Positions 1-64,000 of a stretch of DNA of 64,000 bases are shown here, one piece after another. A program made the translations under genes and the position numbers. The notes under the pieces were generated by a model, which was not told where the DNA came from, ran no database searches, and saw only the letters and a program-made list of their open reading frames with translations. This DNA is from Myxococcota bacterium (GTDB lineage: Bacteria > Myxococcota_A > SURF-8), in assembly GCA_965140415.1 (NCBI GenBank), contig OZ223209.1:2912001-2976000 (forward strand). The letters are read 5' to 3'. Every line of letters begins with the position of its first letter. Positions within the stretch are counted from its first letter, which is position 1.

Positions 1-1140
1 TTCTCTGTGCTTGTCCTGTTCAACCAATACGGTAAGTGTTTTTCCGAACTGGCGTTTGGCGCTTTGCAGGCGCGACTGCTGGTCTAATTCGATAAGGCGT
101 CGGGCGCGCTCGCGCCTTTGTTGAACCGGAACCTGATCCGGCATGGAGGCGGCAGGAGTGTCGGGACGCTCGGAATAGGGGAAAACGTGCAGATAGTCTA
201 TCGGGAGTGTTCGGATAAAGTCTTCCGTTTGTTTGAATTCATCCTCGCTTTCACCGGGAAAGCCGACAATCACATCCAAACCGATTCCGACATCTAATAT
301 TTCCGAGACGGCTCGCTCGATGCGCTGGGCATAGTGGCGGGTGCGATAGGGGCGTCGCATTCGTTCAAGAATCGAATCGCAGCCGCTTTGTAATGGGATG
401 TGTAGATGTGGGCATATCGAATGAGCGTACTTGATGATATCAATAACCCGATCCGTCAATTCCAGTGGCTCAAGAGAACTGAGCCGAATTCTCGGAATGT
501 GCTTGCTTTCATCCAGGGCTTGTAGGAGATCTGAAAATACCGGCTTGCCGGGTAAGTCGCGTCCCCATTGGCCGATATGAATGCCGGTCAACACAACTTC
601 CTTGTAACCCTGTTCACCAAGTGCAGAAAGTTCCTCTACAGCTTGGTTAATGGGTTTGCTGTTTACCGGACCTCGCGCACGAGGAATGATGCAATAAGAG
701 CAATGCGCTTCGCAACCATCCTGCACCTTAAGGTAGGGACGATCTCTGGTGCTGAAGCGGGGACCGTGATCGTTTATGCTTGGCTTGTAACCATGACTTC
801 GGGCCCGTTCGAGGAGCAGTTGTATTACGCCGTTTGTTTGCTCTCGGGTGACAATCTGGTCGATTTCTTGAATTTTGAGCAATTCGTTTTTGGCGGTATT
901 GGCATAGCATCCAGTCAGGATAACCAGTGCCTCCGGTGAGGTGCGTCGTGCGCGATACGCAAACTGACGGCTTTGTCGGTCTGCCGTGGCTGTAACGGTA
1001 CAGGAGTTGATGATATAGGCATCCGCCTGTTGCTTGAAAGGAACCTGTACGAAAACCGCTGGATCCAGTTGACCCAGCAGACGTGCAGAATCGTAGTGGT
1101 TGGTTTTACAACCCAACGTAGTGATTGCGATACGAAACAT
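1..1140 (-). CDS. mtaB: tRNA t6A37 methylthiotransferase MtaB (3' end runs off the window)
   Basis: Manual translation from the ATG at 1140 gives MFRIAITTLGCKTNHYDS...YIINSCTVT...ILTGCYA (UPF0004 N-domain), then LKVQDGCEAHCSYCIIP (radical SAM CxxxCxxC), HLHIPLQSG, DVIVGFPGE and HVFPYSERP. It is missing from the ORF track because no stop codon lies in the window. Confidence 0.9.
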   Translation of the reverse strand, partial: MFRIAITTLGCKTNHYDSARLLGQLDPAVFVQVPFKQQADAYIINSCTVTATADRQSRQFAYRARRTSPEALVILTGCYANTAKNELLKIQEIDQIVTREQTNGVIQLLLERARSHGYKPSINDHGPRFSTRDRPYLKVQDGCEAHCSYCIIPRARGPVNSKPINQAVEELSALGEQGYKEVVLTGIHIGQWGRDLPGKPVFSDLLQALDESKHIPRIRLSSLEPLELTDRVIDIIKYAHSICPHLHIPLQSGCDSILERMRRPYRTRHYAQRIERAVSEILDVGIGLDVIVGFPGESEDEFKQTEDFIRTLPIDYLHVFPYSERPDTPAASMPDQVPVQQRRERARRLIELDQQSRLQSAKRQFGKTLTVLVEQDKHRE

Positions 1141-1182
1141 GAATGTTGGTCCAAAGCCGTTACAGGCTTGGATGCGCGCCCG

Positions 1183-2826
1183 TTAGCGAGAGAGGAACCG
1201 GCTTTTCTTCATTGCGAACTTGATCTGTTTGACCATACGCGGGTCCGTTTCTTTTTCAAGCAGCCATTTGAGGCATTCGTAGGCGCTGGGGGATTTAATC
1301 TGTGCGAGGGCTTCAACGAAGAATTCTCGCGCCAGGCGGTTACTTTCCTTGAAATAAATTTCGCGGAATTCCGAAACGGCTTTCGGGTCGCCCAGTTTTC
1401 CAAGTGCGCGAGCGGCAGCTTGGCGCACAACCGGGCTGGGATCGTGCAGACCGTTTTTCATAAGGAATTCTACGGTGCTTTTAGGTTCTTTATAGTCTTC
1501 GAAGACTTCAATAATGCTTTTACGGATGAACTCCGAGCCTGCTTCCGGAGAGACGAACAAGTCCTTAAGACCCTGGATTGTCACGTCATCTTTGATGGAA
1601 CGGAAATATTCAAGAATCGCCACCTGGCGGGGGAGGAAATTGCGGTCCTGCAACAGATCCAAGAGCAACAAGTTCAGATCCATATCTGCGTAATCACGGA
1701 ATATTTCCAGAATCACGCGGAAGGAATCGACTTTGTTTTTGAGCAGTTCCCGTTCCAATACATCCAACGAATCTTCACTTTCGAACTCGATGACGGCACG
1801 CAATACGGCGCTCATCGAGGTTTCCAGGCCGCGAGCCGGATACAATTCGCACTGTTCGAGCTGTTTGTCTTCTGTCTTATCGATCATATCGGCCAGCACC
1901 GGAATGGCGCGCTGATCCTGAATGATACTGAGTGCTTTTGCCGCAACGGAGCGAACTAGCTGTGAGGAGTCTGATTGTAGGGTGGAACTGATTTGATCGA
2001 AGATCAGATCCACCTTCGATTTTTTTTCCGTTTTTCCTTTGCGAGATTTGCTTCGCTTACGTTTTTTTGTTTTCGCACTTTTGTCTTTTGCCGGAGTCGC
2101 TTTTCGAAGTTGCAGAGACAAGTCTGTTAAGGTTTGAATGGCTAGCAAACGGGCATTGATGTCTTTGCTCTTTAACAGATTGAAAAGGATGTCCGTATTG
2201 TCATAACTTGGGGAAAGTTGGGCGACCATCTTCAGATAAGAGGCCGCCATGGTGTCATTGGCGTTTTGGGAAGCGGCCTCGAGTTTTTCAAGCAAACGGC
2301 CAAGAAAAACCGGATCGACTGGTCGCTGGTTCAAGCGCTGGGCCAGATTACTTAAATACCCATCGAAGATTTCATAATCGAACTCGTGGAAATATTGGGG
2401 AAACGCGGGAGAAAGCACCGAAGTTCGGATAGTGCCGCGATCCACTTTCAAAGCAACAGAATTACGAACGGGTTCAAAGGGAACAGAACCGATCATCGCA
2501 GCATTCAGGAAAAAGAAGTAGTCTTCTCCTGCTTTAAAAAAAGACCGGGAGTCTTTTATGGGTTGATATTTCAGCTTGTTGAAGCTGATAATACGAATTT
2601 CATCTCGTACGCTGCCCTTGATCGCTTTGCTGATCGATGCCCGCACTCCGGTACCGTCTACTGCTGTAATCTGAGCGAAAACAACATTGGGTGCATCAGC
2701 AATGATCTCCGCGAACGTAGGGCCGGAGCCATCCACACGCCATTGCGTATCACCGGCAAAGCCGGGGACAGACCACAACATCAAAAAAACGATTAGTATC
2801 GAAAATGCCAAACCTCGCGTCATCAC
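1183..2826 (-). CDS. Secreted HEAT/PBS-lyase repeat protein
   Basis: N-terminal signal peptide, repeated HEAT-like motifs (VRSVAAKAL, VRQAAARALGKLGD) and an internal Lys/Arg-rich segment. Confidence 0.7.
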   Translation of the reverse strand: MMTRGLAFSILIVFLMLWSVPGFAGDTQWRVDGSGPTFAEIIADAPNVVFAQITAVDGTGVRASISKAIKGSVRDEIRIISFNKLKYQPIKDSRSFFKAGEDYFFFLNAAMIGSVPFEPVRNSVALKVDRGTIRTSVLSPAFPQYFHEFDYEIFDGYLSNLAQRLNQRPVDPVFLGRLLEKLEAASQNANDTMAASYLKMVAQLSPSYDNTDILFNLLKSKDINARLLAIQTLTDLSLQLRKATPAKDKSAKTKKRKRSKSRKGKTEKKSKVDLIFDQISSTLQSDSSQLVRSVAAKALSIIQDQRAIPVLADMIDKTEDKQLEQCELYPARGLETSMSAVLRAVIEFESEDSLDVLERELLKNKVDSFRVILEIFRDYADMDLNLLLLDLLQDRNFLPRQVAILEYFRSIKDDVTIQGLKDLFVSPEAGSEFIRKSIIEVFEDYKEPKSTVEFLMKNGLHDPSPVVRQAAARALGKLGDPKAVSEFREIYFKESNRLAREFFVEALAQIKSPSAYECLKWLLEKETDPRMVKQIKFAMKKSRFLSR

Positions 2827-2996
2827 TGCCTCCCCACAAAAAGTTTCCTCTTCTCAGATTTCCGGCATGATACCAACTTCATCCTATGTCGGAGTGTATC
2901 CAAAATCAAGGAAATCATACAAAAAATCGGGGCTTCTAAACAAGATTGAGCAGGCGGGCAGAGGAATGTTTCCGAGAACTGTAAAAAGATCGCAGT

Positions 2997-4370
2997 TTAG
3001 GGCAATGCTTCAGTATCAAGATCGGAGTCTCCGGCACTTTCCCATTCGCCATCTCCCTGTAAGCACAAGGAAATATCGCAAACCGCAGATAGACCGTCTT
3101 CGCTACACTCCCATGTTCCGGTACAGCCGCTTTCTGCATCTTCGCATACTTCCCCAATTTCGGGCAATTGCGGTCCGCATACTCCGCAAGCGTTGAAAAG
3201 TTCGGCATCGCAGACCGATTGCAGCCCGTTAGCGCTACAAATGTAATGCCCCTGGCATCCATCTGTGCTGAAGCAAAGAGATCCAAGGTTGGGTGGATTG
3301 GCACCGCAGACGCCGCAGTCATTGATAGACGGTGCATTGCAGCCTAGAGATTGGCCACCTGGACGACAAAAATAGACGCCCGTACAGCCTGAAGCATTTG
3401 TGCAAATCTGGCCCATATTCGGCAGGTCCGGGCCGCAGACTCCACACTGGTTGATTTGCATCCCATCACACAGAAGGGCATCGTTGGTGCTGTTACACAC
3501 ATACGTTCCTGGGCAATTGGAGGAGTTGGTGCAAGTTGTTCCATGGTCAGGCAGCGCAGGACCGCCGCAAAGACCGCATTCGTTGGGGACGATATCTGTA
3601 TCGCAAAGACTGTCTGTGCCGTTGGTGTTACAAACGTAATTAGAGGGACAACCGGAACTGTTTACACAATCAAGCCCGATTTCAGGCAGATCCGGACCGC
3701 CACAACGCTCGCATTGATTGGCCAGTGGTGCGGAACAGACTAGCGATAAACCATCCTGGGCGCACTCGTACATTCCATCACAGCCTTCATCGCTGACGCA
3801 TGAATAGCCGAAATCGGGAAGGGCGGCGCCACAGACGCCGCATTCGTTGCTGCCGGGATCATCGCATTCGGCATAGCGTCCATTTTCGCTGCAAATACGA
3901 ACGCCGCAGACGCCACACGCATCGCCGAGGTTGCTCAACTCCGGGCCGCAGACATCGCATTCGTTGAAACCGGGATCATCGCAAACAAGAGATAGGCCGT
4001 CCTCTGAACATCGATAGGTTCCACAGTCGCCACAGGCGTGACCATGCAAGGGCAAGGGCGGTCCGCCGCACACATCACATGCATTGGGTACACAGGGCGT
4101 TTCTTCGTCAATTGCGTCCGTGTCGCCATCTTCCGAATTTTCCGAGGTGTCGTTTTCTTCGTCTGCTTGTTCCGAGAGCAGATCGGTATCTAGATCGGTT
4201 TCAAGATCGAAGTCGCCGTCGGTGTCTGTCGTATCCAAATCCCCATCGGAAATGGAATCTTGATCGTGATCTTGCGGGTCAGAAGAGGAGCTACAAGCTA
4301 TTAGCAAGGATACAGATAAAAGAAACAACAGCGTAAGGCGCATGACAGATCGTGGCTCGAAATGGTACAT
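2997..4370 (-). CDS. Cys-rich repeat lipoprotein
   Basis: AAGGAG RBS, lipobox LLIAC, Asp-rich DGD linker, then eight ~38-44-aa six-Cys repeats starting NxC(G/D/E)xCG. Confidence 0.8.
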   Translation of the reverse strand: MYHFEPRSVMRLTLLFLLSVSLLIACSSSSDPQDHDQDSISDGDLDTTDTDGDFDLETDLDTDLLSEQADEENDTSENSEDGDTDAIDEETPCVPNACDVCGGPPLPLHGHACGDCGTYRCSEDGLSLVCDDPGFNECDVCGPELSNLGDACGVCGVRICSENGRYAECDDPGSNECGVCGAALPDFGYSCVSDEGCDGMYECAQDGLSLVCSAPLANQCERCGGPDLPEIGLDCVNSSGCPSNYVCNTNGTDSLCDTDIVPNECGLCGGPALPDHGTTCTNSSNCPGTYVCNSTNDALLCDGMQINQCGVCGPDLPNMGQICTNASGCTGVYFCRPGGQSLGCNAPSINDCGVCGANPPNLGSLCFSTDGCQGHYICSANGLQSVCDAELFNACGVCGPQLPEIGEVCEDAESGCTGTWECSEDGLSAVCDISLCLQGDGEWESAGDSDLDTEALP

Positions 4371-4415
4371 CGACTTCTCCTTACTGCCTCCGCTACGATA
4401 TCAGGTGTGGATTCT

Positions 4416-5912
4416 TCAGCGGAGAATGGCCGATGGAGGGATGATTTCTGCGTCACTTTGCTCGCCAGAAAATTCCTGGTCACCATCGGTAACAGATAGA
4501 TCATTCTCTATAGTATCCGCTTCCAGCTCGGCTGCGTCAAGTGTATCTAGATCAATGTCTCCATTTGGAATTACATCTCCATCAGGAGTGACGTCTCCGT
4601 CAGGAGTGACGTCTCCGTCAGGAGTGACGTCTCCGTCAGGAGTGACGTCTCCATCAGGCGTGACGTCTCCATCAGGAGTGACGTCGCCATCGGGAGTGAC
4701 ATCGCCATCAGGCGTGATATCTCCATCAGGAGTGACGTCGCCATCAGGAGCGACATCCCCATCAGGAGTGACGTCTCCATCAGGAGTGATATCTCCATCT
4801 GGTGCGACATCTCCATCAGGTGTGATATCTCCATCTGGTGTGATATCTCCATCTGGTGCGACATCTCCATCTGGTGCGACATCTCCATCAGGTGTGATAT
4901 CTCCATCTGGTGGGACATCTCCGTCAGGTGTGATATCTCCATCAGGGGAGAAATCCCCATCGGGTTCGTCGCAGGCAATCATGGTGTAATCCATACTGCA
5001 ACTCAAGCAATCAAGCGTCAACGCCTGTTTTTCGTCCGAATAACTGAGTTGGCATCCTTGGTTTCCTAGCATTGGAAGAGGAGCTTGTTGCAAAGTAGTG
5101 CAGTCGGAAGTGGCAAACAATGAGGTTTCTGCACCAGATGCGCTAACGGACAGAATCTGATAGGAACAGAGATCCGGAACTAACGGTTGGTTGGTGTCGT
5201 CCAGATCTGCTGATTCGAATCGGAAAGAGGCAACTCCCACACAGCCGGTCACGTTTCGCGCACACCAGTCACCACTAAATGCTTCGCAGGAACAGGCATT
5301 ATCTCCATCGGTTTCCTGGTCGCCATCCGATACGATTTCCTGATCCGAATAAAAAAGGGCGAAGATGCTGAAATGAATCGTGTCGAAAATGCTCAGATGA
5401 CCATCTGTCTGTACCGATCCCTGCAACGGTTGCCAGTCGGTTGAGTATGGATTGCTGGTTGTAAAGGCACGGACGTTTTGAATCTGCTGTTCGTTCGACA
5501 TGGTGCCGGGAGAATAGGGCATTTCGATTGTAACCGGTTTGGCAAAAGTTAGACCTTCCGGTCCCAGCCACAGCCCGATTGAAATTCGTTTGTATTGCGC
5601 CCGTTCTAGATCGCTTTCATCGATACTCTCCGAGTCGATTCCATCCGAATAGAATGCAGGTACTTCTTCACTAACGATTTCAAAGGCTTCCAAAATGGTG
5701 GGCTGAGTCAATGCATTGGGTGGCACGATGATTTTCGTCCCTTTTGGCCCAAGCATGGTACCTCCCGCCTCGCCGATGGTTTGATACACCACCGTTTCGG
5801 TAACGGCCTTTCCATCCGAGCAGCCGGCTGTTACGAGTGGGATCGTACAAGCCAGAAAAAAGAAAAACGTAAGCGAGGCGCGAATCGATCGTTTCATAAA
5901 CTCTGCTCCCAT
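4416..5912 (-). CDS. Lipoprotein with ZU5-like domain and C-terminal PDGD tandem repeats
   Basis: Lipobox TAGC. The motifs IGEAGGT, IIVPPNAL, LGPEGLTFAKPVTIEMPY and HFSIFAL are ZU5-like. A Cys-containing domain follows, then 22 PDGDxx repeats. Confidence 0.75.
   Translation of the reverse strand: MGAEFMKRSIRASLTFFFFLACTIPLVTAGCSDGKAVTETVVYQTIGEAGGTMLGPKGTKIIVPPNALTQPTILEAFEIVSEEVPAFYSDGIDSESIDESDLERAQYKRISIGLWLGPEGLTFAKPVTIEMPYSPGTMSNEQQIQNVRAFTTSNPYSTDWQPLQGSVQTDGHLSIFDTIHFSIFALFYSDQEIVSDGDQETDGDNACSCEAFSGDWCARNVTGCVGVASFRFESADLDDTNQPLVPDLCSYQILSVSASGAETSLFATSDCTTLQQAPLPMLGNQGCQLSYSDEKQALTLDCLSCSMDYTMIACDEPDGDFSPDGDITPDGDVPPDGDITPDGDVAPDGDVAPDGDITPDGDITPDGDVAPDGDITPDGDVTPDGDVAPDGDVTPDGDITPDGDVTPDGDVTPDGDVTPDGDVTPDGDVTPDGDVTPDGDVTPDGDVIPNGDIDLDTLDAAELEADTIENDLSVTDGDQEFSGEQSDAEIIPPSAILR
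4551..4964. repeat. 18-bp coding tandem repeat, 23 units (22 PDGDxx plus 1 PNGDID)
   Basis: Contiguous units such as tctccatcaggagtgacg, varying at synonymous positions and in the last two codons, with no spacers. Confidence 0.95.
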
Positions 5913-5961
5913 GCGCCTTGCTTAAGGCGCGGGTTGATAAACCGGAAAAGTCCGGTAGAAA

Positions 5962-8352
5962 TTATTCTTCGCCGCGAATCGGCATGTTGGCGTCTCTCAA
6001 TGCCTTCAACAAACCTTCATGCAAAGCAGCGGTTTCTTCATGAGCCAGGGTGCAATCTTTAGCGCCGAAGACCACGCGATAAGTAACAGCCTTTTTGCCT
6101 TGTGTCAGGCGTTCTCCTTCATATTTGTACAGGAATGCCATGTCGAACAATCGTTTTCCTGCGGCCTTTCTGATCACTTGTTCGATTTCCGCTACCGGGC
6201 GGGTACGGTCGACCACGACTGTAATTTCAACCGGGTTGACAGGGAAGCGTTGCAGCGGTTCAAAAGCCAGCTTCTTTCTGGGTAGATTGAAAAGAAGATC
6301 GACATCCAGATCGAACAGCGCCACACGTTTTTTCAATTCGAAACGATCCGCAATTCGCGGATGCAGTTCTCCAAGCAGGCCGATGGTCTTTTTCGCGAAA
6401 TTCAATTGGATGGATCTGCCCGGATGCAGCCAACTCGGCAGATTCTGAGGAATCGTCACCTGCACGTTGGGAAGGCGGATTTCTTCCAGTAACTGGAGGA
6501 TCAACCCCTTAGTAACGTAGAAAGGCGTTTCTTCTTCACCATATACCGCGCCGCACAAGCGGGTGGTTTCATTTGCAAGTGCCTTGTCGTTTCGATCCTG
6601 TTTGCGAATGGTACGGCCTAGTTCGAACAGGCGGAACTGCTCGAAATGCTTCTGGTTTGTGGCGCAATTGGCGATAATTTGCGGAATCAGGTCGCCCCGC
6701 ATACGATCTGCATCCACCGAAATCGGATTTCGCAAGCGCAAGTAACCTTCCGTATCAAAGCCCGCCTTCTCATAAGTCTGTGGATTGGCAAAGGAGTAAT
6801 TCGACACTTCGTCGAAATTCAGCTTTTGACAAAGGATATCGCGGAGTTGCCATTCCAGTTCTCGTTGAAGGTTGGCTCGCGGAGGATCGGAAAGAACCAA
6901 GGGAGCAATTGGCGTGATGTTGTCGTAACCGTAAATACGACCGATTTCTTCTACGATGTCGGCTTTCATGCTGACGTCACCGGTGGCGCGATAAGAAGGA
7001 ACTGTCAAATGCAATTGTTGACCGTTGCGTTCCACTCCATATCGCAGGCTTTCCAGGATACCGATGATCTGCTCTTCCGGCAGCCGTTCTCCAAGCCGGG
7101 TATGAATGTGTTCGAAATCGATATCGATCTTAATCGTTTCTGGCGGTGAGGGCCAAGCATCTAGAAATTCAGATACTACTTGAGCCTGCGGGCAGGTTTC
7201 GCGAATCAATTCCACTGCCCGGATAATCGACGGATAGGTGGCGGCGGGATCCTGTCCTTTTTCGAAACGCTGCGCAGAATCGGTACGCAGGTTCAGCCGG
7301 TTCGCGGTGCGACGAATCGTTGCAGGGTGGAAATTGGCGGATTCGAGCACCACGCAAGTGGTGTCGTCCACGATTTCCGAATTCATACCACCCATGACAC
7401 CGCCCAGCGCTACGGCCCGTTGTGTGTCAGCGATGACGATATCGCTCTCAAGCAGTTTGTGTTCGTTTTCATCGAGAGTCGTGAAAATCTCATCTGCCTT
7501 GGCTGTGCGAATCACGATGCAATCACCCTGAATTTGTCGGCGGTCGAAGGCATGCATCGGCTGACCCAACTCAAGCATCACGTAGTTGGTCACATCCACA
7601 AGGTTGTTTATGGGTCGCAATCCCACGCTACGCAAGCGGTGTTGCATCCATGCCGGACTGGGTTTGACTTCTACGTTATTGACTACCAGTGCAGAATAAC
7701 GCGGACACAACTCCGACGTTTGATTGTCGATGCGCAACGGGTCCGGATTTTCCGGCTTTACCAAAAGCGATTCGTCCACGCTGAAGCGTTGCGGCTTGTT
7801 GTAAATGGCGGCCAGTTCACGTGAAAAACCGACGTGCCCCCAAAGGTCCGGGCGGTTGGTCAGTGATTTATTGTCTACTTCCAATACGATGTCCATTGGA
7901 CCATAGAGCTTGTCCAGGGTGATACCGATGGGCGTGTCTTGCGGGAAGATCAAAATGCCTTCGTGGCTTTCTGAAAGTCCCAGTTCATCTTCGGCGCAGA
8001 TCATTCCTTCCGAGCGAATGCCGCGAATCGAGGAGGCTTTCAATTCGCCACCAGGTAACTTCGTCCCGATCTTGGCCAGGGCGACGATCTGGTCCATGGC
8101 GACATTTGGGGCGCCGCAGACCACTTCCATTTCGCTCTGTCCGTCGTTAACGCGCACCAATCGAAGTTTGTCCGCGTTGGGATGAGGATTGATCTGTGTG
8201 ACCCGCGCCGTGACGACCTGATGCAAATGCTCCCAGCAGGTTTCCACTTCCTCGACTTCGGCGGTAGCCATGGTTACGCGTTCCATCAATTCCGCCGGTG
8301 TAATGTCGGCCAATTCTACAAAATCTCGAATCCAGTTCAGCGATATCTTCAA
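5962..8352 (-). CDS. pheT: Phenylalanine--tRNA ligase beta subunit
   Basis: MKISLNWI, HPNADKL, VVCGAPNV, NRPDLWGH, INNLVDVTNYVMLELGQPMHAFD and EEIGRIYGYDNI; 796 aa; directly downstream of pheS. Confidence 0.97.
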   Translation of the reverse strand: MKISLNWIRDFVELADITPAELMERVTMATAEVEEVETCWEHLHQVVTARVTQINPHPNADKLRLVRVNDGQSEMEVVCGAPNVAMDQIVALAKIGTKLPGGELKASSIRGIRSEGMICAEDELGLSESHEGILIFPQDTPIGITLDKLYGPMDIVLEVDNKSLTNRPDLWGHVGFSRELAAIYNKPQRFSVDESLLVKPENPDPLRIDNQTSELCPRYSALVVNNVEVKPSPAWMQHRLRSVGLRPINNLVDVTNYVMLELGQPMHAFDRRQIQGDCIVIRTAKADEIFTTLDENEHKLLESDIVIADTQRAVALGGVMGGMNSEIVDDTTCVVLESANFHPATIRRTANRLNLRTDSAQRFEKGQDPAATYPSIIRAVELIRETCPQAQVVSEFLDAWPSPPETIKIDIDFEHIHTRLGERLPEEQIIGILESLRYGVERNGQQLHLTVPSYRATGDVSMKADIVEEIGRIYGYDNITPIAPLVLSDPPRANLQRELEWQLRDILCQKLNFDEVSNYSFANPQTYEKAGFDTEGYLRLRNPISVDADRMRGDLIPQIIANCATNQKHFEQFRLFELGRTIRKQDRNDKALANETTRLCGAVYGEEETPFYVTKGLILQLLEEIRLPNVQVTIPQNLPSWLHPGRSIQLNFAKKTIGLLGELHPRIADRFELKKRVALFDLDVDLLFNLPRKKLAFEPLQRFPVNPVEITVVVDRTRPVAEIEQVIRKAAGKRLFDMAFLYKYEGERLTQGKKAVTYRVVFGAKDCTLAHEETAALHEGLLKALRDANMPIRGEE

Positions 8353-8404
8353 CGTAAAACTCCCTTGGATAAGGATGTTGGGTGTTTGCCTTTTTTAATA
8401 AAGC

Positions 8405-9424
8405 CTAGAATTGTCGGATAAAGCGCAGATCGCCGGACAGAAAATGCCGGATATCGTCGATCCCATAGCGCATCATCACAAGGCGGCTCAGTCCCAGACC
8501 AAATGCGAATCCCGAGTAGACGTCCGGATCGATTTGCGCCATCGACAAAACATTGGGATGCACAAGGCCGCAAGGTAGAAGTTCTACCCAGCCGGTTTGC
8601 TTACAGACCGAGCAACCGCTGCCGCCGCAGATCTGACATTGAATGTCCAACTCGAAGCCCGGTTCCACGAAGGGGAAAAAGCCGGGGCGCAGCCGGATCT
8701 TCATGTCTTTTCCGAAAATCTCCCGCAATAGCGAACGCATGAAATGGATGAGATGCGCAACCGAAATGTTACGATCCACCATCAATCCTTCCATTTGCCA
8801 GAAAGTGTTCTCATGGCTGGCGTCTGTGGCCTCGTAACGGAAAACGCGCCCCGGTGCGATCAGTCGCAGCGGCGGTTTTCGATTAGCCATGCCGCGAATC
8901 TGAATGCAGGATGTATGCGTGCGCAGCAGGTTGCCGTCTTCCGTCCAGAACGTGTCTTGCATGTCGCGTGCCGGATGATCTCCGGGGATGTTCAGTGCTT
9001 CGAAATTGTTGTATTCGGATTCCGTTTCCGGACCATCCAAAATCTCGAATCCCATAGAAGTGAAGATGTTCTCCAGTTCCCGCTGAACTAAGTGAATCGG
9101 GAACAGGTGACCCAACTCATTTGTGACGCCGGGTTCGGTTACGTCAATCCATTCACGCTCGCCGATATCATCGTAGCGGCCTTCCACCAGAGCCACTTTA
9201 CGTTGTTCTATTGCCGCTTCTACGGACAGTTTGGTCTCGTTGATCCATTTGCCGATCTCGCGCCGCTCTTCGGGAGGAAAATCGCGCAGGGTTTTCATTA
9301 GTGACGTGATCGAGCCCTTTTTGCCGAGATAGTTCACCTTGCACTCGTGCAGTTGCGTATCATCCGTACATGCTTCGATGGCGATCTGCGCCTGCTGTTT
9401 GAGTTCTTCCAACTTCTGCTGCAT
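8405..9424 (-). CDS. pheS: Phenylalanine--tRNA ligase alpha subunit
   Basis: HPARDMQDTF, LLRTHTS, FFPFVEP and GFAFGLGLSRL. The start is placed at the ATG at 9424 (MQQKLEEL) with an upstream AGGA, giving 339 aa. Confidence 0.97.
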   Translation of the reverse strand: MQQKLEELKQQAQIAIEACTDDTQLHECKVNYLGKKGSITSLMKTLRDFPPEERREIGKWINETKLSVEAAIEQRKVALVEGRYDDIGEREWIDVTEPGVTNELGHLFPIHLVQRELENIFTSMGFEILDGPETESEYNNFEALNIPGDHPARDMQDTFWTEDGNLLRTHTSCIQIRGMANRKPPLRLIAPGRVFRYEATDASHENTFWQMEGLMVDRNISVAHLIHFMRSLLREIFGKDMKIRLRPGFFPFVEPGFELDIQCQICGGSGCSVCKQTGWVELLPCGLVHPNVLSMAQIDPDVYSGFAFGLGLSRLVMMRYGIDDIRHFLSGDLRFIRQF

Positions 9425-9802
9425 AGCCGCTGCCTTTCCTGACTGCAAACAACATCGTTTGCATCCGCAACAATGAATTACAATCAACCGGAAATTCGTT
9501 TGTCCGGTTTGATGTATCCTAACAGATATTTTCCCCTCCACCACGAAAATCGAGGTCATCCAGCGATCCTGTCGGGCGAAGAATGGACGCACTATTATAA
9601 AGGTTTTTATTTTAAAAGAAAGATTTCTCCTATGAAATCAGCCTAAAACTTGTAGACGGCAATTTTGCTCGGAATGCGTTGAAATCAAACGAAGTTTGCG
9701 TTGGCTAACGATTTCTAGGTCGACTGGATACGCGTCCGACTTTTCCCTTGCGATGCGCTTCATTGACCGTTATACCAGATAGTAAGGGGTGTATCGTTTA
9801 TA

Positions 9803-11179
9803 TTGTATCGGGGTATTCAATTGACGGATATTAAACAGGTATTTCATGTTCAGGCTGCTTTCGATCCCAAACGTAAACAACTGTTTCGGGATGCGGAACT
9901 CTTTGTTGAAAATGGGATTTTAAAAGCGATATTGGAAGCAACGGATAAAAGTCCGGCTGCCGAAACGATTCGACGAGAATTTGAGCATGCCAAACGTGTA
10001 AATGAACAAAATGCAATCGCGTTGCCGGGACTTGTGAATTCGCATCAGCATGCCTACAGCGCGTTAGCACGAGGTATGCCCATTACGGAACCGATGCCGG
10101 ATTTTCCATCACGATTACAAGTGCTTTGGTGGAGATTGGATCGGGCCTTACAGGAAGAAAGCATAAAGTATTCTGCTTTGACTACCGCTATCGAAGCGGT
10201 TCGTCATGGCTGCACGTCGATCGTCGATCATCATTCCTCACCGAACGCCACCAGGGGAAGTCTTGACGTTATAACGAAGGCATTTTCTAAGTTCAATTTG
10301 CGCTCCGTGCTGTGTCACGAAACATCGGATCGAAACGGTTCGGACAAATTCGAACAATCGATAGAGGAAAACCTGGCATTTTCCCAAACCCACAAAACCT
10401 CGAATAGAGTTCGTGGGCTTTTAGGTTTGCACGCCGGTTTTACACTTTCCGAGCAATCTCTTAAGGAGGTGGCTGCCAGGAGACCGAGCGATCTTCCCAT
10501 TCACATTCACCTAGCAGAAGATCGTTGCGATGTCACGTTTGCAAAAGAGCTTGGCTATGACGGTCCGCTGGCGCGTCTGCATGCTTACGGATTGTTAGAC
10601 AAGCACAGTCTGCTGGCTCACTGTGTTCACTTGAGCAAATCCGAGCAGGATCTTGCAAAAGAGTTAGGGGTATGGGTCGCTCACAATCCCGAGTCCAACT
10701 TGAACAATCGAGTTGGCTATGCTGAAGTGGATCAACTCGATCCGAATCGGATATTATTGGGAACAGACGGCATGAGCGGTGACATGCTGACTTCCGCTCG
10801 GGTCGCCTTTCTGCTTTATTCCGCTTTCGGTGGAGGTGCGCAGGCTCCGTTGGAATTTGCATGGCGGATTTTGTTTGAAAACACATATGCATATCTATCT
10901 GAAATGTTTGGAGAAACCCTAGGCGGATTTGAAGTCGACCAACCAGCCGATTTCGCAATCTTCCCTTATCCCTCTCCAACATCGATCATGGAAGAGAATA
11001 TCCAAGCACATGTCTTTTACGGGCTGTCAAATCATACACGAGCCCGTTGGGTCATGGCGGGAGGCACTGTCGTTCTGGAAGATGGGAGGCTAACGGTTCT
11101 GGATGAACGTGTCGTGATGCAAGAAGCCAGGGCCTGCGCCGAGAAACTATGGAATGAATACAAATCTCCAAGTTGTTGA
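9803..11179 (+). CDS. ssnA: SsnA-like amidohydrolase
   Basis: PGLVNSHQHAYSALARG, LWWRLDRAL, DHHSSP, GLHAGFT, HIHLAE, HNPESNLNN and GTDG; first gene of a yge-type cluster. Confidence 0.8.
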   Translation: MYRGIQLTDIKQVFHVQAAFDPKRKQLFRDAELFVENGILKAILEATDKSPAAETIRREFEHAKRVNEQNAIALPGLVNSHQHAYSALARGMPITEPMPDFPSRLQVLWWRLDRALQEESIKYSALTTAIEAVRHGCTSIVDHHSSPNATRGSLDVITKAFSKFNLRSVLCHETSDRNGSDKFEQSIEENLAFSQTHKTSNRVRGLLGLHAGFTLSEQSLKEVAARRPSDLPIHIHLAEDRCDVTFAKELGYDGPLARLHAYGLLDKHSLLAHCVHLSKSEQDLAKELGVWVAHNPESNLNNRVGYAEVDQLDPNRILLGTDGMSGDMLTSARVAFLLYSAFGGGAQAPLEFAWRILFENTYAYLSEMFGETLGGFEVDQPADFAIFPYPSPTSIMEENIQAHVFYGLSNHTRARWVMAGGTVVLEDGRLTVLDERVVMQEARACAEKLWNEYKSPSC

Positions 11180-11260
11180 AATACAAAGGGATCGTCTGTA
11201 TATTGGTGGCAGGTTGTACGGCTTTTCTGGCAACCATTAACTGAAGAAAGGTACGTTCGC

Positions 11261-12169
11261 ATGGCCATTGATTTTTCCGTGAATCTGGCAGGGATGACGC
11301 TGGCCAACCCTTTGATGCCGGGCGCAGGACCGCCTGGAGATAATTTACGCAAGCTGCTCGCTCTGGATGCGGCGGGTATTGGTGGTTTGGTAACGAAAAC
11401 GGCTTCTGTGCTGTTGCCCCACGTGCCGAAACCGGCCATGGCCAGTGATGATATCCTGTTTTTCAACGTCGAAAAATGGTCCGAAAAACCATACACGGAA
11501 TGGCTGGAAACGATCCTGCCCGCACTGGAAAAACGGCAAGCGCCGCTAATCGCTTCATTGGGTTATACACCGGAAGATCTGGAAAAATTGATTCCGCTGT
11601 TCGATCCGCTGGTCGATGCGTTTGAGTTATCCACTCACTACGTTTCCGGCAGCGCAGCAAATCTGTTGGCAACGGTGAAACTTGCAAAGTCGATGACGAA
11701 CAAACCGGTGTTCATGAAATTGAGTTGGCATGCCGGGGATATCGTAGCGAATGCCATTATCTGCGAAAAGGGAGGTGCGGACGGCATTACTGCCATCAAT
11801 TCGGTGGGACCGGTGATGTCCATCGACATCAACAAGCGCGCGGCTCGGCTGGGTGAAAGCGAACCGTACATGTGGCTATCAGGACCGGCGGTCAAACCGA
11901 TGGCCTTGCGGGCCGTCTACGACATCGCCTGTGCCGTGGACATTCCGGTGATTGCCTGTGGCGGCGTACAGAGCGGCGAAGACGTGATCGAATTCATGCT
12001 TGCAGGTGCAACGGCAGTAGAAAGCTGCACCGGATTTATCCGCATGAAATCGGACTTGGTACAACTGGCGCTTGCCGAAATGGAAGCCTGGTGTGACGAT
12101 CAGGGCGTTGAAAATATTTCGGATATTATCGGTACGGTCATTCCTCATTTCTTGAAGCGGGAGAAATAA
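11261..12169 (+). CDS. Dihydroorotate/dihydropyrimidine dehydrogenase-like FMN TIM-barrel protein
   Basis: LANPLMPGAGP, GGLVTKT, KPVFMKLS, DGITAINS, LSGPAVKPMALR and IACGGVQSGEDVIEFMLAGATAV. ELSTHY stands where ELNxSCP is usual. Confidence 0.8.
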   Translation: MAIDFSVNLAGMTLANPLMPGAGPPGDNLRKLLALDAAGIGGLVTKTASVLLPHVPKPAMASDDILFFNVEKWSEKPYTEWLETILPALEKRQAPLIASLGYTPEDLEKLIPLFDPLVDAFELSTHYVSGSAANLLATVKLAKSMTNKPVFMKLSWHAGDIVANAIICEKGGADGITAINSVGPVMSIDINKRAARLGESEPYMWLSGPAVKPMALRAVYDIACAVDIPVIACGGVQSGEDVIEFMLAGATAVESCTGFIRMKSDLVQLALAEMEAWCDDQGVENISDIIGTVIPHFLKREK

Positions 12170-12170
12170 C

Positions 12171-13382
12171 GTGAGCGATGAACAGCATTCCAGCATTCTT
12201 GAACAGGCCAGAAATCTGCAAGACGAAACCGTTCGTTTCCTTTGCGACATGGTGCGTACGCCTTCTTTCAGTGGCAAGGAAAAAGATGTAATCGAGGTGA
12301 TTAGCAAGGAAATGGAATCCACCGGATTCGACGAAGTCCGCGTGGATGGTATGGGCAATGTCATTGGGCGAATCGGCAACGGTCCGCGTGTCTTGGCTTT
12401 CGATGCGCACATCGACACGGTTTATCCGGGAGACTTGGTGCAGTGGAGTTTCGATCCTTTTACTCCTAAAGTTGAGGACGGAAAGGTCTGGGGGCGGGGT
12501 ACTGTGGATCAGGAAGGCGGTATGGCCTCGATGGTTGCTGCCGGTAAACTGATCAAGCAAATGAAACTGAACGAGAAGTTTAGCATCTACTTTACCGGTA
12601 CGGTGATGGAGGAAGACTGCGACGGATTGTGCTGGCAATACCTGATTCAGGAAGAGAAACTCCGCCCTGAACTGGTGGTGATTACCGAACCGACCAACAT
12701 GAATCTCTATCGCGGTCACAGAGGCCGTATGGAAATGGAAGTTCATGTCAGTGGCGTGTCCTGTCATGGTTCGGCACCGGAACGTGGTGACAACGCCATT
12801 TACAAAGCTGCGCGCATTGCCCTGGAAATCGAGAAGTTGCATGAACGATTGCATAGTGATCCCTTTTTGGGAAAAGGTAGTATCACCGTGACGCAGGCAA
12901 GTTCAAATTCGCCGTCACAGTGCGCTGTGCCTGATGGCGCGGGATTGTATCTGGATCGACGATTGACGTTGGGAGATACAAAGGAAAGCGCGATGGCCGA
13001 AGTACAGGATGCCGCCGCACGCGCCGGATATCCAGATGCCAAAGTGTCAGTGCCGATGTACGAAGAGGCTGCGTACACCGGGTTGGTTTACCCGGTAGAA
13101 AAATACTATCCGACCTGGGCTATCGAGGAAAACTCTCCTTGGATTCGCCATGCACAGAAAGCCTATCAATCGGCTTTAAGTCGAGCTGCGTTTGTGGATA
13201 AGTGGACCTTCAGCACGAACGGTGTGGCCATTTGCGGCATGCATGGGATTCCCTGTATCGGTCTGGGACCGGGTAATGAGATTTACGCACACGCCGTTAA
13301 CGAAGCCTGTCCCATCGAGCATCTAAACGAAGCGGCTGCATTTTATGCGGCCTTGGTGGCTGAATTGAACGAGAACGGCTAA
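12171..13382 (+). CDS. ygeY: YgeY family M20 hydrolase
   Basis: DAHIDTV, GRGTVDQEGG, EEDCDGLCW, GHRGRME, HGSAPERGDNAIYK and KWTFSTNGV are characteristic of YgeY. Confidence 0.92.
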   Translation: MSDEQHSSILEQARNLQDETVRFLCDMVRTPSFSGKEKDVIEVISKEMESTGFDEVRVDGMGNVIGRIGNGPRVLAFDAHIDTVYPGDLVQWSFDPFTPKVEDGKVWGRGTVDQEGGMASMVAAGKLIKQMKLNEKFSIYFTGTVMEEDCDGLCWQYLIQEEKLRPELVVITEPTNMNLYRGHRGRMEMEVHVSGVSCHGSAPERGDNAIYKAARIALEIEKLHERLHSDPFLGKGSITVTQASSNSPSQCAVPDGAGLYLDRRLTLGDTKESAMAEVQDAAARAGYPDAKVSVPMYEEAAYTGLVYPVEKYYPTWAIEENSPWIRHAQKAYQSALSRAAFVDKWTFSTNGVAICGMHGIPCIGLGPGNEIYAHAVNEACPIEHLNEAAAFYAALVAELNENG

Positions 13383-13387
13383 GCAAA

Positions 13388-14596
13388 ATGTCCGGGTTTC
13401 ACTATCAGTGCAGTCATTGCGGAGCAATCTTTGAACGGGATGAAGTTCGCTATCTCTGTCCTTATTGCGAAAAGGATTGGAAGACGGGTGAACCTCTGTT
13501 GGGAATACTACTGGCTCAATTTGATTACGAAAAACTGGGTGGCACCTTTAAAAAAGAGCGACCCGACTGGCAGTGCTTGTGCGCAGTTGAGAAAAAGTTC
13601 CATCCGCCATTGGCCGTCGGTTGTACGCCATTGGTTTCAGCGGTACGGCTGGGAAGGCGCTTGGATATCGAGGGGTTGTGGATCAAGAACGACGGACTGA
13701 ATCCGAGTGGTTCTTTGAAAGATCGGGCAAGTTTTCTGATGGTGGCCGAAGCCTTGCGGTTGGGAGAAAAAACCGTGGTGGCGGCCTCGACCGGAAATGC
13801 CGCCTCGGCACTAGCCTCGCAATGTGCAGCCGCCGGTTTGAAGGCGCTGATCTTCGTTCCTGAAAATGCGCCACGAGCCAAGCTGCTACAAATTGCACTT
13901 GCCGGAGCGCATTTGATACGTGTTCGTGGCAACTATGATGATGCGTTTCGGTTGTCCGTGGAGTATACGAAAAAGTATGGTGGGCTGAATCGCAACACGG
14001 CCTATCATCCACTGACGATTGAAGGCAAGAAAACGGTGGCTCTTGAGATTGCGGAGCAGTTTGCGTTCGATCCGCCGGATTCGGTTATTATTCCGGTTGG
14101 GGATGGCGTGATCCTCTCTGCGGTATACAAAGGCTTCTGGGATCTGCTGAAAATTAACGCGATTGAAAAAATGCCCCGAATGATTGCCGTACAGGCAAAG
14201 AGTTCCAATGCGATACACCAATTGGTAGAAAGTGGAACGTATCGGGATGCAAAAAATCCGAGCACCTTGGCGGATTCTATTTCGGTTCGGACACCGTCGG
14301 CGGCTTTTCTGGCAGCGGAGGCTGTAAAGAATAGCGGTGGCTGTTCCGTGCAGGTGCGAGATGAAGAGATCTTGTCTGCACAGAAGACCTTGCTGGAATG
14401 CACCGGGGTGTTTGCCGAACCGGCGGCAGCGGCTACCGTGGCGGGTGCTGTTAAACTGCGAATGAAGGAATACAATCTTGGTAAAAAAGTCGTATTGCTG
14501 ATCACCGGGCATGGTTTGAAGGATATCGATGCTCCTTTAAGTACGCTTTCGTTACCGGAAGCAATTGAACCGGATCTGAACGCATTAAAAGGATAA
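13388..14596 (+). CDS. Threonine-synthase-like PLP-dependent enzyme
   Basis: N-terminal CxxC...CxxC, NPSGSLKDRAS (PLP lysine), ASTGNA, EGKKT, PVGDG and TGHGLKD. Confidence 0.85.
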   Translation: MSGFHYQCSHCGAIFERDEVRYLCPYCEKDWKTGEPLLGILLAQFDYEKLGGTFKKERPDWQCLCAVEKKFHPPLAVGCTPLVSAVRLGRRLDIEGLWIKNDGLNPSGSLKDRASFLMVAEALRLGEKTVVAASTGNAASALASQCAAAGLKALIFVPENAPRAKLLQIALAGAHLIRVRGNYDDAFRLSVEYTKKYGGLNRNTAYHPLTIEGKKTVALEIAEQFAFDPPDSVIIPVGDGVILSAVYKGFWDLLKINAIEKMPRMIAVQAKSSNAIHQLVESGTYRDAKNPSTLADSISVRTPSAAFLAAEAVKNSGGCSVQVRDEEILSAQKTLLECTGVFAEPAAAATVAGAVKLRMKEYNLGKKVVLLITGHGLKDIDAPLSTLSLPEAIEPDLNALKG

Positions 14597-14605
14597 AGAA
14601 TCACC

Positions 14606-15955
14606 GTGGATCTGATCGTCACCAATGGAATCTGCTATACGCCGGAAGGGCCGAAACAAGCCGATGTCGGTGTTCTGGAAGGACGCATTGCGGCGATTGG
14701 TGAACTTCGATCCGAATATCCAAGTGCAAAAGTTTATGATGCTCAGGGACGCGCCGTGCTGCCGGGCTTGATCGATATGCATGTCCATGCGGACGATCGC
14801 ATCGGTGAATTCAACTTGGCGGACAACTGGGTAACGGTGTCATCTGCTGCAATAAAAACGGGAGTGACCAGTCAACTGGGATTTTGTACGCAGCACAACG
14901 CAGAAACTATGCAACAGGGATTGTCGCGTTGCTACGGTAGAGCGTTGGGGCGCAGCTATTGTGACGTTGGGTTTCACGTTACACCAACAGGGTATACCGA
15001 TTCGATGTGGCAGGAGATGCGACATCTCGGATCGGATGGCTTGCATACACTGAAATTGTATACCACCTACAAGCAGGCCGGATTGTATGTGGACGAGCAT
15101 CGAATGGAGAAAGTGTTTTTATTAGCCGCCCGAATGGGATGGACCGTGCTCGTTCATTGTGAAGATGAAGATGTCTTGCAAAAAAGCAAAAAGACTCCAA
15201 CTGATGCATCCAATGCGATGCTTCACGCTGTAATCAGACCGGAGGAGGCTGAGGTGGCTGCCGTGCGAAAGGTGGTGCGACTGGCCAATCGCACGGAAAC
15301 TCGGGTTCACATCGTTCACGTTTCCAGCCCGGAGAGTGTCAACGCGATCCGAGAGTGGGACACCCATGAACTGGTTACCTGTGAAACGGCGATGCAGTAC
15401 GTGTTGCTTAATGAAAAACGCTTGGAAGGCGCGAGAGGACATCGTTACTTGTGTACTCCTCCCTTACGTAGCGAGCAGAGCCGATCGAGCTTGTTGCAGA
15501 TCGTAAAATCCGGCGGGATTGATTGCCTGGCTACGGATCATTGTGCGTTTAGTCCGCAAGACAAGGATCTGCACAAGGATGATTTCCAGCGCGTACCAAA
15601 TGGCCTGGCTGGCGCCGGTTCGCTTGTTCCTCTTGCTGTGGAATTGCTGGTCGGTGGAGATCCGTCAGGTTGGTCAGACGTCGTGCGGATGTTATCGGAG
15701 AATCCTGCAAGAGTATGCGGATTGTATCCAAAGAAAGGTTGCTTGGCTGTCGGGTCGGATGCAGACCTAGTCGTAGTGGATGTGCAGGGGGCAAGTCGTC
15801 CTGTGATAAGCAGTGAGCAGGATTGCTACGAACCATATGGCGATTTCGAATCACGCTTGAACGTGCGATTGGCACTGCTGCGTGGCCGGGATGTGGTGAG
15901 AAATAACCGCTTGGTACGGCCTACCGTGCCGACGGGAGGGAATGTATGGGACTAG
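14606..15955 (+). CDS. Dihydropyrimidinase/hydantoinase-family cyclic amidohydrolase (HyuA-like)
   Basis: PGLIDMHVH, LKLYTTY (putative carboxylated Lys), VHCED, HIVHVS, ATDHC and KKGCLAVGSDADLV. Confidence 0.85.
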   Translation: MDLIVTNGICYTPEGPKQADVGVLEGRIAAIGELRSEYPSAKVYDAQGRAVLPGLIDMHVHADDRIGEFNLADNWVTVSSAAIKTGVTSQLGFCTQHNAETMQQGLSRCYGRALGRSYCDVGFHVTPTGYTDSMWQEMRHLGSDGLHTLKLYTTYKQAGLYVDEHRMEKVFLLAARMGWTVLVHCEDEDVLQKSKKTPTDASNAMLHAVIRPEEAEVAAVRKVVRLANRTETRVHIVHVSSPESVNAIREWDTHELVTCETAMQYVLLNEKRLEGARGHRYLCTPPLRSEQSRSSLLQIVKSGGIDCLATDHCAFSPQDKDLHKDDFQRVPNGLAGAGSLVPLAVELLVGGDPSGWSDVVRMLSENPARVCGLYPKKGCLAVGSDADLVVVDVQGASRPVISSEQDCYEPYGDFESRLNVRLALLRGRDVVRNNRLVRPTVPTGGNVWD

Positions 15956-18201
15956 AAAATCAGAAAGCCTGGCGTAACGATGCGTATGCAAAAGTGACCG
16001 GGCAGGCGCGATATACAGACGATTACAAGATGCATGGACAGTTGTATGCCGCGCCGGTCTATACAGAGTATGTTCACGCACGAATTCGTTCATTCGACAC
16101 CTCCGATGCGAGCAATGCAGCCGGGGTGGTGAAAGTCATTACTGCAAAGGATATTCCAGGAACGCATCGCTTTGGCCAGATTCGTCAGGACTATCGCCTG
16201 TTGTGCGACAAGACGATTCGTATGCATGGCGACGTGGTCGCTTTGGTTGTGGCAGAGACTCGAAAAGATGCGGAAGCGGCGGCGCTACTAGTAAAAGTGG
16301 ATGCTGAACCATTACCCATTCTCACAGATCCTGAACTGGCTATGTTGCCGGATGCGGTGCAGATTCATCCAGAATACGAAAACAACATTACCAACCACCA
16401 CAAAATCCGTCGAGGAGAAGTACAGTCAGGGTTCGATTCTTCAGATGTGATTATTGAACAGGAATTTCAAACCCAGCGTATCGAGCATGGATATCTGGAA
16501 CCGGAAGCGGCCTTGTGCTTTCCACGACCGGATGGCGTTATGGAAGTGATGGGCAGTATGCAGCATCCTTTCAGTACGCGGCGTTTCGTGGCGGCGATCC
16601 TTGGAGTTACACTTTCAGAGGTAGAGGTGCGTTCCGTTTCGATGGGCGGAGGATTCGGCGGCAAGGATGATACGGCGGCCATTGTCTGCGCCCGCTGTGC
16701 GTTAGCGGCAAAGCTATGCGGTAAGCCGGTCAAACTGATTTACAAGCGTGAATGGTCGATGCGCGAGAGTTATAAACGGCATCCCTATAACGTGCAGTAC
16801 AAAATGGGATTATCGAAAGACGGGTTGATTCAAGCTGTCAAGGTTCGAGCCGTCGCCGATGCCGGAGCGTACTGCTCGGTCACGCCCTGGGTGACATGGC
16901 GCTCCACGGTGCAGTGTTGCGGACCTTACAAGGTTCCTAACGTCCATTGCGATGTGTTCGGCGTTTATACGAATAACGTATTCACGGGGGCCATGCGCGG
17001 TTTCGGTTCTCCGCAGATGAACTACTGCGTGGAGCAGATGATCGAAATGGCGGCGGAAAAGCTGGGCATAGGTGGAATCGAGTTGCGACGGAAAAACATG
17101 CTGCATCAGGGAGATGTTACCATTACCGAGCAGATTCTCGATGGTCACACTGTGAGCCTGGAACCGGTTATGGACAAGGTGCTAAAAGCTATCGATTACG
17201 ATAGAAAATTCACTCAGTGTACCTTTGGCAAGGCTCAGGATGGCGAAGATTACGGCATCGGACTGGCCATCAGCTATCGTGGAATGAGCCTGGGTGCGGA
17301 AGGTAAGGACTTCAACGGTGCGGTGATCAACGTGCAGTTCGATGGCTCGATTCTGCTGGAAGTGGCGATCCACGAAAACGGGCAGGGAGCCGAGTCGGCC
17401 ATGGTGCTGTTGCTGGCTGAAAAACTGGGCGTGAAACGGGAGCGTATCCGATATAAGCAAGGCTCCACCAGCGCTATCCCGGATGGTGGAACGACCGTCG
17501 CTTCGCGTGGAACGCTGATGGGCGGAGGTGCGGTGGTGCATGCTGCCGAGAACCTGAAAAAGAAGATGGCGCGAGTGCTGGCTGATGTATTGGATTGCAC
17601 GCCAGACCAGGTCCGTTTTGAAGAAGATGAAATTAAAGGACCGAATAAGGTTTTGAGTTTTGAGGATGCAATCACACAGATGTTCTTGAAGCAGGAGTAC
17701 CCCTATGCCTTCGGTTCATTCAAAGCACCGCGTGTCAGTTGGGAAGAGGAAAAAGGCGTTGGTAATGCCTATTTTACTTGGGTGTATGGTTGCCAGGCTG
17801 TGGAACTGACTGTGAATAGAGATACAGGAAAAGTGACATTGTTGAATGCCGTTGCCGCTCATGATGCAGGCAAGGTTGTCAATCCCCCCATGCTGCTGGG
17901 ACAGTATTATGGCGGCATGGCCATGGGTGTAGGCTACGCACTAAAGGAGGAAGTCACTTCGGAAGAGGGGAGAGTGACCTCGCTGAATTTCAATCGTTAC
18001 CATATTCCGCGTTCTACCGATCTGCCGGAAATGCAGGGAATCATTGTAGAGAATCGTGATGAGCAATCTCCTTCGGGAGCGAAGGGGATCGGTGAGCCGG
18101 TGACGGAACTAATGGCTCCGGCGATCGCAAACGCCTTGTATCATGCCACCGGAAGGCGACAGACTACGCTGCCGATGCGTAGCAAGGAGAGTCGCCAATG
18201 A
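15946..18201 (+). CDS. Xanthine dehydrogenase family molybdopterin-binding subunit
   Basis: KVTGQARYTDD, HGYLEPEA, GGGFGGKDD, AMRGFGSPQ, TVASRG and AKGIGEP. Confidence 0.93.
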   Translation: MGLENQKAWRNDAYAKVTGQARYTDDYKMHGQLYAAPVYTEYVHARIRSFDTSDASNAAGVVKVITAKDIPGTHRFGQIRQDYRLLCDKTIRMHGDVVALVVAETRKDAEAAALLVKVDAEPLPILTDPELAMLPDAVQIHPEYENNITNHHKIRRGEVQSGFDSSDVIIEQEFQTQRIEHGYLEPEAALCFPRPDGVMEVMGSMQHPFSTRRFVAAILGVTLSEVEVRSVSMGGGFGGKDDTAAIVCARCALAAKLCGKPVKLIYKREWSMRESYKRHPYNVQYKMGLSKDGLIQAVKVRAVADAGAYCSVTPWVTWRSTVQCCGPYKVPNVHCDVFGVYTNNVFTGAMRGFGSPQMNYCVEQMIEMAAEKLGIGGIELRRKNMLHQGDVTITEQILDGHTVSLEPVMDKVLKAIDYDRKFTQCTFGKAQDGEDYGIGLAISYRGMSLGAEGKDFNGAVINVQFDGSILLEVAIHENGQGAESAMVLLLAEKLGVKRERIRYKQGSTSAIPDGGTTVASRGTLMGGGAVVHAAENLKKKMARVLADVLDCTPDQVRFEEDEIKGPNKVLSFEDAITQMFLKQEYPYAFGSFKAPRVSWEEEKGVGNAYFTWVYGCQAVELTVNRDTGKVTLLNAVAAHDAGKVVNPPMLLGQYYGGMAMGVGYALKEEVTSEEGRVTSLNFNRYHIPRSTDLPEMQGIIVENRDEQSPSGAKGIGEPVTELMAPAIANALYHATGRRQTTLPMRSKESRQ

Positions 18202-18671
18202 AGACAATCGTAAACCGTAAGGAAATTGTAATCAGTGATCAATTGCGGGAAATGAACCTGCTGGAGTTTCTGCGCGAAGAACTGGACCTGACCGGATCGA
18301 AAAACGGTTGCGACGGTTCCGGCATTTGCGGTGCTTGCACGGTGTTGCTCGATGGAAAAGCGGTTAAGTCCTGTAAAAAAATTGTGGGAGACATCGAGGG
18401 CAAAGAGCTTTTGACGATAGAGGGTATGCAGGATGAACAAGGAAATCTGCATCCACTGCAACAGGCATTTATCGATTGCGGCGCGATTCAATGCGGATTC
18501 TGTACGCCCGGCATGGTGATGCGCTCCTATGGATTGTTATTGAAAAACCCGAAACCCGGTCAGGAAGAAGTGCGGCGGGCATTGGGAACGAATTTGTGCC
18601 GTTGCACAGGATATCAACAAATCATCGATGCGGTCATATCCGCTGCGGAAATTCTTTCTAAAAAGAAATGA
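18198..18671 (+). CDS. Xanthine dehydrogenase family 2Fe-2S subunit
   Basis: GSKNGCDGSGICGACTV, QCGFCTPG and NLCRCTGY; overlaps the Mo-subunit stop (ATGA). Confidence 0.93.
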   Translation: MKTIVNRKEIVISDQLREMNLLEFLREELDLTGSKNGCDGSGICGACTVLLDGKAVKSCKKIVGDIEGKELLTIEGMQDEQGNLHPLQQAFIDCGAIQCGFCTPGMVMRSYGLLLKNPKPGQEEVRRALGTNLCRCTGYQQIIDAVISAAEILSKKK

Positions 18672-18694
18672 ACATCAAGACGGTTAGGTGAACC

Positions 18695-19891
18695 ATGACG
18701 ACAGAAACCATAAAAAAGAACCTGAAGCGCTTGCAGAAACTTTCAACGGATATGCAGCATAAGGATTTTCTGCTGACCTGGGAAAAAAGCGACGAAGAAA
18801 TCAAAGCCGTTTGTCATACGGCGCAGTGTCTCAAGGAAATGAACAAGCAGGGCTTGAGTTTCCGTATGTTCGATACCGGACTGGCGATTTCGATTTTCAG
18901 GGACAACAGCACGCGTACGCGCTTCAGTTTCGCTTCGGCGGCAAATGCATTGGGCTTGACGGTTTCCGATCTCGATGAAAAGAAATCTCAAATCGCCCAC
19001 GGAGAAACCGTTCGTGAAACGGCCAACATGATTTCTTTCATGACCGAGGCCATCGGTATTCGCGATGACATGTATCTGGGAGAAGGCAATGCGTACATGC
19101 GTGAAGTCGGACAGGCGGTGCAGGAAGGTTTCGATAAAGGCGTGTTGCATCGACGCCCAACCTTGGTGAACCTGCAATGTGACATCGATCACCCGACACA
19201 AACACTTGCCGATTTGATGAAATTGCGGAATTACTTTGGATCATTCGAAGAGATGAAGGGCAAGCGTATCGCCATGACTTGGGCGTATTCGCCGAGCTAT
19301 GGAAAGCCGCTGTCCGTGCCGCAAGGGATTATTGGTTTGATGACCCGGCTTGGAATGGATGTGGTTCTTGCGCACCCGGAAGGTTACGATCTCATTCCAG
19401 AAGTGGAAGAGATTGCACGAAACAACGCGGCACGCTCTGCGGGATCGTTCAGGAAAGTAACGACAATGGAGGAAGCTTTCGAAGGCGCTTATGTCGTCTA
19501 TCCGAAAAGCTGGGCTCCGTATCGCATCATGCAACAGCGTACACCCTTGTTGAAAAATGGCGATCATGAGGGCTTGAAACAACTTGAAAAAACGTGTTTG
19601 GAAAATAACGCCGAATTCATGAATTGGGAATGTGACGAAAAGAAGATGGCTAAAACGCATGACGGCAATGCCTTGTACATGCATTGCCTGCCTGCGGATA
19701 TCAGTGGTGTAAGCTGTAAGCAGGGAGAAGTGAGTGCCGAAGTCTTTGAAAAATACAGGCTGGAAACTTATCACGAGGCAAGCTATAAGCCTTATGTCAT
19801 TGCAGCCATGATTCTACTCGCAAAGGTTTCCGATCCTGCGGAAGCGATTCAAAACTTGCTGGAGCGAAACAGTATTAACCAGTTCGTGTAA
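18695..19891 (+). CDS. ygeW: Knotted carbamoyltransferase YgeW
   Basis: FRDNSTRTRFSF, HGETVRETANMISF, NLQCDIDHPTQ, WAYSPSYGKPLSVPQG and YMHCLPADI. Confidence 0.95.
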   Translation: MTTETIKKNLKRLQKLSTDMQHKDFLLTWEKSDEEIKAVCHTAQCLKEMNKQGLSFRMFDTGLAISIFRDNSTRTRFSFASAANALGLTVSDLDEKKSQIAHGETVRETANMISFMTEAIGIRDDMYLGEGNAYMREVGQAVQEGFDKGVLHRRPTLVNLQCDIDHPTQTLADLMKLRNYFGSFEEMKGKRIAMTWAYSPSYGKPLSVPQGIIGLMTRLGMDVVLAHPEGYDLIPEVEEIARNNAARSAGSFRKVTTMEEAFEGAYVVYPKSWAPYRIMQQRTPLLKNGDHEGLKQLEKTCLENNAEFMNWECDEKKMAKTHDGNALYMHCLPADISGVSCKQGEVSAEVFEKYRLETYHEASYKPYVIAAMILLAKVSDPAEAIQNLLERNSINQFV

Positions 19892-19923
19892 AAACAAACA
19901 ACTTTAAGAAGGCGTAGCGATCC

Positions 19924-21414
19924 ATGACATCATTTCAATCACGCATCATCGATCACATTGATCCGGAAACCGTTTCCAATAATGCCCAGCGCTGTCGCGA
20001 GCGGGGAATCGTCATTCCTACTTTCAAGCAACTGAGAAATCCGGAGACGATTCCGCAGTGCATCACGCGCCGCCTGCCCGAAATCGGTTTATGGGATGTC
20101 AATCCGCTCAATCTCTTTCGCATCACTTGGAAAAACGATGTCGCCAGCGGCTTGTTTGGTGGCGTCAACTATCTCGAGATCCCATCCGAAATTAGCGGAG
20201 TAAAGGCGCGCATCATCGGGTTGACCGGCAAGTTCTTTCCAACCGGTGCTCACAAAGTAGGGGCGGCTTTCGGTTGTCTCGTGCCACGTCTGGTAAGTGG
20301 TGCTTTCGATCCGACTAAGCATAAGGCCGTATGGCCATCGACTGGAAATTACTGCCGGGGTGGCGCCTATGATTGTGCGCTGTTGGCTTGTACTGCGGTG
20401 GCGATATTGCCGGAAGAGATGTCGCAGGAACGTTTCAATTGGTTGCGCGAAATCGGATCGGAAGTGATTGCTACGCCGGGCTGCGAATCCAACGTAAAGG
20501 AAATCTACGATAAATGCTGGGAGTTGCGTGACGATCCCGACAATATCATCTTCAACCAGTTCGATGAATTCGGAAATCCGATTTTCCATTACTCAGTTAC
20601 CGGTCCGGCAATCGAAGAAGTATTTAACGAATTGGATGGGGATGCATTGCGTCTGGCTGCGTATGTTTCAGCAACCGGTTCGGCAGGGACCATTGCCGCC
20701 GGTGATTATCTTAAGTCGCTTTACCCAACGGCAAAGACCATCGCTGCCGAGGCGTTGCAATGTCCGACATTGCTGATGAATGGTTTCGGCGGACATCGCA
20801 TCGAAGGCATTGGCGACAAGCATGTCCCCTGGGTGCATAACGCTCGTTCTCTGGATGCGGTCGCGGCAATTGACGACAACGACTGCATGAAAATAATGCG
20901 CTTATTCAATGAAGATGTGGGTCTGGAACTGTTGAAATCGCAAGGATTAGATGACGAAAAAGCGGAGAAGCTGTCTCTGCTTGGTATCAGCAGTATTGGA
21001 AACCTGTTGGCTGCAATAAAGACCGCCAAGTATTACGAAATGGATGAAAACGATGTGATCTTTACCGTTTTCACCGATTCGATGGAACTGTACGGGTCAA
21101 GAATCGAGGAAATGCGGGCGGAGCAAGGCAGCTATGAAACGATTCAGGCTGCACAGGACTTCTCCGGCTCGGTGATTGCACAGGGAATCGACTATTTTAA
21201 GGAACTGGGCTATTACGACCGCAAAGCCGTTCATAACCTTAAATATTATACCTGGGTGGAGCAGCAAGGGAAGACCTACGAAGAAATCCTTGAATTATGG
21301 AAACCTGAATTCTGGCGTTCCATGTTCGAGGATGAAGTGGCTGTATTCGATCGCATGATCGACGAGTTCAATCGCGAAGTCGGATTGCTGGATACATGGA
21401 AAAGGGAAGGGTAA
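19924..21414 (+). CDS. PLP-dependent enzyme, fold type II (cysteine synthase/TrpB superfamily), function unknown
   Basis: FPTGAHKVGA (PLP lysine), WPSTGNYCRGG, TGSAGT and HRIEGIGDKHVP; last gene of the operon. Confidence 0.8.
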   Translation: MTSFQSRIIDHIDPETVSNNAQRCRERGIVIPTFKQLRNPETIPQCITRRLPEIGLWDVNPLNLFRITWKNDVASGLFGGVNYLEIPSEISGVKARIIGLTGKFFPTGAHKVGAAFGCLVPRLVSGAFDPTKHKAVWPSTGNYCRGGAYDCALLACTAVAILPEEMSQERFNWLREIGSEVIATPGCESNVKEIYDKCWELRDDPDNIIFNQFDEFGNPIFHYSVTGPAIEEVFNELDGDALRLAAYVSATGSAGTIAAGDYLKSLYPTAKTIAAEALQCPTLLMNGFGGHRIEGIGDKHVPWVHNARSLDAVAAIDDNDCMKIMRLFNEDVGLELLKSQGLDDEKAEKLSLLGISSIGNLLAAIKTAKYYEMDENDVIFTVFTDSMELYGSRIEEMRAEQGSYETIQAAQDFSGSVIAQGIDYFKELGYYDRKAVHNLKYYTWVEQQGKTYEEILELWKPEFWRSMFEDEVAVFDRMIDEFNREVGLLDTWKREG

Positions 21415-21417
21415 CGG

Positions 21418-22350
21418 TTATTCCGATGTGAGAATTCGCTTGATGATCTCTTCTGCATCGCGGTGTTGCGGGCGTAATTCAGATGCATCGTAAGCTCCCC
21501 CGAGATCCCACAGACCGGCGCAGATGTCCGATAAACTACATAGATCGCAGATTGGTGCTTTCTGGTAACGCCAGCCCTGCTCGCGGTAATCGCCACGGTC
21601 ATCCAGAAAATGAATGATGCGTTCATCGCCTTTGACGATGGCGCGGGTTTCCGTGCTGGCGTAGGCGAATTCTCCCATGTAACATAACGGCACCTTTTCC
21701 AAACGGAATGTCCGACCGCTTCCTTCTAGAAATTCCATGCAGGCTAAAAGTGAGCTTTCGCATTGAGCCAAAGTAGGGATGGTCTCCGGGTGATCGGCCA
21801 CACGGTTCATGTACGGGTCTAGGAAAGTCCAACTGAAATGGTGCACGAAAGGAAAGTTGTCGCAAATCCAGCGCGCCGTCTGATCCAGATGATCGGCATT
21901 CTGGGCGCAGATCGTTTGGTTGATATCCACGGCTGTTGATGTGTTTCGAAGCAAAAACAGGCTGCGAACGATATTGGATAGCGAATCGTGATTTCCGGTC
22001 AGTTGCGCCTGGACAGAAGCATGATGACTGTGAATCGAAAGATGGATGTGCCGTAGACCGGCATGCAATAGCGAGTTCAAATAAGCGGGGTCGGCTGTTT
22101 TCTGTCCGTTGGTGATCACACGGCAGGGCATATCTTTTTCATGGCAATACGCAATCAACTCGGCCAGGTAGGGAAATAAGGTCGGTTCACCACCTGTTAG
22201 AATAACACCGTCGTAGCCCTGGCGGATGTGCACGTCGATCATGTCCATGGCTTGTTGAACGGTCAATTCCTTGCCGGTTTCCGGATTCGAACAAAACCGG
22301 CAATTCTGATTGCATTGCCGGTTGACTTGTATATATCCCAGGTTGGCCAT
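21418..22350 (-). CDS. Radical SAM protein with C-terminal CxxCx5C motif
   Basis: CNQNCRFC, LTGGEPT, ITNG, VPLCYM and the C-terminal CDLCSLSDICAG. Confidence 0.9.
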   Translation of the reverse strand: MANLGYIQVNRQCNQNCRFCSNPETGKELTVQQAMDMIDVHIRQGYDGVILTGGEPTLFPYLAELIAYCHEKDMPCRVITNGQKTADPAYLNSLLHAGLRHIHLSIHSHHASVQAQLTGNHDSLSNIVRSLFLLRNTSTAVDINQTICAQNADHLDQTARWICDNFPFVHHFSWTFLDPYMNRVADHPETIPTLAQCESSLLACMEFLEGSGRTFRLEKVPLCYMGEFAYASTETRAIVKGDERIIHFLDDRGDYREQGWRYQKAPICDLCSLSDICAGLWDLGGAYDASELRPQHRDAEEIIKRILTSE

Positions 22351-22527
22351 CGATCGCCTTTTCGATTCATGCTCAGCTCTTCAACGCAGCGGATTGTACA
22401 CCAAGCTGTATCAAAAAAACATGTTCAAATACAAATCGGAATGATTTCTTAAAAGATGAAAAAGCATCCCGATCCATAGCAGGCTATGGTATATACGAAT
22501 TCGAAACGTACTAGTTGGAGGTAGGGA

Positions 22528-25500
22528 ATGTCCCCGAATGCATGGTCACATCCTGTTTATCGAAAGCGCTTGCGTAGCTATGGGCTACGTTTTGCGTTGA
22601 CGGATGCATTCGGTACGCGATTGGAGCCGGAAGAGATCGAGAGTAATCTACGCGAATTTGGGCTGGAGGATTTTCAGATCGTGCTGTCAGATGACGGCTG
22701 GACGCTGCATCATCCAGGATTGACCGCCAAATGCGATGCCGTTTCGTTTTCAGCAACGTGGTTACGGGAAAAACTCTCTCCGTTATTACCTGTGTACTTA
22801 CAGGCAGAAATGTTTCCAAACGAGAACGAGTTTAAAAGTGTTTTTATCGATCAACGTTCTCACGAATTTGAAACGATAGCGCTCGCAGAAGTTCGACAGT
22901 CAGAAGCATTTTCGAATGAAATCATTGAAGAACTGTTGTTGAGAATATTTGAGAAATCGGCTGCTTTTAACAAACCGCAAAAATGCTCCCTCAAAATTCA
23001 AGATGGTAATGAGTGGCAACATCGCTTGAATTCCTTGCAAAAAGTTATAAATGAAGCCTTTCCCAAGATGGGCTTAAATCCAAAGAATGTTTCATTGCGG
23101 ATTCGCATGAGAAACGGTCGAATCGAGACTGTTGAAAACAACCATGTAAATCGCGCTAAAAAGGACAAGAGCGTTTCCTTCCTTTTGTGGGAAAAACCGG
23201 AAACAGAAGAAAACGGACAAGCCACCCTCGTTTTTGCCATGTCGCAGTCTGAGGCTGCCATCACATGGCTTTGTAAACAGTTCGACGAAGGTTTGGAAGA
23301 GCAAGCTCCTAAGCATCCGATCTTGTTGGATGGACTGCAATGGGAGATCGCTCGCAAACCTACGATCGCCCGAATCGGTGGAAAATCGTTAGCAGGTGCG
23401 ATCTGTCTTGATGCATCCTCCTGCGATGCCTGCAAATTATGCGAGCGCGCCTGTCCGATGCAGTGCTTGACAATCGATGATGGAAAACTGGAAATCGATC
23501 GAGAACGCTGTTTGCAATGTTATGATTGTATCGAGGTCTGCCCGGCCAGTGCTTTTCGGCCAATCTACAATCAAGCCAGTGCGATGTGGAGTGAACGGGT
23601 GATGGAACGCCCCGGCTGGCTGGGACGTTTGGCTGGCCTACCGGGACCGGCTTTCCCTGCCCCATATCCGCCGTCTTATCTTTTACCGAAAACAAAAAGT
23701 TCTCGAAGCGTGATTCTTGGCCTGGCGATTACGACAATGCAGGAACATGCGGCGGCCTTGATCATCGATGGTGAGGTGGTTGGGGCTATCGAGGAAGAAC
23801 GCATCAATCGGCTGCGTCACTATGGTTGGACGCCCACCGGACGAGACGGCGTAACCCTGGCCGTCGATCCGACGATCTGCCTGGAAGAGGCATTGTGTCG
23901 CAGGTCGATTCGCGGATTGCTGTCCGAGCATGGACTCACCCTGGATGATGTGGACTGCTTTGCATTGAATGGCATTCCTGCCAAATATCGCCGCAGTTAT
24001 TCTCTGACGGATCAACATCGGCCCCCACAGGTGTTGGATTCGGGAAGGATCGTTTGCATTCCTCATCATCTCGCGCATGCCGCATCCGCGTTTAGAATGT
24101 CGGGAATGGAAGAGGCGTGGGTGTTGACTGTCGATGGACGCGGGGACCGCGAAACGGCGGCGCTATTTCATGGTGAACGTGCAACGCTAAGCAGAAAAGC
24201 GGATTGGCTTGCGTTGACGGACCGCAGTATTGGCAGTGTATACGAAAACGCCACACGCCTTTTAGGATTTGGAACGCATGGGCAGGGCAGTTTGATGGCC
24301 CTGGCAGCCTTTGGTTCGACAACCGTGGATGTTAGCGAGTTTTTACGCGCGGATGATGATGGACGTCTCCACGTTCAAGAAAGCGGTCTTCAGAAGAAGT
24401 TTGACAATTTGAAACAAGAGGAAACACAAGAGATCAATCAAGAACAGATGGATCTTGCCTCCTCCATTCAGCAGGCACTGGAGGACGTTGTGTTTTCCAT
24501 GTTGCGCGAAAACGGTGTTGAAAACGGTGCTAAGGGCTTGTGCCTGGCTGGTGGCGTCGCTTTGAACTGTCGTCTGAATCAGCGCCTGCTCGAAGAATTC
24601 TCTCCAGTCGAGTTGTACGTGCAACCGGCGGCAAATGATGCAGGAACGGCCCTGGGCGCGGCGCTTGAAGCATGGAGTCGAAAGACAGATGAGCCGGAGA
24701 ACGTTTGTTACGGTCACAGCTATTGGGGACCGGCATTCGATGAAGAGGAGATGAATTCCGTGTTGGCCAGATACGGCTTGGACTATCGCCGTAGCGACAG
24801 ACTGGAACAGGAGTGTGCCGAACTGCTGGAGCAGGGCCAGGTGTTGTGCTGGTTCCAGGGACGTATGGAGTTCGGTCCGCGTGCACTGGGCGCTCGCAGC
24901 ATTCTTGCCGATCCCAGAAAAGCTGAGTTGAAAGATCGTGTGAACCGCATCAAAACAAGGGAATCCTGGCGGCCCTTCGGTCCCAGCGTTTTAGCGGGTC
25001 ATGAAAACGACTGGTTCGAGCCCGGCCTGGACAGCAACTACATGCTTTTCACCTTGAAAGTTAATGAAGAAAAGAGAGATAGGATTCCGGCGGTGATGCA
25101 TATCGATGGCAGCACACGTCCCCAGGTGGTTCATCGTGAAACGAATGAGCGCTACTTCGATCTGATCGATGCCTTCTTCGCACGCAGCGGCGTGCCGATG
25201 GTTTTGAACACCTCTTTCAACCGACGCGGTGAGCCGATCGTCTGCACGCCACAGGATGCCGTAGACTGTTTCCTGGATACGGACGCAGATGTGCTGGCGC
25301 TTGGACCATTCATCGCTACACGAGCGGAGGCGCAACATTCTGCAACTGAAAAAGATGATTGCGGCGAATTGGAAACGCTACGGGCGTATCCGACTGATCG
25401 GAGACTGTTGCTACGTGTCACCACGGATTGCGATAACGACTGTTCTTTCTGTACGCTAAGGGATTTGCGTGGTCACAGGGAAAGATCGTTGTTGCAGGTG

Positions 25501-26289
25501 GAAAACTCGTTACAGCAGGGACGCCAAACTGGTTGTGGTGAACTGGTGATCATGCGTGGAGAAGCCACACAGAATCCGAACTTGATCAGTTTGGTGCGTA
25601 TGGCCCGAAACATGGGCTATCGGAAAGTACAGTTGCAAACCAACGGACGACGCCTGGCGGAACCGTCCTATCGTCTTCGATTGCTGGATTCGGGTGTCGA
25701 TACCTTTGAGATCGGCCTGGCTGCTGCAAATGAAAAATTGCATGACAATCTGGTAGGACGTGCTGGGGCGTTTCGTGAAACGGCACTTGGTATACGGGCG
25801 CTCATTCGGGCGGGTGCCGATGTATTGATTACGATTCCGGTGCTAAGAAAAAATCGTCATGAACTTTCGCACATTGTTGCGCTTGTTCATAAGCTTGGTG
25901 TAAGCAGAGTCCAGTTTAATTTCCCGCGTCCAGTAGAGATCCCCCGGCAGGTCGTTACGAAACCGCTCTCACGCCTTTCTGTGGTTTCTCCCTTTGTACG
26001 GGAAGCCGTCAAGTTGGCGCAGAGCCTGGGATTGTTTGTCTCCACAGAGGCGTTTCCCTTTTGTCATCTCGATGAAAGCCTGCATGCAACGCCGGATGCC
26101 ACCGAAGACTGGCGTCGCTATCGGGTGGACGATCTCCACCTGTTGCACGACTCCTTGAAAGAAGAAAGAAAACGTGCCAGATTGCAAGCGGAACCTTGTA
26201 AAGAATGTCGATTGCAGGAGGCCTGTCCTCGTACCTGGGCGATTTATCTTGAACTGTTCGGAAGCGGAGAATTGATCCCGTTTCGCTGA
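22528..26289 (+). CDS. Fusion of unknown N-domain, 2x[4Fe-4S] ferredoxin, NodU/CmcH carbamoyltransferase and radical SAM domain
   Basis: Ferredoxin: CDACKLCERACP and CLQCYDCIEVCP. Carbamoyltransferase: EEERINR, HHLAHA, VDGRG, LAGGVALN, GRMEFGPRALGARSILADP and NTSFN. Radical SAM: CDNDCSFC, QTNGRRL and CKECRLQEAC. Confidence 0.9.
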   Translation: MSPNAWSHPVYRKRLRSYGLRFALTDAFGTRLEPEEIESNLREFGLEDFQIVLSDDGWTLHHPGLTAKCDAVSFSATWLREKLSPLLPVYLQAEMFPNENEFKSVFIDQRSHEFETIALAEVRQSEAFSNEIIEELLLRIFEKSAAFNKPQKCSLKIQDGNEWQHRLNSLQKVINEAFPKMGLNPKNVSLRIRMRNGRIETVENNHVNRAKKDKSVSFLLWEKPETEENGQATLVFAMSQSEAAITWLCKQFDEGLEEQAPKHPILLDGLQWEIARKPTIARIGGKSLAGAICLDASSCDACKLCERACPMQCLTIDDGKLEIDRERCLQCYDCIEVCPASAFRPIYNQASAMWSERVMERPGWLGRLAGLPGPAFPAPYPPSYLLPKTKSSRSVILGLAITTMQEHAAALIIDGEVVGAIEEERINRLRHYGWTPTGRDGVTLAVDPTICLEEALCRRSIRGLLSEHGLTLDDVDCFALNGIPAKYRRSYSLTDQHRPPQVLDSGRIVCIPHHLAHAASAFRMSGMEEAWVLTVDGRGDRETAALFHGERATLSRKADWLALTDRSIGSVYENATRLLGFGTHGQGSLMALAAFGSTTVDVSEFLRADDDGRLHVQESGLQKKFDNLKQEETQEINQEQMDLASSIQQALEDVVFSMLRENGVENGAKGLCLAGGVALNCRLNQRLLEEFSPVELYVQPAANDAGTALGAALEAWSRKTDEPENVCYGHSYWGPAFDEEEMNSVLARYGLDYRRSDRLEQECAELLEQGQVLCWFQGRMEFGPRALGARSILADPRKAELKDRVNRIKTRESWRPFGPSVLAGHENDWFEPGLDSNYMLFTLKVNEEKRDRIPAVMHIDGSTRPQVVHRETNERYFDLIDAFFARSGVPMVLNTSFNRRGEPIVCTPQDAVDCFLDTDADVLALGPFIATRAEAQHSATEKDDCGELETLRAYPTDRRLLLRVTTDCDNDCSFCTLRDLRGHRERSLLQVENSLQQGRQTGCGELVIMRGEATQNPNLISLVRMARNMGYRKVQLQTNGRRLAEPSYRLRLLDSGVDTFEIGLAAANEKLHDNLVGRAGAFRETALGIRALIRAGADVLITIPVLRKNRHELSHIVALVHKLGVSRVQFNFPRPVEIPRQVVTKPLSRLSVVSPFVREAVKLAQSLGLFVSTEAFPFCHLDESLHATPDATEDWRRYRVDDLHLLHDSLKEERKRARLQAEPCKECRLQEACPRTWAIYLELFGSGELIPFR

Positions 26290-26321
26290 CCGTCGCATTT
26301 TCTGAATCATCAAGAATCGAT

Positions 26322-28385
26322 TTACTCGATCCGTTCCGGTATGACATAAAGTGCATCCGCCATTGCAGATGTCCCGACTTCGGAAAGTTCGCTGGATACG
26401 ATCAGGCGGACGGAGGCTGCGCCTGCCGGAATTCGGGTTCGGTTTTGCAAGGGTCGCCACTCGGCATCGAAAAGTTCTCCGCCCGGAATCGTTCCCCACA
26501 GGCTGCCGTCGCCATCGTAGATCTCCAATGCAAGTGACAAAGTGTTGGCAGCATCTACCGTTCTAAACCATCCCCCCCAATGCAAGGCCATTTGATCGCT
26601 TGCGAGTTCGTCCGAATAGGATGACAAATCGACAACCTGTGCAAGAAGGGATGTTCCTGCTTCACCAGCCTCCACACCAAATGCACCACCACCGTAAAAG
26701 AATCGTTCCCCGGAGAACGAACAAGGCGGGAAGAAGATAAAGCCGTATGGAACCATGCTCGGTAACGACTGCCAGCCGGTGGTTTCCCAGTGAGTTGATT
26801 CGATATCTTCCGCACCGGGATTTTCCAGAAGGTTGCCTCCCAATCGTTGATGCGACGTTTCGAGCAGATCTATTCCGAGATAGAGTTCGTCGAAGGCGGC
26901 GTCATTGCCTGCTCCATTGTACGCTTTATGATGGGCAATCCAGCTCAACCGGGCTTTTCGCGTGTTCGGAGGTAGTTCAAGAAAATCGGCGTATGGATGC
27001 CAGTTCAATGTGTCGCGACGTTTGGAATGAAGTTGCAGCAGCACTTGGCCGTTCTCATCCAGTGCTTCCGTAACGATTTCCGCTTCATCATTGGGTTTTG
27101 GAATGTTGCTGCGAATGTCGCCTTCTTCATCGATGGTGAAACCGGTTCGCATATAGCCGGAAACAAGCAGGCGGGCTTTCATCGCGTCGATGTCCGCAGC
27201 CCATTCGGATAAATCAACGATTTGCTCCCCTGTCGAAAAACGGGTTTCGTCATCCGGCGCTGTGGAAAATCCGGTAAAGAATGCCGATCCCTTATATGGG
27301 GTTTGATTTTCGCGTTCGGCAACGGAAACCGCTTCTCCGCTTAGTGTCCAGCCGGTCGTGCCATCTTCCGCACCGGGGTTGATCAGCAGATTGGCTGGAC
27401 GGTTGTCTACTGTTGGAAAATCGGCAAAAAGATCACGTTGGGCTTCGAATGGATCGCTGGAAAAAGGGCTGTCCGGATCGGAAGGATAGAGCAACTCCGC
27501 CCACACCGGTTTATGATCGGAAAGAACCGGCGATAAGTTAACGACATCTGCATCAAGTACCAGGGCCGGGAGTTCTTTTCTGAACCAGATCAAATCGATC
27601 AACTGCGAACCCTCGGTATCGTCGAAACCGGTGGAAGGCCAGGAGATACGCTCGCCGGGATACCAACCTATTTTAGTAAAGGCGTCCGTGGCGACTTCTT
27701 CCATAATTTCAACTTGACTGCTGTAGTGTTCATCGTTGAAGTCACCCACTAAAACCATATGCTTGGTCGTATCTTGTTTCAGATGCTCGTCTACAAACTC
27801 GCGAAACTGGAGATCCCCCTCCGCATTCCAGCCTAGGTGAGCCACGTAAAAGGAGAACATCACACCGGACACCTCGGAATGTGCATGGAGGAAACTGCGT
27901 CCGACGGACAGTGGAACCAGTTCGGTATCGTTCAATTCCGTTTTGGAAAGCAGAGCGATACCGGAACCGTAAGAATAGGGAAATCCACCGGCCTGGGCGA
28001 TGGGGGCAACGAAGCTTTCCGGGCATTCCTGTAGTCCGACCATGTCAAGATTCAGGGTTTTAAGCATATTGCCAATCGCTTCCGCATCGGCAAAATTGCC
28101 GCCGTAAATATTATAGCTAGCAACTCGCAGGCGGATTCCTTCGGGTAGTTCCGGTGAAAAAGGAGTTTCCGGCTCTAGAATCAGGTCTTCAACCTGAACG
28201 CTTGGATCGATAAGGACCGGAGAGTTATCTAAATCGCCATCCTCATTTTCCGACGTGTCGGAATCGCTGTCTCCTAAGTCATTAGAATCAGTGGAAGAAT
28301 CTGTGCATGAAAAAGCAAGGGAAATCAGGAGGATCGAAATGATTGTATGTAGGAAGAATGCATGCTTCACGGGTTTTCCTTTCAA
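26322..28385 (-). CDS. Lipoprotein with an endonuclease/exonuclease/phosphatase (EEP) domain and two galactose-binding-like (FBA/CBM-like) domains
   Basis: Lipobox AFSC; EEP motifs SYNI, LQE, GDFN, IDLI and SDHKPV; two repeats starting NLLxNPGAED. Confidence 0.8.
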   Translation of the reverse strand: MKGKPVKHAFFLHTIISILLISLAFSCTDSSTDSNDLGDSDSDTSENEDGDLDNSPVLIDPSVQVEDLILEPETPFSPELPEGIRLRVASYNIYGGNFADAEAIGNMLKTLNLDMVGLQECPESFVAPIAQAGGFPYSYGSGIALLSKTELNDTELVPLSVGRSFLHAHSEVSGVMFSFYVAHLGWNAEGDLQFREFVDEHLKQDTTKHMVLVGDFNDEHYSSQVEIMEEVATDAFTKIGWYPGERISWPSTGFDDTEGSQLIDLIWFRKELPALVLDADVVNLSPVLSDHKPVWAELLYPSDPDSPFSSDPFEAQRDLFADFPTVDNRPANLLINPGAEDGTTGWTLSGEAVSVAERENQTPYKGSAFFTGFSTAPDDETRFSTGEQIVDLSEWAADIDAMKARLLVSGYMRTGFTIDEEGDIRSNIPKPNDEAEIVTEALDENGQVLLQLHSKRRDTLNWHPYADFLELPPNTRKARLSWIAHHKAYNGAGNDAAFDELYLGIDLLETSHQRLGGNLLENPGAEDIESTHWETTGWQSLPSMVPYGFIFFPPCSFSGERFFYGGGAFGVEAGEAGTSLLAQVVDLSSYSDELASDQMALHWGGWFRTVDAANTLSLALEIYDGDGSLWGTIPGGELFDAEWRPLQNRTRIPAGAASVRLIVSSELSEVGTSAMADALYVIPERIE

Positions 28386-28643
28386 ACGGAAAAACTAATA
28401 AAATCTTAACGAAAGAATAGTGCGCTTCATGATCCCAGGCAAGGAAATGATTCTTGGCTATAGTGAAATCGAAACCAATTGCTTACAGAAATTACGTCTT
28501 TAAGCTGGACAATACAAAATGAAATGCAAGTTGTGCTTGCCTGTATTGAGGTTGACAACCAAGCGGAATCGCGGTAGATTTTAGTCAGATAGAAACACGG
28601 AAAAGTCTGAATTGTCATGGAATACTTAAGCAGGAGGAGTGGC

Positions 28644-31600
28644 ATGAGTCGCCTTACACGGATGGACTGGCTTCTTTTTTGTATGGCAGTAAGCCTGCTG
28701 TTTGTTTTCGTTGCCTGCTCGGATGATGGCAGCGCCGATGATGTCGCCCCTGACGGTGATAGAGAACAGAATCCTATCGTGGATGGAGATTATTCCTGCC
28801 CGGAAGGATATTCGTGTTCTCCCTGTACAAGTGATGTCGATTGCGATCCGGGAATGCTTTGCGATCTTGAGGACGGAATTTGCAAACCCTCCGGTATACC
28901 CGGTGATGAGGACGAGGAAACTCCAGACGGAGACATCATTGTAGATGGAGATCTGGCCGATAGTGACAAACTGCAAGACACGGACGGGCGAAGAATCGTT
29001 GTCGAGCCAACCTCCGTGGATTTCGGCGCGGTGCAATGGGGACGATCGAGCACTAAAGAGGTTGTCGTCAGTAATGAAGACGCCGCTACTTTGGATTTGG
29101 AAATTCAGGATATGCAATTCGTTACCGAAGGCGCACTTGATTTCTCCTTCGAAATCTGGAACCCGGATTCCGGTGTGGTTTCGGATCTTCCTATTTCTCT
29201 CGCTCCAGGAAAAAGCTTAATCGTCAAACTGACTTACAGCCCGACAGATGAAATCGACGATGCAGGCGAACAGTTGTTGATATCGAGTAATGACGGAGAT
29301 CGTCCCATCGTTCGCGTGACGATGAACCCGCAGTACAAAGGCGAGGCCAAGCTGGTTGTGTCTCCGGATCCAATTGCGTTTGGTGACATCCCGATATACA
29401 GTTCCAGCATCATCGATGTGACGATCAGCAATCAACCGGTGGATGAAGATACCAACCGCGTGCTGAAAATCACCAATCTGTCTCTTCAGAACGGGCAGTA
29501 TGTCGATGCATCTCTGGTAATGACTCCCACTAGCACTCCCAGCAGCGATCAGCCGGTTTTCTTGATCCCCGGCGACTCGATCTCTGTGAAAATGGAATAT
29601 TCACCTGCGGTTATGGGAACCTTGCTGAATGGATTGTTCCTGACATGTAACGATCCCAATGCCGGTCCGGTCGTAGAGATTCCCATCACCGGAAAGGGTG
29701 TGCAAGCCGACTTGGCTGTGATTCCCACTCCGATCGACTTCGGCGCACGAAGAATTGGGGAAACCCACTTCTTGTCTGTGGAAATCGCGAACGTGGGAAA
29801 TGAAAGTTATCCCATCGAAGCCGTGTCCCTGGTCGATGAAAATCCCTTGTTCGCACTGGCTTCGATAACGCCAGACTTGCCTTGGCTGCTGCTGCCAAGC
29901 GAAACAGCCACAATCAATGTGAGCTTCTCGCCGGAAGAGCTGACGCAGGTTTTCGATAAATTGTGGTTACAAGGTGGCGTAAACGACGAGGGTGAAAGAA
30001 AACCGGACTACTTTATCGATGTCAAGGGGTCCGGTTCGCAAGCCTTGATTCGGTTGGAACCGGCGGACGTGATCGATTTCGGCAATGTGCAGCATGGTCA
30101 AACGGAGGTTCAGCAACTTCGAGTCTATAGCGAGGGAAATGAGTCGCTAACGATCTCCAGCTTGCAGATGAGCACGGATGGCAGCGCCGATTTCGCCTTT
30201 ACGGATGTTCCCGGAATTTACGAATCCATTCCGGTGGGGCAGTCGCGCTTGATCGATTTTACCTATACGCCCGATGAGGGCGGACTGCGCAGTTCCTGCA
30301 AGATCTTTTCGAATGCCGGCAACGCCGCAGAAGATGGCTCCGTCACTCTACAATTGCAAGGCAGCAGTAACGATCCCATTTTCTTCGCACAGCCCGACAG
30401 CATCGAATTCGACTCCATTCCGCAGGGAGACCGAGACACCGTTCAGGTAATGGTCAAGAATATCGGCAATGGAAGTCTTACGATCTACTCGGCAGGCATC
30501 GATATCGGCTCCAGCCCTTATTACGGTGTCGAAAATTTCCAGGTCGGTGGAAATGCCGTCTCATTGCCCTTGGAATTGGGACAAAGCCAAACGATGACAT
30601 TCGATGCCTTTTACGAGCCTTACGGACCGGGGGAAGCCACCGGGGCGCTGTCGATTGTCCATAATGACTACGATGAGTTCGGCCCTGGAGATCTGGACCG
30701 AACGGAACATACGATTACTTTACATGCTTCTGGTCCGGCCAATACCCGACCGGTGGCGGTGCTTCGCGCCAATTATTCCGAAGAGGATATTTCGCTGCCG
30801 AAAGATGCGGTGGTGATACTTGATGGTGTGGAAAGCTACGATGACGACGAAGGCGACACGATCGCAGATTATGACTTCACGATCGACACCGCACCTGCCG
30901 GTCATAATACGTTGGAAGGCACGGGCGACAGCCGCCATGTCATTCTGAATGCTGCGGGAGACTGGATCTTTTCGCTTCGAGTGCAGGATAGCAATGGCGA
31001 ATGGAGTTCCAGCGATACCTTGCGTGTGACGGTGACGTCCAAACCTGTCGCGGTGATTCGCGCCAATACTGTTACTGAATTATTGGAAGATGCACGCGCC
31101 GGTGCCGAGTTGTATCTGGATACGGTCGGGAGTGTCGACCCGGATGGCGGAAATATTATGGATTGGGAATTTCGCATCGATTCGCTACCTGCCGGTGCAA
31201 CTTCAAGTTTAACCGGCAGCGCCGGTTCTCGTTCGATTTTCCCGGATCGGATCGGCACCTGGACCTTCATGGCTCGCGTTCAGGATGATGAGGAAGAATG
31301 GTCGGATTGGGCGACGGTGGTCGTGGACGTCATCCGTCCACAGACGATAGATATCGTCATGCAGGGGGTAAATACCTGCTGGGGCGATCTGATCGGTTAC
31401 CGCCTGTTCTTTGAAAGCAAGGATGGCGAAAATTGCGGACCGAGTGAATGTTTGTGGGGGCCGCGTCATTCCGGTAATTGCAACAACTTAGGGAACAACG
31501 AAGGGGACTCGGAAATCATTTGGGACTACTCCGAGTTATTGAACAGTTATCCTTCCGGTATGGATGGCGAGTACCACATTCGCGTGGAGCGGGTCGGTTT

Positions 31601-31781
31601 CAGTATCCTTTTGGGAGAGCATGTCACAGTTGCGCTTTATGTCGATGGTGAAGAGCAGGTCTGGTGGGATCTGGAGCATGATTTCGGCTCGTCCGTAGGT
31701 AACAACTGGGATATTTACCTCTTCCGTCATGATGGTCTATGGGAAATTCCGCACAATTGTGTGCCGGGAGGATGTCTCTGA
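28644..31781 (+). CDS. Surface lipoprotein with five choice-of-anchor-D/ASH-like Ig domains and two PKD-like domains
   Basis: AGGAGG RBS before the ATG at 28644; lipobox FVAC; CxxDxDC module; five xDFGxV-type domains; two PVAVxRA...WxF..RVQD PKD-like domains; distinct C-terminal domain. Confidence 0.8.
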   Translation: MSRLTRMDWLLFCMAVSLLFVFVACSDDGSADDVAPDGDREQNPIVDGDYSCPEGYSCSPCTSDVDCDPGMLCDLEDGICKPSGIPGDEDEETPDGDIIVDGDLADSDKLQDTDGRRIVVEPTSVDFGAVQWGRSSTKEVVVSNEDAATLDLEIQDMQFVTEGALDFSFEIWNPDSGVVSDLPISLAPGKSLIVKLTYSPTDEIDDAGEQLLISSNDGDRPIVRVTMNPQYKGEAKLVVSPDPIAFGDIPIYSSSIIDVTISNQPVDEDTNRVLKITNLSLQNGQYVDASLVMTPTSTPSSDQPVFLIPGDSISVKMEYSPAVMGTLLNGLFLTCNDPNAGPVVEIPITGKGVQADLAVIPTPIDFGARRIGETHFLSVEIANVGNESYPIEAVSLVDENPLFALASITPDLPWLLLPSETATINVSFSPEELTQVFDKLWLQGGVNDEGERKPDYFIDVKGSGSQALIRLEPADVIDFGNVQHGQTEVQQLRVYSEGNESLTISSLQMSTDGSADFAFTDVPGIYESIPVGQSRLIDFTYTPDEGGLRSSCKIFSNAGNAAEDGSVTLQLQGSSNDPIFFAQPDSIEFDSIPQGDRDTVQVMVKNIGNGSLTIYSAGIDIGSSPYYGVENFQVGGNAVSLPLELGQSQTMTFDAFYEPYGPGEATGALSIVHNDYDEFGPGDLDRTEHTITLHASGPANTRPVAVLRANYSEEDISLPKDAVVILDGVESYDDDEGDTIADYDFTIDTAPAGHNTLEGTGDSRHVILNAAGDWIFSLRVQDSNGEWSSSDTLRVTVTSKPVAVIRANTVTELLEDARAGAELYLDTVGSVDPDGGNIMDWEFRIDSLPAGATSSLTGSAGSRSIFPDRIGTWTFMARVQDDEEEWSDWATVVVDVIRPQTIDIVMQGVNTCWGDLIGYRLFFESKDGENCGPSECLWGPRHSGNCNNLGNNEGDSEIIWDYSELLNSYPSGMDGEYHIRVERVGFSILLGEHVTVALYVDGEEQVWWDLEHDFGSSVGNNWDIYLFRHDGLWEIPHNCVPGGCL

Positions 31782-31805
31782 TTCGGCGATGAAAAGCAAC
31801 GCCCC

Positions 31806-31834
31806 TTGACTCTTCTTCATATACTGGGCATGAT
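31806..31834 (+). promoter_or_regulatory. Putative sigma70 promoter of the pncB operon
   Basis: TTGACT-N17-CATGAT, about 50 bp upstream of the pncB start. Confidence 0.45.
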
Positions 31835-31882
31835 AGTCCTGGAATTGGAAAAGCCTTATTGCTGGTAGGGGGTTCGGTTATT

Positions 31883-33490
31883 ATGTCCTGTAACTCCGCA
31901 GTCAATGCACTTTTAACGGACTTATACCAGATCACTATGGCCTACGCCTATTTCAAAGCGGGACGCCATCAAGAAACCGCCACCTTCGATCTGTTTCTGC
32001 ATCGCAATCCCTTCGGGGGAGAGTTTACGGTTTTCGCGGGCTTGTCCGAGGTGGAACACTTCGTTCGAAAGCTCCACTTTTCACAAGAGCAAATCGGCTA
32101 TCTCAAAGAAGTGTTACCAAATTGTGATCCTTCGTTTTTCGACTACCTATCCCAACTCGATGGCACTCGCTTAACACTTCGGGCCGTTCAGGAAGGATCG
32201 ATCCTCAGTGCGCGCGTTCCACTAATCAGCGTGACGGGCGAACTCGCTCTGGCACAACTGGTGGAAACACCGCTTCTAAACCTCGTGAACTATGCAAGTC
32301 TGGTGGCCACCAATGCCGCGCGTTTTCGTCTTGCTGCGGGGCCGAATAAAAAGCTGCTGGAATTCGGTTTAAGGCGCTCACAAGGCCCCGATGGCGGCCT
32401 GTCCGCTTCGCGTTACAGCTATATCGGAGGATTCGACGGCACCAGCAATCTGCAAGCCGGTATGATGTATGGCATCCCGGTAATGGGAACCCATGCGCAT
32501 TCCTTTGTTTCTTCCTATGCCGACACTGCCAGTCTGGATCAAATCCCGAATCGTTCCATCGATACCGCCGATGGGAAGCAGGTGGATTTCGTTGCGCTTG
32601 TTTTAGAGTTGCGGCCAAAGTATGCTCCAGGCAGCAACACGGGGGAACTGGCGGCATTCATTGCCTACGCTCAGGTTTTTCCAACTGCTTTTCTGGCATT
32701 GGTGGATACCTACGATACATTGGGTTCAGGTGTTCCGAATTTCATATGCGTGGCGCTCGCCCTGGTTAAAGTCGGTTACAGACCCAGAGGAATTCGGTTG
32801 GATTCCGGCGACTTGGCCTATCTTTCTAAACAAGTACGAGAGCAGTTTAAACGAGTTGCCAAACGAGAAAATCTAGATTGGTTTGCGCGTCTTACGATTA
32901 CGGCAAGCAATGAAATAAACGAAAGCGTACTGGCAGCCTTAGAGAAGCAGGGGCATGAAATCGACGCTTTCGGCATTGGTACTCATTTGGTGACCTGTCA
33001 GGCGCAGCCTGCCTTGAATGGTGTATATAAGCTCGTTGAGATCAATGGAAAGCCTTGTTTGAAAATCAGCCAGGACAAAGCGAAAAGATCTCTTCCCGGA
33101 AACAAACAGATCTATCGTCTCTATTCCGATAGTGGCGTTCCTTTGGCTGACGTGATCGCTCTAGCTGGAATTGACGAGCCTCCAGAGGTGGGAAAAGAGA
33201 TTCATTGCTATCATCCCTTCGATGATGATTTGCATATGACGGTTGCACCTGCTCGAGTCCAACCATTATTGCAGGAAGTTTCTATAAGCGCACCTGCACC
33301 ATCATTGGAATCGCTAAGAGAGCGTGTAAGGCAGCAATTGTCGATAATGAGGGAAGATCACCTGCGCTCACTGAATCCAACCCCATATAAAGTATCGGTT
33401 ACTCGGGCACTTTACGACTTGACTCGGGAACTTTGGAGACGGGAAAAGGGTGAATCGCATATCAAGGACTCTGCAAAAGAAACTCGATAG
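31883..33490 (+). CDS. pncB: Nicotinate phosphoribosyltransferase
   Basis: LLTDLYQITMAYAY, EFGLRR, GTHAHSFV, LVDTYD, GIRLDSGDL, FGIGTHL and GVYKLVE. Confidence 0.95.
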   Translation: MSCNSAVNALLTDLYQITMAYAYFKAGRHQETATFDLFLHRNPFGGEFTVFAGLSEVEHFVRKLHFSQEQIGYLKEVLPNCDPSFFDYLSQLDGTRLTLRAVQEGSILSARVPLISVTGELALAQLVETPLLNLVNYASLVATNAARFRLAAGPNKKLLEFGLRRSQGPDGGLSASRYSYIGGFDGTSNLQAGMMYGIPVMGTHAHSFVSSYADTASLDQIPNRSIDTADGKQVDFVALVLELRPKYAPGSNTGELAAFIAYAQVFPTAFLALVDTYDTLGSGVPNFICVALALVKVGYRPRGIRLDSGDLAYLSKQVREQFKRVAKRENLDWFARLTITASNEINESVLAALEKQGHEIDAFGIGTHLVTCQAQPALNGVYKLVEINGKPCLKISQDKAKRSLPGNKQIYRLYSDSGVPLADVIALAGIDEPPEVGKEIHCYHPFDDDLHMTVAPARVQPLLQEVSISAPAPSLESLRERVRQQLSIMREDHLRSLNPTPYKVSVTRALYDLTRELWRREKGESHIKDSAKETR

Positions 33491-33508
33491 AGTTGGAAGG
33501 AGGGCCTT

Positions 33509-34552
33509 TTGAAACCCATTCCATTACCGGAATTTTACGATCCGCAGCAAGCCGAGAACTGGTCTTATGGACCGGATGCGGAAACGTTGTTGGCCAAGGC
33601 AATTGACTGGCGTAAAACCCACGCTATTTCATCTGTCTCTGAAGATCGCACTCGCATTCACTTGCTACTAGTGGATTTGCAAAAGGATTTCTGCTTTCCG
33701 GAAGGTTCTTTATTCGTTGCAGGCAGAAGTGGGGATGCTGCGATAAACGACAGCCGCCGACTGGCGGAGTTCATCTATCGCAATCTAGGCAGTATTTCGA
33801 ATATCACGGCGACGATGGATACTCACATTGCCTATCAGATCTTTTCTCCCTGTTTCTGGCTGGATTCAAACGGAGATCCACCACCTGCCAATACGATTGT
33901 TCGAAGCGAAGATATTCAAAAGAAACATCTTCTTCCCAATCCGAAAATGGCAGCCTGGCTATGTGATGGCAACGAAGAGTGGTTGTACAATTACTCTCTG
34001 GATTATTGTAAGCAGTTGGAACGCGATGGTAAATATGAACTTTATTTGTGGCCGCCTCATTGTCTGGCGGGCTCGGACGGTCATGGGCTCGTCGGCGTTA
34101 TTCAGGAAGCGCGACTGTTTCATGCCTATTGCCGTTCCGCCCAATCGCGAACGGAAATAAAAGGCAGTCATCCATTGACCGAGAATTACTCCGTTTTCAG
34201 CCCGGAAGTACAAATGACTTTCGACGGCGTTCAGCTTGCGCAAACCAATTCTGCGCTTTTAAATGATTTACTCGCTTCCGATGCCATTCTGATTGCCGGG
34301 CAGGCTTCCAGTCATTGTGTTCGTTTCACAATTGAAGATTTATTACAGGAAATCCGTTTTAGAAATCCAAAACTTACCGATCGCGTTTACATCCTGTCGG
34401 ATTGCATGTCTCCAGTTACGGTTCCAGACGGTCAAGGAGGTTTTCTTGTAGATTTCAGTGATGATACGGAAAAAGCCATGCAGCACTTTAAAGATGCCGG
34501 GATGCATCTTGTCCAATCTACGGAGCCAATGGCGTCGTGGTTGAGTTTTTAG
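33509..34552 (+). CDS. Nicotinamidase (isochorismatase family, long form)
   Basis: LLVDLQKDFC, MDTH, WPPHC, TENYSV and GQASSHCV; 18 bp downstream of pncB. Confidence 0.8.
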   Translation: MKPIPLPEFYDPQQAENWSYGPDAETLLAKAIDWRKTHAISSVSEDRTRIHLLLVDLQKDFCFPEGSLFVAGRSGDAAINDSRRLAEFIYRNLGSISNITATMDTHIAYQIFSPCFWLDSNGDPPPANTIVRSEDIQKKHLLPNPKMAAWLCDGNEEWLYNYSLDYCKQLERDGKYELYLWPPHCLAGSDGHGLVGVIQEARLFHAYCRSAQSRTEIKGSHPLTENYSVFSPEVQMTFDGVQLAQTNSALLNDLLASDAILIAGQASSHCVRFTIEDLLQEIRFRNPKLTDRVYILSDCMSPVTVPDGQGGFLVDFSDDTEKAMQHFKDAGMHLVQSTEPMASWLSF

Positions 34553-34639
34553 TGAATTGTAGTGTGTATCCGGGAGATTTGTTCGGTTGTATGACGAGTG
34601 AATCAGGTGAAAAGGTAGCGCACAATCTTATTAGCAAGG

Positions 34640-36310
34640 ATGCCGATGACTCAAAAAAGGAAAAAGCATACTCACGCGCAGGCTTACGATTCTCCAAAAA
34701 TTGAAAGACAGGCAGGTTTTCAAGATGCTTTAATGTACGACAGCTTTCATCCCCCATGTTGTGATGAAGTACGCTATCTTGAATTGTTTACACAGATTCC
34801 TTGGGGAATCGCGTTCTTCCAGCCTGTGAACGACGGACAGGACTATATACTAACGGCTATCAATCCAACTTTCGAAAAAATTATTGGCAGGACCGAATCC
34901 AGTATGATTCATCATTCGATACGTGAAATCATGCTGGAATCGGATCTTGAGAAAACAGTCAAGAGTTTGGCTGCTGCTTACGAGAGACAAATTCCGGTTC
35001 GATTTAAGCTTTCCGTCTCAGCTTTGCAAGAGGATGAGGATGGAGGTGAAAATACCGTCTTTCCAATGCGAAATGGGGAGCTTGCCCTTGTATTTGCACA
35101 GGAATCTATTTATGAGCGATTACAGCAGAATATGGAAAGGGAGTCGTCCTCCACGCAGGTTCTTTTAGATGTGCCTTCCAGTGCAGCGATGCTGATTTCG
35201 TTGGATAAAACGATTAAGGAAGTCAACCGCACTGTCTGCATATTGCTTGGCAAAACAAGAGAAGAATTGCTGGGAAGCATATTTTATTCTTTTATGCCGC
35301 CTCAGACAGCACAAAAGCGCATTCATTATTTCGATACTGCAGTAGAGAGCGGAGAAGTTCAGCGCTTCGAGGATGAATGTAGAGGATTATGGTACGATAA
35401 CATCATGAATCCTGTCCGAAATGAAGATGGTAATGTGGTCGAAATCGCTTTTCTGGCTCACGATATTACCGAACAGAAACGCCAGGCAATTCTTCAGAAA
35501 GAACAGCTACAGAAGTTGATCCAGGCCGATAAAATGGTTGCTCTGGGAACCTTGGTTGGCGGTGTGGCCCATGAAATCAACAATCCCAATCATATCATTG
35601 GTCTGAATGCGCCAATGCTGCAAGACATCTGGAAAAGTACAGCGCCGATATTGGAAAAGCATTACCAGAATCATGGAAATTTCAGTGTAGGCGGATTTGC
35701 TTACACGGATGTTGAAGAGACCGCACCGAATCTGATTGAAGGCATTATTGGCAGTTCCAAACGGATACAGACGATTGTTGAAGAGCTTCGCAATTTCGCC
35801 CGTTTTCAACCGGCTTCCATGCAGGATCTGGTCGATCTCAATGCCGTCGTTAAATCGGCAACGACACTGTTAAGCAATTCGATCAGCCGGGCGACTCAAC
35901 AATTCAAAGCCATTTACGGACTGGATGTGCCTGTATTCAGAGGCGATTCCAAGCGCATTCAACAGGTCGTGATTCGTCTGATCCAGAATGCATGTCAGGC
36001 GCTGACGGACTACTCCCAAGCGATCATCGTGTATACGCGCTATTATCCGAAAGAAGAAGTGGTCGTGACCGAAGTTCGTGACGAGGGTGAGGGCATCCCT
36101 CGCGACTTGATAGACAAAGTGCTTAATCCCTTTTTTACGACAAGAGGAGATCAAGGTGGCGTGGGTCTGGGACTATCCATCGCCTCAACCATTGTCGAAG
36201 ATCATGGCGGCAGATTGAATATTGAATCCACTGAAGGAATTGGTACGAAAGTTCGTTTTTCCATTCCAGTTGGTTCCATTGACATCAATGAAGATGGAGA
36301 AGAGTCTTAA
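34640..36310 (+). CDS. PAS-domain sensor histidine kinase (NtrB-like)
   Basis: Two PAS-like regions, GVAHEINNP H-box, LIQNACQA, DEGEGI, PFFTT and GVGLGLSI; no obvious transmembrane segment. Confidence 0.92.
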   Translation: MPMTQKRKKHTHAQAYDSPKIERQAGFQDALMYDSFHPPCCDEVRYLELFTQIPWGIAFFQPVNDGQDYILTAINPTFEKIIGRTESSMIHHSIREIMLESDLEKTVKSLAAAYERQIPVRFKLSVSALQEDEDGGENTVFPMRNGELALVFAQESIYERLQQNMERESSSTQVLLDVPSSAAMLISLDKTIKEVNRTVCILLGKTREELLGSIFYSFMPPQTAQKRIHYFDTAVESGEVQRFEDECRGLWYDNIMNPVRNEDGNVVEIAFLAHDITEQKRQAILQKEQLQKLIQADKMVALGTLVGGVAHEINNPNHIIGLNAPMLQDIWKSTAPILEKHYQNHGNFSVGGFAYTDVEETAPNLIEGIIGSSKRIQTIVEELRNFARFQPASMQDLVDLNAVVKSATTLLSNSISRATQQFKAIYGLDVPVFRGDSKRIQQVVIRLIQNACQALTDYSQAIIVYTRYYPKEEVVVTEVRDEGEGIPRDLIDKVLNPFFTTRGDQGGVGLGLSIASTIVEDHGGRLNIESTEGIGTKVRFSIPVGSIDINEDGEES

Positions 36311-37725
36311 TGCCACAGCGGAATCCACAGAATCCGATTCTTTTAGTCGATGATGAACCCCAGATCTTGTTGACCAACAAAGCTGTCCTTCTGCAAAGCG
36401 GATATAACAATACGGAAACCTGCAACGACAGCAGAAATGTGATTTCCATTCTCAAAGAAGGCAACTATTCGCTGGTATTGCTGGACTTGAGAATGCCGTA
36501 TTTGACCGGAGAAGAGTTGCTGCCTCAAATTCTGGAAGAGCATCCCGATTTGCCTGTGATTGTCATTACGGGAGCGAATGATATTGAAACGGCGGTCAAT
36601 TGCATGAAAGCAGGCGCATTTGACTTTATGGTAAAACCTGTCGATCGGACTCGCCTTGCGACTTCGATTTCATTGGCCATTAAATATCACCAACTCCAGC
36701 AGGAAAATACCCGTCTCAGCCATCGTCTTTTTTCAAAAGACCTCGAATGTCCCGAGTATTTTGAAGATATCGTTACCAGAAACGGGGACATGCTGAACAT
36801 ATTCCGCTACATGGAAACGGTTGCAAGCTCTCCATTCCCACTATTGATTACTGGGGAAACCGGTGTTGGAAAAGAGTTGATTGCCAGAGCCTTTCATCAA
36901 CTCACCAAAGTCGCTTCACCGATGGTCACGGTGAATGTCGCCTCACTGGATCACCAACTGTTTTCCGACAGTATTTTCGGCCATGTAAAAGGAGCCTTTT
37001 CCGGAGCCACTCAAAACAGGCCCGGACTTGTTGAGAAAGCGAGCAATTCATCGCTATTCCTAGATGAAATCGGGGATTTAGATCCACATTCGCAAGTTAA
37101 GCTTCTTCGTTTAATTCAAGAAGGAGAGTACATGCCGTTGGGATCGGATAATCTCCGACATACCAATGCTCGAATCATCTTGGCGACGAATCGGAATTTG
37201 GATGAATTGCAGCGCGATGGGCAATTTCGGAAGGATCTTTACTACCGGCTGAAAACACATCACGTTCATTTGCCTCCTTTGCGCAAAAGGAAAGATGACA
37301 TCCCGTTATTACTGGATCATTTTATCGAACGGACGGCCCAGCGGCTTGGAAAAGCCGCGCCAACGCCGGTGAAGGAATTGATTCCTCTGTTGAATACGTA
37401 TTCCTTTCCAGGGAATATCCGTGAGTTCGAATCCATGGTCGTCGAGGCGGTTACGAGCCATCAATCGCATAAGCTCACAATGGATTGCTTTAAAGCTGCA
37501 ATGCAGCAACAGGACGATCCGTATGAGAGCAATGGCACAAATGGAAATTCAAGTGAAGAGGCGATTTATTGGCCGGTCAATTTCCCAACGTTAAACCAGG
37601 CCGTTCACGATCAAATCAAAGAGGCATTGAAGAGGGCACAAGGAAATCAAACTCTCGCTGCCAGATTGCTTGGTATTACGCCCTCCGCTCTTTCGCAGCG
37701 CCTAAAGAAGATCCGGGAAACCTGA
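36310..37725 (+). CDS. Sigma54-dependent response regulator (NtrC family)
   Basis: Receiver domain (LVDDE, LDLRMP, KP), AAA+ motifs GETGVGKE, GAFSGA, LFLDEIGD and FPGNIRE, and a Fis-type HTH. Confidence 0.93.
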   Translation: MPQRNPQNPILLVDDEPQILLTNKAVLLQSGYNNTETCNDSRNVISILKEGNYSLVLLDLRMPYLTGEELLPQILEEHPDLPVIVITGANDIETAVNCMKAGAFDFMVKPVDRTRLATSISLAIKYHQLQQENTRLSHRLFSKDLECPEYFEDIVTRNGDMLNIFRYMETVASSPFPLLITGETGVGKELIARAFHQLTKVASPMVTVNVASLDHQLFSDSIFGHVKGAFSGATQNRPGLVEKASNSSLFLDEIGDLDPHSQVKLLRLIQEGEYMPLGSDNLRHTNARIILATNRNLDELQRDGQFRKDLYYRLKTHHVHLPPLRKRKDDIPLLLDHFIERTAQRLGKAAPTPVKELIPLLNTYSFPGNIREFESMVVEAVTSHQSHKLTMDCFKAAMQQQDDPYESNGTNGNSSEEAIYWPVNFPTLNQAVHDQIKEALKRAQGNQTLAARLLGITPSALSQRLKKIRET

Positions 37726-37770
37726 TCGAAATTCAAGCTGATTTTCGTTGCCTGCAAAGTCCAGTGGGCT

Positions 37771-37799
37771 TTGACAGCATGAATTAGAGTAAATATTTT
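37771..37799 (+). promoter_or_regulatory. Putative sigma70 promoter of tRNA-Ala
   Basis: TTGACA-N17-TATTTT about 75 bp upstream of the tRNA; an alternative TTGCAA-N16-TATAAG lies at 37801-37828. Confidence 0.45.
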
Positions 37800-37873
37800 C
37801 TTGCAATTCAGCCATAGTTTGATATAAGCAGAATCCCGGTGCTTCGCACCATACAAACCTGGCCTTTAAGGTT

Positions 37874-37949
37874 GGGGGTGTAGCTCAGTTGGTAGAGCGC
37901 TTGCTTCGCATGCAAGAAGTAGGGAGTTCGAATCTCCTCACCTCCACCA
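37874..37949 (+). tRNA. tRNA-Ala(CGC)
   Basis: 76-nt cloverleaf: acceptor GGGGGTG/CACCTCC with G3:U70, D arm GCTC/GAGC, anticodon arm CTTGC-TTCGCAT-GCAAG, TTCGAAT T loop and encoded CCA. Confidence 0.97.
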
Positions 37950-37959
37950 TATCAAAATA

Positions 37960-38001
37960 ACGAGCCCGCTTTCGGAAAATCCGGAAGCGGGTTTCGTGTT
38001 T
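37960..38001 (+). terminator. Probable intrinsic terminator after tRNA-Ala
   Basis: Long hairpin ACGAGCCCGCTTTCGGA-AAA-TCCGGAAGCGGGTTTCGT followed by GTTT. Confidence 0.7.
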
Positions 38002-38309
38002 CGAAACGACTAAAAATCTCATTCGAAGAGAAGTCGTCAAATTTTCTGGTTCGATTTCTTTCTCTTGATTCGAGTCGGAATTCCTGTTCGTTGTAACAAG
38101 AAAATCAGGTGAAAATAGAGATAAAATGACTGCGTTTCTGGCTCGTTCGCGTCCAACCATAAACGCACCTGTTTGACCGGTAAACAGCCACTAAACGAGC
38201 ACTAACTGACGGTAGATCGACAGTACTTCATCGTGCAGTATGAGACAACTTAGTGTTGCGCAATAAAACGAAACGCAGCATCAAGCAGCATACGCGAACG
38301 GACCACTGC

Positions 38310-38383
38310 TCGTTTACGGTCTTTTGCCGGCAATTTACTGGTCTTTTACCGGTCGTTTAGCGTCCAATACAGCTGTTTGCCGG
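38310..38383. repeat. Degenerate ~11-bp tandem repeat (consensus TCTTTTACCGG)
   Basis: Units tcgtttacgg, tcttttgccgg, caatttactgg, tcttttaccgg and tcgtttagcgt, then ctgtttgccgg after a short gap. Confidence 0.55.
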
Positions 38384-38582
38384 TGCCTTCTACACTGACG
38401 AGATCCATCGAAGTGTTTTCGTCCCGACCGAGAAGTCAACCATTTGGAGCAGGGCAGGAGCCCATGCTCCAACGGAATGAATCGTCACGCTTCGCATTGT
38501 AGCTGAAAGATTGGATTTTACGCAAAAGTCAAATTCAGGAAAGACAATCTTTCGCCAGCGACTGGTTTCGGAAACGGGGAAC

Positions 38583-39374
38583 TCATTTTCGAAATGGCAT
38601 ACAGCAAAAGAAAAACGCCGCCTGCACCAGAATAATGGCCGCGCCGCTTGGAAGATCGAGCCAGTAGGACACGAAAAGGCCGATCAGCGTTCCTGTCATT
38701 CCCAGCGCAATCGATAAAATCGTCATTTGCAGGTAGGTGCTGGCTAACAGTCTGGCGGTTGCCGCCGGAATTACAAGAAATGCGGCAATCAGAACGGCTC
38801 CAACTACTTTCACCGCCGCCACCACCGTCACGGCGATCAATGCCATCAGCAGGTAGTCATCGCGGTTGACGTTCAGGCGGTCGGCGCGTGCCAATTCGCT
38901 GTCGAAAGTGGCATAGGCCCAGCGGCTCCAGAATGGGAGCAGGGCGATTGTCAGCAGGCAGAGAAGAGCCATCATGCCGATGTCGATCCAATCGATGGCC
39001 AGAATCGAACCGAAAAGATAGGTGAAGGCATCGGTGGAATAGCTGTCGCGCAAAGAAAGAAAGACGATTCCCAGCGCCATCGAAATGGCAAAGAAAATTC
39101 CAACCGCCGTATCGGCGCTAAGTTCCGAACGCTCCTTGACCCAGTTGATACCGACGGCCACCAAGATTGTAAAGGGCGCCGCCACGCCCAGCGGTTCGAT
39201 TCCTGCGAAAAGTCCCAGCGCCACGCCACCGAAAGCGGCATGCGCCAAGCCGGTCCCCAAAAACCCTAAACGTCGTTGAACGACAAAAACGCCGTAGTAG
39301 CCGGCCAAGGCGGCGACCAGCAGCCCTCCAATCAGGGCGCGCTGCATGAATGGTAGTGAGAGTGCCTCAAGCAT
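38583..39374 (-). CDS. Zn/Mn ABC transporter permease (ZnuB-like)
   Basis: GLAHAAFGGVALG, YLFGSILAI and VGAVLIAAFLVIPA; hydrophobic throughout. Confidence 0.92.
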   Translation of the reverse strand: MLEALSLPFMQRALIGGLLVAALAGYYGVFVVQRRLGFLGTGLAHAAFGGVALGLFAGIEPLGVAAPFTILVAVGINWVKERSELSADTAVGIFFAISMALGIVFLSLRDSYSTDAFTYLFGSILAIDWIDIGMMALLCLLTIALLPFWSRWAYATFDSELARADRLNVNRDDYLLMALIAVTVVAAVKVVGAVLIAAFLVIPAATARLLASTYLQMTILSIALGMTGTLIGLFVSYWLDLPSGAAIILVQAAFFFCCMPFRK

Positions 39375-40128
39375 GATCGTGGCCGTTCAGTTTGATGAAC
39401 ATCGGGTGAGGATGACCGACGTGCCCGTATGCCAAACGCATGACTTCATCCGTCAATGCTTCGACCGGTGAGCCGAAAGCGAGTTGCTGCCGGTTGATTA
39501 CCAGCACCTGGCTGCACAAGTGACAGACCGCGTTTAAATCGTGGCTGATCATGACGATCGTCGCCCCGCTCTGCTGCTGGTAGCTTTCCAGCATGTGGTA
39601 CATATCGGTTTCGCCTGCGACATCGACGCCGGTTGAGGGTTCGTCCAGCATCAGTAATTTCGGTTTCCCTACCAGCGCTCTTGCAAGATAGACCCGTTGC
39701 AATTCGCCACCGGAAAGCTTGCCGACCTGTCGCTCGGCCAGATGCTCCGCCCCGACGTTACCTAAAGCGGTAAGAGCCTTTTCCCTCATCGCAGCACGTC
39801 GAATGCCCGGCCAGTTTCTTTTACAGCCGGTTAAAACCAGCTCAATTGCCTTGGCGGGAAACAGACGATCCAGGGATTTGACTTGCGGTACGTAGCCGAT
39901 CATTTGAGGTTCGACTTGCGACGGATGTTGACCGAAGATGCTTACGCTGCCTTGAGCAGACGCGGTCAAACCGAGGATCACTTTAAGCAGGGTGGACTTG
40001 CCTGCACCATTGGGGCCGATGATGGACAAAAACGAGCCGGAAGCCAGGCTGAAATGAATGTCTTCCAACGCCGTGTGTGTGCCGTAGCGAACGGAAAGCT
40101 TTTCGATTTGCACTGAGTAGTCGGTCAC
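39367..40128 (-). CDS. Zn/Mn ABC transporter ATP-binding protein (ZnuC-like)
   Basis: GPNGAGKST, IGYVPQ, LSGGELQR, LDEP and ISHD. Confidence 0.93.
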   Translation of the reverse strand: MTDYSVQIEKLSVRYGTHTALEDIHFSLASGSFLSIIGPNGAGKSTLLKVILGLTASAQGSVSIFGQHPSQVEPQMIGYVPQVKSLDRLFPAKAIELVLTGCKRNWPGIRRAAMREKALTALGNVGAEHLAERQVGKLSGGELQRVYLARALVGKPKLLMLDEPSTGVDVAGETDMYHMLESYQQQSGATIVMISHDLNAVCHLCSQVLVINRQQLAFGSPVEALTDEVMRLAYGHVGHPHPMFIKLNGHDHA

Positions 40129-41030
40129 GGCAACGCCTTTTTCAATTGCGCGAGGTTGTAGCGCATCAAGTCCTCATAACGGTTACGTCCAACTGCGCCG
40201 CCTAGCGGGTCCACTTCGATTAAGGGAACGCCGATCGATTCGGCAACGACACGTGCGGCACGGTTTGAAAGTTGCCGCTGGGTTAAAATGGCGCGGACGT
40301 TTTTCTTTTTCGCATCCCGAATGACTCCCGCCAGGCTTTTGGGAGTGGGTTCCTTGCCCGGTATTGTTTCGATCAGATTTACCTGTTTGAACTCATAGCG
40401 CTTGAAGAAATACATGAAAAAGGGTTGAGCGGACAAAAACGGAACGTGTTTCAGTTTGCCGACTTCCGTCGAGATCTGCTCGTTCAAGCGATCCAACCGT
40501 TTTCCAAAACTCTCTGCATTGGCCTTATAAGTCGAGCAACCGGGAGCGTCTAGCTGACAGAGTGTGCTGGTTAATGCGGGCAGGATCGCTTTTACGGCGA
40601 CCGGATCGCTCCAGAAATGCGGATCATAAGCGGCTCGCTTATCGACATGTCGATGTTCGTTATCATACCCGTGCTCGGAGACGTGATCGTGTTCGTGATG
40701 CGCCGTGCCAACAAGGCGCATCGATTCCGGTAGCAAAGGAAGCATGGCGACTTGTTGTTTGATTGGAAGGCGGGTCGCCCAGCCATCCAACTGTGGAGAC
40801 ACATAAAAAAGTGCGTTGGCCTGCTCGGAACGGATCAGATCGGATGGCTTGGGTTCAAAGGTATGCGGTGAGGCGCCAACAGGCAGCAAGGAACTCACGG
40901 ATGCTCTATCTCCAACCACTTCGGATAAGATCGCTCGCACCGGCTCAATAGACGCCATATAGCTCGGTGTCGGCGCGTCATGGCTTTGCGCGAGCATTAC
41001 AAAGATAATGGAAAGTAGAGCCTGTAACAT
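40125..41030 (-). CDS. Zn/Mn ABC transporter substrate-binding protein (ZnuA-like, His-rich loop)
   Basis: GASPHTFEP, HHEHDHVSEH loop, DPHFWSDP and VDPLG. Confidence 0.9.
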   Translation of the reverse strand: MLQALLSIIFVMLAQSHDAPTPSYMASIEPVRAILSEVVGDRASVSSLLPVGASPHTFEPKPSDLIRSEQANALFYVSPQLDGWATRLPIKQQVAMLPLLPESMRLVGTAHHEHDHVSEHGYDNEHRHVDKRAAYDPHFWSDPVAVKAILPALTSTLCQLDAPGCSTYKANAESFGKRLDRLNEQISTEVGKLKHVPFLSAQPFFMYFFKRYEFKQVNLIETIPGKEPTPKSLAGVIRDAKKKNVRAILTQRQLSNRAARVVAESIGVPLIEVDPLGGAVGRNRYEDLMRYNLAQLKKALP

Positions 41031-41280
41031 GTTTCAACCACTCCATGCCGTCGATCAAATAAACATATTCGGTTTGCAACTAGGCGAAACCACCGATGGT
41101 TAGAGGTTTCGGCACCTATCCCTATTCCCTGATTCATACCGGCAACTGGTATCAAGTATCACTCGCGCTGGGTGCTGTCAAGAATGCGAACGCCACGATG
41201 GGGACTTAACAGGAGATTGTCACCATAGATCAATGCTCATTGCTTGACTTTCACTATGCGCTCGTTTAGCTTCTGAATTC

Positions 41281-42402
41281 ATGAAAACGGAGCATCACAT
41301 CTTCATTTGTACCGGTGACTTGTCCGGTGACCGCTTGGGCGCTATCGCCATGGAACAACTCGAAAACCTGGGGCAGCTCCATCACAATAGTTTTCGATAT
41401 TCCGGCATGGGTGGCCAGTTGATGTGCAGAGTTGCTCCCGGATTGATGGACCAACAGCATGTACAAGCGGCGGGCTTAATGGAATTATTGCCGCAGGTGG
41501 GAAGAATTCTAAAGGGCTATCGGCGCTTGCAAGCCGTTTTTCGTAACGATCCACCGGATCTGGCGATTCTAATCGATTTCCCCGATTTCAATCTCCGGCT
41601 TGCCAGGTCGTTGAAACGAAAAGGTGTTCCCGTTCTCTATTATGGCGCTCCACAAGCCTGGGCTTGGCGTGAAGGTCGCGCGAGTCGCATGAAGAATGCG
41701 GTAGACAAGCTAGCGGTGCTGTTTCCATTTGAAGAAAGCTGGTTTCGACAACGAGGAATTTCCACGGCCTACGTCGCTCATCCGCTTGCGAAACGCATTC
41801 CATGGCGACCGGCAAAAAAACAGGTCGATAAAAACGTTCGTATCGGGCTTTATCCCGGTAGCCGCACACATGAAATCGAGGCTATTTTCCCGATACAGCT
41901 ACAGGCTGCGAAAACGCTGCGCATCATTTCTTCTCGAAAAATCGAATTCGCCGTCGTCGCTGCAAAGGGGCGGGAAAAAGCATTACAAGCTATGCTGCAA
42001 CGCGCGGATATCGATTGTGAACTTTTACATGAAACGCAAGCCTTCGATCTGGCATGGTGTGCCGCCGGCACGGCCAGCCTGGAATTGACTTTGCGAGGGA
42101 TTCCCTGGATCTTGACGCATCGGGTTCATCCGCTAAGTTATCGACTGGCCAGCAGAATGATTCGTACTCCCGATCTGGGAATGGCCCACATTCTGTTGAA
42201 GCGTCGAGTCGCCCCGGAGTTGGTGCAGCAGTCATGCAATGCAACGAATATTGCCCGGCACAGTCATGACTTGTTGGAGGATGCAAGGAAGAGGGAGGAG
42301 ATCATCGCTTGTTGGAAGCAGGTTCGAGAGATGCTTTCTGAAACACCGCAAACGCATTCGGTTGCCTCTCTTGCATTTGACATGCTGGGAATTGATAAGT
42401 AA
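41281..42402 (+). CDS. lpxB: Lipid-A-disaccharide synthase
   Basis: GDLSGD, IDFPDFNLRLA, PQAWAWR, LFPFE, PGSRTHEI, GTASLE and PELVQ. Confidence 0.92.
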   Translation: MKTEHHIFICTGDLSGDRLGAIAMEQLENLGQLHHNSFRYSGMGGQLMCRVAPGLMDQQHVQAAGLMELLPQVGRILKGYRRLQAVFRNDPPDLAILIDFPDFNLRLARSLKRKGVPVLYYGAPQAWAWREGRASRMKNAVDKLAVLFPFEESWFRQRGISTAYVAHPLAKRIPWRPAKKQVDKNVRIGLYPGSRTHEIEAIFPIQLQAAKTLRIISSRKIEFAVVAAKGREKALQAMLQRADIDCELLHETQAFDLAWCAAGTASLELTLRGIPWILTHRVHPLSYRLASRMIRTPDLGMAHILLKRRVAPELVQQSCNATNIARHSHDLLEDARKREEIIACWKQVREMLSETPQTHSVASLAFDMLGIDK

Positions 42403-42431
42403 ATCTTTTTGGAAAAGGTGCGTACATAAAG

Positions 42432-42875
42432 ATGGCAGTAGAAAACACAAAGAAGAGAATCATATCGATTTTACTGGTTATTCTGGTTGTTGCCGTTTTA
42501 CTTGGTCTTTGGTTTGGACCGAGTCTTGTCAATGAGCCAGGTATCGATTCTTCCGAAACGGTTTCCGGAACGGAATTTAAAGAACGGGAAGAAATCCGAT
42601 ATGTAATTGAAGTGCAATGCTCCATGCTCGAACGCTGTGAAAAGCGCCTGGCGCGTTCCATTCAAAAGTTACAAATCATTGAAAAAGGCAAGAACGATCA
42701 GGCACACTCGGTGCGATTCGAACTGGATGTTCCGAGAATGCACTATCTTGAATTTGTTCAGAATATTCAACAGCTTGGCAAGCTGTCTCTTAAACGAGAA
42801 CGCTATCTGACGAAAGACCCTTCCGATTTGCCTGTGCCATTTGTGCTGACTCTTTCGGAGTCTAGAAAACCTTAG
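42432..42875 (+). CDS. Membrane-anchored hypothetical protein
   Basis: N-terminal transmembrane helix; co-oriented 29 bp after lpxB; C-terminal segment loosely DUF4349-like (unverified). Confidence 0.55.
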   Translation: MAVENTKKRIISILLVILVVAVLLGLWFGPSLVNEPGIDSSETVSGTEFKEREEIRYVIEVQCSMLERCEKRLARSIQKLQIIEKGKNDQAHSVRFELDVPRMHYLEFVQNIQQLGKLSLKRERYLTKDPSDLPVPFVLTLSESRKP

Positions 42876-43014
42876 CTTTCGCAAAAACAATCATTTCAAA
42901 AGTCGGTCCAAAGTCTCGCCGTATGGCATTTTGGGGCATCGGAGGGAGAAGTTTGCCTGAGCGAACCTGCTCAAGGTTGGATATTGGAAAGCAAGAATGA
43001 GAAAAAAGCCTTTA

Positions 43015-43178
43015 GGCTACCTCTAAAAATCCATATTCTGCTACGAACGCCACTTTTCGGCCCGGATCGTTTCTCTCAATCCTCGACGTATCTACAGGAT
43101 ATGCCTGCGGATTGCGAAAAACTCCCGGTCTCGCAAAGGATGCGTTCTCGCGACGAATAACTATTTATAGAGGCAGCC
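43015..43178. mobile_element. 164-bp non-autonomous MITE
   Basis: Terminal inverted repeats GGCTACCTCTAAAAAT and ATTTATAGAGGCAGCC (14/16 match), flanked by direct TTTA at 43011-43014 and 43179-43182; no transposase. Confidence 0.75.
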
Positions 43179-43211
43179 TTTAAACAAAAAGAAATGCTAA
43201 CGTACGCATGC

Positions 43212-43240
43212 TTGACAGAACGTGGTCCTCAATACATAAT
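43212..43240 (+). promoter_or_regulatory. Sigma70 promoter upstream of the giant lipoprotein genes
   Basis: TTGACA-N17-CATAAT, about 80 bp upstream of the start at 43322. Confidence 0.65.
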
Positions 43241-43321
43241 GAAGTATAGGACTTGTCACATTAAACAACTCTGAATGATCGTCATAATTACTAGCCCCCT
43301 TGGTTGTGGAGGTTTATTACC

Positions 43322-46300
43322 ATGGTAGCCGTAGTCGTTTCTAACCGGTATCCAAGGCTTCTGTTTTCGATTCTCTTTTTACTTACAATCATTTCACTAT
43401 CAATATCCTGTGATGATTCAGGCGGAACGACATCCCCCGATGGGGATGTATACGAGCAGGAAAATGATGCGAGTTTGATTCCATGCCGATTTGACAGTGA
43501 ATGTCCGGAAGGAATGGTGTGCGGATCGAACGGTTGCGTACCATCCGGAGACAATCCTTGTTTGAATAGTGGAGAATGCGCACTGGATGAGGATTGCGCT
43601 TCCGGGTTCTATTGCAATGAGGTTTGTGTCTGCGCATCATATGATCTGCCGGATATCGATTCTACAGATGGTGATCTCGATATCGATAGCGCGGACAAAC
43701 CGTCGGATGAATGCGAGGCCGGTCCTCAGATCTCCGCAGAAACCGTACTCGATTTCGGGTATGTGCAGTTCGATACCGATGCCATGCAGACGCTGCACAT
43801 CATCAACCTCTGTCCCGGCAAAACGACACTGAACATTACCGCCGCAGAGATCGTTTCGACCAGTTCCGAGTTTCGCATTCTCTCCCCGCCGACGTATCCC
43901 GTCGCTCTTTCATCTGAAGAAGATATTCTGGAACTTCAGGTCGTATACCATCCTGTGAACATCGGTATCGATGAAGGCGAACTGGTGATCAGTTCCAACG
44001 ATCCGGATGGCGTATTCCGAGTGAACTTGACCACCCGCTACAAGGGAACGGTGGATATCGACGTAACACCGAATCCACTCGATTTTCACACGGTGGTGGT
44101 TGGTGCTACAGCCGAAGAGCGTACCTTGTCGATTGAAAACCTGATGGCCGGGGATGATGACAATGCCATCTTGCGCATCAACGACATCTACCTTGAATCC
44201 GGTCAAAGCAGCACCTTCGAGTTGTCGGGACTGACTTTCCCGATGTACGTTGGAAAAGGTCAGGCCAAGGAAGTGACCGTGAAATGTCATCCGGTCGATG
44301 CATTGGAATTCACGGATACGATCGTGTTTGAAAGTAACGATTCGGATGAAGCCAGCTATTCCGTGCCGGTGCGCTGCGAAGGCGTTCGGCCTTTGCTGTC
44401 GGTAGAGACGCTGGAGGAAGGGAACCGGCTCGATTTCCTGACGCAACGGATCGATGTGCCGACCAGCATCACGTTGCATCTTCGAAATGACGGAGGCGGA
44501 ACGTTAACCATCGAGGAACCCGCCTTAACTGCGGAAAGTTCGGACACATTCAGCCTGGATACGACAGCCTTTGGAGGAAACGCCGTCAATTTGGATGCCG
44601 GGCAGTCCGTTGATCTGCCGGTGCAATACGTTTCTTCTACAGAAGGTTCTCACAGTGGACAGATCCGCATCGACAATACCGGCTTCGGTACCGAAGTCTT
44701 TCTGGTAAACCTGGCTGGAGCAGCCGCTCCCGCTTCGATTTCCAGCGATCCCAATCCGATCGATTTCGATTCGGTGGTCGTCGCCCAGCAGTTGACCATT
44801 CCTGTAACATTGACCAATGACGGGGAGGTCGCCGTTAGTCTAAGCAGCATTTCCTTCTTGAATGGAACGTCGGTGTTGTCTTTCGCCGATACCGATGTGC
44901 TTGAAGATGTGCTGCTGGAGCCGACTGAAACGCATCAGATTTCCATTACGTTTGCACCGGATCAACGGGGCACCTTCAATAACATGCTGCATCTCGTTAC
45001 CGATGACGTCGTTACCACCGAGGTGGATGTTCCCATCAATGCTTTTGGAATTGCACCGGTTCTGGAAGTGACCGAACGCGACAATGCAAACTTCGAAGGG
45101 GAAATTGATTTCGGCGAGGTTCGTCTGAATCACCAGGGCGAGCGTATTCTGGATATCAAGAATGTGGGCGATGCCTCGATGATGATTTCCGGCATCGAAT
45201 TGACGGACAATACGCAGGAAGAAGAATTTTCGTTTGAAAATACGGGGCTGGTAGAAATTCCTGCCGGACAGAAAGTGGGATTGACTTTGCGCTACAGTCC
45301 TGTTCTGGTGCCTGGCCAAGATGCCGGTTTATTGACGATTACCTCCAGCGATCCGATTACGCCGCAGGCGACAGTCGGATTGAAAGGTGTGGCCACCGAT
45401 CAAAGGTTGTTGCTCAATCCGATCAGTCCGATGGAGTTTGCCGACACGTATTTCGGCGCCAGCGATACCCGCACCTTGCATTTGCAGAACGGTGGAATTT
45501 TAGGCGTTTTGACCGTCACTGCCGCTACATTGCAAAGTGGGGATGGTGTGTTTTCCTTAGATGAAAATGCGCTTGGGTTATTACCGGCGATTCTCTTGCC
45601 GAATCAGGGGAACACGTTTTCATTGCCGATTACATTCCTTCCTCCCGCTGCGGATTCCGCATTGGGGGAATTGACGCCGTATGCAGGCAGCATGATTCTG
45701 CAAAGCGATTCGTACACTTCCGAAAGCAGCCAGTATGATCTGGCCGGAAACGGCAAACCCTGTCCGGAGGGATGCTGGGACAACGACGACGATCCCTCCG
45801 TTTGCGAGTATTGCGGTTGCTACCTTAGCAATGATGGTGTCGAAATTTGTGACGATATCGATAACGATTGCGATTCGCAGACGGATGAGGGGGATACGGT
45901 TACGAGCAATTGCAACCCACCCGAGAATGCCGCGGCTATTTGTGTGAACGGTTTGTGTGATTTCAACTGCAATCGCAATTTCCATCGTTGTGACGATGAA
46001 TGTGTCTTCGATCAAGACCCCGACCACTGCGGGGGGATGTGCACCGCCTGTTATGAGCCGGACAATGCAACGGCAGATTGTGAATTGATCGAAGGCAGCC
46101 TGACATGCACCTATGAGTGCAACGACGGATTTGTCGAAAATGAACTGGGGGTCTGCGTCTTGGTAGGATCTCCCGATTGCTGTGGCGAGGACTGCATCGA
46201 TTGCGGTGACAATCCGACGAATGGCTCATGGGCCTGTGAAGGCGGCGGCTGCATGTTGTACTGTCAGACGGGTTTCCATGTTTGCTTCCTGGATGAATGT

Positions 46301-48448
46301 GTTGCGAACAACGATGTCGATCACTGTGGAACACGCTGCACAGCCTGCCAGGAACCTTCCAATCCTCTAACGGGAACGGCAACTTGTGATGGCAGCAATT
46401 GCGGTTTGAATTGCTACCCGGGTTACTATGAAACCAGTGGTGACTGCGCCTTGTGCGATTCGGTTCAGCATTGTGGCCAAAGCTGCTCGCCTTGTCCTTC
46501 GGCTCCACCCAATGGTGGGTACAATTGCACGGAGGAGAGTGTAGGATCCGGTTACTTCTGTGACCTGGAATGTTCAACCGGTTATTATGAAAACATCGGG
46601 CTTTGCTATCGTTGCGATACAACAACAAACTGTGGCAATGCGTGTGAAGCCTGTCCCGCCGCTCCGGCACATGGATCGATGAACTGTGTTGAAGATAGTG
46701 GGAGTTTTGTATGTGAAGCGGGGTGTTCCTCTGGCTACATCTTAAGTGGGGATGTCTGTGTTCCGGCAAACACCAATGAGTGCTGTGGTGCAGGATGTGA
46801 CGACTGCACGGAAGGTATCGAGCCTGCCGATCACATTCACGGTTTTTGCGAGGAAGTCGCAACCGATATCTACCAATGCGCCTATGAGTGCAATGAGGAC
46901 TATTGGGATCTGGACGACGATCCCAGTGTTTGCGAATATCCCTGTGTTTTCCAAAGTGAAGAAGATGCTTATGGTGACGGACTGGACACCAACTGTGATG
47001 GCGTGGATGGTCTTTACGACAGAATCATCTATGTTGCGCAGGGGTACAACGGAAGCGGCAGTCGTACCGACCCCAAAGGAACGATCACATCCGCGCTCAA
47101 TCTGGCCACTGCCGGAAGCATGATCTGGGTCAGCGAAGGAAGTTATACTGGGAAAATCAGCTTGAAATCCGGAGTACACATCATTGGTGGATTCCGGATG
47201 ACCTCCGATTGGGCGCAGGGTGGTTTCGACGTGACCGTACAGGCGAATACAATCGAAGGTGCGGATAATCGCCAGATCGGAATTCAGGCACAAAACATCA
47301 GTTCATCCACGATCGTACAGAATTTGAATGTGACGGTGGCCAATAATACCGCAACGGCTGGGAGTAACTACGGAATCTGGATGAAAAATTGCAGTTCGGC
47401 GCTGGAATTTCGCAATGTGTTCGTGCAGACCGGAACCGCAGGAAACGGTGCCAATGGAACTGCGGGTTCCAACGGAGCCGGGCGCTCCGGTTCTAGTTGG
47501 ACGTCAAGTGAGGCGATCAACGGAAAGCGCGGAGAGGAAGGTTGCGAAAACAGTGGCGGTGCACTTTGCGATACCTGTGACCCTCCGGTGGTCGGAGCAG
47601 GGGGGACGAGCCCCTGCAACGCTCATGGTGGAGCAGGCGGCGCATCGGGAAGTGGTGAAGATAGCGCGGGTAGCAATGGCGCATCAGGCAAATCTCCCTA
47701 TGGCAACAATGTCACGCAGGGTGGTTCTGGTGGTGCTGCCTTTGATTGTCCGACAATCGGCACCGATGAATGCGAAGGTTGCGACGAATGTGAAGAAACC
47801 AACGGTGGAGACGGCTACAATGGTGCGAATGGTGCAAGCGGCTCCGCTGGTTCCGCCGGTTCCGGTGTTGGTACGCGCAATGGAGATTATTGGGCTCCGA
47901 CATGGTCTGCCGGTTCCGGTAGTCCCGGATTGGGCGGTAACGGAGGCGGCGGCGCTGGTGGTGGTTCGGGCGGTTGCTATTCCTGCGACAGTCGCGGTTC
48001 TGCCGGTAGTGGCGGCGGTGGCGGCGGTTGCGGTGGAGCAGGTGGCAGTGGCGCACAAAGCGGAGGCGCGAGCTTTGGTCTGTTTGCAATCGATTCGGAC
48101 CCGGTATTTGTCGGTGGCAGTATCATTGCCGGTTCTGGCGGCTCCGGTGGTCAAGGCGGCGCAGGCGGTCAAGGTGGCCAAGGTGGCTTAGGCGCTCCCG
48201 ATCCTCCTTATGGGGGAACCGGAGAGCAGGATGACGGCGGTTGCGGCGGATCGGGTGGCGATGGCGGCGACGGCGGCACCGGCGGTAGCGGTGGTGGTGG
48301 CGGCGGCGGTCCTTCTTTCGCCGTGTATACCTACGATGGCAGTTCTCCCTCTTTCGATGAAACCATCCTGGACTATTTAGGAGGTGGAAGCGGAGGCAGC
48401 GGAGGAAATACAGGAGCATCCGGTCCGGAAGGACTTTATGGTCCCTGA
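43322..48448 (+). CDS. Giant surface lipoprotein: six ASH/choice-of-anchor-D domains, six Cys-rich repeats, DUF1565/beta-helix-like and Gly-rich tip
   Basis: GGAGG RBS before the ATG at 43322; lipobox SISC; six xDFxx domains; MopE-like EICDDIDNDCD; HCG/CCG repeats; IYVA...TITSAL...VSEGSY; PGRS-like Gly-rich tail. Confidence 0.82.
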   Translation: MVAVVVSNRYPRLLFSILFLLTIISLSISCDDSGGTTSPDGDVYEQENDASLIPCRFDSECPEGMVCGSNGCVPSGDNPCLNSGECALDEDCASGFYCNEVCVCASYDLPDIDSTDGDLDIDSADKPSDECEAGPQISAETVLDFGYVQFDTDAMQTLHIINLCPGKTTLNITAAEIVSTSSEFRILSPPTYPVALSSEEDILELQVVYHPVNIGIDEGELVISSNDPDGVFRVNLTTRYKGTVDIDVTPNPLDFHTVVVGATAEERTLSIENLMAGDDDNAILRINDIYLESGQSSTFELSGLTFPMYVGKGQAKEVTVKCHPVDALEFTDTIVFESNDSDEASYSVPVRCEGVRPLLSVETLEEGNRLDFLTQRIDVPTSITLHLRNDGGGTLTIEEPALTAESSDTFSLDTTAFGGNAVNLDAGQSVDLPVQYVSSTEGSHSGQIRIDNTGFGTEVFLVNLAGAAAPASISSDPNPIDFDSVVVAQQLTIPVTLTNDGEVAVSLSSISFLNGTSVLSFADTDVLEDVLLEPTETHQISITFAPDQRGTFNNMLHLVTDDVVTTEVDVPINAFGIAPVLEVTERDNANFEGEIDFGEVRLNHQGERILDIKNVGDASMMISGIELTDNTQEEEFSFENTGLVEIPAGQKVGLTLRYSPVLVPGQDAGLLTITSSDPITPQATVGLKGVATDQRLLLNPISPMEFADTYFGASDTRTLHLQNGGILGVLTVTAATLQSGDGVFSLDENALGLLPAILLPNQGNTFSLPITFLPPAADSALGELTPYAGSMILQSDSYTSESSQYDLAGNGKPCPEGCWDNDDDPSVCEYCGCYLSNDGVEICDDIDNDCDSQTDEGDTVTSNCNPPENAAAICVNGLCDFNCNRNFHRCDDECVFDQDPDHCGGMCTACYEPDNATADCELIEGSLTCTYECNDGFVENELGVCVLVGSPDCCGEDCIDCGDNPTNGSWACEGGGCMLYCQTGFHVCFLDECVANNDVDHCGTRCTACQEPSNPLTGTATCDGSNCGLNCYPGYYETSGDCALCDSVQHCGQSCSPCPSAPPNGGYNCTEESVGSGYFCDLECSTGYYENIGLCYRCDTTTNCGNACEACPAAPAHGSMNCVEDSGSFVCEAGCSSGYILSGDVCVPANTNECCGAGCDDCTEGIEPADHIHGFCEEVATDIYQCAYECNEDYWDLDDDPSVCEYPCVFQSEEDAYGDGLDTNCDGVDGLYDRIIYVAQGYNGSGSRTDPKGTITSALNLATAGSMIWVSEGSYTGKISLKSGVHIIGGFRMTSDWAQGGFDVTVQANTIEGADNRQIGIQAQNISSSTIVQNLNVTVANNTATAGSNYGIWMKNCSSALEFRNVFVQTGTAGNGANGTAGSNGAGRSGSSWTSSEAINGKRGEEGCENSGGALCDTCDPPVVGAGGTSPCNAHGGAGGASGSGEDSAGSNGASGKSPYGNNVTQGGSGGAAFDCPTIGTDECEGCDECEETNGGDGYNGANGASGSAGSAGSGVGTRNGDYWAPTWSAGSGSPGLGGNGGGGAGGGSGGCYSCDSRGSAGSGGGGGGCGGAGGSGAQSGGASFGLFAIDSDPVFVGGSIIAGSGGSGGQGGAGGQGGQGGLGAPDPPYGGTGEQDDGGCGGSGGDGGDGGTGGSGGGGGGGPSFAVYTYDGSSPSFDETILDYLGGGSGGSGGNTGASGPEGLYGP

Positions 48449-48455
48449 CGTTTTT

Positions 48456-48485
48456 TCAGGCCCTGCACTTGCTTGCAGGGCCTGA
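48456..48485. other. Perfect 12-bp hairpin between the two giant genes
   Basis: TCAGGCCCTGCA-CTTGCT-TGCAGGGCCTGA. There is no canonical U-tract, so it may be a weak terminator or an RNA-stability element. Confidence 0.6.
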
Positions 48486-48607
48486 GTTCGTTATAGATGA
48501 TGTAAGTTGCTGTATAAAACGAAGATCGATTAAAAGTTGACTTTCTCCTTATTAAAAGATGCGATCAGGATTGACTCGCTCATCCTGATAACCGGTAGAG
48601 GTGTGAG

Positions 48608-51600
48608 ATGAAACCGAACCCTGTGAAAAAGAGTCTTCAGTCGTTAATATACGTACTGATCCTGGTCTCACTATTTGTGCTGATTGCCTGCTCATCAGAC
48701 AGTCCAGGTGCGAGCGATGGGGATTCTACGGATGGAGACTCGGACAGCGACGCTCCTGTGGGATGCTCGGATGACTCCGATTGTCGTAAAAGCGAGGTGT
48801 GCTTGTCTGGAGCTTGTGTGTCCTGGCAGGATAACTCCTGTTTGGATCGTAACGGCGAGTGTGTTTCCGACTCGGATTGTTCGGGGGATAATATCTGTAA
48901 TGACGACTGCGTATGTGTCAATCCATTTATTGCGGATGAGGACAAGGAAAATCCAAGTACTGATGGCGACACGGATGACCCTGTTACCGATGGAGATGTT
49001 GAAAATTCAACGGATGATCCCAATATTTCCGTCCCTGCTGAAATCGATTTTGGCGCAGTCATCATTTTCCATGAAATTACAGAAGGTTTGCGTATTACAA
49101 ATACCGGAGGTTCCGCTTTAATTATTACGGCAATTGAACTTGAAAATACAAATGACGAGGAATTCTCGCTGGTTACTCCTCCGACATCCAGTGTGACCTT
49201 GCAGCCGGGAGATATTTTAGATCAATTCATTACCTATTCTCCGATCGATGCCGGTGTCGATGAAACCAATGTGTTGATTACCAGTAACGATCCTGATAGT
49301 CCGCTTTCTCGCGTTCGCCTGATCAGTCAATACAAAGGCGAGGCGACGGTTCATATCGATCCTGAAAGCGTGGAGTTTGGAAACGTGCAGGTGATGGGAG
49401 TGGAAGAAACCATTGCCGTAACCATTGAAAATGTTCCCCAGAACGTAGACGACAACATGCTGCTGCATCTTTGGGATCTTCAATTGCAAAACCCAAACGA
49501 TCCGAATATTTCCATTCCCGTCGAAGTGCAGAACCAGGAATATTGGCTGGCTCCCAATCAGCAATTGACGGTGCTTGTTTCTTTCCATCCAAGGCTGGCG
49601 GGTAGTTTTTCCAATACGCTTCTCATTCCCAATAGCGATCAGGAAGCTCAGGTCGAGATACACGGCACTGGTGCGATTGCCGATTTGAATGCGTATCCTC
49701 TTGATAACGGGGGCATCGATTTCGGGCAGGTGCGCGTCTCTCACAGCGAAGACCACGTGCTGACACTGCAAAACAATGGCGGTTCACCGCTTACGATTAC
49801 CCAGGTTTATCTGGCGGATACCACCGACAGTACTTTCCTGCTCGACGACAACGGCATCAATCTTTCCGGCGCAGTCTTGGAGCCGGAGGGAAGTACGACG
49901 ATCACTTTGACCTATTCGCCGGTGGCGAGAGAGGTGAATGTCGGACGGCTGAAAATCGAAAGCGACAGCTACGACAATCCGGTGCTTACCATTCCACTAG
50001 AAGGCGAGGGGATTGTTTCGCTACTTGTAGCCGACCCGGAAGAACTCGAATTCGGGAATGTGCTGCTTTATGAGGAATCAAGCTTAAATGTAACTTTGAC
50101 CAACGATGGGGATGCCGCCATCCAGATTCAGGCTGCCGCCTTTGAAACCGGCAATCCTGATTTTACATTTGGCGCAGGTGGCGAAGCGCTGGTAGGAACC
50201 AGTTTGGGACCGGGAGATTATTTTGTACTTCCGATAGTGTATTCGCCGCAAGTGGAAGAACTGGATGAAAGCTATTTGACGATTACCACAGACGACCCGG
50301 ATTCACCTGAATTCACTCTCAATTTGTCCGGTCGTGGCGTTGCGCCGCATTTATTGATTACGATGCCCGGTTATCCTTCGTTCCGCGACACCATCGATTT
50401 CGAACAGGTCAACTTGGACGATCAGCGACAAATGGTGCTGCGACTGACAAACGTTGGCGATTGGCCCTTGGCGATCAATGATGCGTCACTGATCGACAAT
50501 ACCGATGACGATGAATTCAGTTTTGAACTGGAGAGCTATGCCGATATCGAACCCAGTTCTCACATCGACGTCACGTTCACTTATGCTCCTACAGGGTTTC
50601 CCGACACGAATGATAATGGTCAGTGGCGTGTGCAAACCAATGAATTCGTTGACAATTCACACATTGTGAATTTGCAGGGTGAAGCTATTCAGCCGCGCAT
50701 TACCGTGTTTCCGTCGCCACTCCAATTCGACGATACGCTGACAAACTCTACGGTCACGGAACGAGTGACGATTCTGAATACGGGTCTATTGGGCGTGCTG
50801 AATGTTTCCGGCATTCAAATTCAACCCGGCTCCGATCCGGTGTTTGGAATTGCAAATGTCGATGAGGTTCTGCCTGTGGATATCATTGAAGGAGGAAGTT
50901 TGTCTTTCGATGTCAGCTTCCGGCCTTTCGATTTGCACGACTATACCGGTGCCGTTGTCATTGAAAGCCAGGAAACCCATGAGGTGATTTACACCTTGCA
51001 GGTACTGGGCAGCGGAATCGGTTGTCCTGCGGACTATTGGGATAACGACAACAACCCGGAAAACGGCTGCGAGTATCACTGTGTGCTTTCCGAAGATGGT
51101 ATCGAGATTTGTGATGACAAGGACAACGATTGTAACGGTGAAACCGATGACGGGTACACGGTCACGCAAAATTGTGACCCGCACAGCTTTGCCTCCGTTC
51201 GCTGCCTGGGTGGTGAATGTCTCTATACCTGCTTCGAAGATTTCCATGAATGCAATGAGGAGTGCGTTTATTCCGGCTCCATCGATCATTGTGGCACATT
51301 GTGTACGTCCTGTCCCCAACCCGAAAATTCGTCGGCTCGCTGTATTGAAGGCGGATTAGGTTTCGAATGCGATTTCGTCTGTGCCACCGGCTATGGCGAG
51401 GCAAACGGGCAGTGTTTGCCGTCTGGCGATATCAATAGTTGCGGCGACGAACACGTGGATTGCAATACGGTTACTCCTTCGCATGGCATTCCGTTGTGTG
51501 TGGATGGAGAATGCACGTTCACCTGCGAAAGCGGCTGGCATCGCTGCGAGGATGAGTGTGTGGCAAATAACTCCGTGGAGCACTGTGGTACCTTATGCGA

Positions 51601-54600
51601 TCCCTGTCCCGGTCCACCCAGCGGTAACGGCGATGCGACCTGTGATGGCGTTTCCTGTGGATTCACCTGCGATAGCTGGTATCACGAGACGGATAGCGAC
51701 TGTGTGTTGAATAACACGGATGACTGCTGCGGCCTGGATTGCGAAAGCTGCCAACAGAGTGTTCCTAACGGCAGTGTGGCTTGCGACGCGAATACGATGA
51801 CCTGTCAAACGACCTGTAACAACGGATTCCATCCCTGCCCGGTGGGTAGCGTGATGGTGTGCTCGAACGATTATTCGACAGAAACTTGCGGGCAACGTTG
51901 CATTCCATGCGAAATCCCGGAGCATTCCGACCCCACCTGTGACGGCAGCCTTTGTGGGTTCGTTTGCGATTCGGGATATCATCGCGAGAACAATGCTTGT
52001 GAGCCGAATACAAGCGTTACCTGCTGCGGTCCCGATTGCCTGATCTGCACCGCTCCTGACAATGCTCAGCCCTATTGCAACGGCTATGCCTGTGAATTCA
52101 CCTGTGATCCTGGATATCATGTGGAGGGTGAAGCGTGCGTCGTCAACGGTCAGACGGATTGCTGCGGTCCGCAATGTGTGAATTGTGGCAACCCGCCGGC
52201 CAACGGCAGCGTGTGGTGCGATGGTTATGTCTGTCAAACGGCTTGTAATGCGGGATATCACGAATGCGACGGATCTTGTGTATCGAACCAGTCCGTCGAA
52301 CACTGCGGTAGCAGTTGTACCGCGTGCAACAATCCTCCAAACAGTGTCGCCAGTTGCGACGGATTCAGTTGCGATTTCGAATGTTTGACCGGATATCATC
52401 GACTAGGGAATTATTGCGTTGCCAATGATTCGGTAGAAAACTGCGGGCCCAATAACGAAGTCTGCACGGCACCGGAAAATGCCGATCCGATTTGTGTGGA
52501 TGCTTCCTATTGCAGTTTCCAATGTCATCCCGGACATCATGCTTGTGGAGATGTCTGCGTTACGAATGACAGCGTGGAGCACTGTGGAACTCGCTGCGAA
52601 TCTTGTCCGACACCGGCCAATTCGATGCCGACCTGCATCAATGGAAACTGCGATTTCGAGTGTTTTGCAGGCTACCACGAGCAGGATGGAAGTTGCTGGC
52701 CCAATGACGATCTCGATTGCTGCGGAGACGACTGTATTTCCTGCCCGACACAGATTACAAATGGAATTGCAACTTGTGTGGATGGCGAATGTGGCTTTAC
52801 CTGCAATAACGGTTATCATGCCTGTTTCGGGATGTGCGTATCCAACCTGGATGTCGATACCTGCGGCGCAAGCTGTTCTGCCTGTCAGCCGCCGGAACAT
52901 GGCATTGCCGGTTGTAACGGCGTTTCTTGTACATTCGAATGTGATTCGGGCTATCGTCGGGAAGGCGACAGTTGCCTGCCTTGCCAATCTGCGGAAGCTT
53001 GCGGCGCATATTGCGTGAATTGCGGAATCGGCCCGGCCAATGGAGAAATGGCCTGTGAATTCAATCAGTTCAACTACTGGGAATGCACCATCGACTGCGA
53101 TCCCGCTCATCACCGTTGCGGAAATGCTTGTGTAAGCGACTATGACCCGGATACCTGCGGCAGCCGTTGCGATCCCTGCCCGGAACCGCAACATTCCGAG
53201 ACCACCTGTGATGGCGGAGTATGCGGTTTCGAATGCCATATCGGTTATCACGCGCAGAACGAAAGCTGTTTGCCGAACAACACGATTTCCTGTTGTGGTG
53301 AAGCTTGTGACGACTGCACGATAGGATTGCCCGGCTTCGCCTATGCGGTTTGTGTGGGAGGCTCCTATTGTGACTGGGAGTGCCAAAGCGGTTACAACCG
53401 TTGCGGCGATCCGCCGGCTTGTACTGCCAATGACGATGTGGCGTACTGTGGAGCCGCTTGTCAAAGCTGTCCTTCTCCCTCAAATGGAGTGGCGACCTGT
53501 ATCGACAGTCAATGTGGCCAGGTTTGCAACACCGGCTATCATTGGGACGCGGTACAGCAAATCTGTCAGATCAATGAAACATCGGATTGTTGCGGGGTTG
53601 ATTGCATCGTTTGCAGTTTGCCATTGAATGCAACAAACGCAGCTTGTGATAATGGCACCTGCACATTTACCTGCAACAACGGATATCATCAAGTTGGCGA
53701 TCACTGCGAACTGAACGATGAAGACGACGTGTGTGGCATGAGTGGTCAGGATTGCACCAGTTATCTGCCTCCATTCGACGAATACGAGCATGCCAACGGT
53801 TATTGCCATACGGAAAACGACAGTTCCTATTGCGACTACAGTTGCGACAGCGGCTATCATCGTTGCCCGGATGGACTGGATGATGGTTGTTTTGCGGATG
53901 ATAGCCTGACTCACTGCGGGTTGGGATGTGCCGTCTGCCCGGATGATCCCGACTTCGGTTCGGTTGCATGCCTAAATGGTGCCTGTGTCATTACCTGTGA
54001 AGAGGATTACCATGTAGAGGGCAGCTCCTGCGTGGAAGATCCTCCCGATCCGAGTTGTTGCGGTGAGGACTGTACCGAGCCGATTTGCGACGTTCCGACC
54101 GGTTTCATGGGTTGGAGTTATTGTGAAGGTGCGGGTGCGGCAGGGCAGTGCGCCTATGTCTGTCACCAGGGATATCATCTGTGCGCGGATGAATCCGCCT
54201 TTGGGCTGGCATGCTTGTCGGATGGCAGCGTAGACAGTTGTGGCGACCTATGTACACCATGTACCGAAGCGCCGCCGAACGGCTATCCGATTTGTGTAGA
54301 TAGCGACTCCTGCGGCTTTGCCTGCGACACCGGTTATCACAAGTACGGTGATTATTGCGAACCCAATACAAGCACCACCTGCTGTGGCGATGCCTGCGAA
54401 GTGTGTACTTCGCCATGGTATGGGACGGCCAGTTGTGTTAACGGGAGCTGTCAGTGGGAATGCGACGATGGCTATCATGCCTGTCCGCCGGGAGAGTGCA
54501 AGAACGATTATTCTATCAACCATTGCGGCGATAGTTGTGAAGTGTGTCCGACACCGGCAAATGGCTATTCCACCTGCGATGGTACCACCTGCGGAGTGGC

Positions 54601-56374
54601 CTGCTTCCCCGGATATCACATCTACAACGACCAGTGTGTTCCCAATACATCGAACGATTGTTGTGGCGCTTCCTGCGTTACCTGTACCGGCCCGGAAAAC
54701 AGCAGCGCGTTCTGCACGGCGCAGGGAACCTGCGATTACACCTGCGATAATGGCTACCATGAATGCGGTGCGTCTTGTTTGCCCAACGATGATCCGAATT
54801 CCTGCGGTCAGAATTGTACTCCCTGTCCACAACCGCCCCAAACGGAACCACTTTGTGTGAATAGTCTGTGCGATTGGGAATGCATCGACAGTTGGAGTGA
54901 CCGAGACGGTATCGAGTCTAACGGTTGCGAAGTGTATTGCTCCCCACAGGCGGGAGAAGATCTTCCGGACGACGATTTCTTGGATACCGATTGTGACGGT
55001 ATCGATGGTCAGCGCGACCGCGCCATCTTCGTTGCGATAGACGGAAACGACGGCAACGATGGTAGCTTGGAAAATCCGAAAAGAAACATCCAATCCGGAA
55101 TTAACGCGGCATATTTAGCCAGTCCTAAAAAGTACGTAATCGTAAGTGACGGTTATTACTATGAAACCATTCAGTTTAAGAATGGTGTGAGTGTCTACGG
55201 CGGTTACAGTCGATCCAACCACTGGATGCGCAGCGATGATTACGAATCCATGCTGATTTCTCCCATGCCGGTTGGTGCTTATGCAGAGGACATCACGTCG
55301 AGCACGATCATTGATCGAATGATCATTCAAGCCGGTGAAAGTGACGAAAACTCCTATTTCGGTAGCAGCATCGGTGTGTATTTATTGAACAGCACGGATG
55401 AACTCACGTTTAGCAACTGTTCCATTTACGCATCGGAAGGACATGATGGAGAAACCGGTATCGGTGGCATCGTCGGCGCGGATGGCTTGAACGGCACCAA
55501 TGCCAGCGGTCCCAATCCGGGTTCGGGAGGTCATGGTTATTGCGGCGATGACAGCAAAGGTGGAAGTGGCGGTGCTGGCGGCATCGGGCATCAATCCGGT
55601 GGAACCGGCGAAAATGCCTGTCTGAGTGGTGGTGCGAGCGGAGGCAATCGCGGTTCTGCGGATTGCTTCCTGTGGTTCTGCGATTGCTGTGAGAACGTAG
55701 GTTCTGGCCAGACCGGTGGAGCTGGTGACAGCAGCGGCAACGGTTCGGATGGAACAAACGCGGATTCTTCTTCGGTTGGAGAGATCGAATGGGATACCGC
55801 TAGCGGATTGATGTTGTGGCGTGGCGACGATGGTGGTGCAGGATCGGCCGGTGTGGATGGCGTGCCCGGCTGTGGCGGCGGCGGCGGCGGCGGATGCCAG
55901 TCCTCCGATTTCCTTGGCTTCGATACCTGTGATACGGAAAACGGCGGAGGCGGTGGCGGCGGCGGCGGCGCCGGTTGCGGAGGCAGCGCAGGAAGTGGCG
56001 GAAAAGCCGGTGGCGCATCGATTGGTATTTTCTCGTACAATTCCAACTCCGTTTTCGATCAATGTCTGGTGAGGGCTTTTGATGGTGGAAACGGTGGTGA
56101 TGGCGGACGTGGCGCAGCCGGTGGAACGGGTGGTCGCGGCGGCAGCGGTGGCACGGGCAGCGGATCGGCTGGCGATGGCGGCAGCGGTGGTCGCGGCGGC
56201 AGCGGTGGATACGGAGGAACCGGTGGCGGTGGAGCCGGCGGCGTGTCGTATTCGCTGATGGCTACGGGCAGCGGTCAACCCTATGTGGCCACCTGTATTT
56301 TGAATTATGGTTATGGCGGAGTCTATGGAAACAGCAACGGCTTGATCCAGGCGGATTCCGGCATGGTCTGGTAG
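48608..56374 (+). CDS. Giant surface lipoprotein paralog: six ASH/choice-of-anchor-D domains, ~25 Cys-rich repeats, DUF1565/beta-helix-like and Gly-rich tip
   Basis: Lipobox LIAC; same domain order as the upstream gene; EICDDKDNDCNG, DTDCDGIDG and IFVA...NIQSGI; Gly-rich tail. Confidence 0.82.
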   Translation: MKPNPVKKSLQSLIYVLILVSLFVLIACSSDSPGASDGDSTDGDSDSDAPVGCSDDSDCRKSEVCLSGACVSWQDNSCLDRNGECVSDSDCSGDNICNDDCVCVNPFIADEDKENPSTDGDTDDPVTDGDVENSTDDPNISVPAEIDFGAVIIFHEITEGLRITNTGGSALIITAIELENTNDEEFSLVTPPTSSVTLQPGDILDQFITYSPIDAGVDETNVLITSNDPDSPLSRVRLISQYKGEATVHIDPESVEFGNVQVMGVEETIAVTIENVPQNVDDNMLLHLWDLQLQNPNDPNISIPVEVQNQEYWLAPNQQLTVLVSFHPRLAGSFSNTLLIPNSDQEAQVEIHGTGAIADLNAYPLDNGGIDFGQVRVSHSEDHVLTLQNNGGSPLTITQVYLADTTDSTFLLDDNGINLSGAVLEPEGSTTITLTYSPVAREVNVGRLKIESDSYDNPVLTIPLEGEGIVSLLVADPEELEFGNVLLYEESSLNVTLTNDGDAAIQIQAAAFETGNPDFTFGAGGEALVGTSLGPGDYFVLPIVYSPQVEELDESYLTITTDDPDSPEFTLNLSGRGVAPHLLITMPGYPSFRDTIDFEQVNLDDQRQMVLRLTNVGDWPLAINDASLIDNTDDDEFSFELESYADIEPSSHIDVTFTYAPTGFPDTNDNGQWRVQTNEFVDNSHIVNLQGEAIQPRITVFPSPLQFDDTLTNSTVTERVTILNTGLLGVLNVSGIQIQPGSDPVFGIANVDEVLPVDIIEGGSLSFDVSFRPFDLHDYTGAVVIESQETHEVIYTLQVLGSGIGCPADYWDNDNNPENGCEYHCVLSEDGIEICDDKDNDCNGETDDGYTVTQNCDPHSFASVRCLGGECLYTCFEDFHECNEECVYSGSIDHCGTLCTSCPQPENSSARCIEGGLGFECDFVCATGYGEANGQCLPSGDINSCGDEHVDCNTVTPSHGIPLCVDGECTFTCESGWHRCEDECVANNSVEHCGTLCDPCPGPPSGNGDATCDGVSCGFTCDSWYHETDSDCVLNNTDDCCGLDCESCQQSVPNGSVACDANTMTCQTTCNNGFHPCPVGSVMVCSNDYSTETCGQRCIPCEIPEHSDPTCDGSLCGFVCDSGYHRENNACEPNTSVTCCGPDCLICTAPDNAQPYCNGYACEFTCDPGYHVEGEACVVNGQTDCCGPQCVNCGNPPANGSVWCDGYVCQTACNAGYHECDGSCVSNQSVEHCGSSCTACNNPPNSVASCDGFSCDFECLTGYHRLGNYCVANDSVENCGPNNEVCTAPENADPICVDASYCSFQCHPGHHACGDVCVTNDSVEHCGTRCESCPTPANSMPTCINGNCDFECFAGYHEQDGSCWPNDDLDCCGDDCISCPTQITNGIATCVDGECGFTCNNGYHACFGMCVSNLDVDTCGASCSACQPPEHGIAGCNGVSCTFECDSGYRREGDSCLPCQSAEACGAYCVNCGIGPANGEMACEFNQFNYWECTIDCDPAHHRCGNACVSDYDPDTCGSRCDPCPEPQHSETTCDGGVCGFECHIGYHAQNESCLPNNTISCCGEACDDCTIGLPGFAYAVCVGGSYCDWECQSGYNRCGDPPACTANDDVAYCGAACQSCPSPSNGVATCIDSQCGQVCNTGYHWDAVQQICQINETSDCCGVDCIVCSLPLNATNAACDNGTCTFTCNNGYHQVGDHCELNDEDDVCGMSGQDCTSYLPPFDEYEHANGYCHTENDSSYCDYSCDSGYHRCPDGLDDGCFADDSLTHCGLGCAVCPDDPDFGSVACLNGACVITCEEDYHVEGSSCVEDPPDPSCCGEDCTEPICDVPTGFMGWSYCEGAGAAGQCAYVCHQGYHLCADESAFGLACLSDGSVDSCGDLCTPCTEAPPNGYPICVDSDSCGFACDTGYHKYGDYCEPNTSTTCCGDACEVCTSPWYGTASCVNGSCQWECDDGYHACPPGECKNDYSINHCGDSCEVCPTPANGYSTCDGTTCGVACFPGYHIYNDQCVPNTSNDCCGASCVTCTGPENSSAFCTAQGTCDYTCDNGYHECGASCLPNDDPNSCGQNCTPCPQPPQTEPLCVNSLCDWECIDSWSDRDGIESNGCEVYCSPQAGEDLPDDDFLDTDCDGIDGQRDRAIFVAIDGNDGNDGSLENPKRNIQSGINAAYLASPKKYVIVSDGYYYETIQFKNGVSVYGGYSRSNHWMRSDDYESMLISPMPVGAYAEDITSSTIIDRMIIQAGESDENSYFGSSIGVYLLNSTDELTFSNCSIYASEGHDGETGIGGIVGADGLNGTNASGPNPGSGGHGYCGDDSKGGSGGAGGIGHQSGGTGENACLSGGASGGNRGSADCFLWFCDCCENVGSGQTGGAGDSSGNGSDGTNADSSSVGEIEWDTASGLMLWRGDDGGAGSAGVDGVPGCGGGGGGGCQSSDFLGFDTCDTENGGGGGGGGGAGCGGSAGSGGKAGGASIGIFSYNSNSVFDQCLVRAFDGGNGGDGGRGAAGGTGGRGGSGGTGSGSAGDGGSGGRGGSGGYGGTGGGGAGGVSYSLMATGSGQPYVATCILNYGYGGVYGNSNGLIQADSGMVW

Positions 56375-56389
56375 AAGAAAAGCAGACTG

Positions 56390-56809
56390 ATGCAAAAAGA
56401 TAAGGCAATCTTGTTTTTGTGTACGGGCAATTCCTGTCGGAGCCAGATGGCGGAGGGGTTAGCGAGAGCAATGGCTCCGGCAGGAACGCAAATCTATTCC
56501 GCCGGAGTCGCACCGGAAAGCGTCAATCCCTATGCCATTGAAGTCATGCAGGAAATCGGTATTGATATTTCAGAACACGTTTCCAAATCGCCGGATGATG
56601 TCCCCCTGCATGAAGTCGATTGTTTGATCAGCCTATGCGATCACGCAAAGCAGTCTTGCCCGAGCCTGCCGGGCAAGTGGAAACACATCCACTGGAGCGT
56701 AGAAGATCCGGCTCTGGTAAAGGGCGATCCCGACTGGGTGCGAGATTTCTATCGAAAAACGAGGGATGAACTAAAACAGCGGATTGAGGACTATTTTTCG
56801 GAAAACTGA
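56390..56809 (+). CDS. arsC: Arsenate reductase ArsC (LMW-PTP fold, thioredoxin-dependent type)
   Basis: LFLCTGNSCRSQMAEG, second Cys pair LCDHAKQSCP, and HWSVEDP. Confidence 0.88.
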   Translation: MQKDKAILFLCTGNSCRSQMAEGLARAMAPAGTQIYSAGVAPESVNPYAIEVMQEIGIDISEHVSKSPDDVPLHEVDCLISLCDHAKQSCPSLPGKWKHIHWSVEDPALVKGDPDWVRDFYRKTRDELKQRIEDYFSEN

Positions 56810-56851
56810 TCGGCTGCTTTAAAAAGCAGAAAATCACCTAAAGCATTGTTT

Positions 56852-57328
56852 TTATAACTTGTTCGAGCTGAAACGCCAGAAGAAGCGGCGGTCATTGGCG
56901 AATACATTGATATTTGCATATCCGGTGTTTACTCCTAATAACCCTTTTTCCCCGTTGACATGCAGCTTGTAAACCCCTTCGATTGTTGGAGTGAAAGTAA
57001 AGTAGCGCGCACCATGATGCTTGAAGGCCTCATCCTTTTTGAAAACGACCTGGCCGTTAGGATCAAGCAATTCGATTTCCAATTCTACAGGATGCTTCTT
57101 GGAACCGGACCGGATTTCAACCAGTAATTTTCCGGGAAGCTCGTTCATTTCAATCGACATCGGTTCCGTATTTCCAGAGAAGGAAATCGAACCGTTGGCA
57201 ACGAGATCTCCTTTTAAAAGGAAGAATTCTGCGGCGAAAATCGCGATGGCGATTGCACCAAGTATAACGCCACCGACTGTTAGCGTGTTTTGATTTTGCC
57301 GAGAACCGATATTGATTTCAAATCCCAT
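56852..57328 (-). CDS. Hypothetical membrane-anchored protein
   Basis: GGAGG RBS, one N-terminal transmembrane segment and a beta-rich soluble domain. Confidence 0.6.
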   Translation of the reverse strand: MGFEINIGSRQNQNTLTVGGVILGAIAIAIFAAEFFLLKGDLVANGSISFSGNTEPMSIEMNELPGKLLVEIRSGSKKHPVELEIELLDPNGQVVFKKDEAFKHHGARYFTFTPTIEGVYKLHVNGEKGLLGVNTGYANINVFANDRRFFWRFSSNKL

Positions 57329-57488
57329 GCGTTCCTCCCGATATCCGTTTTTTTTACGTTACTTAATGTACCGTAAATGATGAATATTAACAAGCACCAC
57401 GGTTGCTTTGCAATTCCCTTGCACTTTTTCATGGTCTGGCTAGGATTAGAGATCGTTTTTGTAATGTGGCGCAAGAAAGGCCGGAGAC

Positions 57489-58358
57489 GTGAGCGACGAA
57501 GCGCATAGCGATACCTCAACCAGCACAGGTGGAGAGACGAACGCCGTACCGAATTCCCCATCCACAACGGGATTGGTGCGCGTTCGACAATTGTTGACGC
57601 GCACTGCGTTGTTGATTTTCGTGGTGTTTATGCTGCTCTGGGCTGTTCGTGACGATCTGCTTGCCCTGGTTCGCTGGCCATTAATGCGTGTGATGCCGGA
57701 TGATGGCTCGGGCACCATTCTGCTGCGTGTTATCGATATGTTCATGATTCACCTGAAACTCTGTTTTTTTGCGTCCTTGCTCGTCGTAATTCCGATAATT
57801 ACCGTACGAGTATGGTTATTAATCCGGCCTCGATTCAAAACCGGTGCTCCAGGGCTAATCGATATGGCGCCAGTGGCGCTTGTGCTTCTATTCTTTACGG
57901 GAGTTGCTTTTACCTATCTGGTTGTTCTGCCTCTGGGTTTTCAATTCTTGGTTGCGTATAGTGTCGATGGCGGTGGGATATTGTTCCCCACTCAATCGCA
58001 GGGCATGGATGTGTTGCAGGTGTCGATGCGGGAGCATGTGACCTTGACCATGAAATTGCTGATCGCGTTCGGACTGGCTTTCGAAGCGCCTTTGGTGATG
58101 GCGCTATCGGCGCGCTTGGGAGTCATTCGCCCGGAAGTGTTCGCAAAAAATCGTGCGATTGCTCTGGTGGTACTGGCAATTGCCTCATCCATTTTGACTC
58201 CGCCAGATCCATGGACCATGATGCTGTTATTGGGACCATTGTTTTTGTTGTATGAATTCGGGATTATGATTGCCCGTATGGTTGCCCCGAAACCACAACA
58301 CGACTCAGAAGAGGCAGAGAAGGAAGAAAAGCCGGAAAGTCACCAGGGCAGCGAATAA
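57489..58358 (+). CDS. tatC: Twin-arginine translocase subunit TatC
   Basis: About six transmembrane segments; FTYLVVLP, AFGLAFEAP, RAIA...ASSILTPPDPWT and PLFLLYE. Confidence 0.88.
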   Translation: MSDEAHSDTSTSTGGETNAVPNSPSTTGLVRVRQLLTRTALLIFVVFMLLWAVRDDLLALVRWPLMRVMPDDGSGTILLRVIDMFMIHLKLCFFASLLVVIPIITVRVWLLIRPRFKTGAPGLIDMAPVALVLLFFTGVAFTYLVVLPLGFQFLVAYSVDGGGILFPTQSQGMDVLQVSMREHVTLTMKLLIAFGLAFEAPLVMALSARLGVIRPEVFAKNRAIALVVLAIASSILTPPDPWTMMLLLGPLFLLYEFGIMIARMVAPKPQHDSEEAEKEEKPESHQGSE

Positions 58359-58391
58359 GTTGTCTATGCAAAGTATAGGAAAATCAAGTAG

Positions 58392-59006
58392 ATGATACTG
58401 GCGTTTATCCATCAAAAAGGGGGAACCGGAAAAAGCACGCTGGCCATTGCCAGCGCCATGTGGTTGGCCAGGCGTGGACGCACCGTCATCGTGTTGGATA
58501 TCGACAGGCAGTTGACTTCGGATACCTGGGGTAGAAAACATGGTAAGAAGCATGGAGTAAGCGTGCGTGCCCAGGTGGAAAGGCAGGTTTCCGAAGCGAT
58601 CGAAGAATTGACGGATTTGTACGATGATATTCTGTTGGATCTGCCCCCGACCGTGACGCCCCATACCGAGCAGGCCATTGAAGCCGCAGATTTGCTCGTT
58701 ATTCCAATGAGACCGACCCAACCGGATTTATGGGCGCTGGATCGATTGATTGCCTTGGTGATGCTTTCGAATCGGCAACCGCCGCCGCCATATCGGGTGG
58801 TCTTTTCTCAATGTGGACCGGAAGACCAGACTGAAGCTTGCAAAACGCTTGCTTTACGCCGTATCGAGCCATTGGAAGATACCATTCCATACAGTCGGGA
58901 GTGGCAGTCGATTTTCAGCGGTGAAGGTTTGACCGAGGACATGGACAAGATTATCGGGTCCATCTTGAATGCCTTGCCATTGCCGGACAAATTACAAGAA
59001 AACTGA
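58392..59006 (+). CDS. Short ParA/MinD-family ATPase
   Basis: Deviant Walker A QKGGTGKST, LDIDRQ, DLPP and ADLLVIP. Confidence 0.85.
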   Translation: MILAFIHQKGGTGKSTLAIASAMWLARRGRTVIVLDIDRQLTSDTWGRKHGKKHGVSVRAQVERQVSEAIEELTDLYDDILLDLPPTVTPHTEQAIEAADLLVIPMRPTQPDLWALDRLIALVMLSNRQPPPPYRVVFSQCGPEDQTEACKTLALRRIEPLEDTIPYSREWQSIFSGEGLTEDMDKIIGSILNALPLPDKLQEN

Positions 59007-59018
59007 GCAAATTGTTTC

Positions 59019-59711
59019 CTAGTGGTAACTTGCGTTGATTAATGCCATTAACACATTGCTCATGCCATGGTATAGAATCGGTGCTATCAACGAATTACGC
59101 TTGGCGCGCATCCAGCAGAACAACAGTGAGGGGAAAAAAACGGCCAGCCGGAAGGGCAGGGGAATACTGGCTAAATGTCCCAATGCAAAAAGAGCGGATG
59201 TGATAAAAAGCGCCTTGCCGAAATCTCCCCCAAGAATTTTAAAGGCAGCAGGCCAGCGGCGCGTGAAAACGGTTTGCATCCAGCCTCGATAGAAGAACTC
59301 CTCCGGCAGTGCAATAAACAGCGTTTGCTCCAGCCAGATCATGGCAAGATGCTTTTCCGGCAATGCGAATGAAAGCGAGCGATGATAGACCATTGTTTGC
59401 CAGAAATGATTTCCCAGTAAAAACAAGGGATAAGTTAACAGCATCCAGAAAGCGGCAAAGCCGATTTCCTTGTGCCAGTTTTTTAAATGAATGCCGTAGG
59501 CAGAAAGCGGTTGGCCATGTTTTTCACTGCGAATGACCGGCAAATACACCATGGCGGCCAGAACGAGAGAATAAGCGTATTCACGAAGAGGACCGGGAAG
59601 CAGATGCGCGGTAATCGCCACGGACAGGAAAATGCCGATATAACCAAGAAGAACTTCCTTGAATTCCGTATATTTGGGTTTTGTGATTTGTTCCGTTGCT
59701 TCAGTCTTCAC
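59019..59711 (-). CDS. CPBP (Abi/CAAX) glutamic intramembrane protease, myxosortase-like
   Basis: ALPEEFFYRG, FALGH, RLAVFFPSLLF and HGMSN; multiple transmembrane segments. Confidence 0.85.
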   Translation of the reverse strand: MKTEATEQITKPKYTEFKEVLLGYIGIFLSVAITAHLLPGPLREYAYSLVLAAMVYLPVIRSEKHGQPLSAYGIHLKNWHKEIGFAAFWMLLTYPLFLLGNHFWQTMVYHRSLSFALPEKHLAMIWLEQTLFIALPEEFFYRGWMQTVFTRRWPAAFKILGGDFGKALFITSALFALGHLASIPLPFRLAVFFPSLLFCWMRAKRNSLIAPILYHGMSNVLMALINASYH

Positions 59712-60525
59712 CTAGTACCTCATTCAAGCTTCCGGTTCGATATCCTTTCAGATCCAGGGTAATATACTTAAATCCGGCGTTTTCTCCAACTTCAATGACT
59801 TTTTCACGCAGCGACGATCGCAGGAAACGGTCCAATTCTTCCGATGAGGTTTCAATGCGCAGCACCGGATCGTGAAAACGAGCGCGAACCTGATTGAAGC
59901 CAAGTTCGTGAAGAGCGTGCTCGACCTGTTCGATGCGGGAAAGTCGTTCTGCGCTGACTTCAATTCCGTATGGAATTCTACTGGCGAGACATGCTGCGGC
60001 AGGCTTATCCCAGGTGACGAGGTTCATCTGCTTGGACAATTGCCGGATATCGGCTTTGGTCAGTCCGGCTTCTTGCAATGGATGACGGACACCGGCTTCC
60101 TGCGCTGCTCGGCTGCCCGGGCGATAATCGCTCAAGTCATCGACATTCAAGCCGTCGGCGATCCATTCCAAGCTGTGGGAGTCCGCCACCTGGCGGCATT
60201 GCTGAAAGAGAATCGTTTTGCAATGATAGCAGCGGTTGCGGTCGTTATTGCGATAGGCGGCGTTTTCCAGTTCCTGCGTAGGTGTTTCGATAAGGGGAAC
60301 GTTCAGGTTTCCGGCAAACTGAATGGCGCTTTCCCGTTCGGTTTGAGGCAGGGAAGCGGATACTCCTAGAAACAAGGCCGTTTTCCGGCCTAAAGCTTCC
60401 GCTGCTAACGCGGCAAGCAAACTGCTGTCCGTACCTCCTGAAAAAGCGATGAGCACCGAACCCATTTCTTTCAGGATGTCGATAACCTTTTGTTTCTTTT
60501 CTTCGATTATCGTTGCAGTTTGCAT
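59701..60525 (-). CDS. larE: ATP-dependent sulfur transferase LarE
   Basis: AFSGGTDS PP-loop, RCYHCK, DDLSDYRPG, WDKPAAACLASRIPYG and TLDLKGYRTGSLN. Confidence 0.92.
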   Translation of the reverse strand: MQTATIIEEKKQKVIDILKEMGSVLIAFSGGTDSSLLAALAAEALGRKTALFLGVSASLPQTERESAIQFAGNLNVPLIETPTQELENAAYRNNDRNRCYHCKTILFQQCRQVADSHSLEWIADGLNVDDLSDYRPGSRAAQEAGVRHPLQEAGLTKADIRQLSKQMNLVTWDKPAAACLASRIPYGIEVSAERLSRIEQVEHALHELGFNQVRARFHDPVLRIETSSEELDRFLRSSLREKVIEVGENAGFKYITLDLKGYRTGSLNEVLGED

Positions 60526-61553
60526 GGGTCCAATTCCTTCTTTTCAATCGGTTCCCAGGAAAACGTCCAGAATTCAGGTTTTTGCCCGGTGATTGTAACC
60601 GAAACCTGTAGCGCTTCCAGATCGAATTCCGCCTTCGGTTTGGTATACGCGCACAGTAACTTCTTCGCTCGCCGCCGGTTGCGTGGATTATCGCTGCCTT
60701 CCATCAGGATGACCGGCCCATTGAAGTTTTCAGGCATGATCAATACATGTTCGGTTTCCGCCAGCTCCATGAGTCGCGTGTTTTCCTTGTCGTCGCGACC
60801 GGCAATCAGTTTGCATTCGGAATCGAAGCGAAAATGACGTCCGATGCGCAGACGCTGAAAATCATGGCGGGTTACATGCTCTTTCCGCTCATATAGATCC
60901 CGTACGCGCATCGCGTAGCTGGGATCGGTCAAGACGCAGCCCGGACCACCCGATTGAATGCCGACAAGGCCATATTCTTTGGCCATTACCAGTTGTCGCT
61001 GACGGCTGCGCCCCTGGATATCCAAGAGCTTTTCACGATCGATCAGACCTTCTCGCTCCGGCTGCGTTTCCGGTAACAGTTTGGCGGACAAGGGGCGGAG
61101 CAGGATGTCTGTAACCTCTGCCTCACGCTCAATCAGGTGAATCTGATTCTTTAGCTGGCTCATGGGGCGCTGTCCGAGCACTTCACCCGTAACGATGAAA
61201 TCCGCGTTTTCTTCCTGCATGATGCGCTTTGCGGCTTGCAGAATATAAATTCTGCAATCAATACAAGGGTTTACTTCCGTTCCGTATCCATGTTTCGGGT
61301 ATTGCAGGACGGTGTTGAAATCTTCTCCTTTGTATTCGATGCGCAAAGGCAGACTGAGTTGATCGGCAGCCTGGGCTGCTCTGCCCGTTTCCACCGAATC
61401 CAGATCATCGAAAGGATTCACGAAATGCAACAGGATCGGTTGTACGCCTTGATCCAGCATCAATTTGACGGCAAGCACGGAATCGAGACCGCCGGAAAAA
61501 AGACAAATGGCTTTTGCAGTGGTTGTTCGTTCGTTTTTTTGTGTCTGAGCCAT
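60507..61553 (-). CDS. PP-loop tRNA sulfurtransferase-like protein (ThiI/MnmA-related)
   Basis: LFSGGLDS, NPCIDCR, TGEVLGQRPMSQ, LLRPLSAK, GCVLTDP and GRHFR. Confidence 0.8.
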   Translation of the reverse strand: MAQTQKNERTTTAKAICLFSGGLDSVLAVKLMLDQGVQPILLHFVNPFDDLDSVETGRAAQAADQLSLPLRIEYKGEDFNTVLQYPKHGYGTEVNPCIDCRIYILQAAKRIMQEENADFIVTGEVLGQRPMSQLKNQIHLIEREAEVTDILLRPLSAKLLPETQPEREGLIDREKLLDIQGRSRQRQLVMAKEYGLVGIQSGGPGCVLTDPSYAMRVRDLYERKEHVTRHDFQRLRIGRHFRFDSECKLIAGRDDKENTRLMELAETEHVLIMPENFNGPVILMEGSDNPRNRRRAKKLLCAYTKPKAEFDLEALQVSVTITGQKPEFWTFSWEPIEKKELDPCKLQR

Positions 61554-61720
61554 GAGATCCTTTGGTGGTTATGATAGTATTACTTCTTAACGCCTTGCTT
61601 TCAGGCAAGATAAAGTACCTATTTTGCAAGCTTGACGCAAGGCTTTTACACAGTTGCACCACGCCGGATCGCCTGGGATAATACGGATTTCTTTTCTTCC
61701 GATAGATGGAGATATGAATC

Positions 61721-64000
61721 GTGCAAGAAACGAAAATGCTTTTTGCAATTTCATTGAGTCTCATGCTGCTATTTGCTGCTTCGTTTTCGGCCTGTTCGGA
61801 TTCCGACGGAAATTCAGATCCGTCCACAGATGGTGACGGCGAACTGGGAGATTCCGAATTCCCCCAGCCTGGAGGATACTTTGCTTGCCCAATAGATCCG
61901 CAGGCGACGGGTGAACGTCCCGAGCATCCGCGCCCGGACTTTTGTCGGCAGTCCTGGAAAAACCTGAATGGCGATTGGCAGTTTGCATTCGATCCGCAAC
62001 AACAGGGCGAAGCGCAGGATTGGGTGAACGACGCATCCGCATTTCCTATGTCGATCCGAGTGCCTTTTTCCTGGCAGAGCGCATTATCGGGAATAGAAGA
62101 GCCGGATATATTGGGAGCGGCCTGGTATCGCAGAAATTTTACCGTTCCAGATGAATGGGATGGGCAGAGAATCGATCTGGTATTCGGTGCAGTCGATTGG
62201 GAAGCCACGGTCTGGATTAACGGCCAAGAGGCGTGCAGCCATGAAGGCGGCTATACCCCGTTCCGCTGCGATATCACCGAGTTTGTGGAAGACGAGTCCA
62301 ATGAACTTGTGCTTCGTGCATACGATCCAGGTGCGGATGCCGAGGTGCCTCATGGCAAGCAGGGCATTCCCTGGTATACGAATGTGGGCGGGATCTGGCA
62401 GACGGTCTACTTGGAGCCAAGACCGGAAATCGCCATTCAGTGGCTGGACTTTAAATCTCCTGTAACCTTCGATGCGGATGCATTGGCACTTGAACTTCAA
62501 TTGCTAGTAACTGGAAATGTTTCGGAAAACGTGGAGCTAGCGCTCGTTCGCGATGGCGAGCAGGACCCCGTCGCTTTACGTGATCTCGCACGAGAGAAGA
62601 CAGATGCAGGGATTATGTTAACCGCAATGCTGGATGTGGATGAAAACTGGCTATGGAGTCCCGAAAAGCCGAATCTAGTGCCATTGACTGTTTATGCTTG
62701 CGATGAAAAGGACTGCGACGGAGTTTCTTCCTATGCGGCGGTGAGAGTTGTGGAACGACGAAGTTTATCCGGAATCGACAATCCGGTGATCCATGTCAAC
62801 GGCAAACCGCAGTTTATCCGCACTCCGCTTGTACAAGGCTATCATCCGGAAGGACTGATGACCTACCCCAGCGAGCAGGTCATTATCGACGATCTGAGTG
62901 CAGCGAAGGAAATGGGTTTTAATGCGGTGCGATTGCATATCAAGCCTGAAGAACCGCTCGTTTTGTACCATTGCGACCGTTTGGGCTTGCTGGTGGATTA
63001 CGATATGGTCAACCTGGGTGTTTTTCCCACTGAAGCGGGCGACACGGAAGTGGGCAGAAAACGCTGGGAAGACACGGCCAGAGAACAGATGTTGAGAGAT
63101 CGACACCACCCCAGTATCATCTGGTGGACGTTGTTCAATGAAACCTGGGGTTTGACCAATGTCTTGCAAGGCTACGGAGAAGAACGCCAGCAATGGGTGC
63201 TTGAGCAGTTGAACTGGGTTCGGGAAATGGATCGCGACAGCCTGATGGAGGATATGTCTCCGACACAGGTGGCGATGGACCACGTCGAGACCGATCTGCT
63301 TAGCTGGCACTTTTACATTGGAGATTACAATACCGCCGTAGAGCATTTAGATGAAGTGGTTGCAGGCGCAAAGGTCGGATCGGATTATTTCTATACAGGT
63401 GGGAGAACCCAGCCGGAAGCCCTGCCGCTGATCAACACCGAGTTTGGTCCGTTTTCCTATGAACCGGTAACGCCCGCCTGGAAACGAGATCGGGATATCT
63501 CCGATTCGTTCCGTTGGCTGGTGCAGGAGTTGCGTGCAAGACCGGAAATATCCGGTTACGTGTTCACCGAATTGTACGATGTGGAATTCGAACACAACGG
63601 TTTAATGAATTACGACCGCAGCGAGAAAGAGAGCGGCTATCAAGACTTGATGGGCTGCGGAATTTCCGGTTTGCAACAGGATGTGTTTATTGGTGTGCAA
63701 GAAGCTCCATCCGTTTCCGTCGACCAAGGATCGATGCTGACCGTTCATCCGTGGGTTTCCACTTACCAGCCTGAAAATCTTCCTGCACAAGCAGAGTGGG
63801 AACTAGTGCGTTTCGATCCGGCAAATCAGGAGTATGTCAGTATTGAAAACGGGAATGTTGACATTTCTGCCAGTCAAGTCGGTCGAACCGATTTACAGGT
63901 TCTCAGCATTCAACTGCCATCGGATAAAGGACCGTTCGTATTGCGTTTGAAAGCTGGAGATGCCTGCAATTATGTGCCGATTATCATCGACACGGAGAAC
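61721..64000 (+). CDS. Glycoside hydrolase family 2 lipoprotein (3' end runs off the window)
   Basis: Manual translation from the GTG at 61721 (GGAG RBS): lipobox FSAC, EHPRPDF, NLNGDWQF, FGAVDW, HEGGYTPF, GIWQTVYL, GFNAVRLHIK, HPSIIWWTLFNETWG and PLINTEFG. It is missing from the ORF track because no stop codon lies in the window. Confidence 0.88.
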   Translation, partial: MQETKMLFAISLSLMLLFAASFSACSDSDGNSDPSTDGDGELGDSEFPQPGGYFACPIDPQATGERPEHPRPDFCRQSWKNLNGDWQFAFDPQQQGEAQDWVNDASAFPMSIRVPFSWQSALSGIEEPDILGAAWYRRNFTVPDEWDGQRIDLVFGAVDWEATVWINGQEACSHEGGYTPFRCDITEFVEDESNELVLRAYDPGADAEVPHGKQGIPWYTNVGGIWQTVYLEPRPEIAIQWLDFKSPVTFDADALALELQLLVTGNVSENVELALVRDGEQDPVALRDLAREKTDAGIMLTAMLDVDENWLWSPEKPNLVPLTVYACDEKDCDGVSSYAAVRVVERRSLSGIDNPVIHVNGKPQFIRTPLVQGYHPEGLMTYPSEQVIIDDLSAAKEMGFNAVRLHIKPEEPLVLYHCDRLGLLVDYDMVNLGVFPTEAGDTEVGRKRWEDTAREQMLRDRHHPSIIWWTLFNETWGLTNVLQGYGEERQQWVLEQLNWVREMDRDSLMEDMSPTQVAMDHVETDLLSWHFYIGDYNTAVEHLDEVVAGAKVGSDYFYTGGRTQPEALPLINTEFGPFSYEPVTPAWKRDRDISDSFRWLVQELRARPEISGYVFTELYDVEFEHNGLMNYDRSEKESGYQDLMGCGISGLQQDVFIGVQEAPSVSVDQGSMLTVHPWVSTYQPENLPAQAEWELVRFDPANQEYVSIENGNVDISASQVGRTDLQVLSIQLPSDKGPFVLRLKAGDACNYVPIIIDTEN

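Follow-up and report, generated by a model that had tools for sequence, protein, structure and literature searches.

We propose that two divergent genes in the window (the whole stretch of 64,000 nt analysed here) serve as an optional tailoring module for an HxsA4-type His-Xaa-Ser peptide-maturation system whose genes are dispersed, and that this module may carry out ATP-dependent carbamoylation of HxsA4; the reading is tentative and we give it slightly less than an even chance. One gene is a large ORF for a 1253-aa fusion enzyme (22528-26289, plus strand), assigned from the ORF list, Pfam and homologue alignment. The other, R1 (21418-22350, minus strand, 310 aa), encodes a stand-alone HxsC-like radical SAM enzyme as indicated by Pfam, NCBIfam and a tree. 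The earlier note on this DNA had described a single ORF of this length with a divergent radical SAM gene 177 bp away, and both are present as it said. The AT-rich spacer between the two starts (22351-22527, 177 bp, no strand assigned) is presumed from its sequence to be the promoter region. It contains GGAGG 5' of the fusion start; no sigma-70-like site was found inside it, and no upstream motif was common to 15 Hxs-related regions, the spacer included. The pair stands alone within the window. Links to the upstream purine-catabolism operon (9803-21414, with the ygeW carbamoyltransferase) and to the downstream phosphatase-like gene were considered and rejected, being absent from 22 other loci compared. 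A His-Xaa-Ser match of three triplets at about 15125-15463 proved to be a shadow frame opposite an amidohydrolase gene.

The fusion represents a conserved family. The N-terminal domain, eight ferredoxin Cys, carbamoyltransferase and radical SAM domain occur together in one chain in 97 of the 120 best homologues (query included), and the check for an assembly artefact joining separate genes found none. One contig of run X1 covers 21000-26700 with zero differences, X1 being possibly the source of the assembly and not independent. The family is present in 20 of 401 sampled genomes of the phylum. Only 2 of the 80 loci from a genome-contig scan are family members (most are generic carbamoyltransferases, which were used as controls); of the 66 matches from a metagenome motif scan 14 are family genes, a first metagenome scan confirmed none, and a plasmid search returned no full-length match and one weak ferredoxin match. 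No paper on the fusion family was found in the literature (Figure S6 of Meheust et al., on gene neighbourhoods, may show the gene), and NCBIfam has no model for R1, for the fused radical SAM domain (RF) or for the present carbamoyltransferase family. The description of a tailoring enzyme with an unrecognised architecture is supported.

The carbamoyltransferase domain (23707-25320, plus strand) is of Class III (NodU/TobZ-type), Kae1-like then YrdC-like, as judged by Pfam, TobZ/GdmN matches and conservation. Carbam_trans_N (PF02543) matches residues 508-713 with 127 bits and Carbam_trans_C (PF16861) residues 764-931 with 232 bits; the E values against TobZ (3ven) and GdmN are 3e-81 and 3e-76. 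In GdmN and TobZ, carbamoyl phosphate and ATP are converted to carbamoyl-AMP in the YrdC-like domain, and transfer of the carbamoyl group takes place at the iron site of the Kae1-like domain. The iron ligands H513, H517, D536 and D704 are found in 120/120 best homologues, as are K809, R811 and S896, which align to the adenylation site of TobZ and presumably have the roles known there. For GdmN, a ligand set of two His and two Asp was described for the iron (PMC9633730). The part that had been overlooked in calling this a complete two-domain carbamoyltransferase is the usual general-base His, which is missing; both domains and the iron and adenylation residues are in place. Instead of the x-His-Asp-Ser of generic relatives, the alignment shows the loop M404-Q405-E406-H407 (23737-23748, plus strand), one residue longer, with a family-specific His (H407) two residues past the replaced base. 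The base position is occupied by Q in 110, A in 6 and M in 2 of the best 120 homologues (gap in 2) and never by H, the active-site register being set by sequence alignment. Across loci the His is found in 0/24 of the family versus 65/78 of the generic enzymes, a count that excludes L023, which was misaligned, and three rows gapped at the anchor. TobZ (3ven), GdmN (7vyj; PMC9633730) and NovN (9s2t) have the same Kae1-like and YrdC-like domains, iron ligands and adenylation Lys/Arg/Ser; the family differs from them in the Gln for His, the longer loop and the fused N-domain, ferredoxin and radical SAM domain.

The enzyme lacks the general-base His of loop 1 (GdmN H27, in the His-Asp motif) that marks a canonical O-carbamoyltransferase and by these residues is filed as a distinct subfamily. 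It scores 162.7 bits against a cut-off of 1000 for the NodU equivalog NF041651. In a tree, 39 family domains group in a single clade, separate from 81 generic domains, which is partly expected given that family members were chosen for their identity to the query. The Kae1-like transfer site could be inactive or rerouted, with the protein only adenylating carbamoyl phosphate or serving as a scaffold. In GdmN, the H27N mutation abolishes activity (PMC9633730); the His is never present in the family, and the SAM-binding Cys triad of RF is lost in several separate clades. We consider this reading a long shot: in the best 120 homologues, all four iron ligands and D536-G-R show no or almost no variation, E406 and H407 are kept in 115/120 and 110/120, and 13/78 generic carbamoyltransferases likewise do without the His, so other solutions exist.

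The N-terminal region of about 290 aa (22528-23397, plus strand), predicted by a structure model to be alpha/beta, has no Pfam or NCBIfam match, and a search of the ESM Atlas with residues 15-290 gave no usable match. Its description as a domain of no known family stands, with a weak likeness as the sole yield of the fold search: in the model of residues 1-394 (mean pLDDT 87.5; a single-sequence fold of residues 1-471 gave 34.5), residues 17-113 appear to resemble the C-terminal subdomain of phenylacetate-CoA ligase (3lax, Foldseek E 3.4e-3), with a superposition of Z 6.1 and rmsd 3.4 over 88 aligned residues. The fold searches mostly caught the ferredoxin and barely covered residues about 120-265. 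No N-terminal domain common to carbamoyltransferases, HxsC-like enzymes and NflD was found, save weak radical-SAM-like stretches in two members.

The 2x[4Fe-4S] ferredoxin domain follows at 23404-23556 (plus strand; Pfam Fer4 dicluster, residues 293-343). Each of its Cys (C299, 302, 305, 309, 328, 331, 334 and 338) is found in 112-115 of the 120 best homologues, and the modelled domain matches solved ferredoxin domains with Z 8.5-9.6. The ferredoxin is retained in 32 of 35 homologues in which the SAM-binding Cys triad is lost, and it occurs in family members without a fused radical SAM domain (L120-L124, L126). Its inheritance therefore follows the carbamoyltransferase, and the idea that it is an electron shuttle for the fused radical SAM domain becomes doubtful.

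RF (25390-26286, plus strand) was assigned as an HxsC-like radical SAM domain from Pfam, NCBIfam and conservation. Radical_SAM (PF04055) covers residues 964-1118 of the large ORF and 8-160 of the small one. The two scores against this model are 68 and 73.6 bits (cut-off 29.5), and both domains have CxxxCxxC. In RF, the triad C968/972/975 is intact and MRGEA replaces GGEP (R in 111/120 best homologues); among the best 120, the triad is intact in 83 and lost in 35, and the domain is absent in 2. R1 has CxxxCxxC at C13/17/20 and an intact GGEP, and all seven of its Cys are invariant in 75/75. The motifs P(L/F)C and CxxCx5C, said to be common to both, are in both: PLC 221-223 in R1 and PFC 1177-1179 in the fusion, C268/271/277 in R1 and C1224/1227/1233 in the fusion, the latter motif lying 33 and 20 residues before the C-terminus. 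They are not a mark of the pair, as 18 ORFs of the genome fit the pattern, 15 of which (pair included) also score at least 85 bits on profiles built from the two. R1 and RF share 20% identity (HHalign 98.6%, 19%). The best NCBIfam match of R1 is HxsC (TIGR03977) at 86.7 bits (RF 67, cut-off 267.9); for HxsC4 (NF038332) R1 scores 55.6 and RF 93.5 against 500, the best in the genome being 168.9. In a quick tree, R1 of the window falls in a clade of nine rows (SH-aLRT 98), seven of them labelled carbamoyltransferase-adjacent. A complex prediction for RF and R1 scored 0.00 and gives no verdict either way.

R1 points to the Hxs system. It is present in 136 of 401 genomes, 131 of which also have HxsB (141 in total); the R1 of the pair is, in this genome, a second copy of a core enzyme whose occurrence follows that of HxsB. 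All 20 family genomes carry HxsB, versus 141/401 in the background, the 20 falling into 10 families with kin that are not independent; an R1 match is missing in 3. HxsA4 is over the cut-off in 13/19 family genomes (not in the other 6) and in G401 and G402, versus 0/20 R1-negative control genomes. The own genome is of the HxsA4 type: HxsB (558.8 bits, cut-off 370), HxsD (67.4, cut-off 50), HxsD-like (70.5, cut-off 41) and two poly-(His-Gly-Ser) HxsA4 precursors (63.8 and 68.2, cut-off 55) all exceed their thresholds, in the gene order hxsD-like, hxsB, hxsA4, other radical SAM. The HxsA4 precursor has a 134-aa leader and 16 triplets; the core reads HCS-(HGS/HAS/HSS)n-W and contains no Lys. No Hxs core gene is near the pair, the closest precursor gene lying about 0.64 Mb from it; an hxsA4 gene of this genome has the coordinates C1:3576066-3576470. 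No HxsC over the cut-off was found in the own genome (best 110 bits versus 267.9). Hxs co-occurrence could also come via another Hxs-linked pathway. Also against a role in this system, the family genes of L118 and L124 are neighboured by glycosyltransferase or B12-radical SAM genes.

A further reading, after the self-contained tailoring machine of the earlier note, is that the two genes work by themselves on a glycan or lipid. Most characterised NodU/TobZ enzymes do act on sugars or natural products, glycosyltransferases are found upstream in locus L124, and the pair is isolated in the window. This version is quite improbable in our view, with no glycan or lipid gene family recurring around the 23 loci compared, HxsB in every family genome and R1 a core Hxs-linked gene. 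The pair belongs to a genome-dispersed HxsA4-type system and is not self-contained; among peptide, glycan and lipid substrates, the evidence speaks for peptide only.

Linkage of the two genes is real and partial. From a hand tally over locus comparisons, the divergent pairing occurs in 7/21 full-type fusions from about three lineages, and 11/21 have no R1 within 3 kb; R1 lies within 3 kb of 14/45 family genes and 29/45 have none. RF is fused to or adjoins the carbamoyltransferase in most family loci. In an Elusimicrobia locus (L001), R1, the fusion, one gene, hxsD, hxsB and hxsA4 are found together, and hxsD and hxsB lie beside the R1-fusion pair in L237 and L277. In L321 and L322, the gene directly 3' of hxsA4, in the same orientation, encodes a stand-alone family carbamoyltransferase that has neither ferredoxin nor RF.

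Li et al. (2026, PMC13128918) describe the canonical HXS anti-phage system, HxsA/B/C/D, which likewise has HxsB, HxsD, HxsC-like enzymes and a His-Xaa-Ser repeat substrate. According to that paper it consists of four genes with no carbamoyltransferase and installs an unexplained +C/-4H (+8 Da) change, whereas here the genes are dispersed with about 15 HxsC-like ORFs. A gene arrangement of hxsD-hxsB-hxsC-hxsA with HxsC and HxsA over their cut-offs is not found, and the HxsA4 precursor is not the HxsA effector (TIGR03979, 17.8 versus 121.65). Of the NCBIfam type 4 set, HxsA4 (NF038313) and HxsD-like (NF038315) pass their cut-offs, and neither radical SAM domain is HxsC4. Among the papers searched, none names HxsA4 or HxsC4.

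In the carbamoylation reading that we favor, the acceptor would be the HxsA4 core once modified by HxsB and HxsC-like enzymes, and a hydroxyl (of Ser, or made by an enzyme) or a nitrogen would receive the group, at +43.006 Da per site. The Q-E-H loop would stand in for the canonical His base. R1 would be a functional stand-in for HxsC, its second copy inherited with the carbamoyltransferase. RF may do a neighbouring radical step or help the enzyme to dock onto the machinery of maturation, and electrons may be relayed within the module by the ferredoxin; these two steps are the weakest of the scheme. Precedent exists for NodU-like enzymes in ribosomal peptide pathways, namely StdF (PMC13174530) and crocagin CgnI (PMC10070186), given in the accessible text of the former as the only two characterised RiPP carbamoyltransferase cases. 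StdF is also a fusion, but with a peptidase, and it carbamoylates Lys, whereas the HxsA4 core has none. Neither enzyme has a ferredoxin or radical SAM domain. Simple O-transfer is not assured because the core lacks Lys and GdmN H27N is inactive (PMC9633730). A beta-hydroxy-His acceptor made by an aKG-HExxH hydroxylase is unsupported here, as no such match was found in the own genome.

Within the same HxsA4 system, the carbamoyl group could be only an intermediate from which ferredoxin/radical chemistry forms a ring, one-carbon bridge or cyanate/nitrile, so that the net change is not +43 Da. HypF/HypE-like logic is the model for this. We hold it to be unlikely, if worth keeping in mind. It would fit the replaced His base across the family, a ferredoxin that follows the carbamoyltransferase and not an active RF, the fused or adjoining RF at most loci and the +8 Da change of canonical HXS (PMC13128918). 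The members next to hxsA4 in L321 and L322, which have neither ferredoxin nor RF, argue against it. So does the Cys at which the core starts: it is Ala in several family-carrying genomes (L311, L313, L315, L317), which speaks against S-carbamoylation of the precursor.

Another alternative is that the substrate of the fusion is a small-molecule cofactor whose synthesis involves a nitrogenase-like reductase. The own genome carries two nitrogenase-like operons, which are probably Group VI. The NifH-like proteins have the P-loop and two bridging Cys, no nifB match was found in the genome (93.7% complete), and the D and K subunits are highly divergent with all NCBIfam scores far below cut-off, which are the features of Group VI; a 7-sequence tree, which held no Group VI reference sequences, left the branching unresolved at identities of 36-55%. 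Group VI has no characterised member (PMC13474568, as far as its available text goes). Radical SAM arrays at Group VI loci were reported by Meheust et al. (bioRxiv 10.1101/765248), and both papers (bioRxiv 10.1101/765248; PMC13474568) place such arrays by divergent nifHDK-like genes in Elusimicrobia and Myxococcales, a neighbourhood that family loci also show, and propose a tetrapyrrole substrate; their main texts contain no 'carbamoyl' or Hxs terms. For the cofactor reading speak these arrays, the nflHDK-like genes flanking family genes in five loci (L124, L235, L254, L270, L285), the two operons of the own genome and an NflK-like match in 11/20 family genomes versus 58/401 overall. The match is missing in 9/20, and all 58/58 NFL-positive genomes carry HxsB or R1, which makes NFL itself look like an accessory of Hxs; we judge the cofactor reading improbable. 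We rejected the fusion as a marker specific to Group VI, the counts within Hxs-positive genomes being 11/9 versus 47/79 (Fisher p=0.15).

A wider and rather doubtful idea is that the His-less carbamoyltransferase, the HxsC-like array and the Group VI reductases are interchangeable accessory modules of one HxsA4 pathway, in which the fusion would couple carbamoyl-AMP to new iron-sulfur/radical chemistry and what Group VI reduces would be a peptide-derived structure, not a tetrapyrrole. Judged by domain matches, every domain type except the N-terminal one is already known, and the Hxs context is catalogued by NCBIfam. Only two carbamoyltransferases are described for RiPP pathways according to PMC13174530, and the literature searches turned up none that carries a ferredoxin or radical SAM domain and none that lacks the catalytic His. 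The nitrogenase-like operons, lying wholly inside genomes with HxsB or R1, offer a testable alternative to the tetrapyrrole proposal. The genomic evidence names HxsA4 as candidate substrate along with partner genes, which would open the enzyme to direct assay.

The large protein is encoded on the plus strand at 22528-26289 (1253 aa) and the stand-alone radical SAM enzyme R1 on the minus strand at 21418-22350 (310 aa). The two ORFs are divergent with a 177 bp gap, exactly where the earlier note had placed them. Pfam search bore out the domain assignment: a 4Fe-4S dicluster, both carbamoyltransferase domains and a radical SAM domain (RF) in the large protein (the fusion), and a radical SAM domain in R1. 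In a homologue search restricted to proteins of 689-2193 residues, 810 of 8000 scored proteins matched at E <= 1e-10. The best 120 of the 810 share 37-53% identity with the fusion; where a source is named, it is mostly an assembly of Myxococcota, Elusimicrobiota or Deltaproteobacteria. In 97 of these 120 (query included) the radical SAM domain occurs together with the N-terminal domain and the full set of eight ferredoxin Cys, and in 69 of the 97 the SAM-binding triad is conserved as well. One contig of run X1, which may itself be the source of the assembly, spans the fusion region without difference. The single uninterrupted gene withstood the assembly-artefact test, and sequence comparison indicates that the fusion is a real protein family. 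The N-terminal region has a confident predicted fold (pLDDT 87.5); fold search and comparison of the model detected a weak likeness (E 3.4e-3, Z 6.1) between residues 17-113 and the C-terminal subdomain of phenylacetate-CoA ligase.

The pair is flanked by a purine-catabolism-type operon and a phosphatase-like gene. Neither recurs in 22 other loci compared and both were rejected as partners. The operon (9803-21414, plus strand) stops 3 bp from the R1 stop, is not conserved next to homologues, and encodes amidohydrolases, an M20 peptidase, two PLP enzymes, xanthine-dehydrogenase-like subunits and the knotted carbamoyltransferase YgeW. On the other side (26322-28385, minus strand), a 687-aa lipoprotein-like protein combines an endonuclease/exonuclease/phosphatase domain with two C-terminal repeats that resemble each other and fall outside any Pfam family. 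Three large exported proteins of 1054, 1714 and 2588 aa (28617-31781, 43304-48448 and 48608-56374, plus strand) carry repeated HYDIN/ASH-type Ig-like (choice-of-anchor D) domains.

R1 and RF are 20% identical. Neither reached the NCBIfam cut-offs for HxsC (267.9 bits; R1 86.7, RF 67) or HxsC4 (500 bits; R1 55.6, RF 93.5), but both are HxsC-like. The P-x-C and CxxCx5C motifs are present in both domains as claimed, but they are common to a family of about 15 ORFs in this genome, so sharing them is no proof that R1 and the fusion pair up. Other HxsC-like domains are fused to tailoring domains at C1:1248439-1250292 (C1 is the contig of the window) and at locus L002:11620-18005, with a methyltransferase, GNAT + BFD, or DUF362 + ferredoxin as partners; the fusion is one case of this wider pattern.

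R1 matched at E <= 1e-30 in 136 of 401 genomes of the phylum, mostly as a single copy with 40-57% identity. In 47 R1-centred loci, counting without radical SAM genes, the recurrent neighbours are HxsD (17 loci), a membrane protein with no Pfam match (8), an HxsD-like protein (7) and an aKG-HExxH hydroxylase (5). The membrane protein looks like a prepilin peptidase. HxsB was found in 141 of the same 401 genomes, 131 of them together with R1. Because of these recurring Hxs neighbours and the HxsB co-occurrence, R1 is taken as a core member of a His-Xaa-Ser (Hxs) system.

The Hxs system of this genome is scattered over separate loci. An hxsD-like gene, hxsB (558.8 bits), hxsA4 (the poly-(His-Gly-Ser) precursor gene) and another radical SAM gene lie at C1:3575098-3578174, a second hxsA4 at C1:963744-964148, and hxsD, a second R1 (46% identical to the first) and a membrane protein at C1:4692040-4696275. 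That 388-aa membrane protein (C1:4695109-4696272; L140:9109-10272), of the kind kept beside R1 in the 8 loci, follows the second R1 and is a candidate leader peptidase. Both HxsA4 precursors score above cut-off, and each joins a leader to the core HCS-(HGS/HAS/HSS)n-W. Profile search of the genome found no canonical HxsC above cut-off, and none of its listed Hxs core genes and precursors is within the window, C1:2912001-2976000. A four-gene radical SAM cluster is found at C1:4883688-4890401; three of its products have B12-binding domains and one enzyme has three radical SAM domains (935 aa).

The carbamoyltransferase family of the fusion, surveyed with residues 1-471, matched in 20 of the 401 genomes, spanning 10 families. 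All 20 carry HxsB, 17 carry R1 and 11 an NflK-like (nitrogenase-like) gene. The naive hypergeometric p for HxsB (3e-10) is overstated, since related genomes are not independent. HxsA4 scored above cut-off in 13 of the 19 other family-carrying genomes, plus G401 and G402, and in 0/20 control genomes selected as R1-negative. Stand-alone family members sit downstream of hxsA4 in the same orientation at L321 (within about 120 bp) and L322 (within about 30 bp). In an Elusimicrobia assembly (L001), R1 is divergent from the fusion, after which come one gene, hxsD, hxsB and hxsA4. In a tally by hand of 45 family genes (3-kb limit), 14 have R1 nearby, 29 do not, and 2 are at a contig edge. Of the 21 full-type fusions, 7 have a divergent R1 and 1 a tandem one, 11 have none, and 2 are at a contig edge. 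Thus the proposed linkage holds in part: divergent pairing recurs, but R1 is missing near 11 of 21. The seven divergent pairs fall into roughly three lineages, namely the window, G283 and a clade comprising L001, L237, L239, L277 and L285. In a quick tree the window's R1 falls in a 9-row group (SH-aLRT 98) with that clade and carbamoyltransferase-adjacent second copies from its own family, apart from the other R1 of its genome; the G283 R1 comes from a different lineage. At L124, R1 and RF are joined in one protein adjoining a ferredoxin-carbamoyltransferase. From the tallies, the tree and this joint protein, it was concluded that R1 and the fusion are often, not always, partners.

The 39 family carbamoyltransferase domains form one clade against 81 generic ones (FastTree support 1.0, partly by construction). 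Iron ligands H513, H517, D536 and D704 and the YrdC-like domain residues K809, R811 and S896 are present in 120/120 best homologues and agree with TobZ. The loop before the second strand reads His-Asp in generic relatives (His in 65/78), whereas the family has Q/M/A-E/N/H-H/N with His at the canonical position in 0/24 (four rows left out). In GdmN the loop His serves as general base, and the H27N variant has no activity (PMC9633730); sequence register places H27 at fusion residue 405, which is Gln in 110, Ala in 6 and Met in 2 of the best 120. H407, two residues further, is kept in 110/120 and may or may not stand in for the missing His. An inactive transfer site, the reading to which the lost His would point, is quite improbable.

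The SAM-binding triad of RF is intact in the fusion and in 83/120 best homologues and lost in 35/120, in seven separate groups of the tree; some triad-less homologues may be a second paralogue alongside an intact one. Of the 35, 32 retain the eight ferredoxin Cys and the four tail Cys, and the ferredoxin is also retained in members without RF. The inheritance of the ferredoxin therefore tracks the carbamoyltransferase. A built-in ferredoxin is present as described, but the idea that it would be the dedicated reductant of RF is weakened. Consumption of the carbamoyl group in redox- or radical-coupled chemistry on the HxsA4 peptide ranks second among the readings but is unlikely. At L327:7832-10549 and L129:6412-10932, the N-terminal parts of two family carbamoyltransferases bear a weak likeness (E about 1e-3) to a radical SAM barrel and may be what is left of a decayed domain.

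Two nifD/K/H-like operons stand alone far from the window, at C1:914734-919068 (L156) and C1:1056383-1060679 (L157); their D-like subunits have long N-terminal extensions, and genome search gave no nifB match. From motifs, not phylogeny, they are likely Group VI. Similar genes flank family genes in L124, L235, L254, L270 and L285 (L235 and L254 look like one organism), as might be expected if the fusion acted on a cofactor made with a nitrogenase-like reductase. NflK-like matches (E <= 1e-20) occur in 58/401 genomes, possibly counting in other nitrogenase-like groups, and all 58 carry HxsB or R1. Within Hxs genomes no significant association was found between the carbamoyltransferase family and these operons (11/9 vs 47/79, p=0.15). 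The cofactor explanation is improbable. By distribution, the carbamoyltransferase family and the operons alike look like optional additions to the Hxs core. The main texts of the Group VI preprint (bioRxiv 10.1101/765248) and review (PMC13474568) lack 'carbamoyl' and Hxs terms.

We tentatively favor, at a little below even confidence, carbamoylation of the HxsA4 core: the fusion would form carbamoyl-AMP and then place the carbamoyl group on the core, with R1 serving as the HxsC-type partner enzyme. Peptide substrates have a precedent: StdF, which produces homocitrulline, is described as the second carbamoyltransferase of a RiPP pathway, crocagin being the first case (PMC13174530; PMC10070186). 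Action on a glycan or lipid, substrates the earlier note had kept beside peptides, is very unlikely. Canonical HxsB/C are reported to introduce an unexplained +8 Da change on an HxS repeat and to block the entry of phage DNA (PMC13128918). The literature searched, with subscription journals mostly outside it, yielded no description of the fusion architecture and context. The fusion is a real, uncharacterised subfamily and architecture inside a catalogued but unstudied system.
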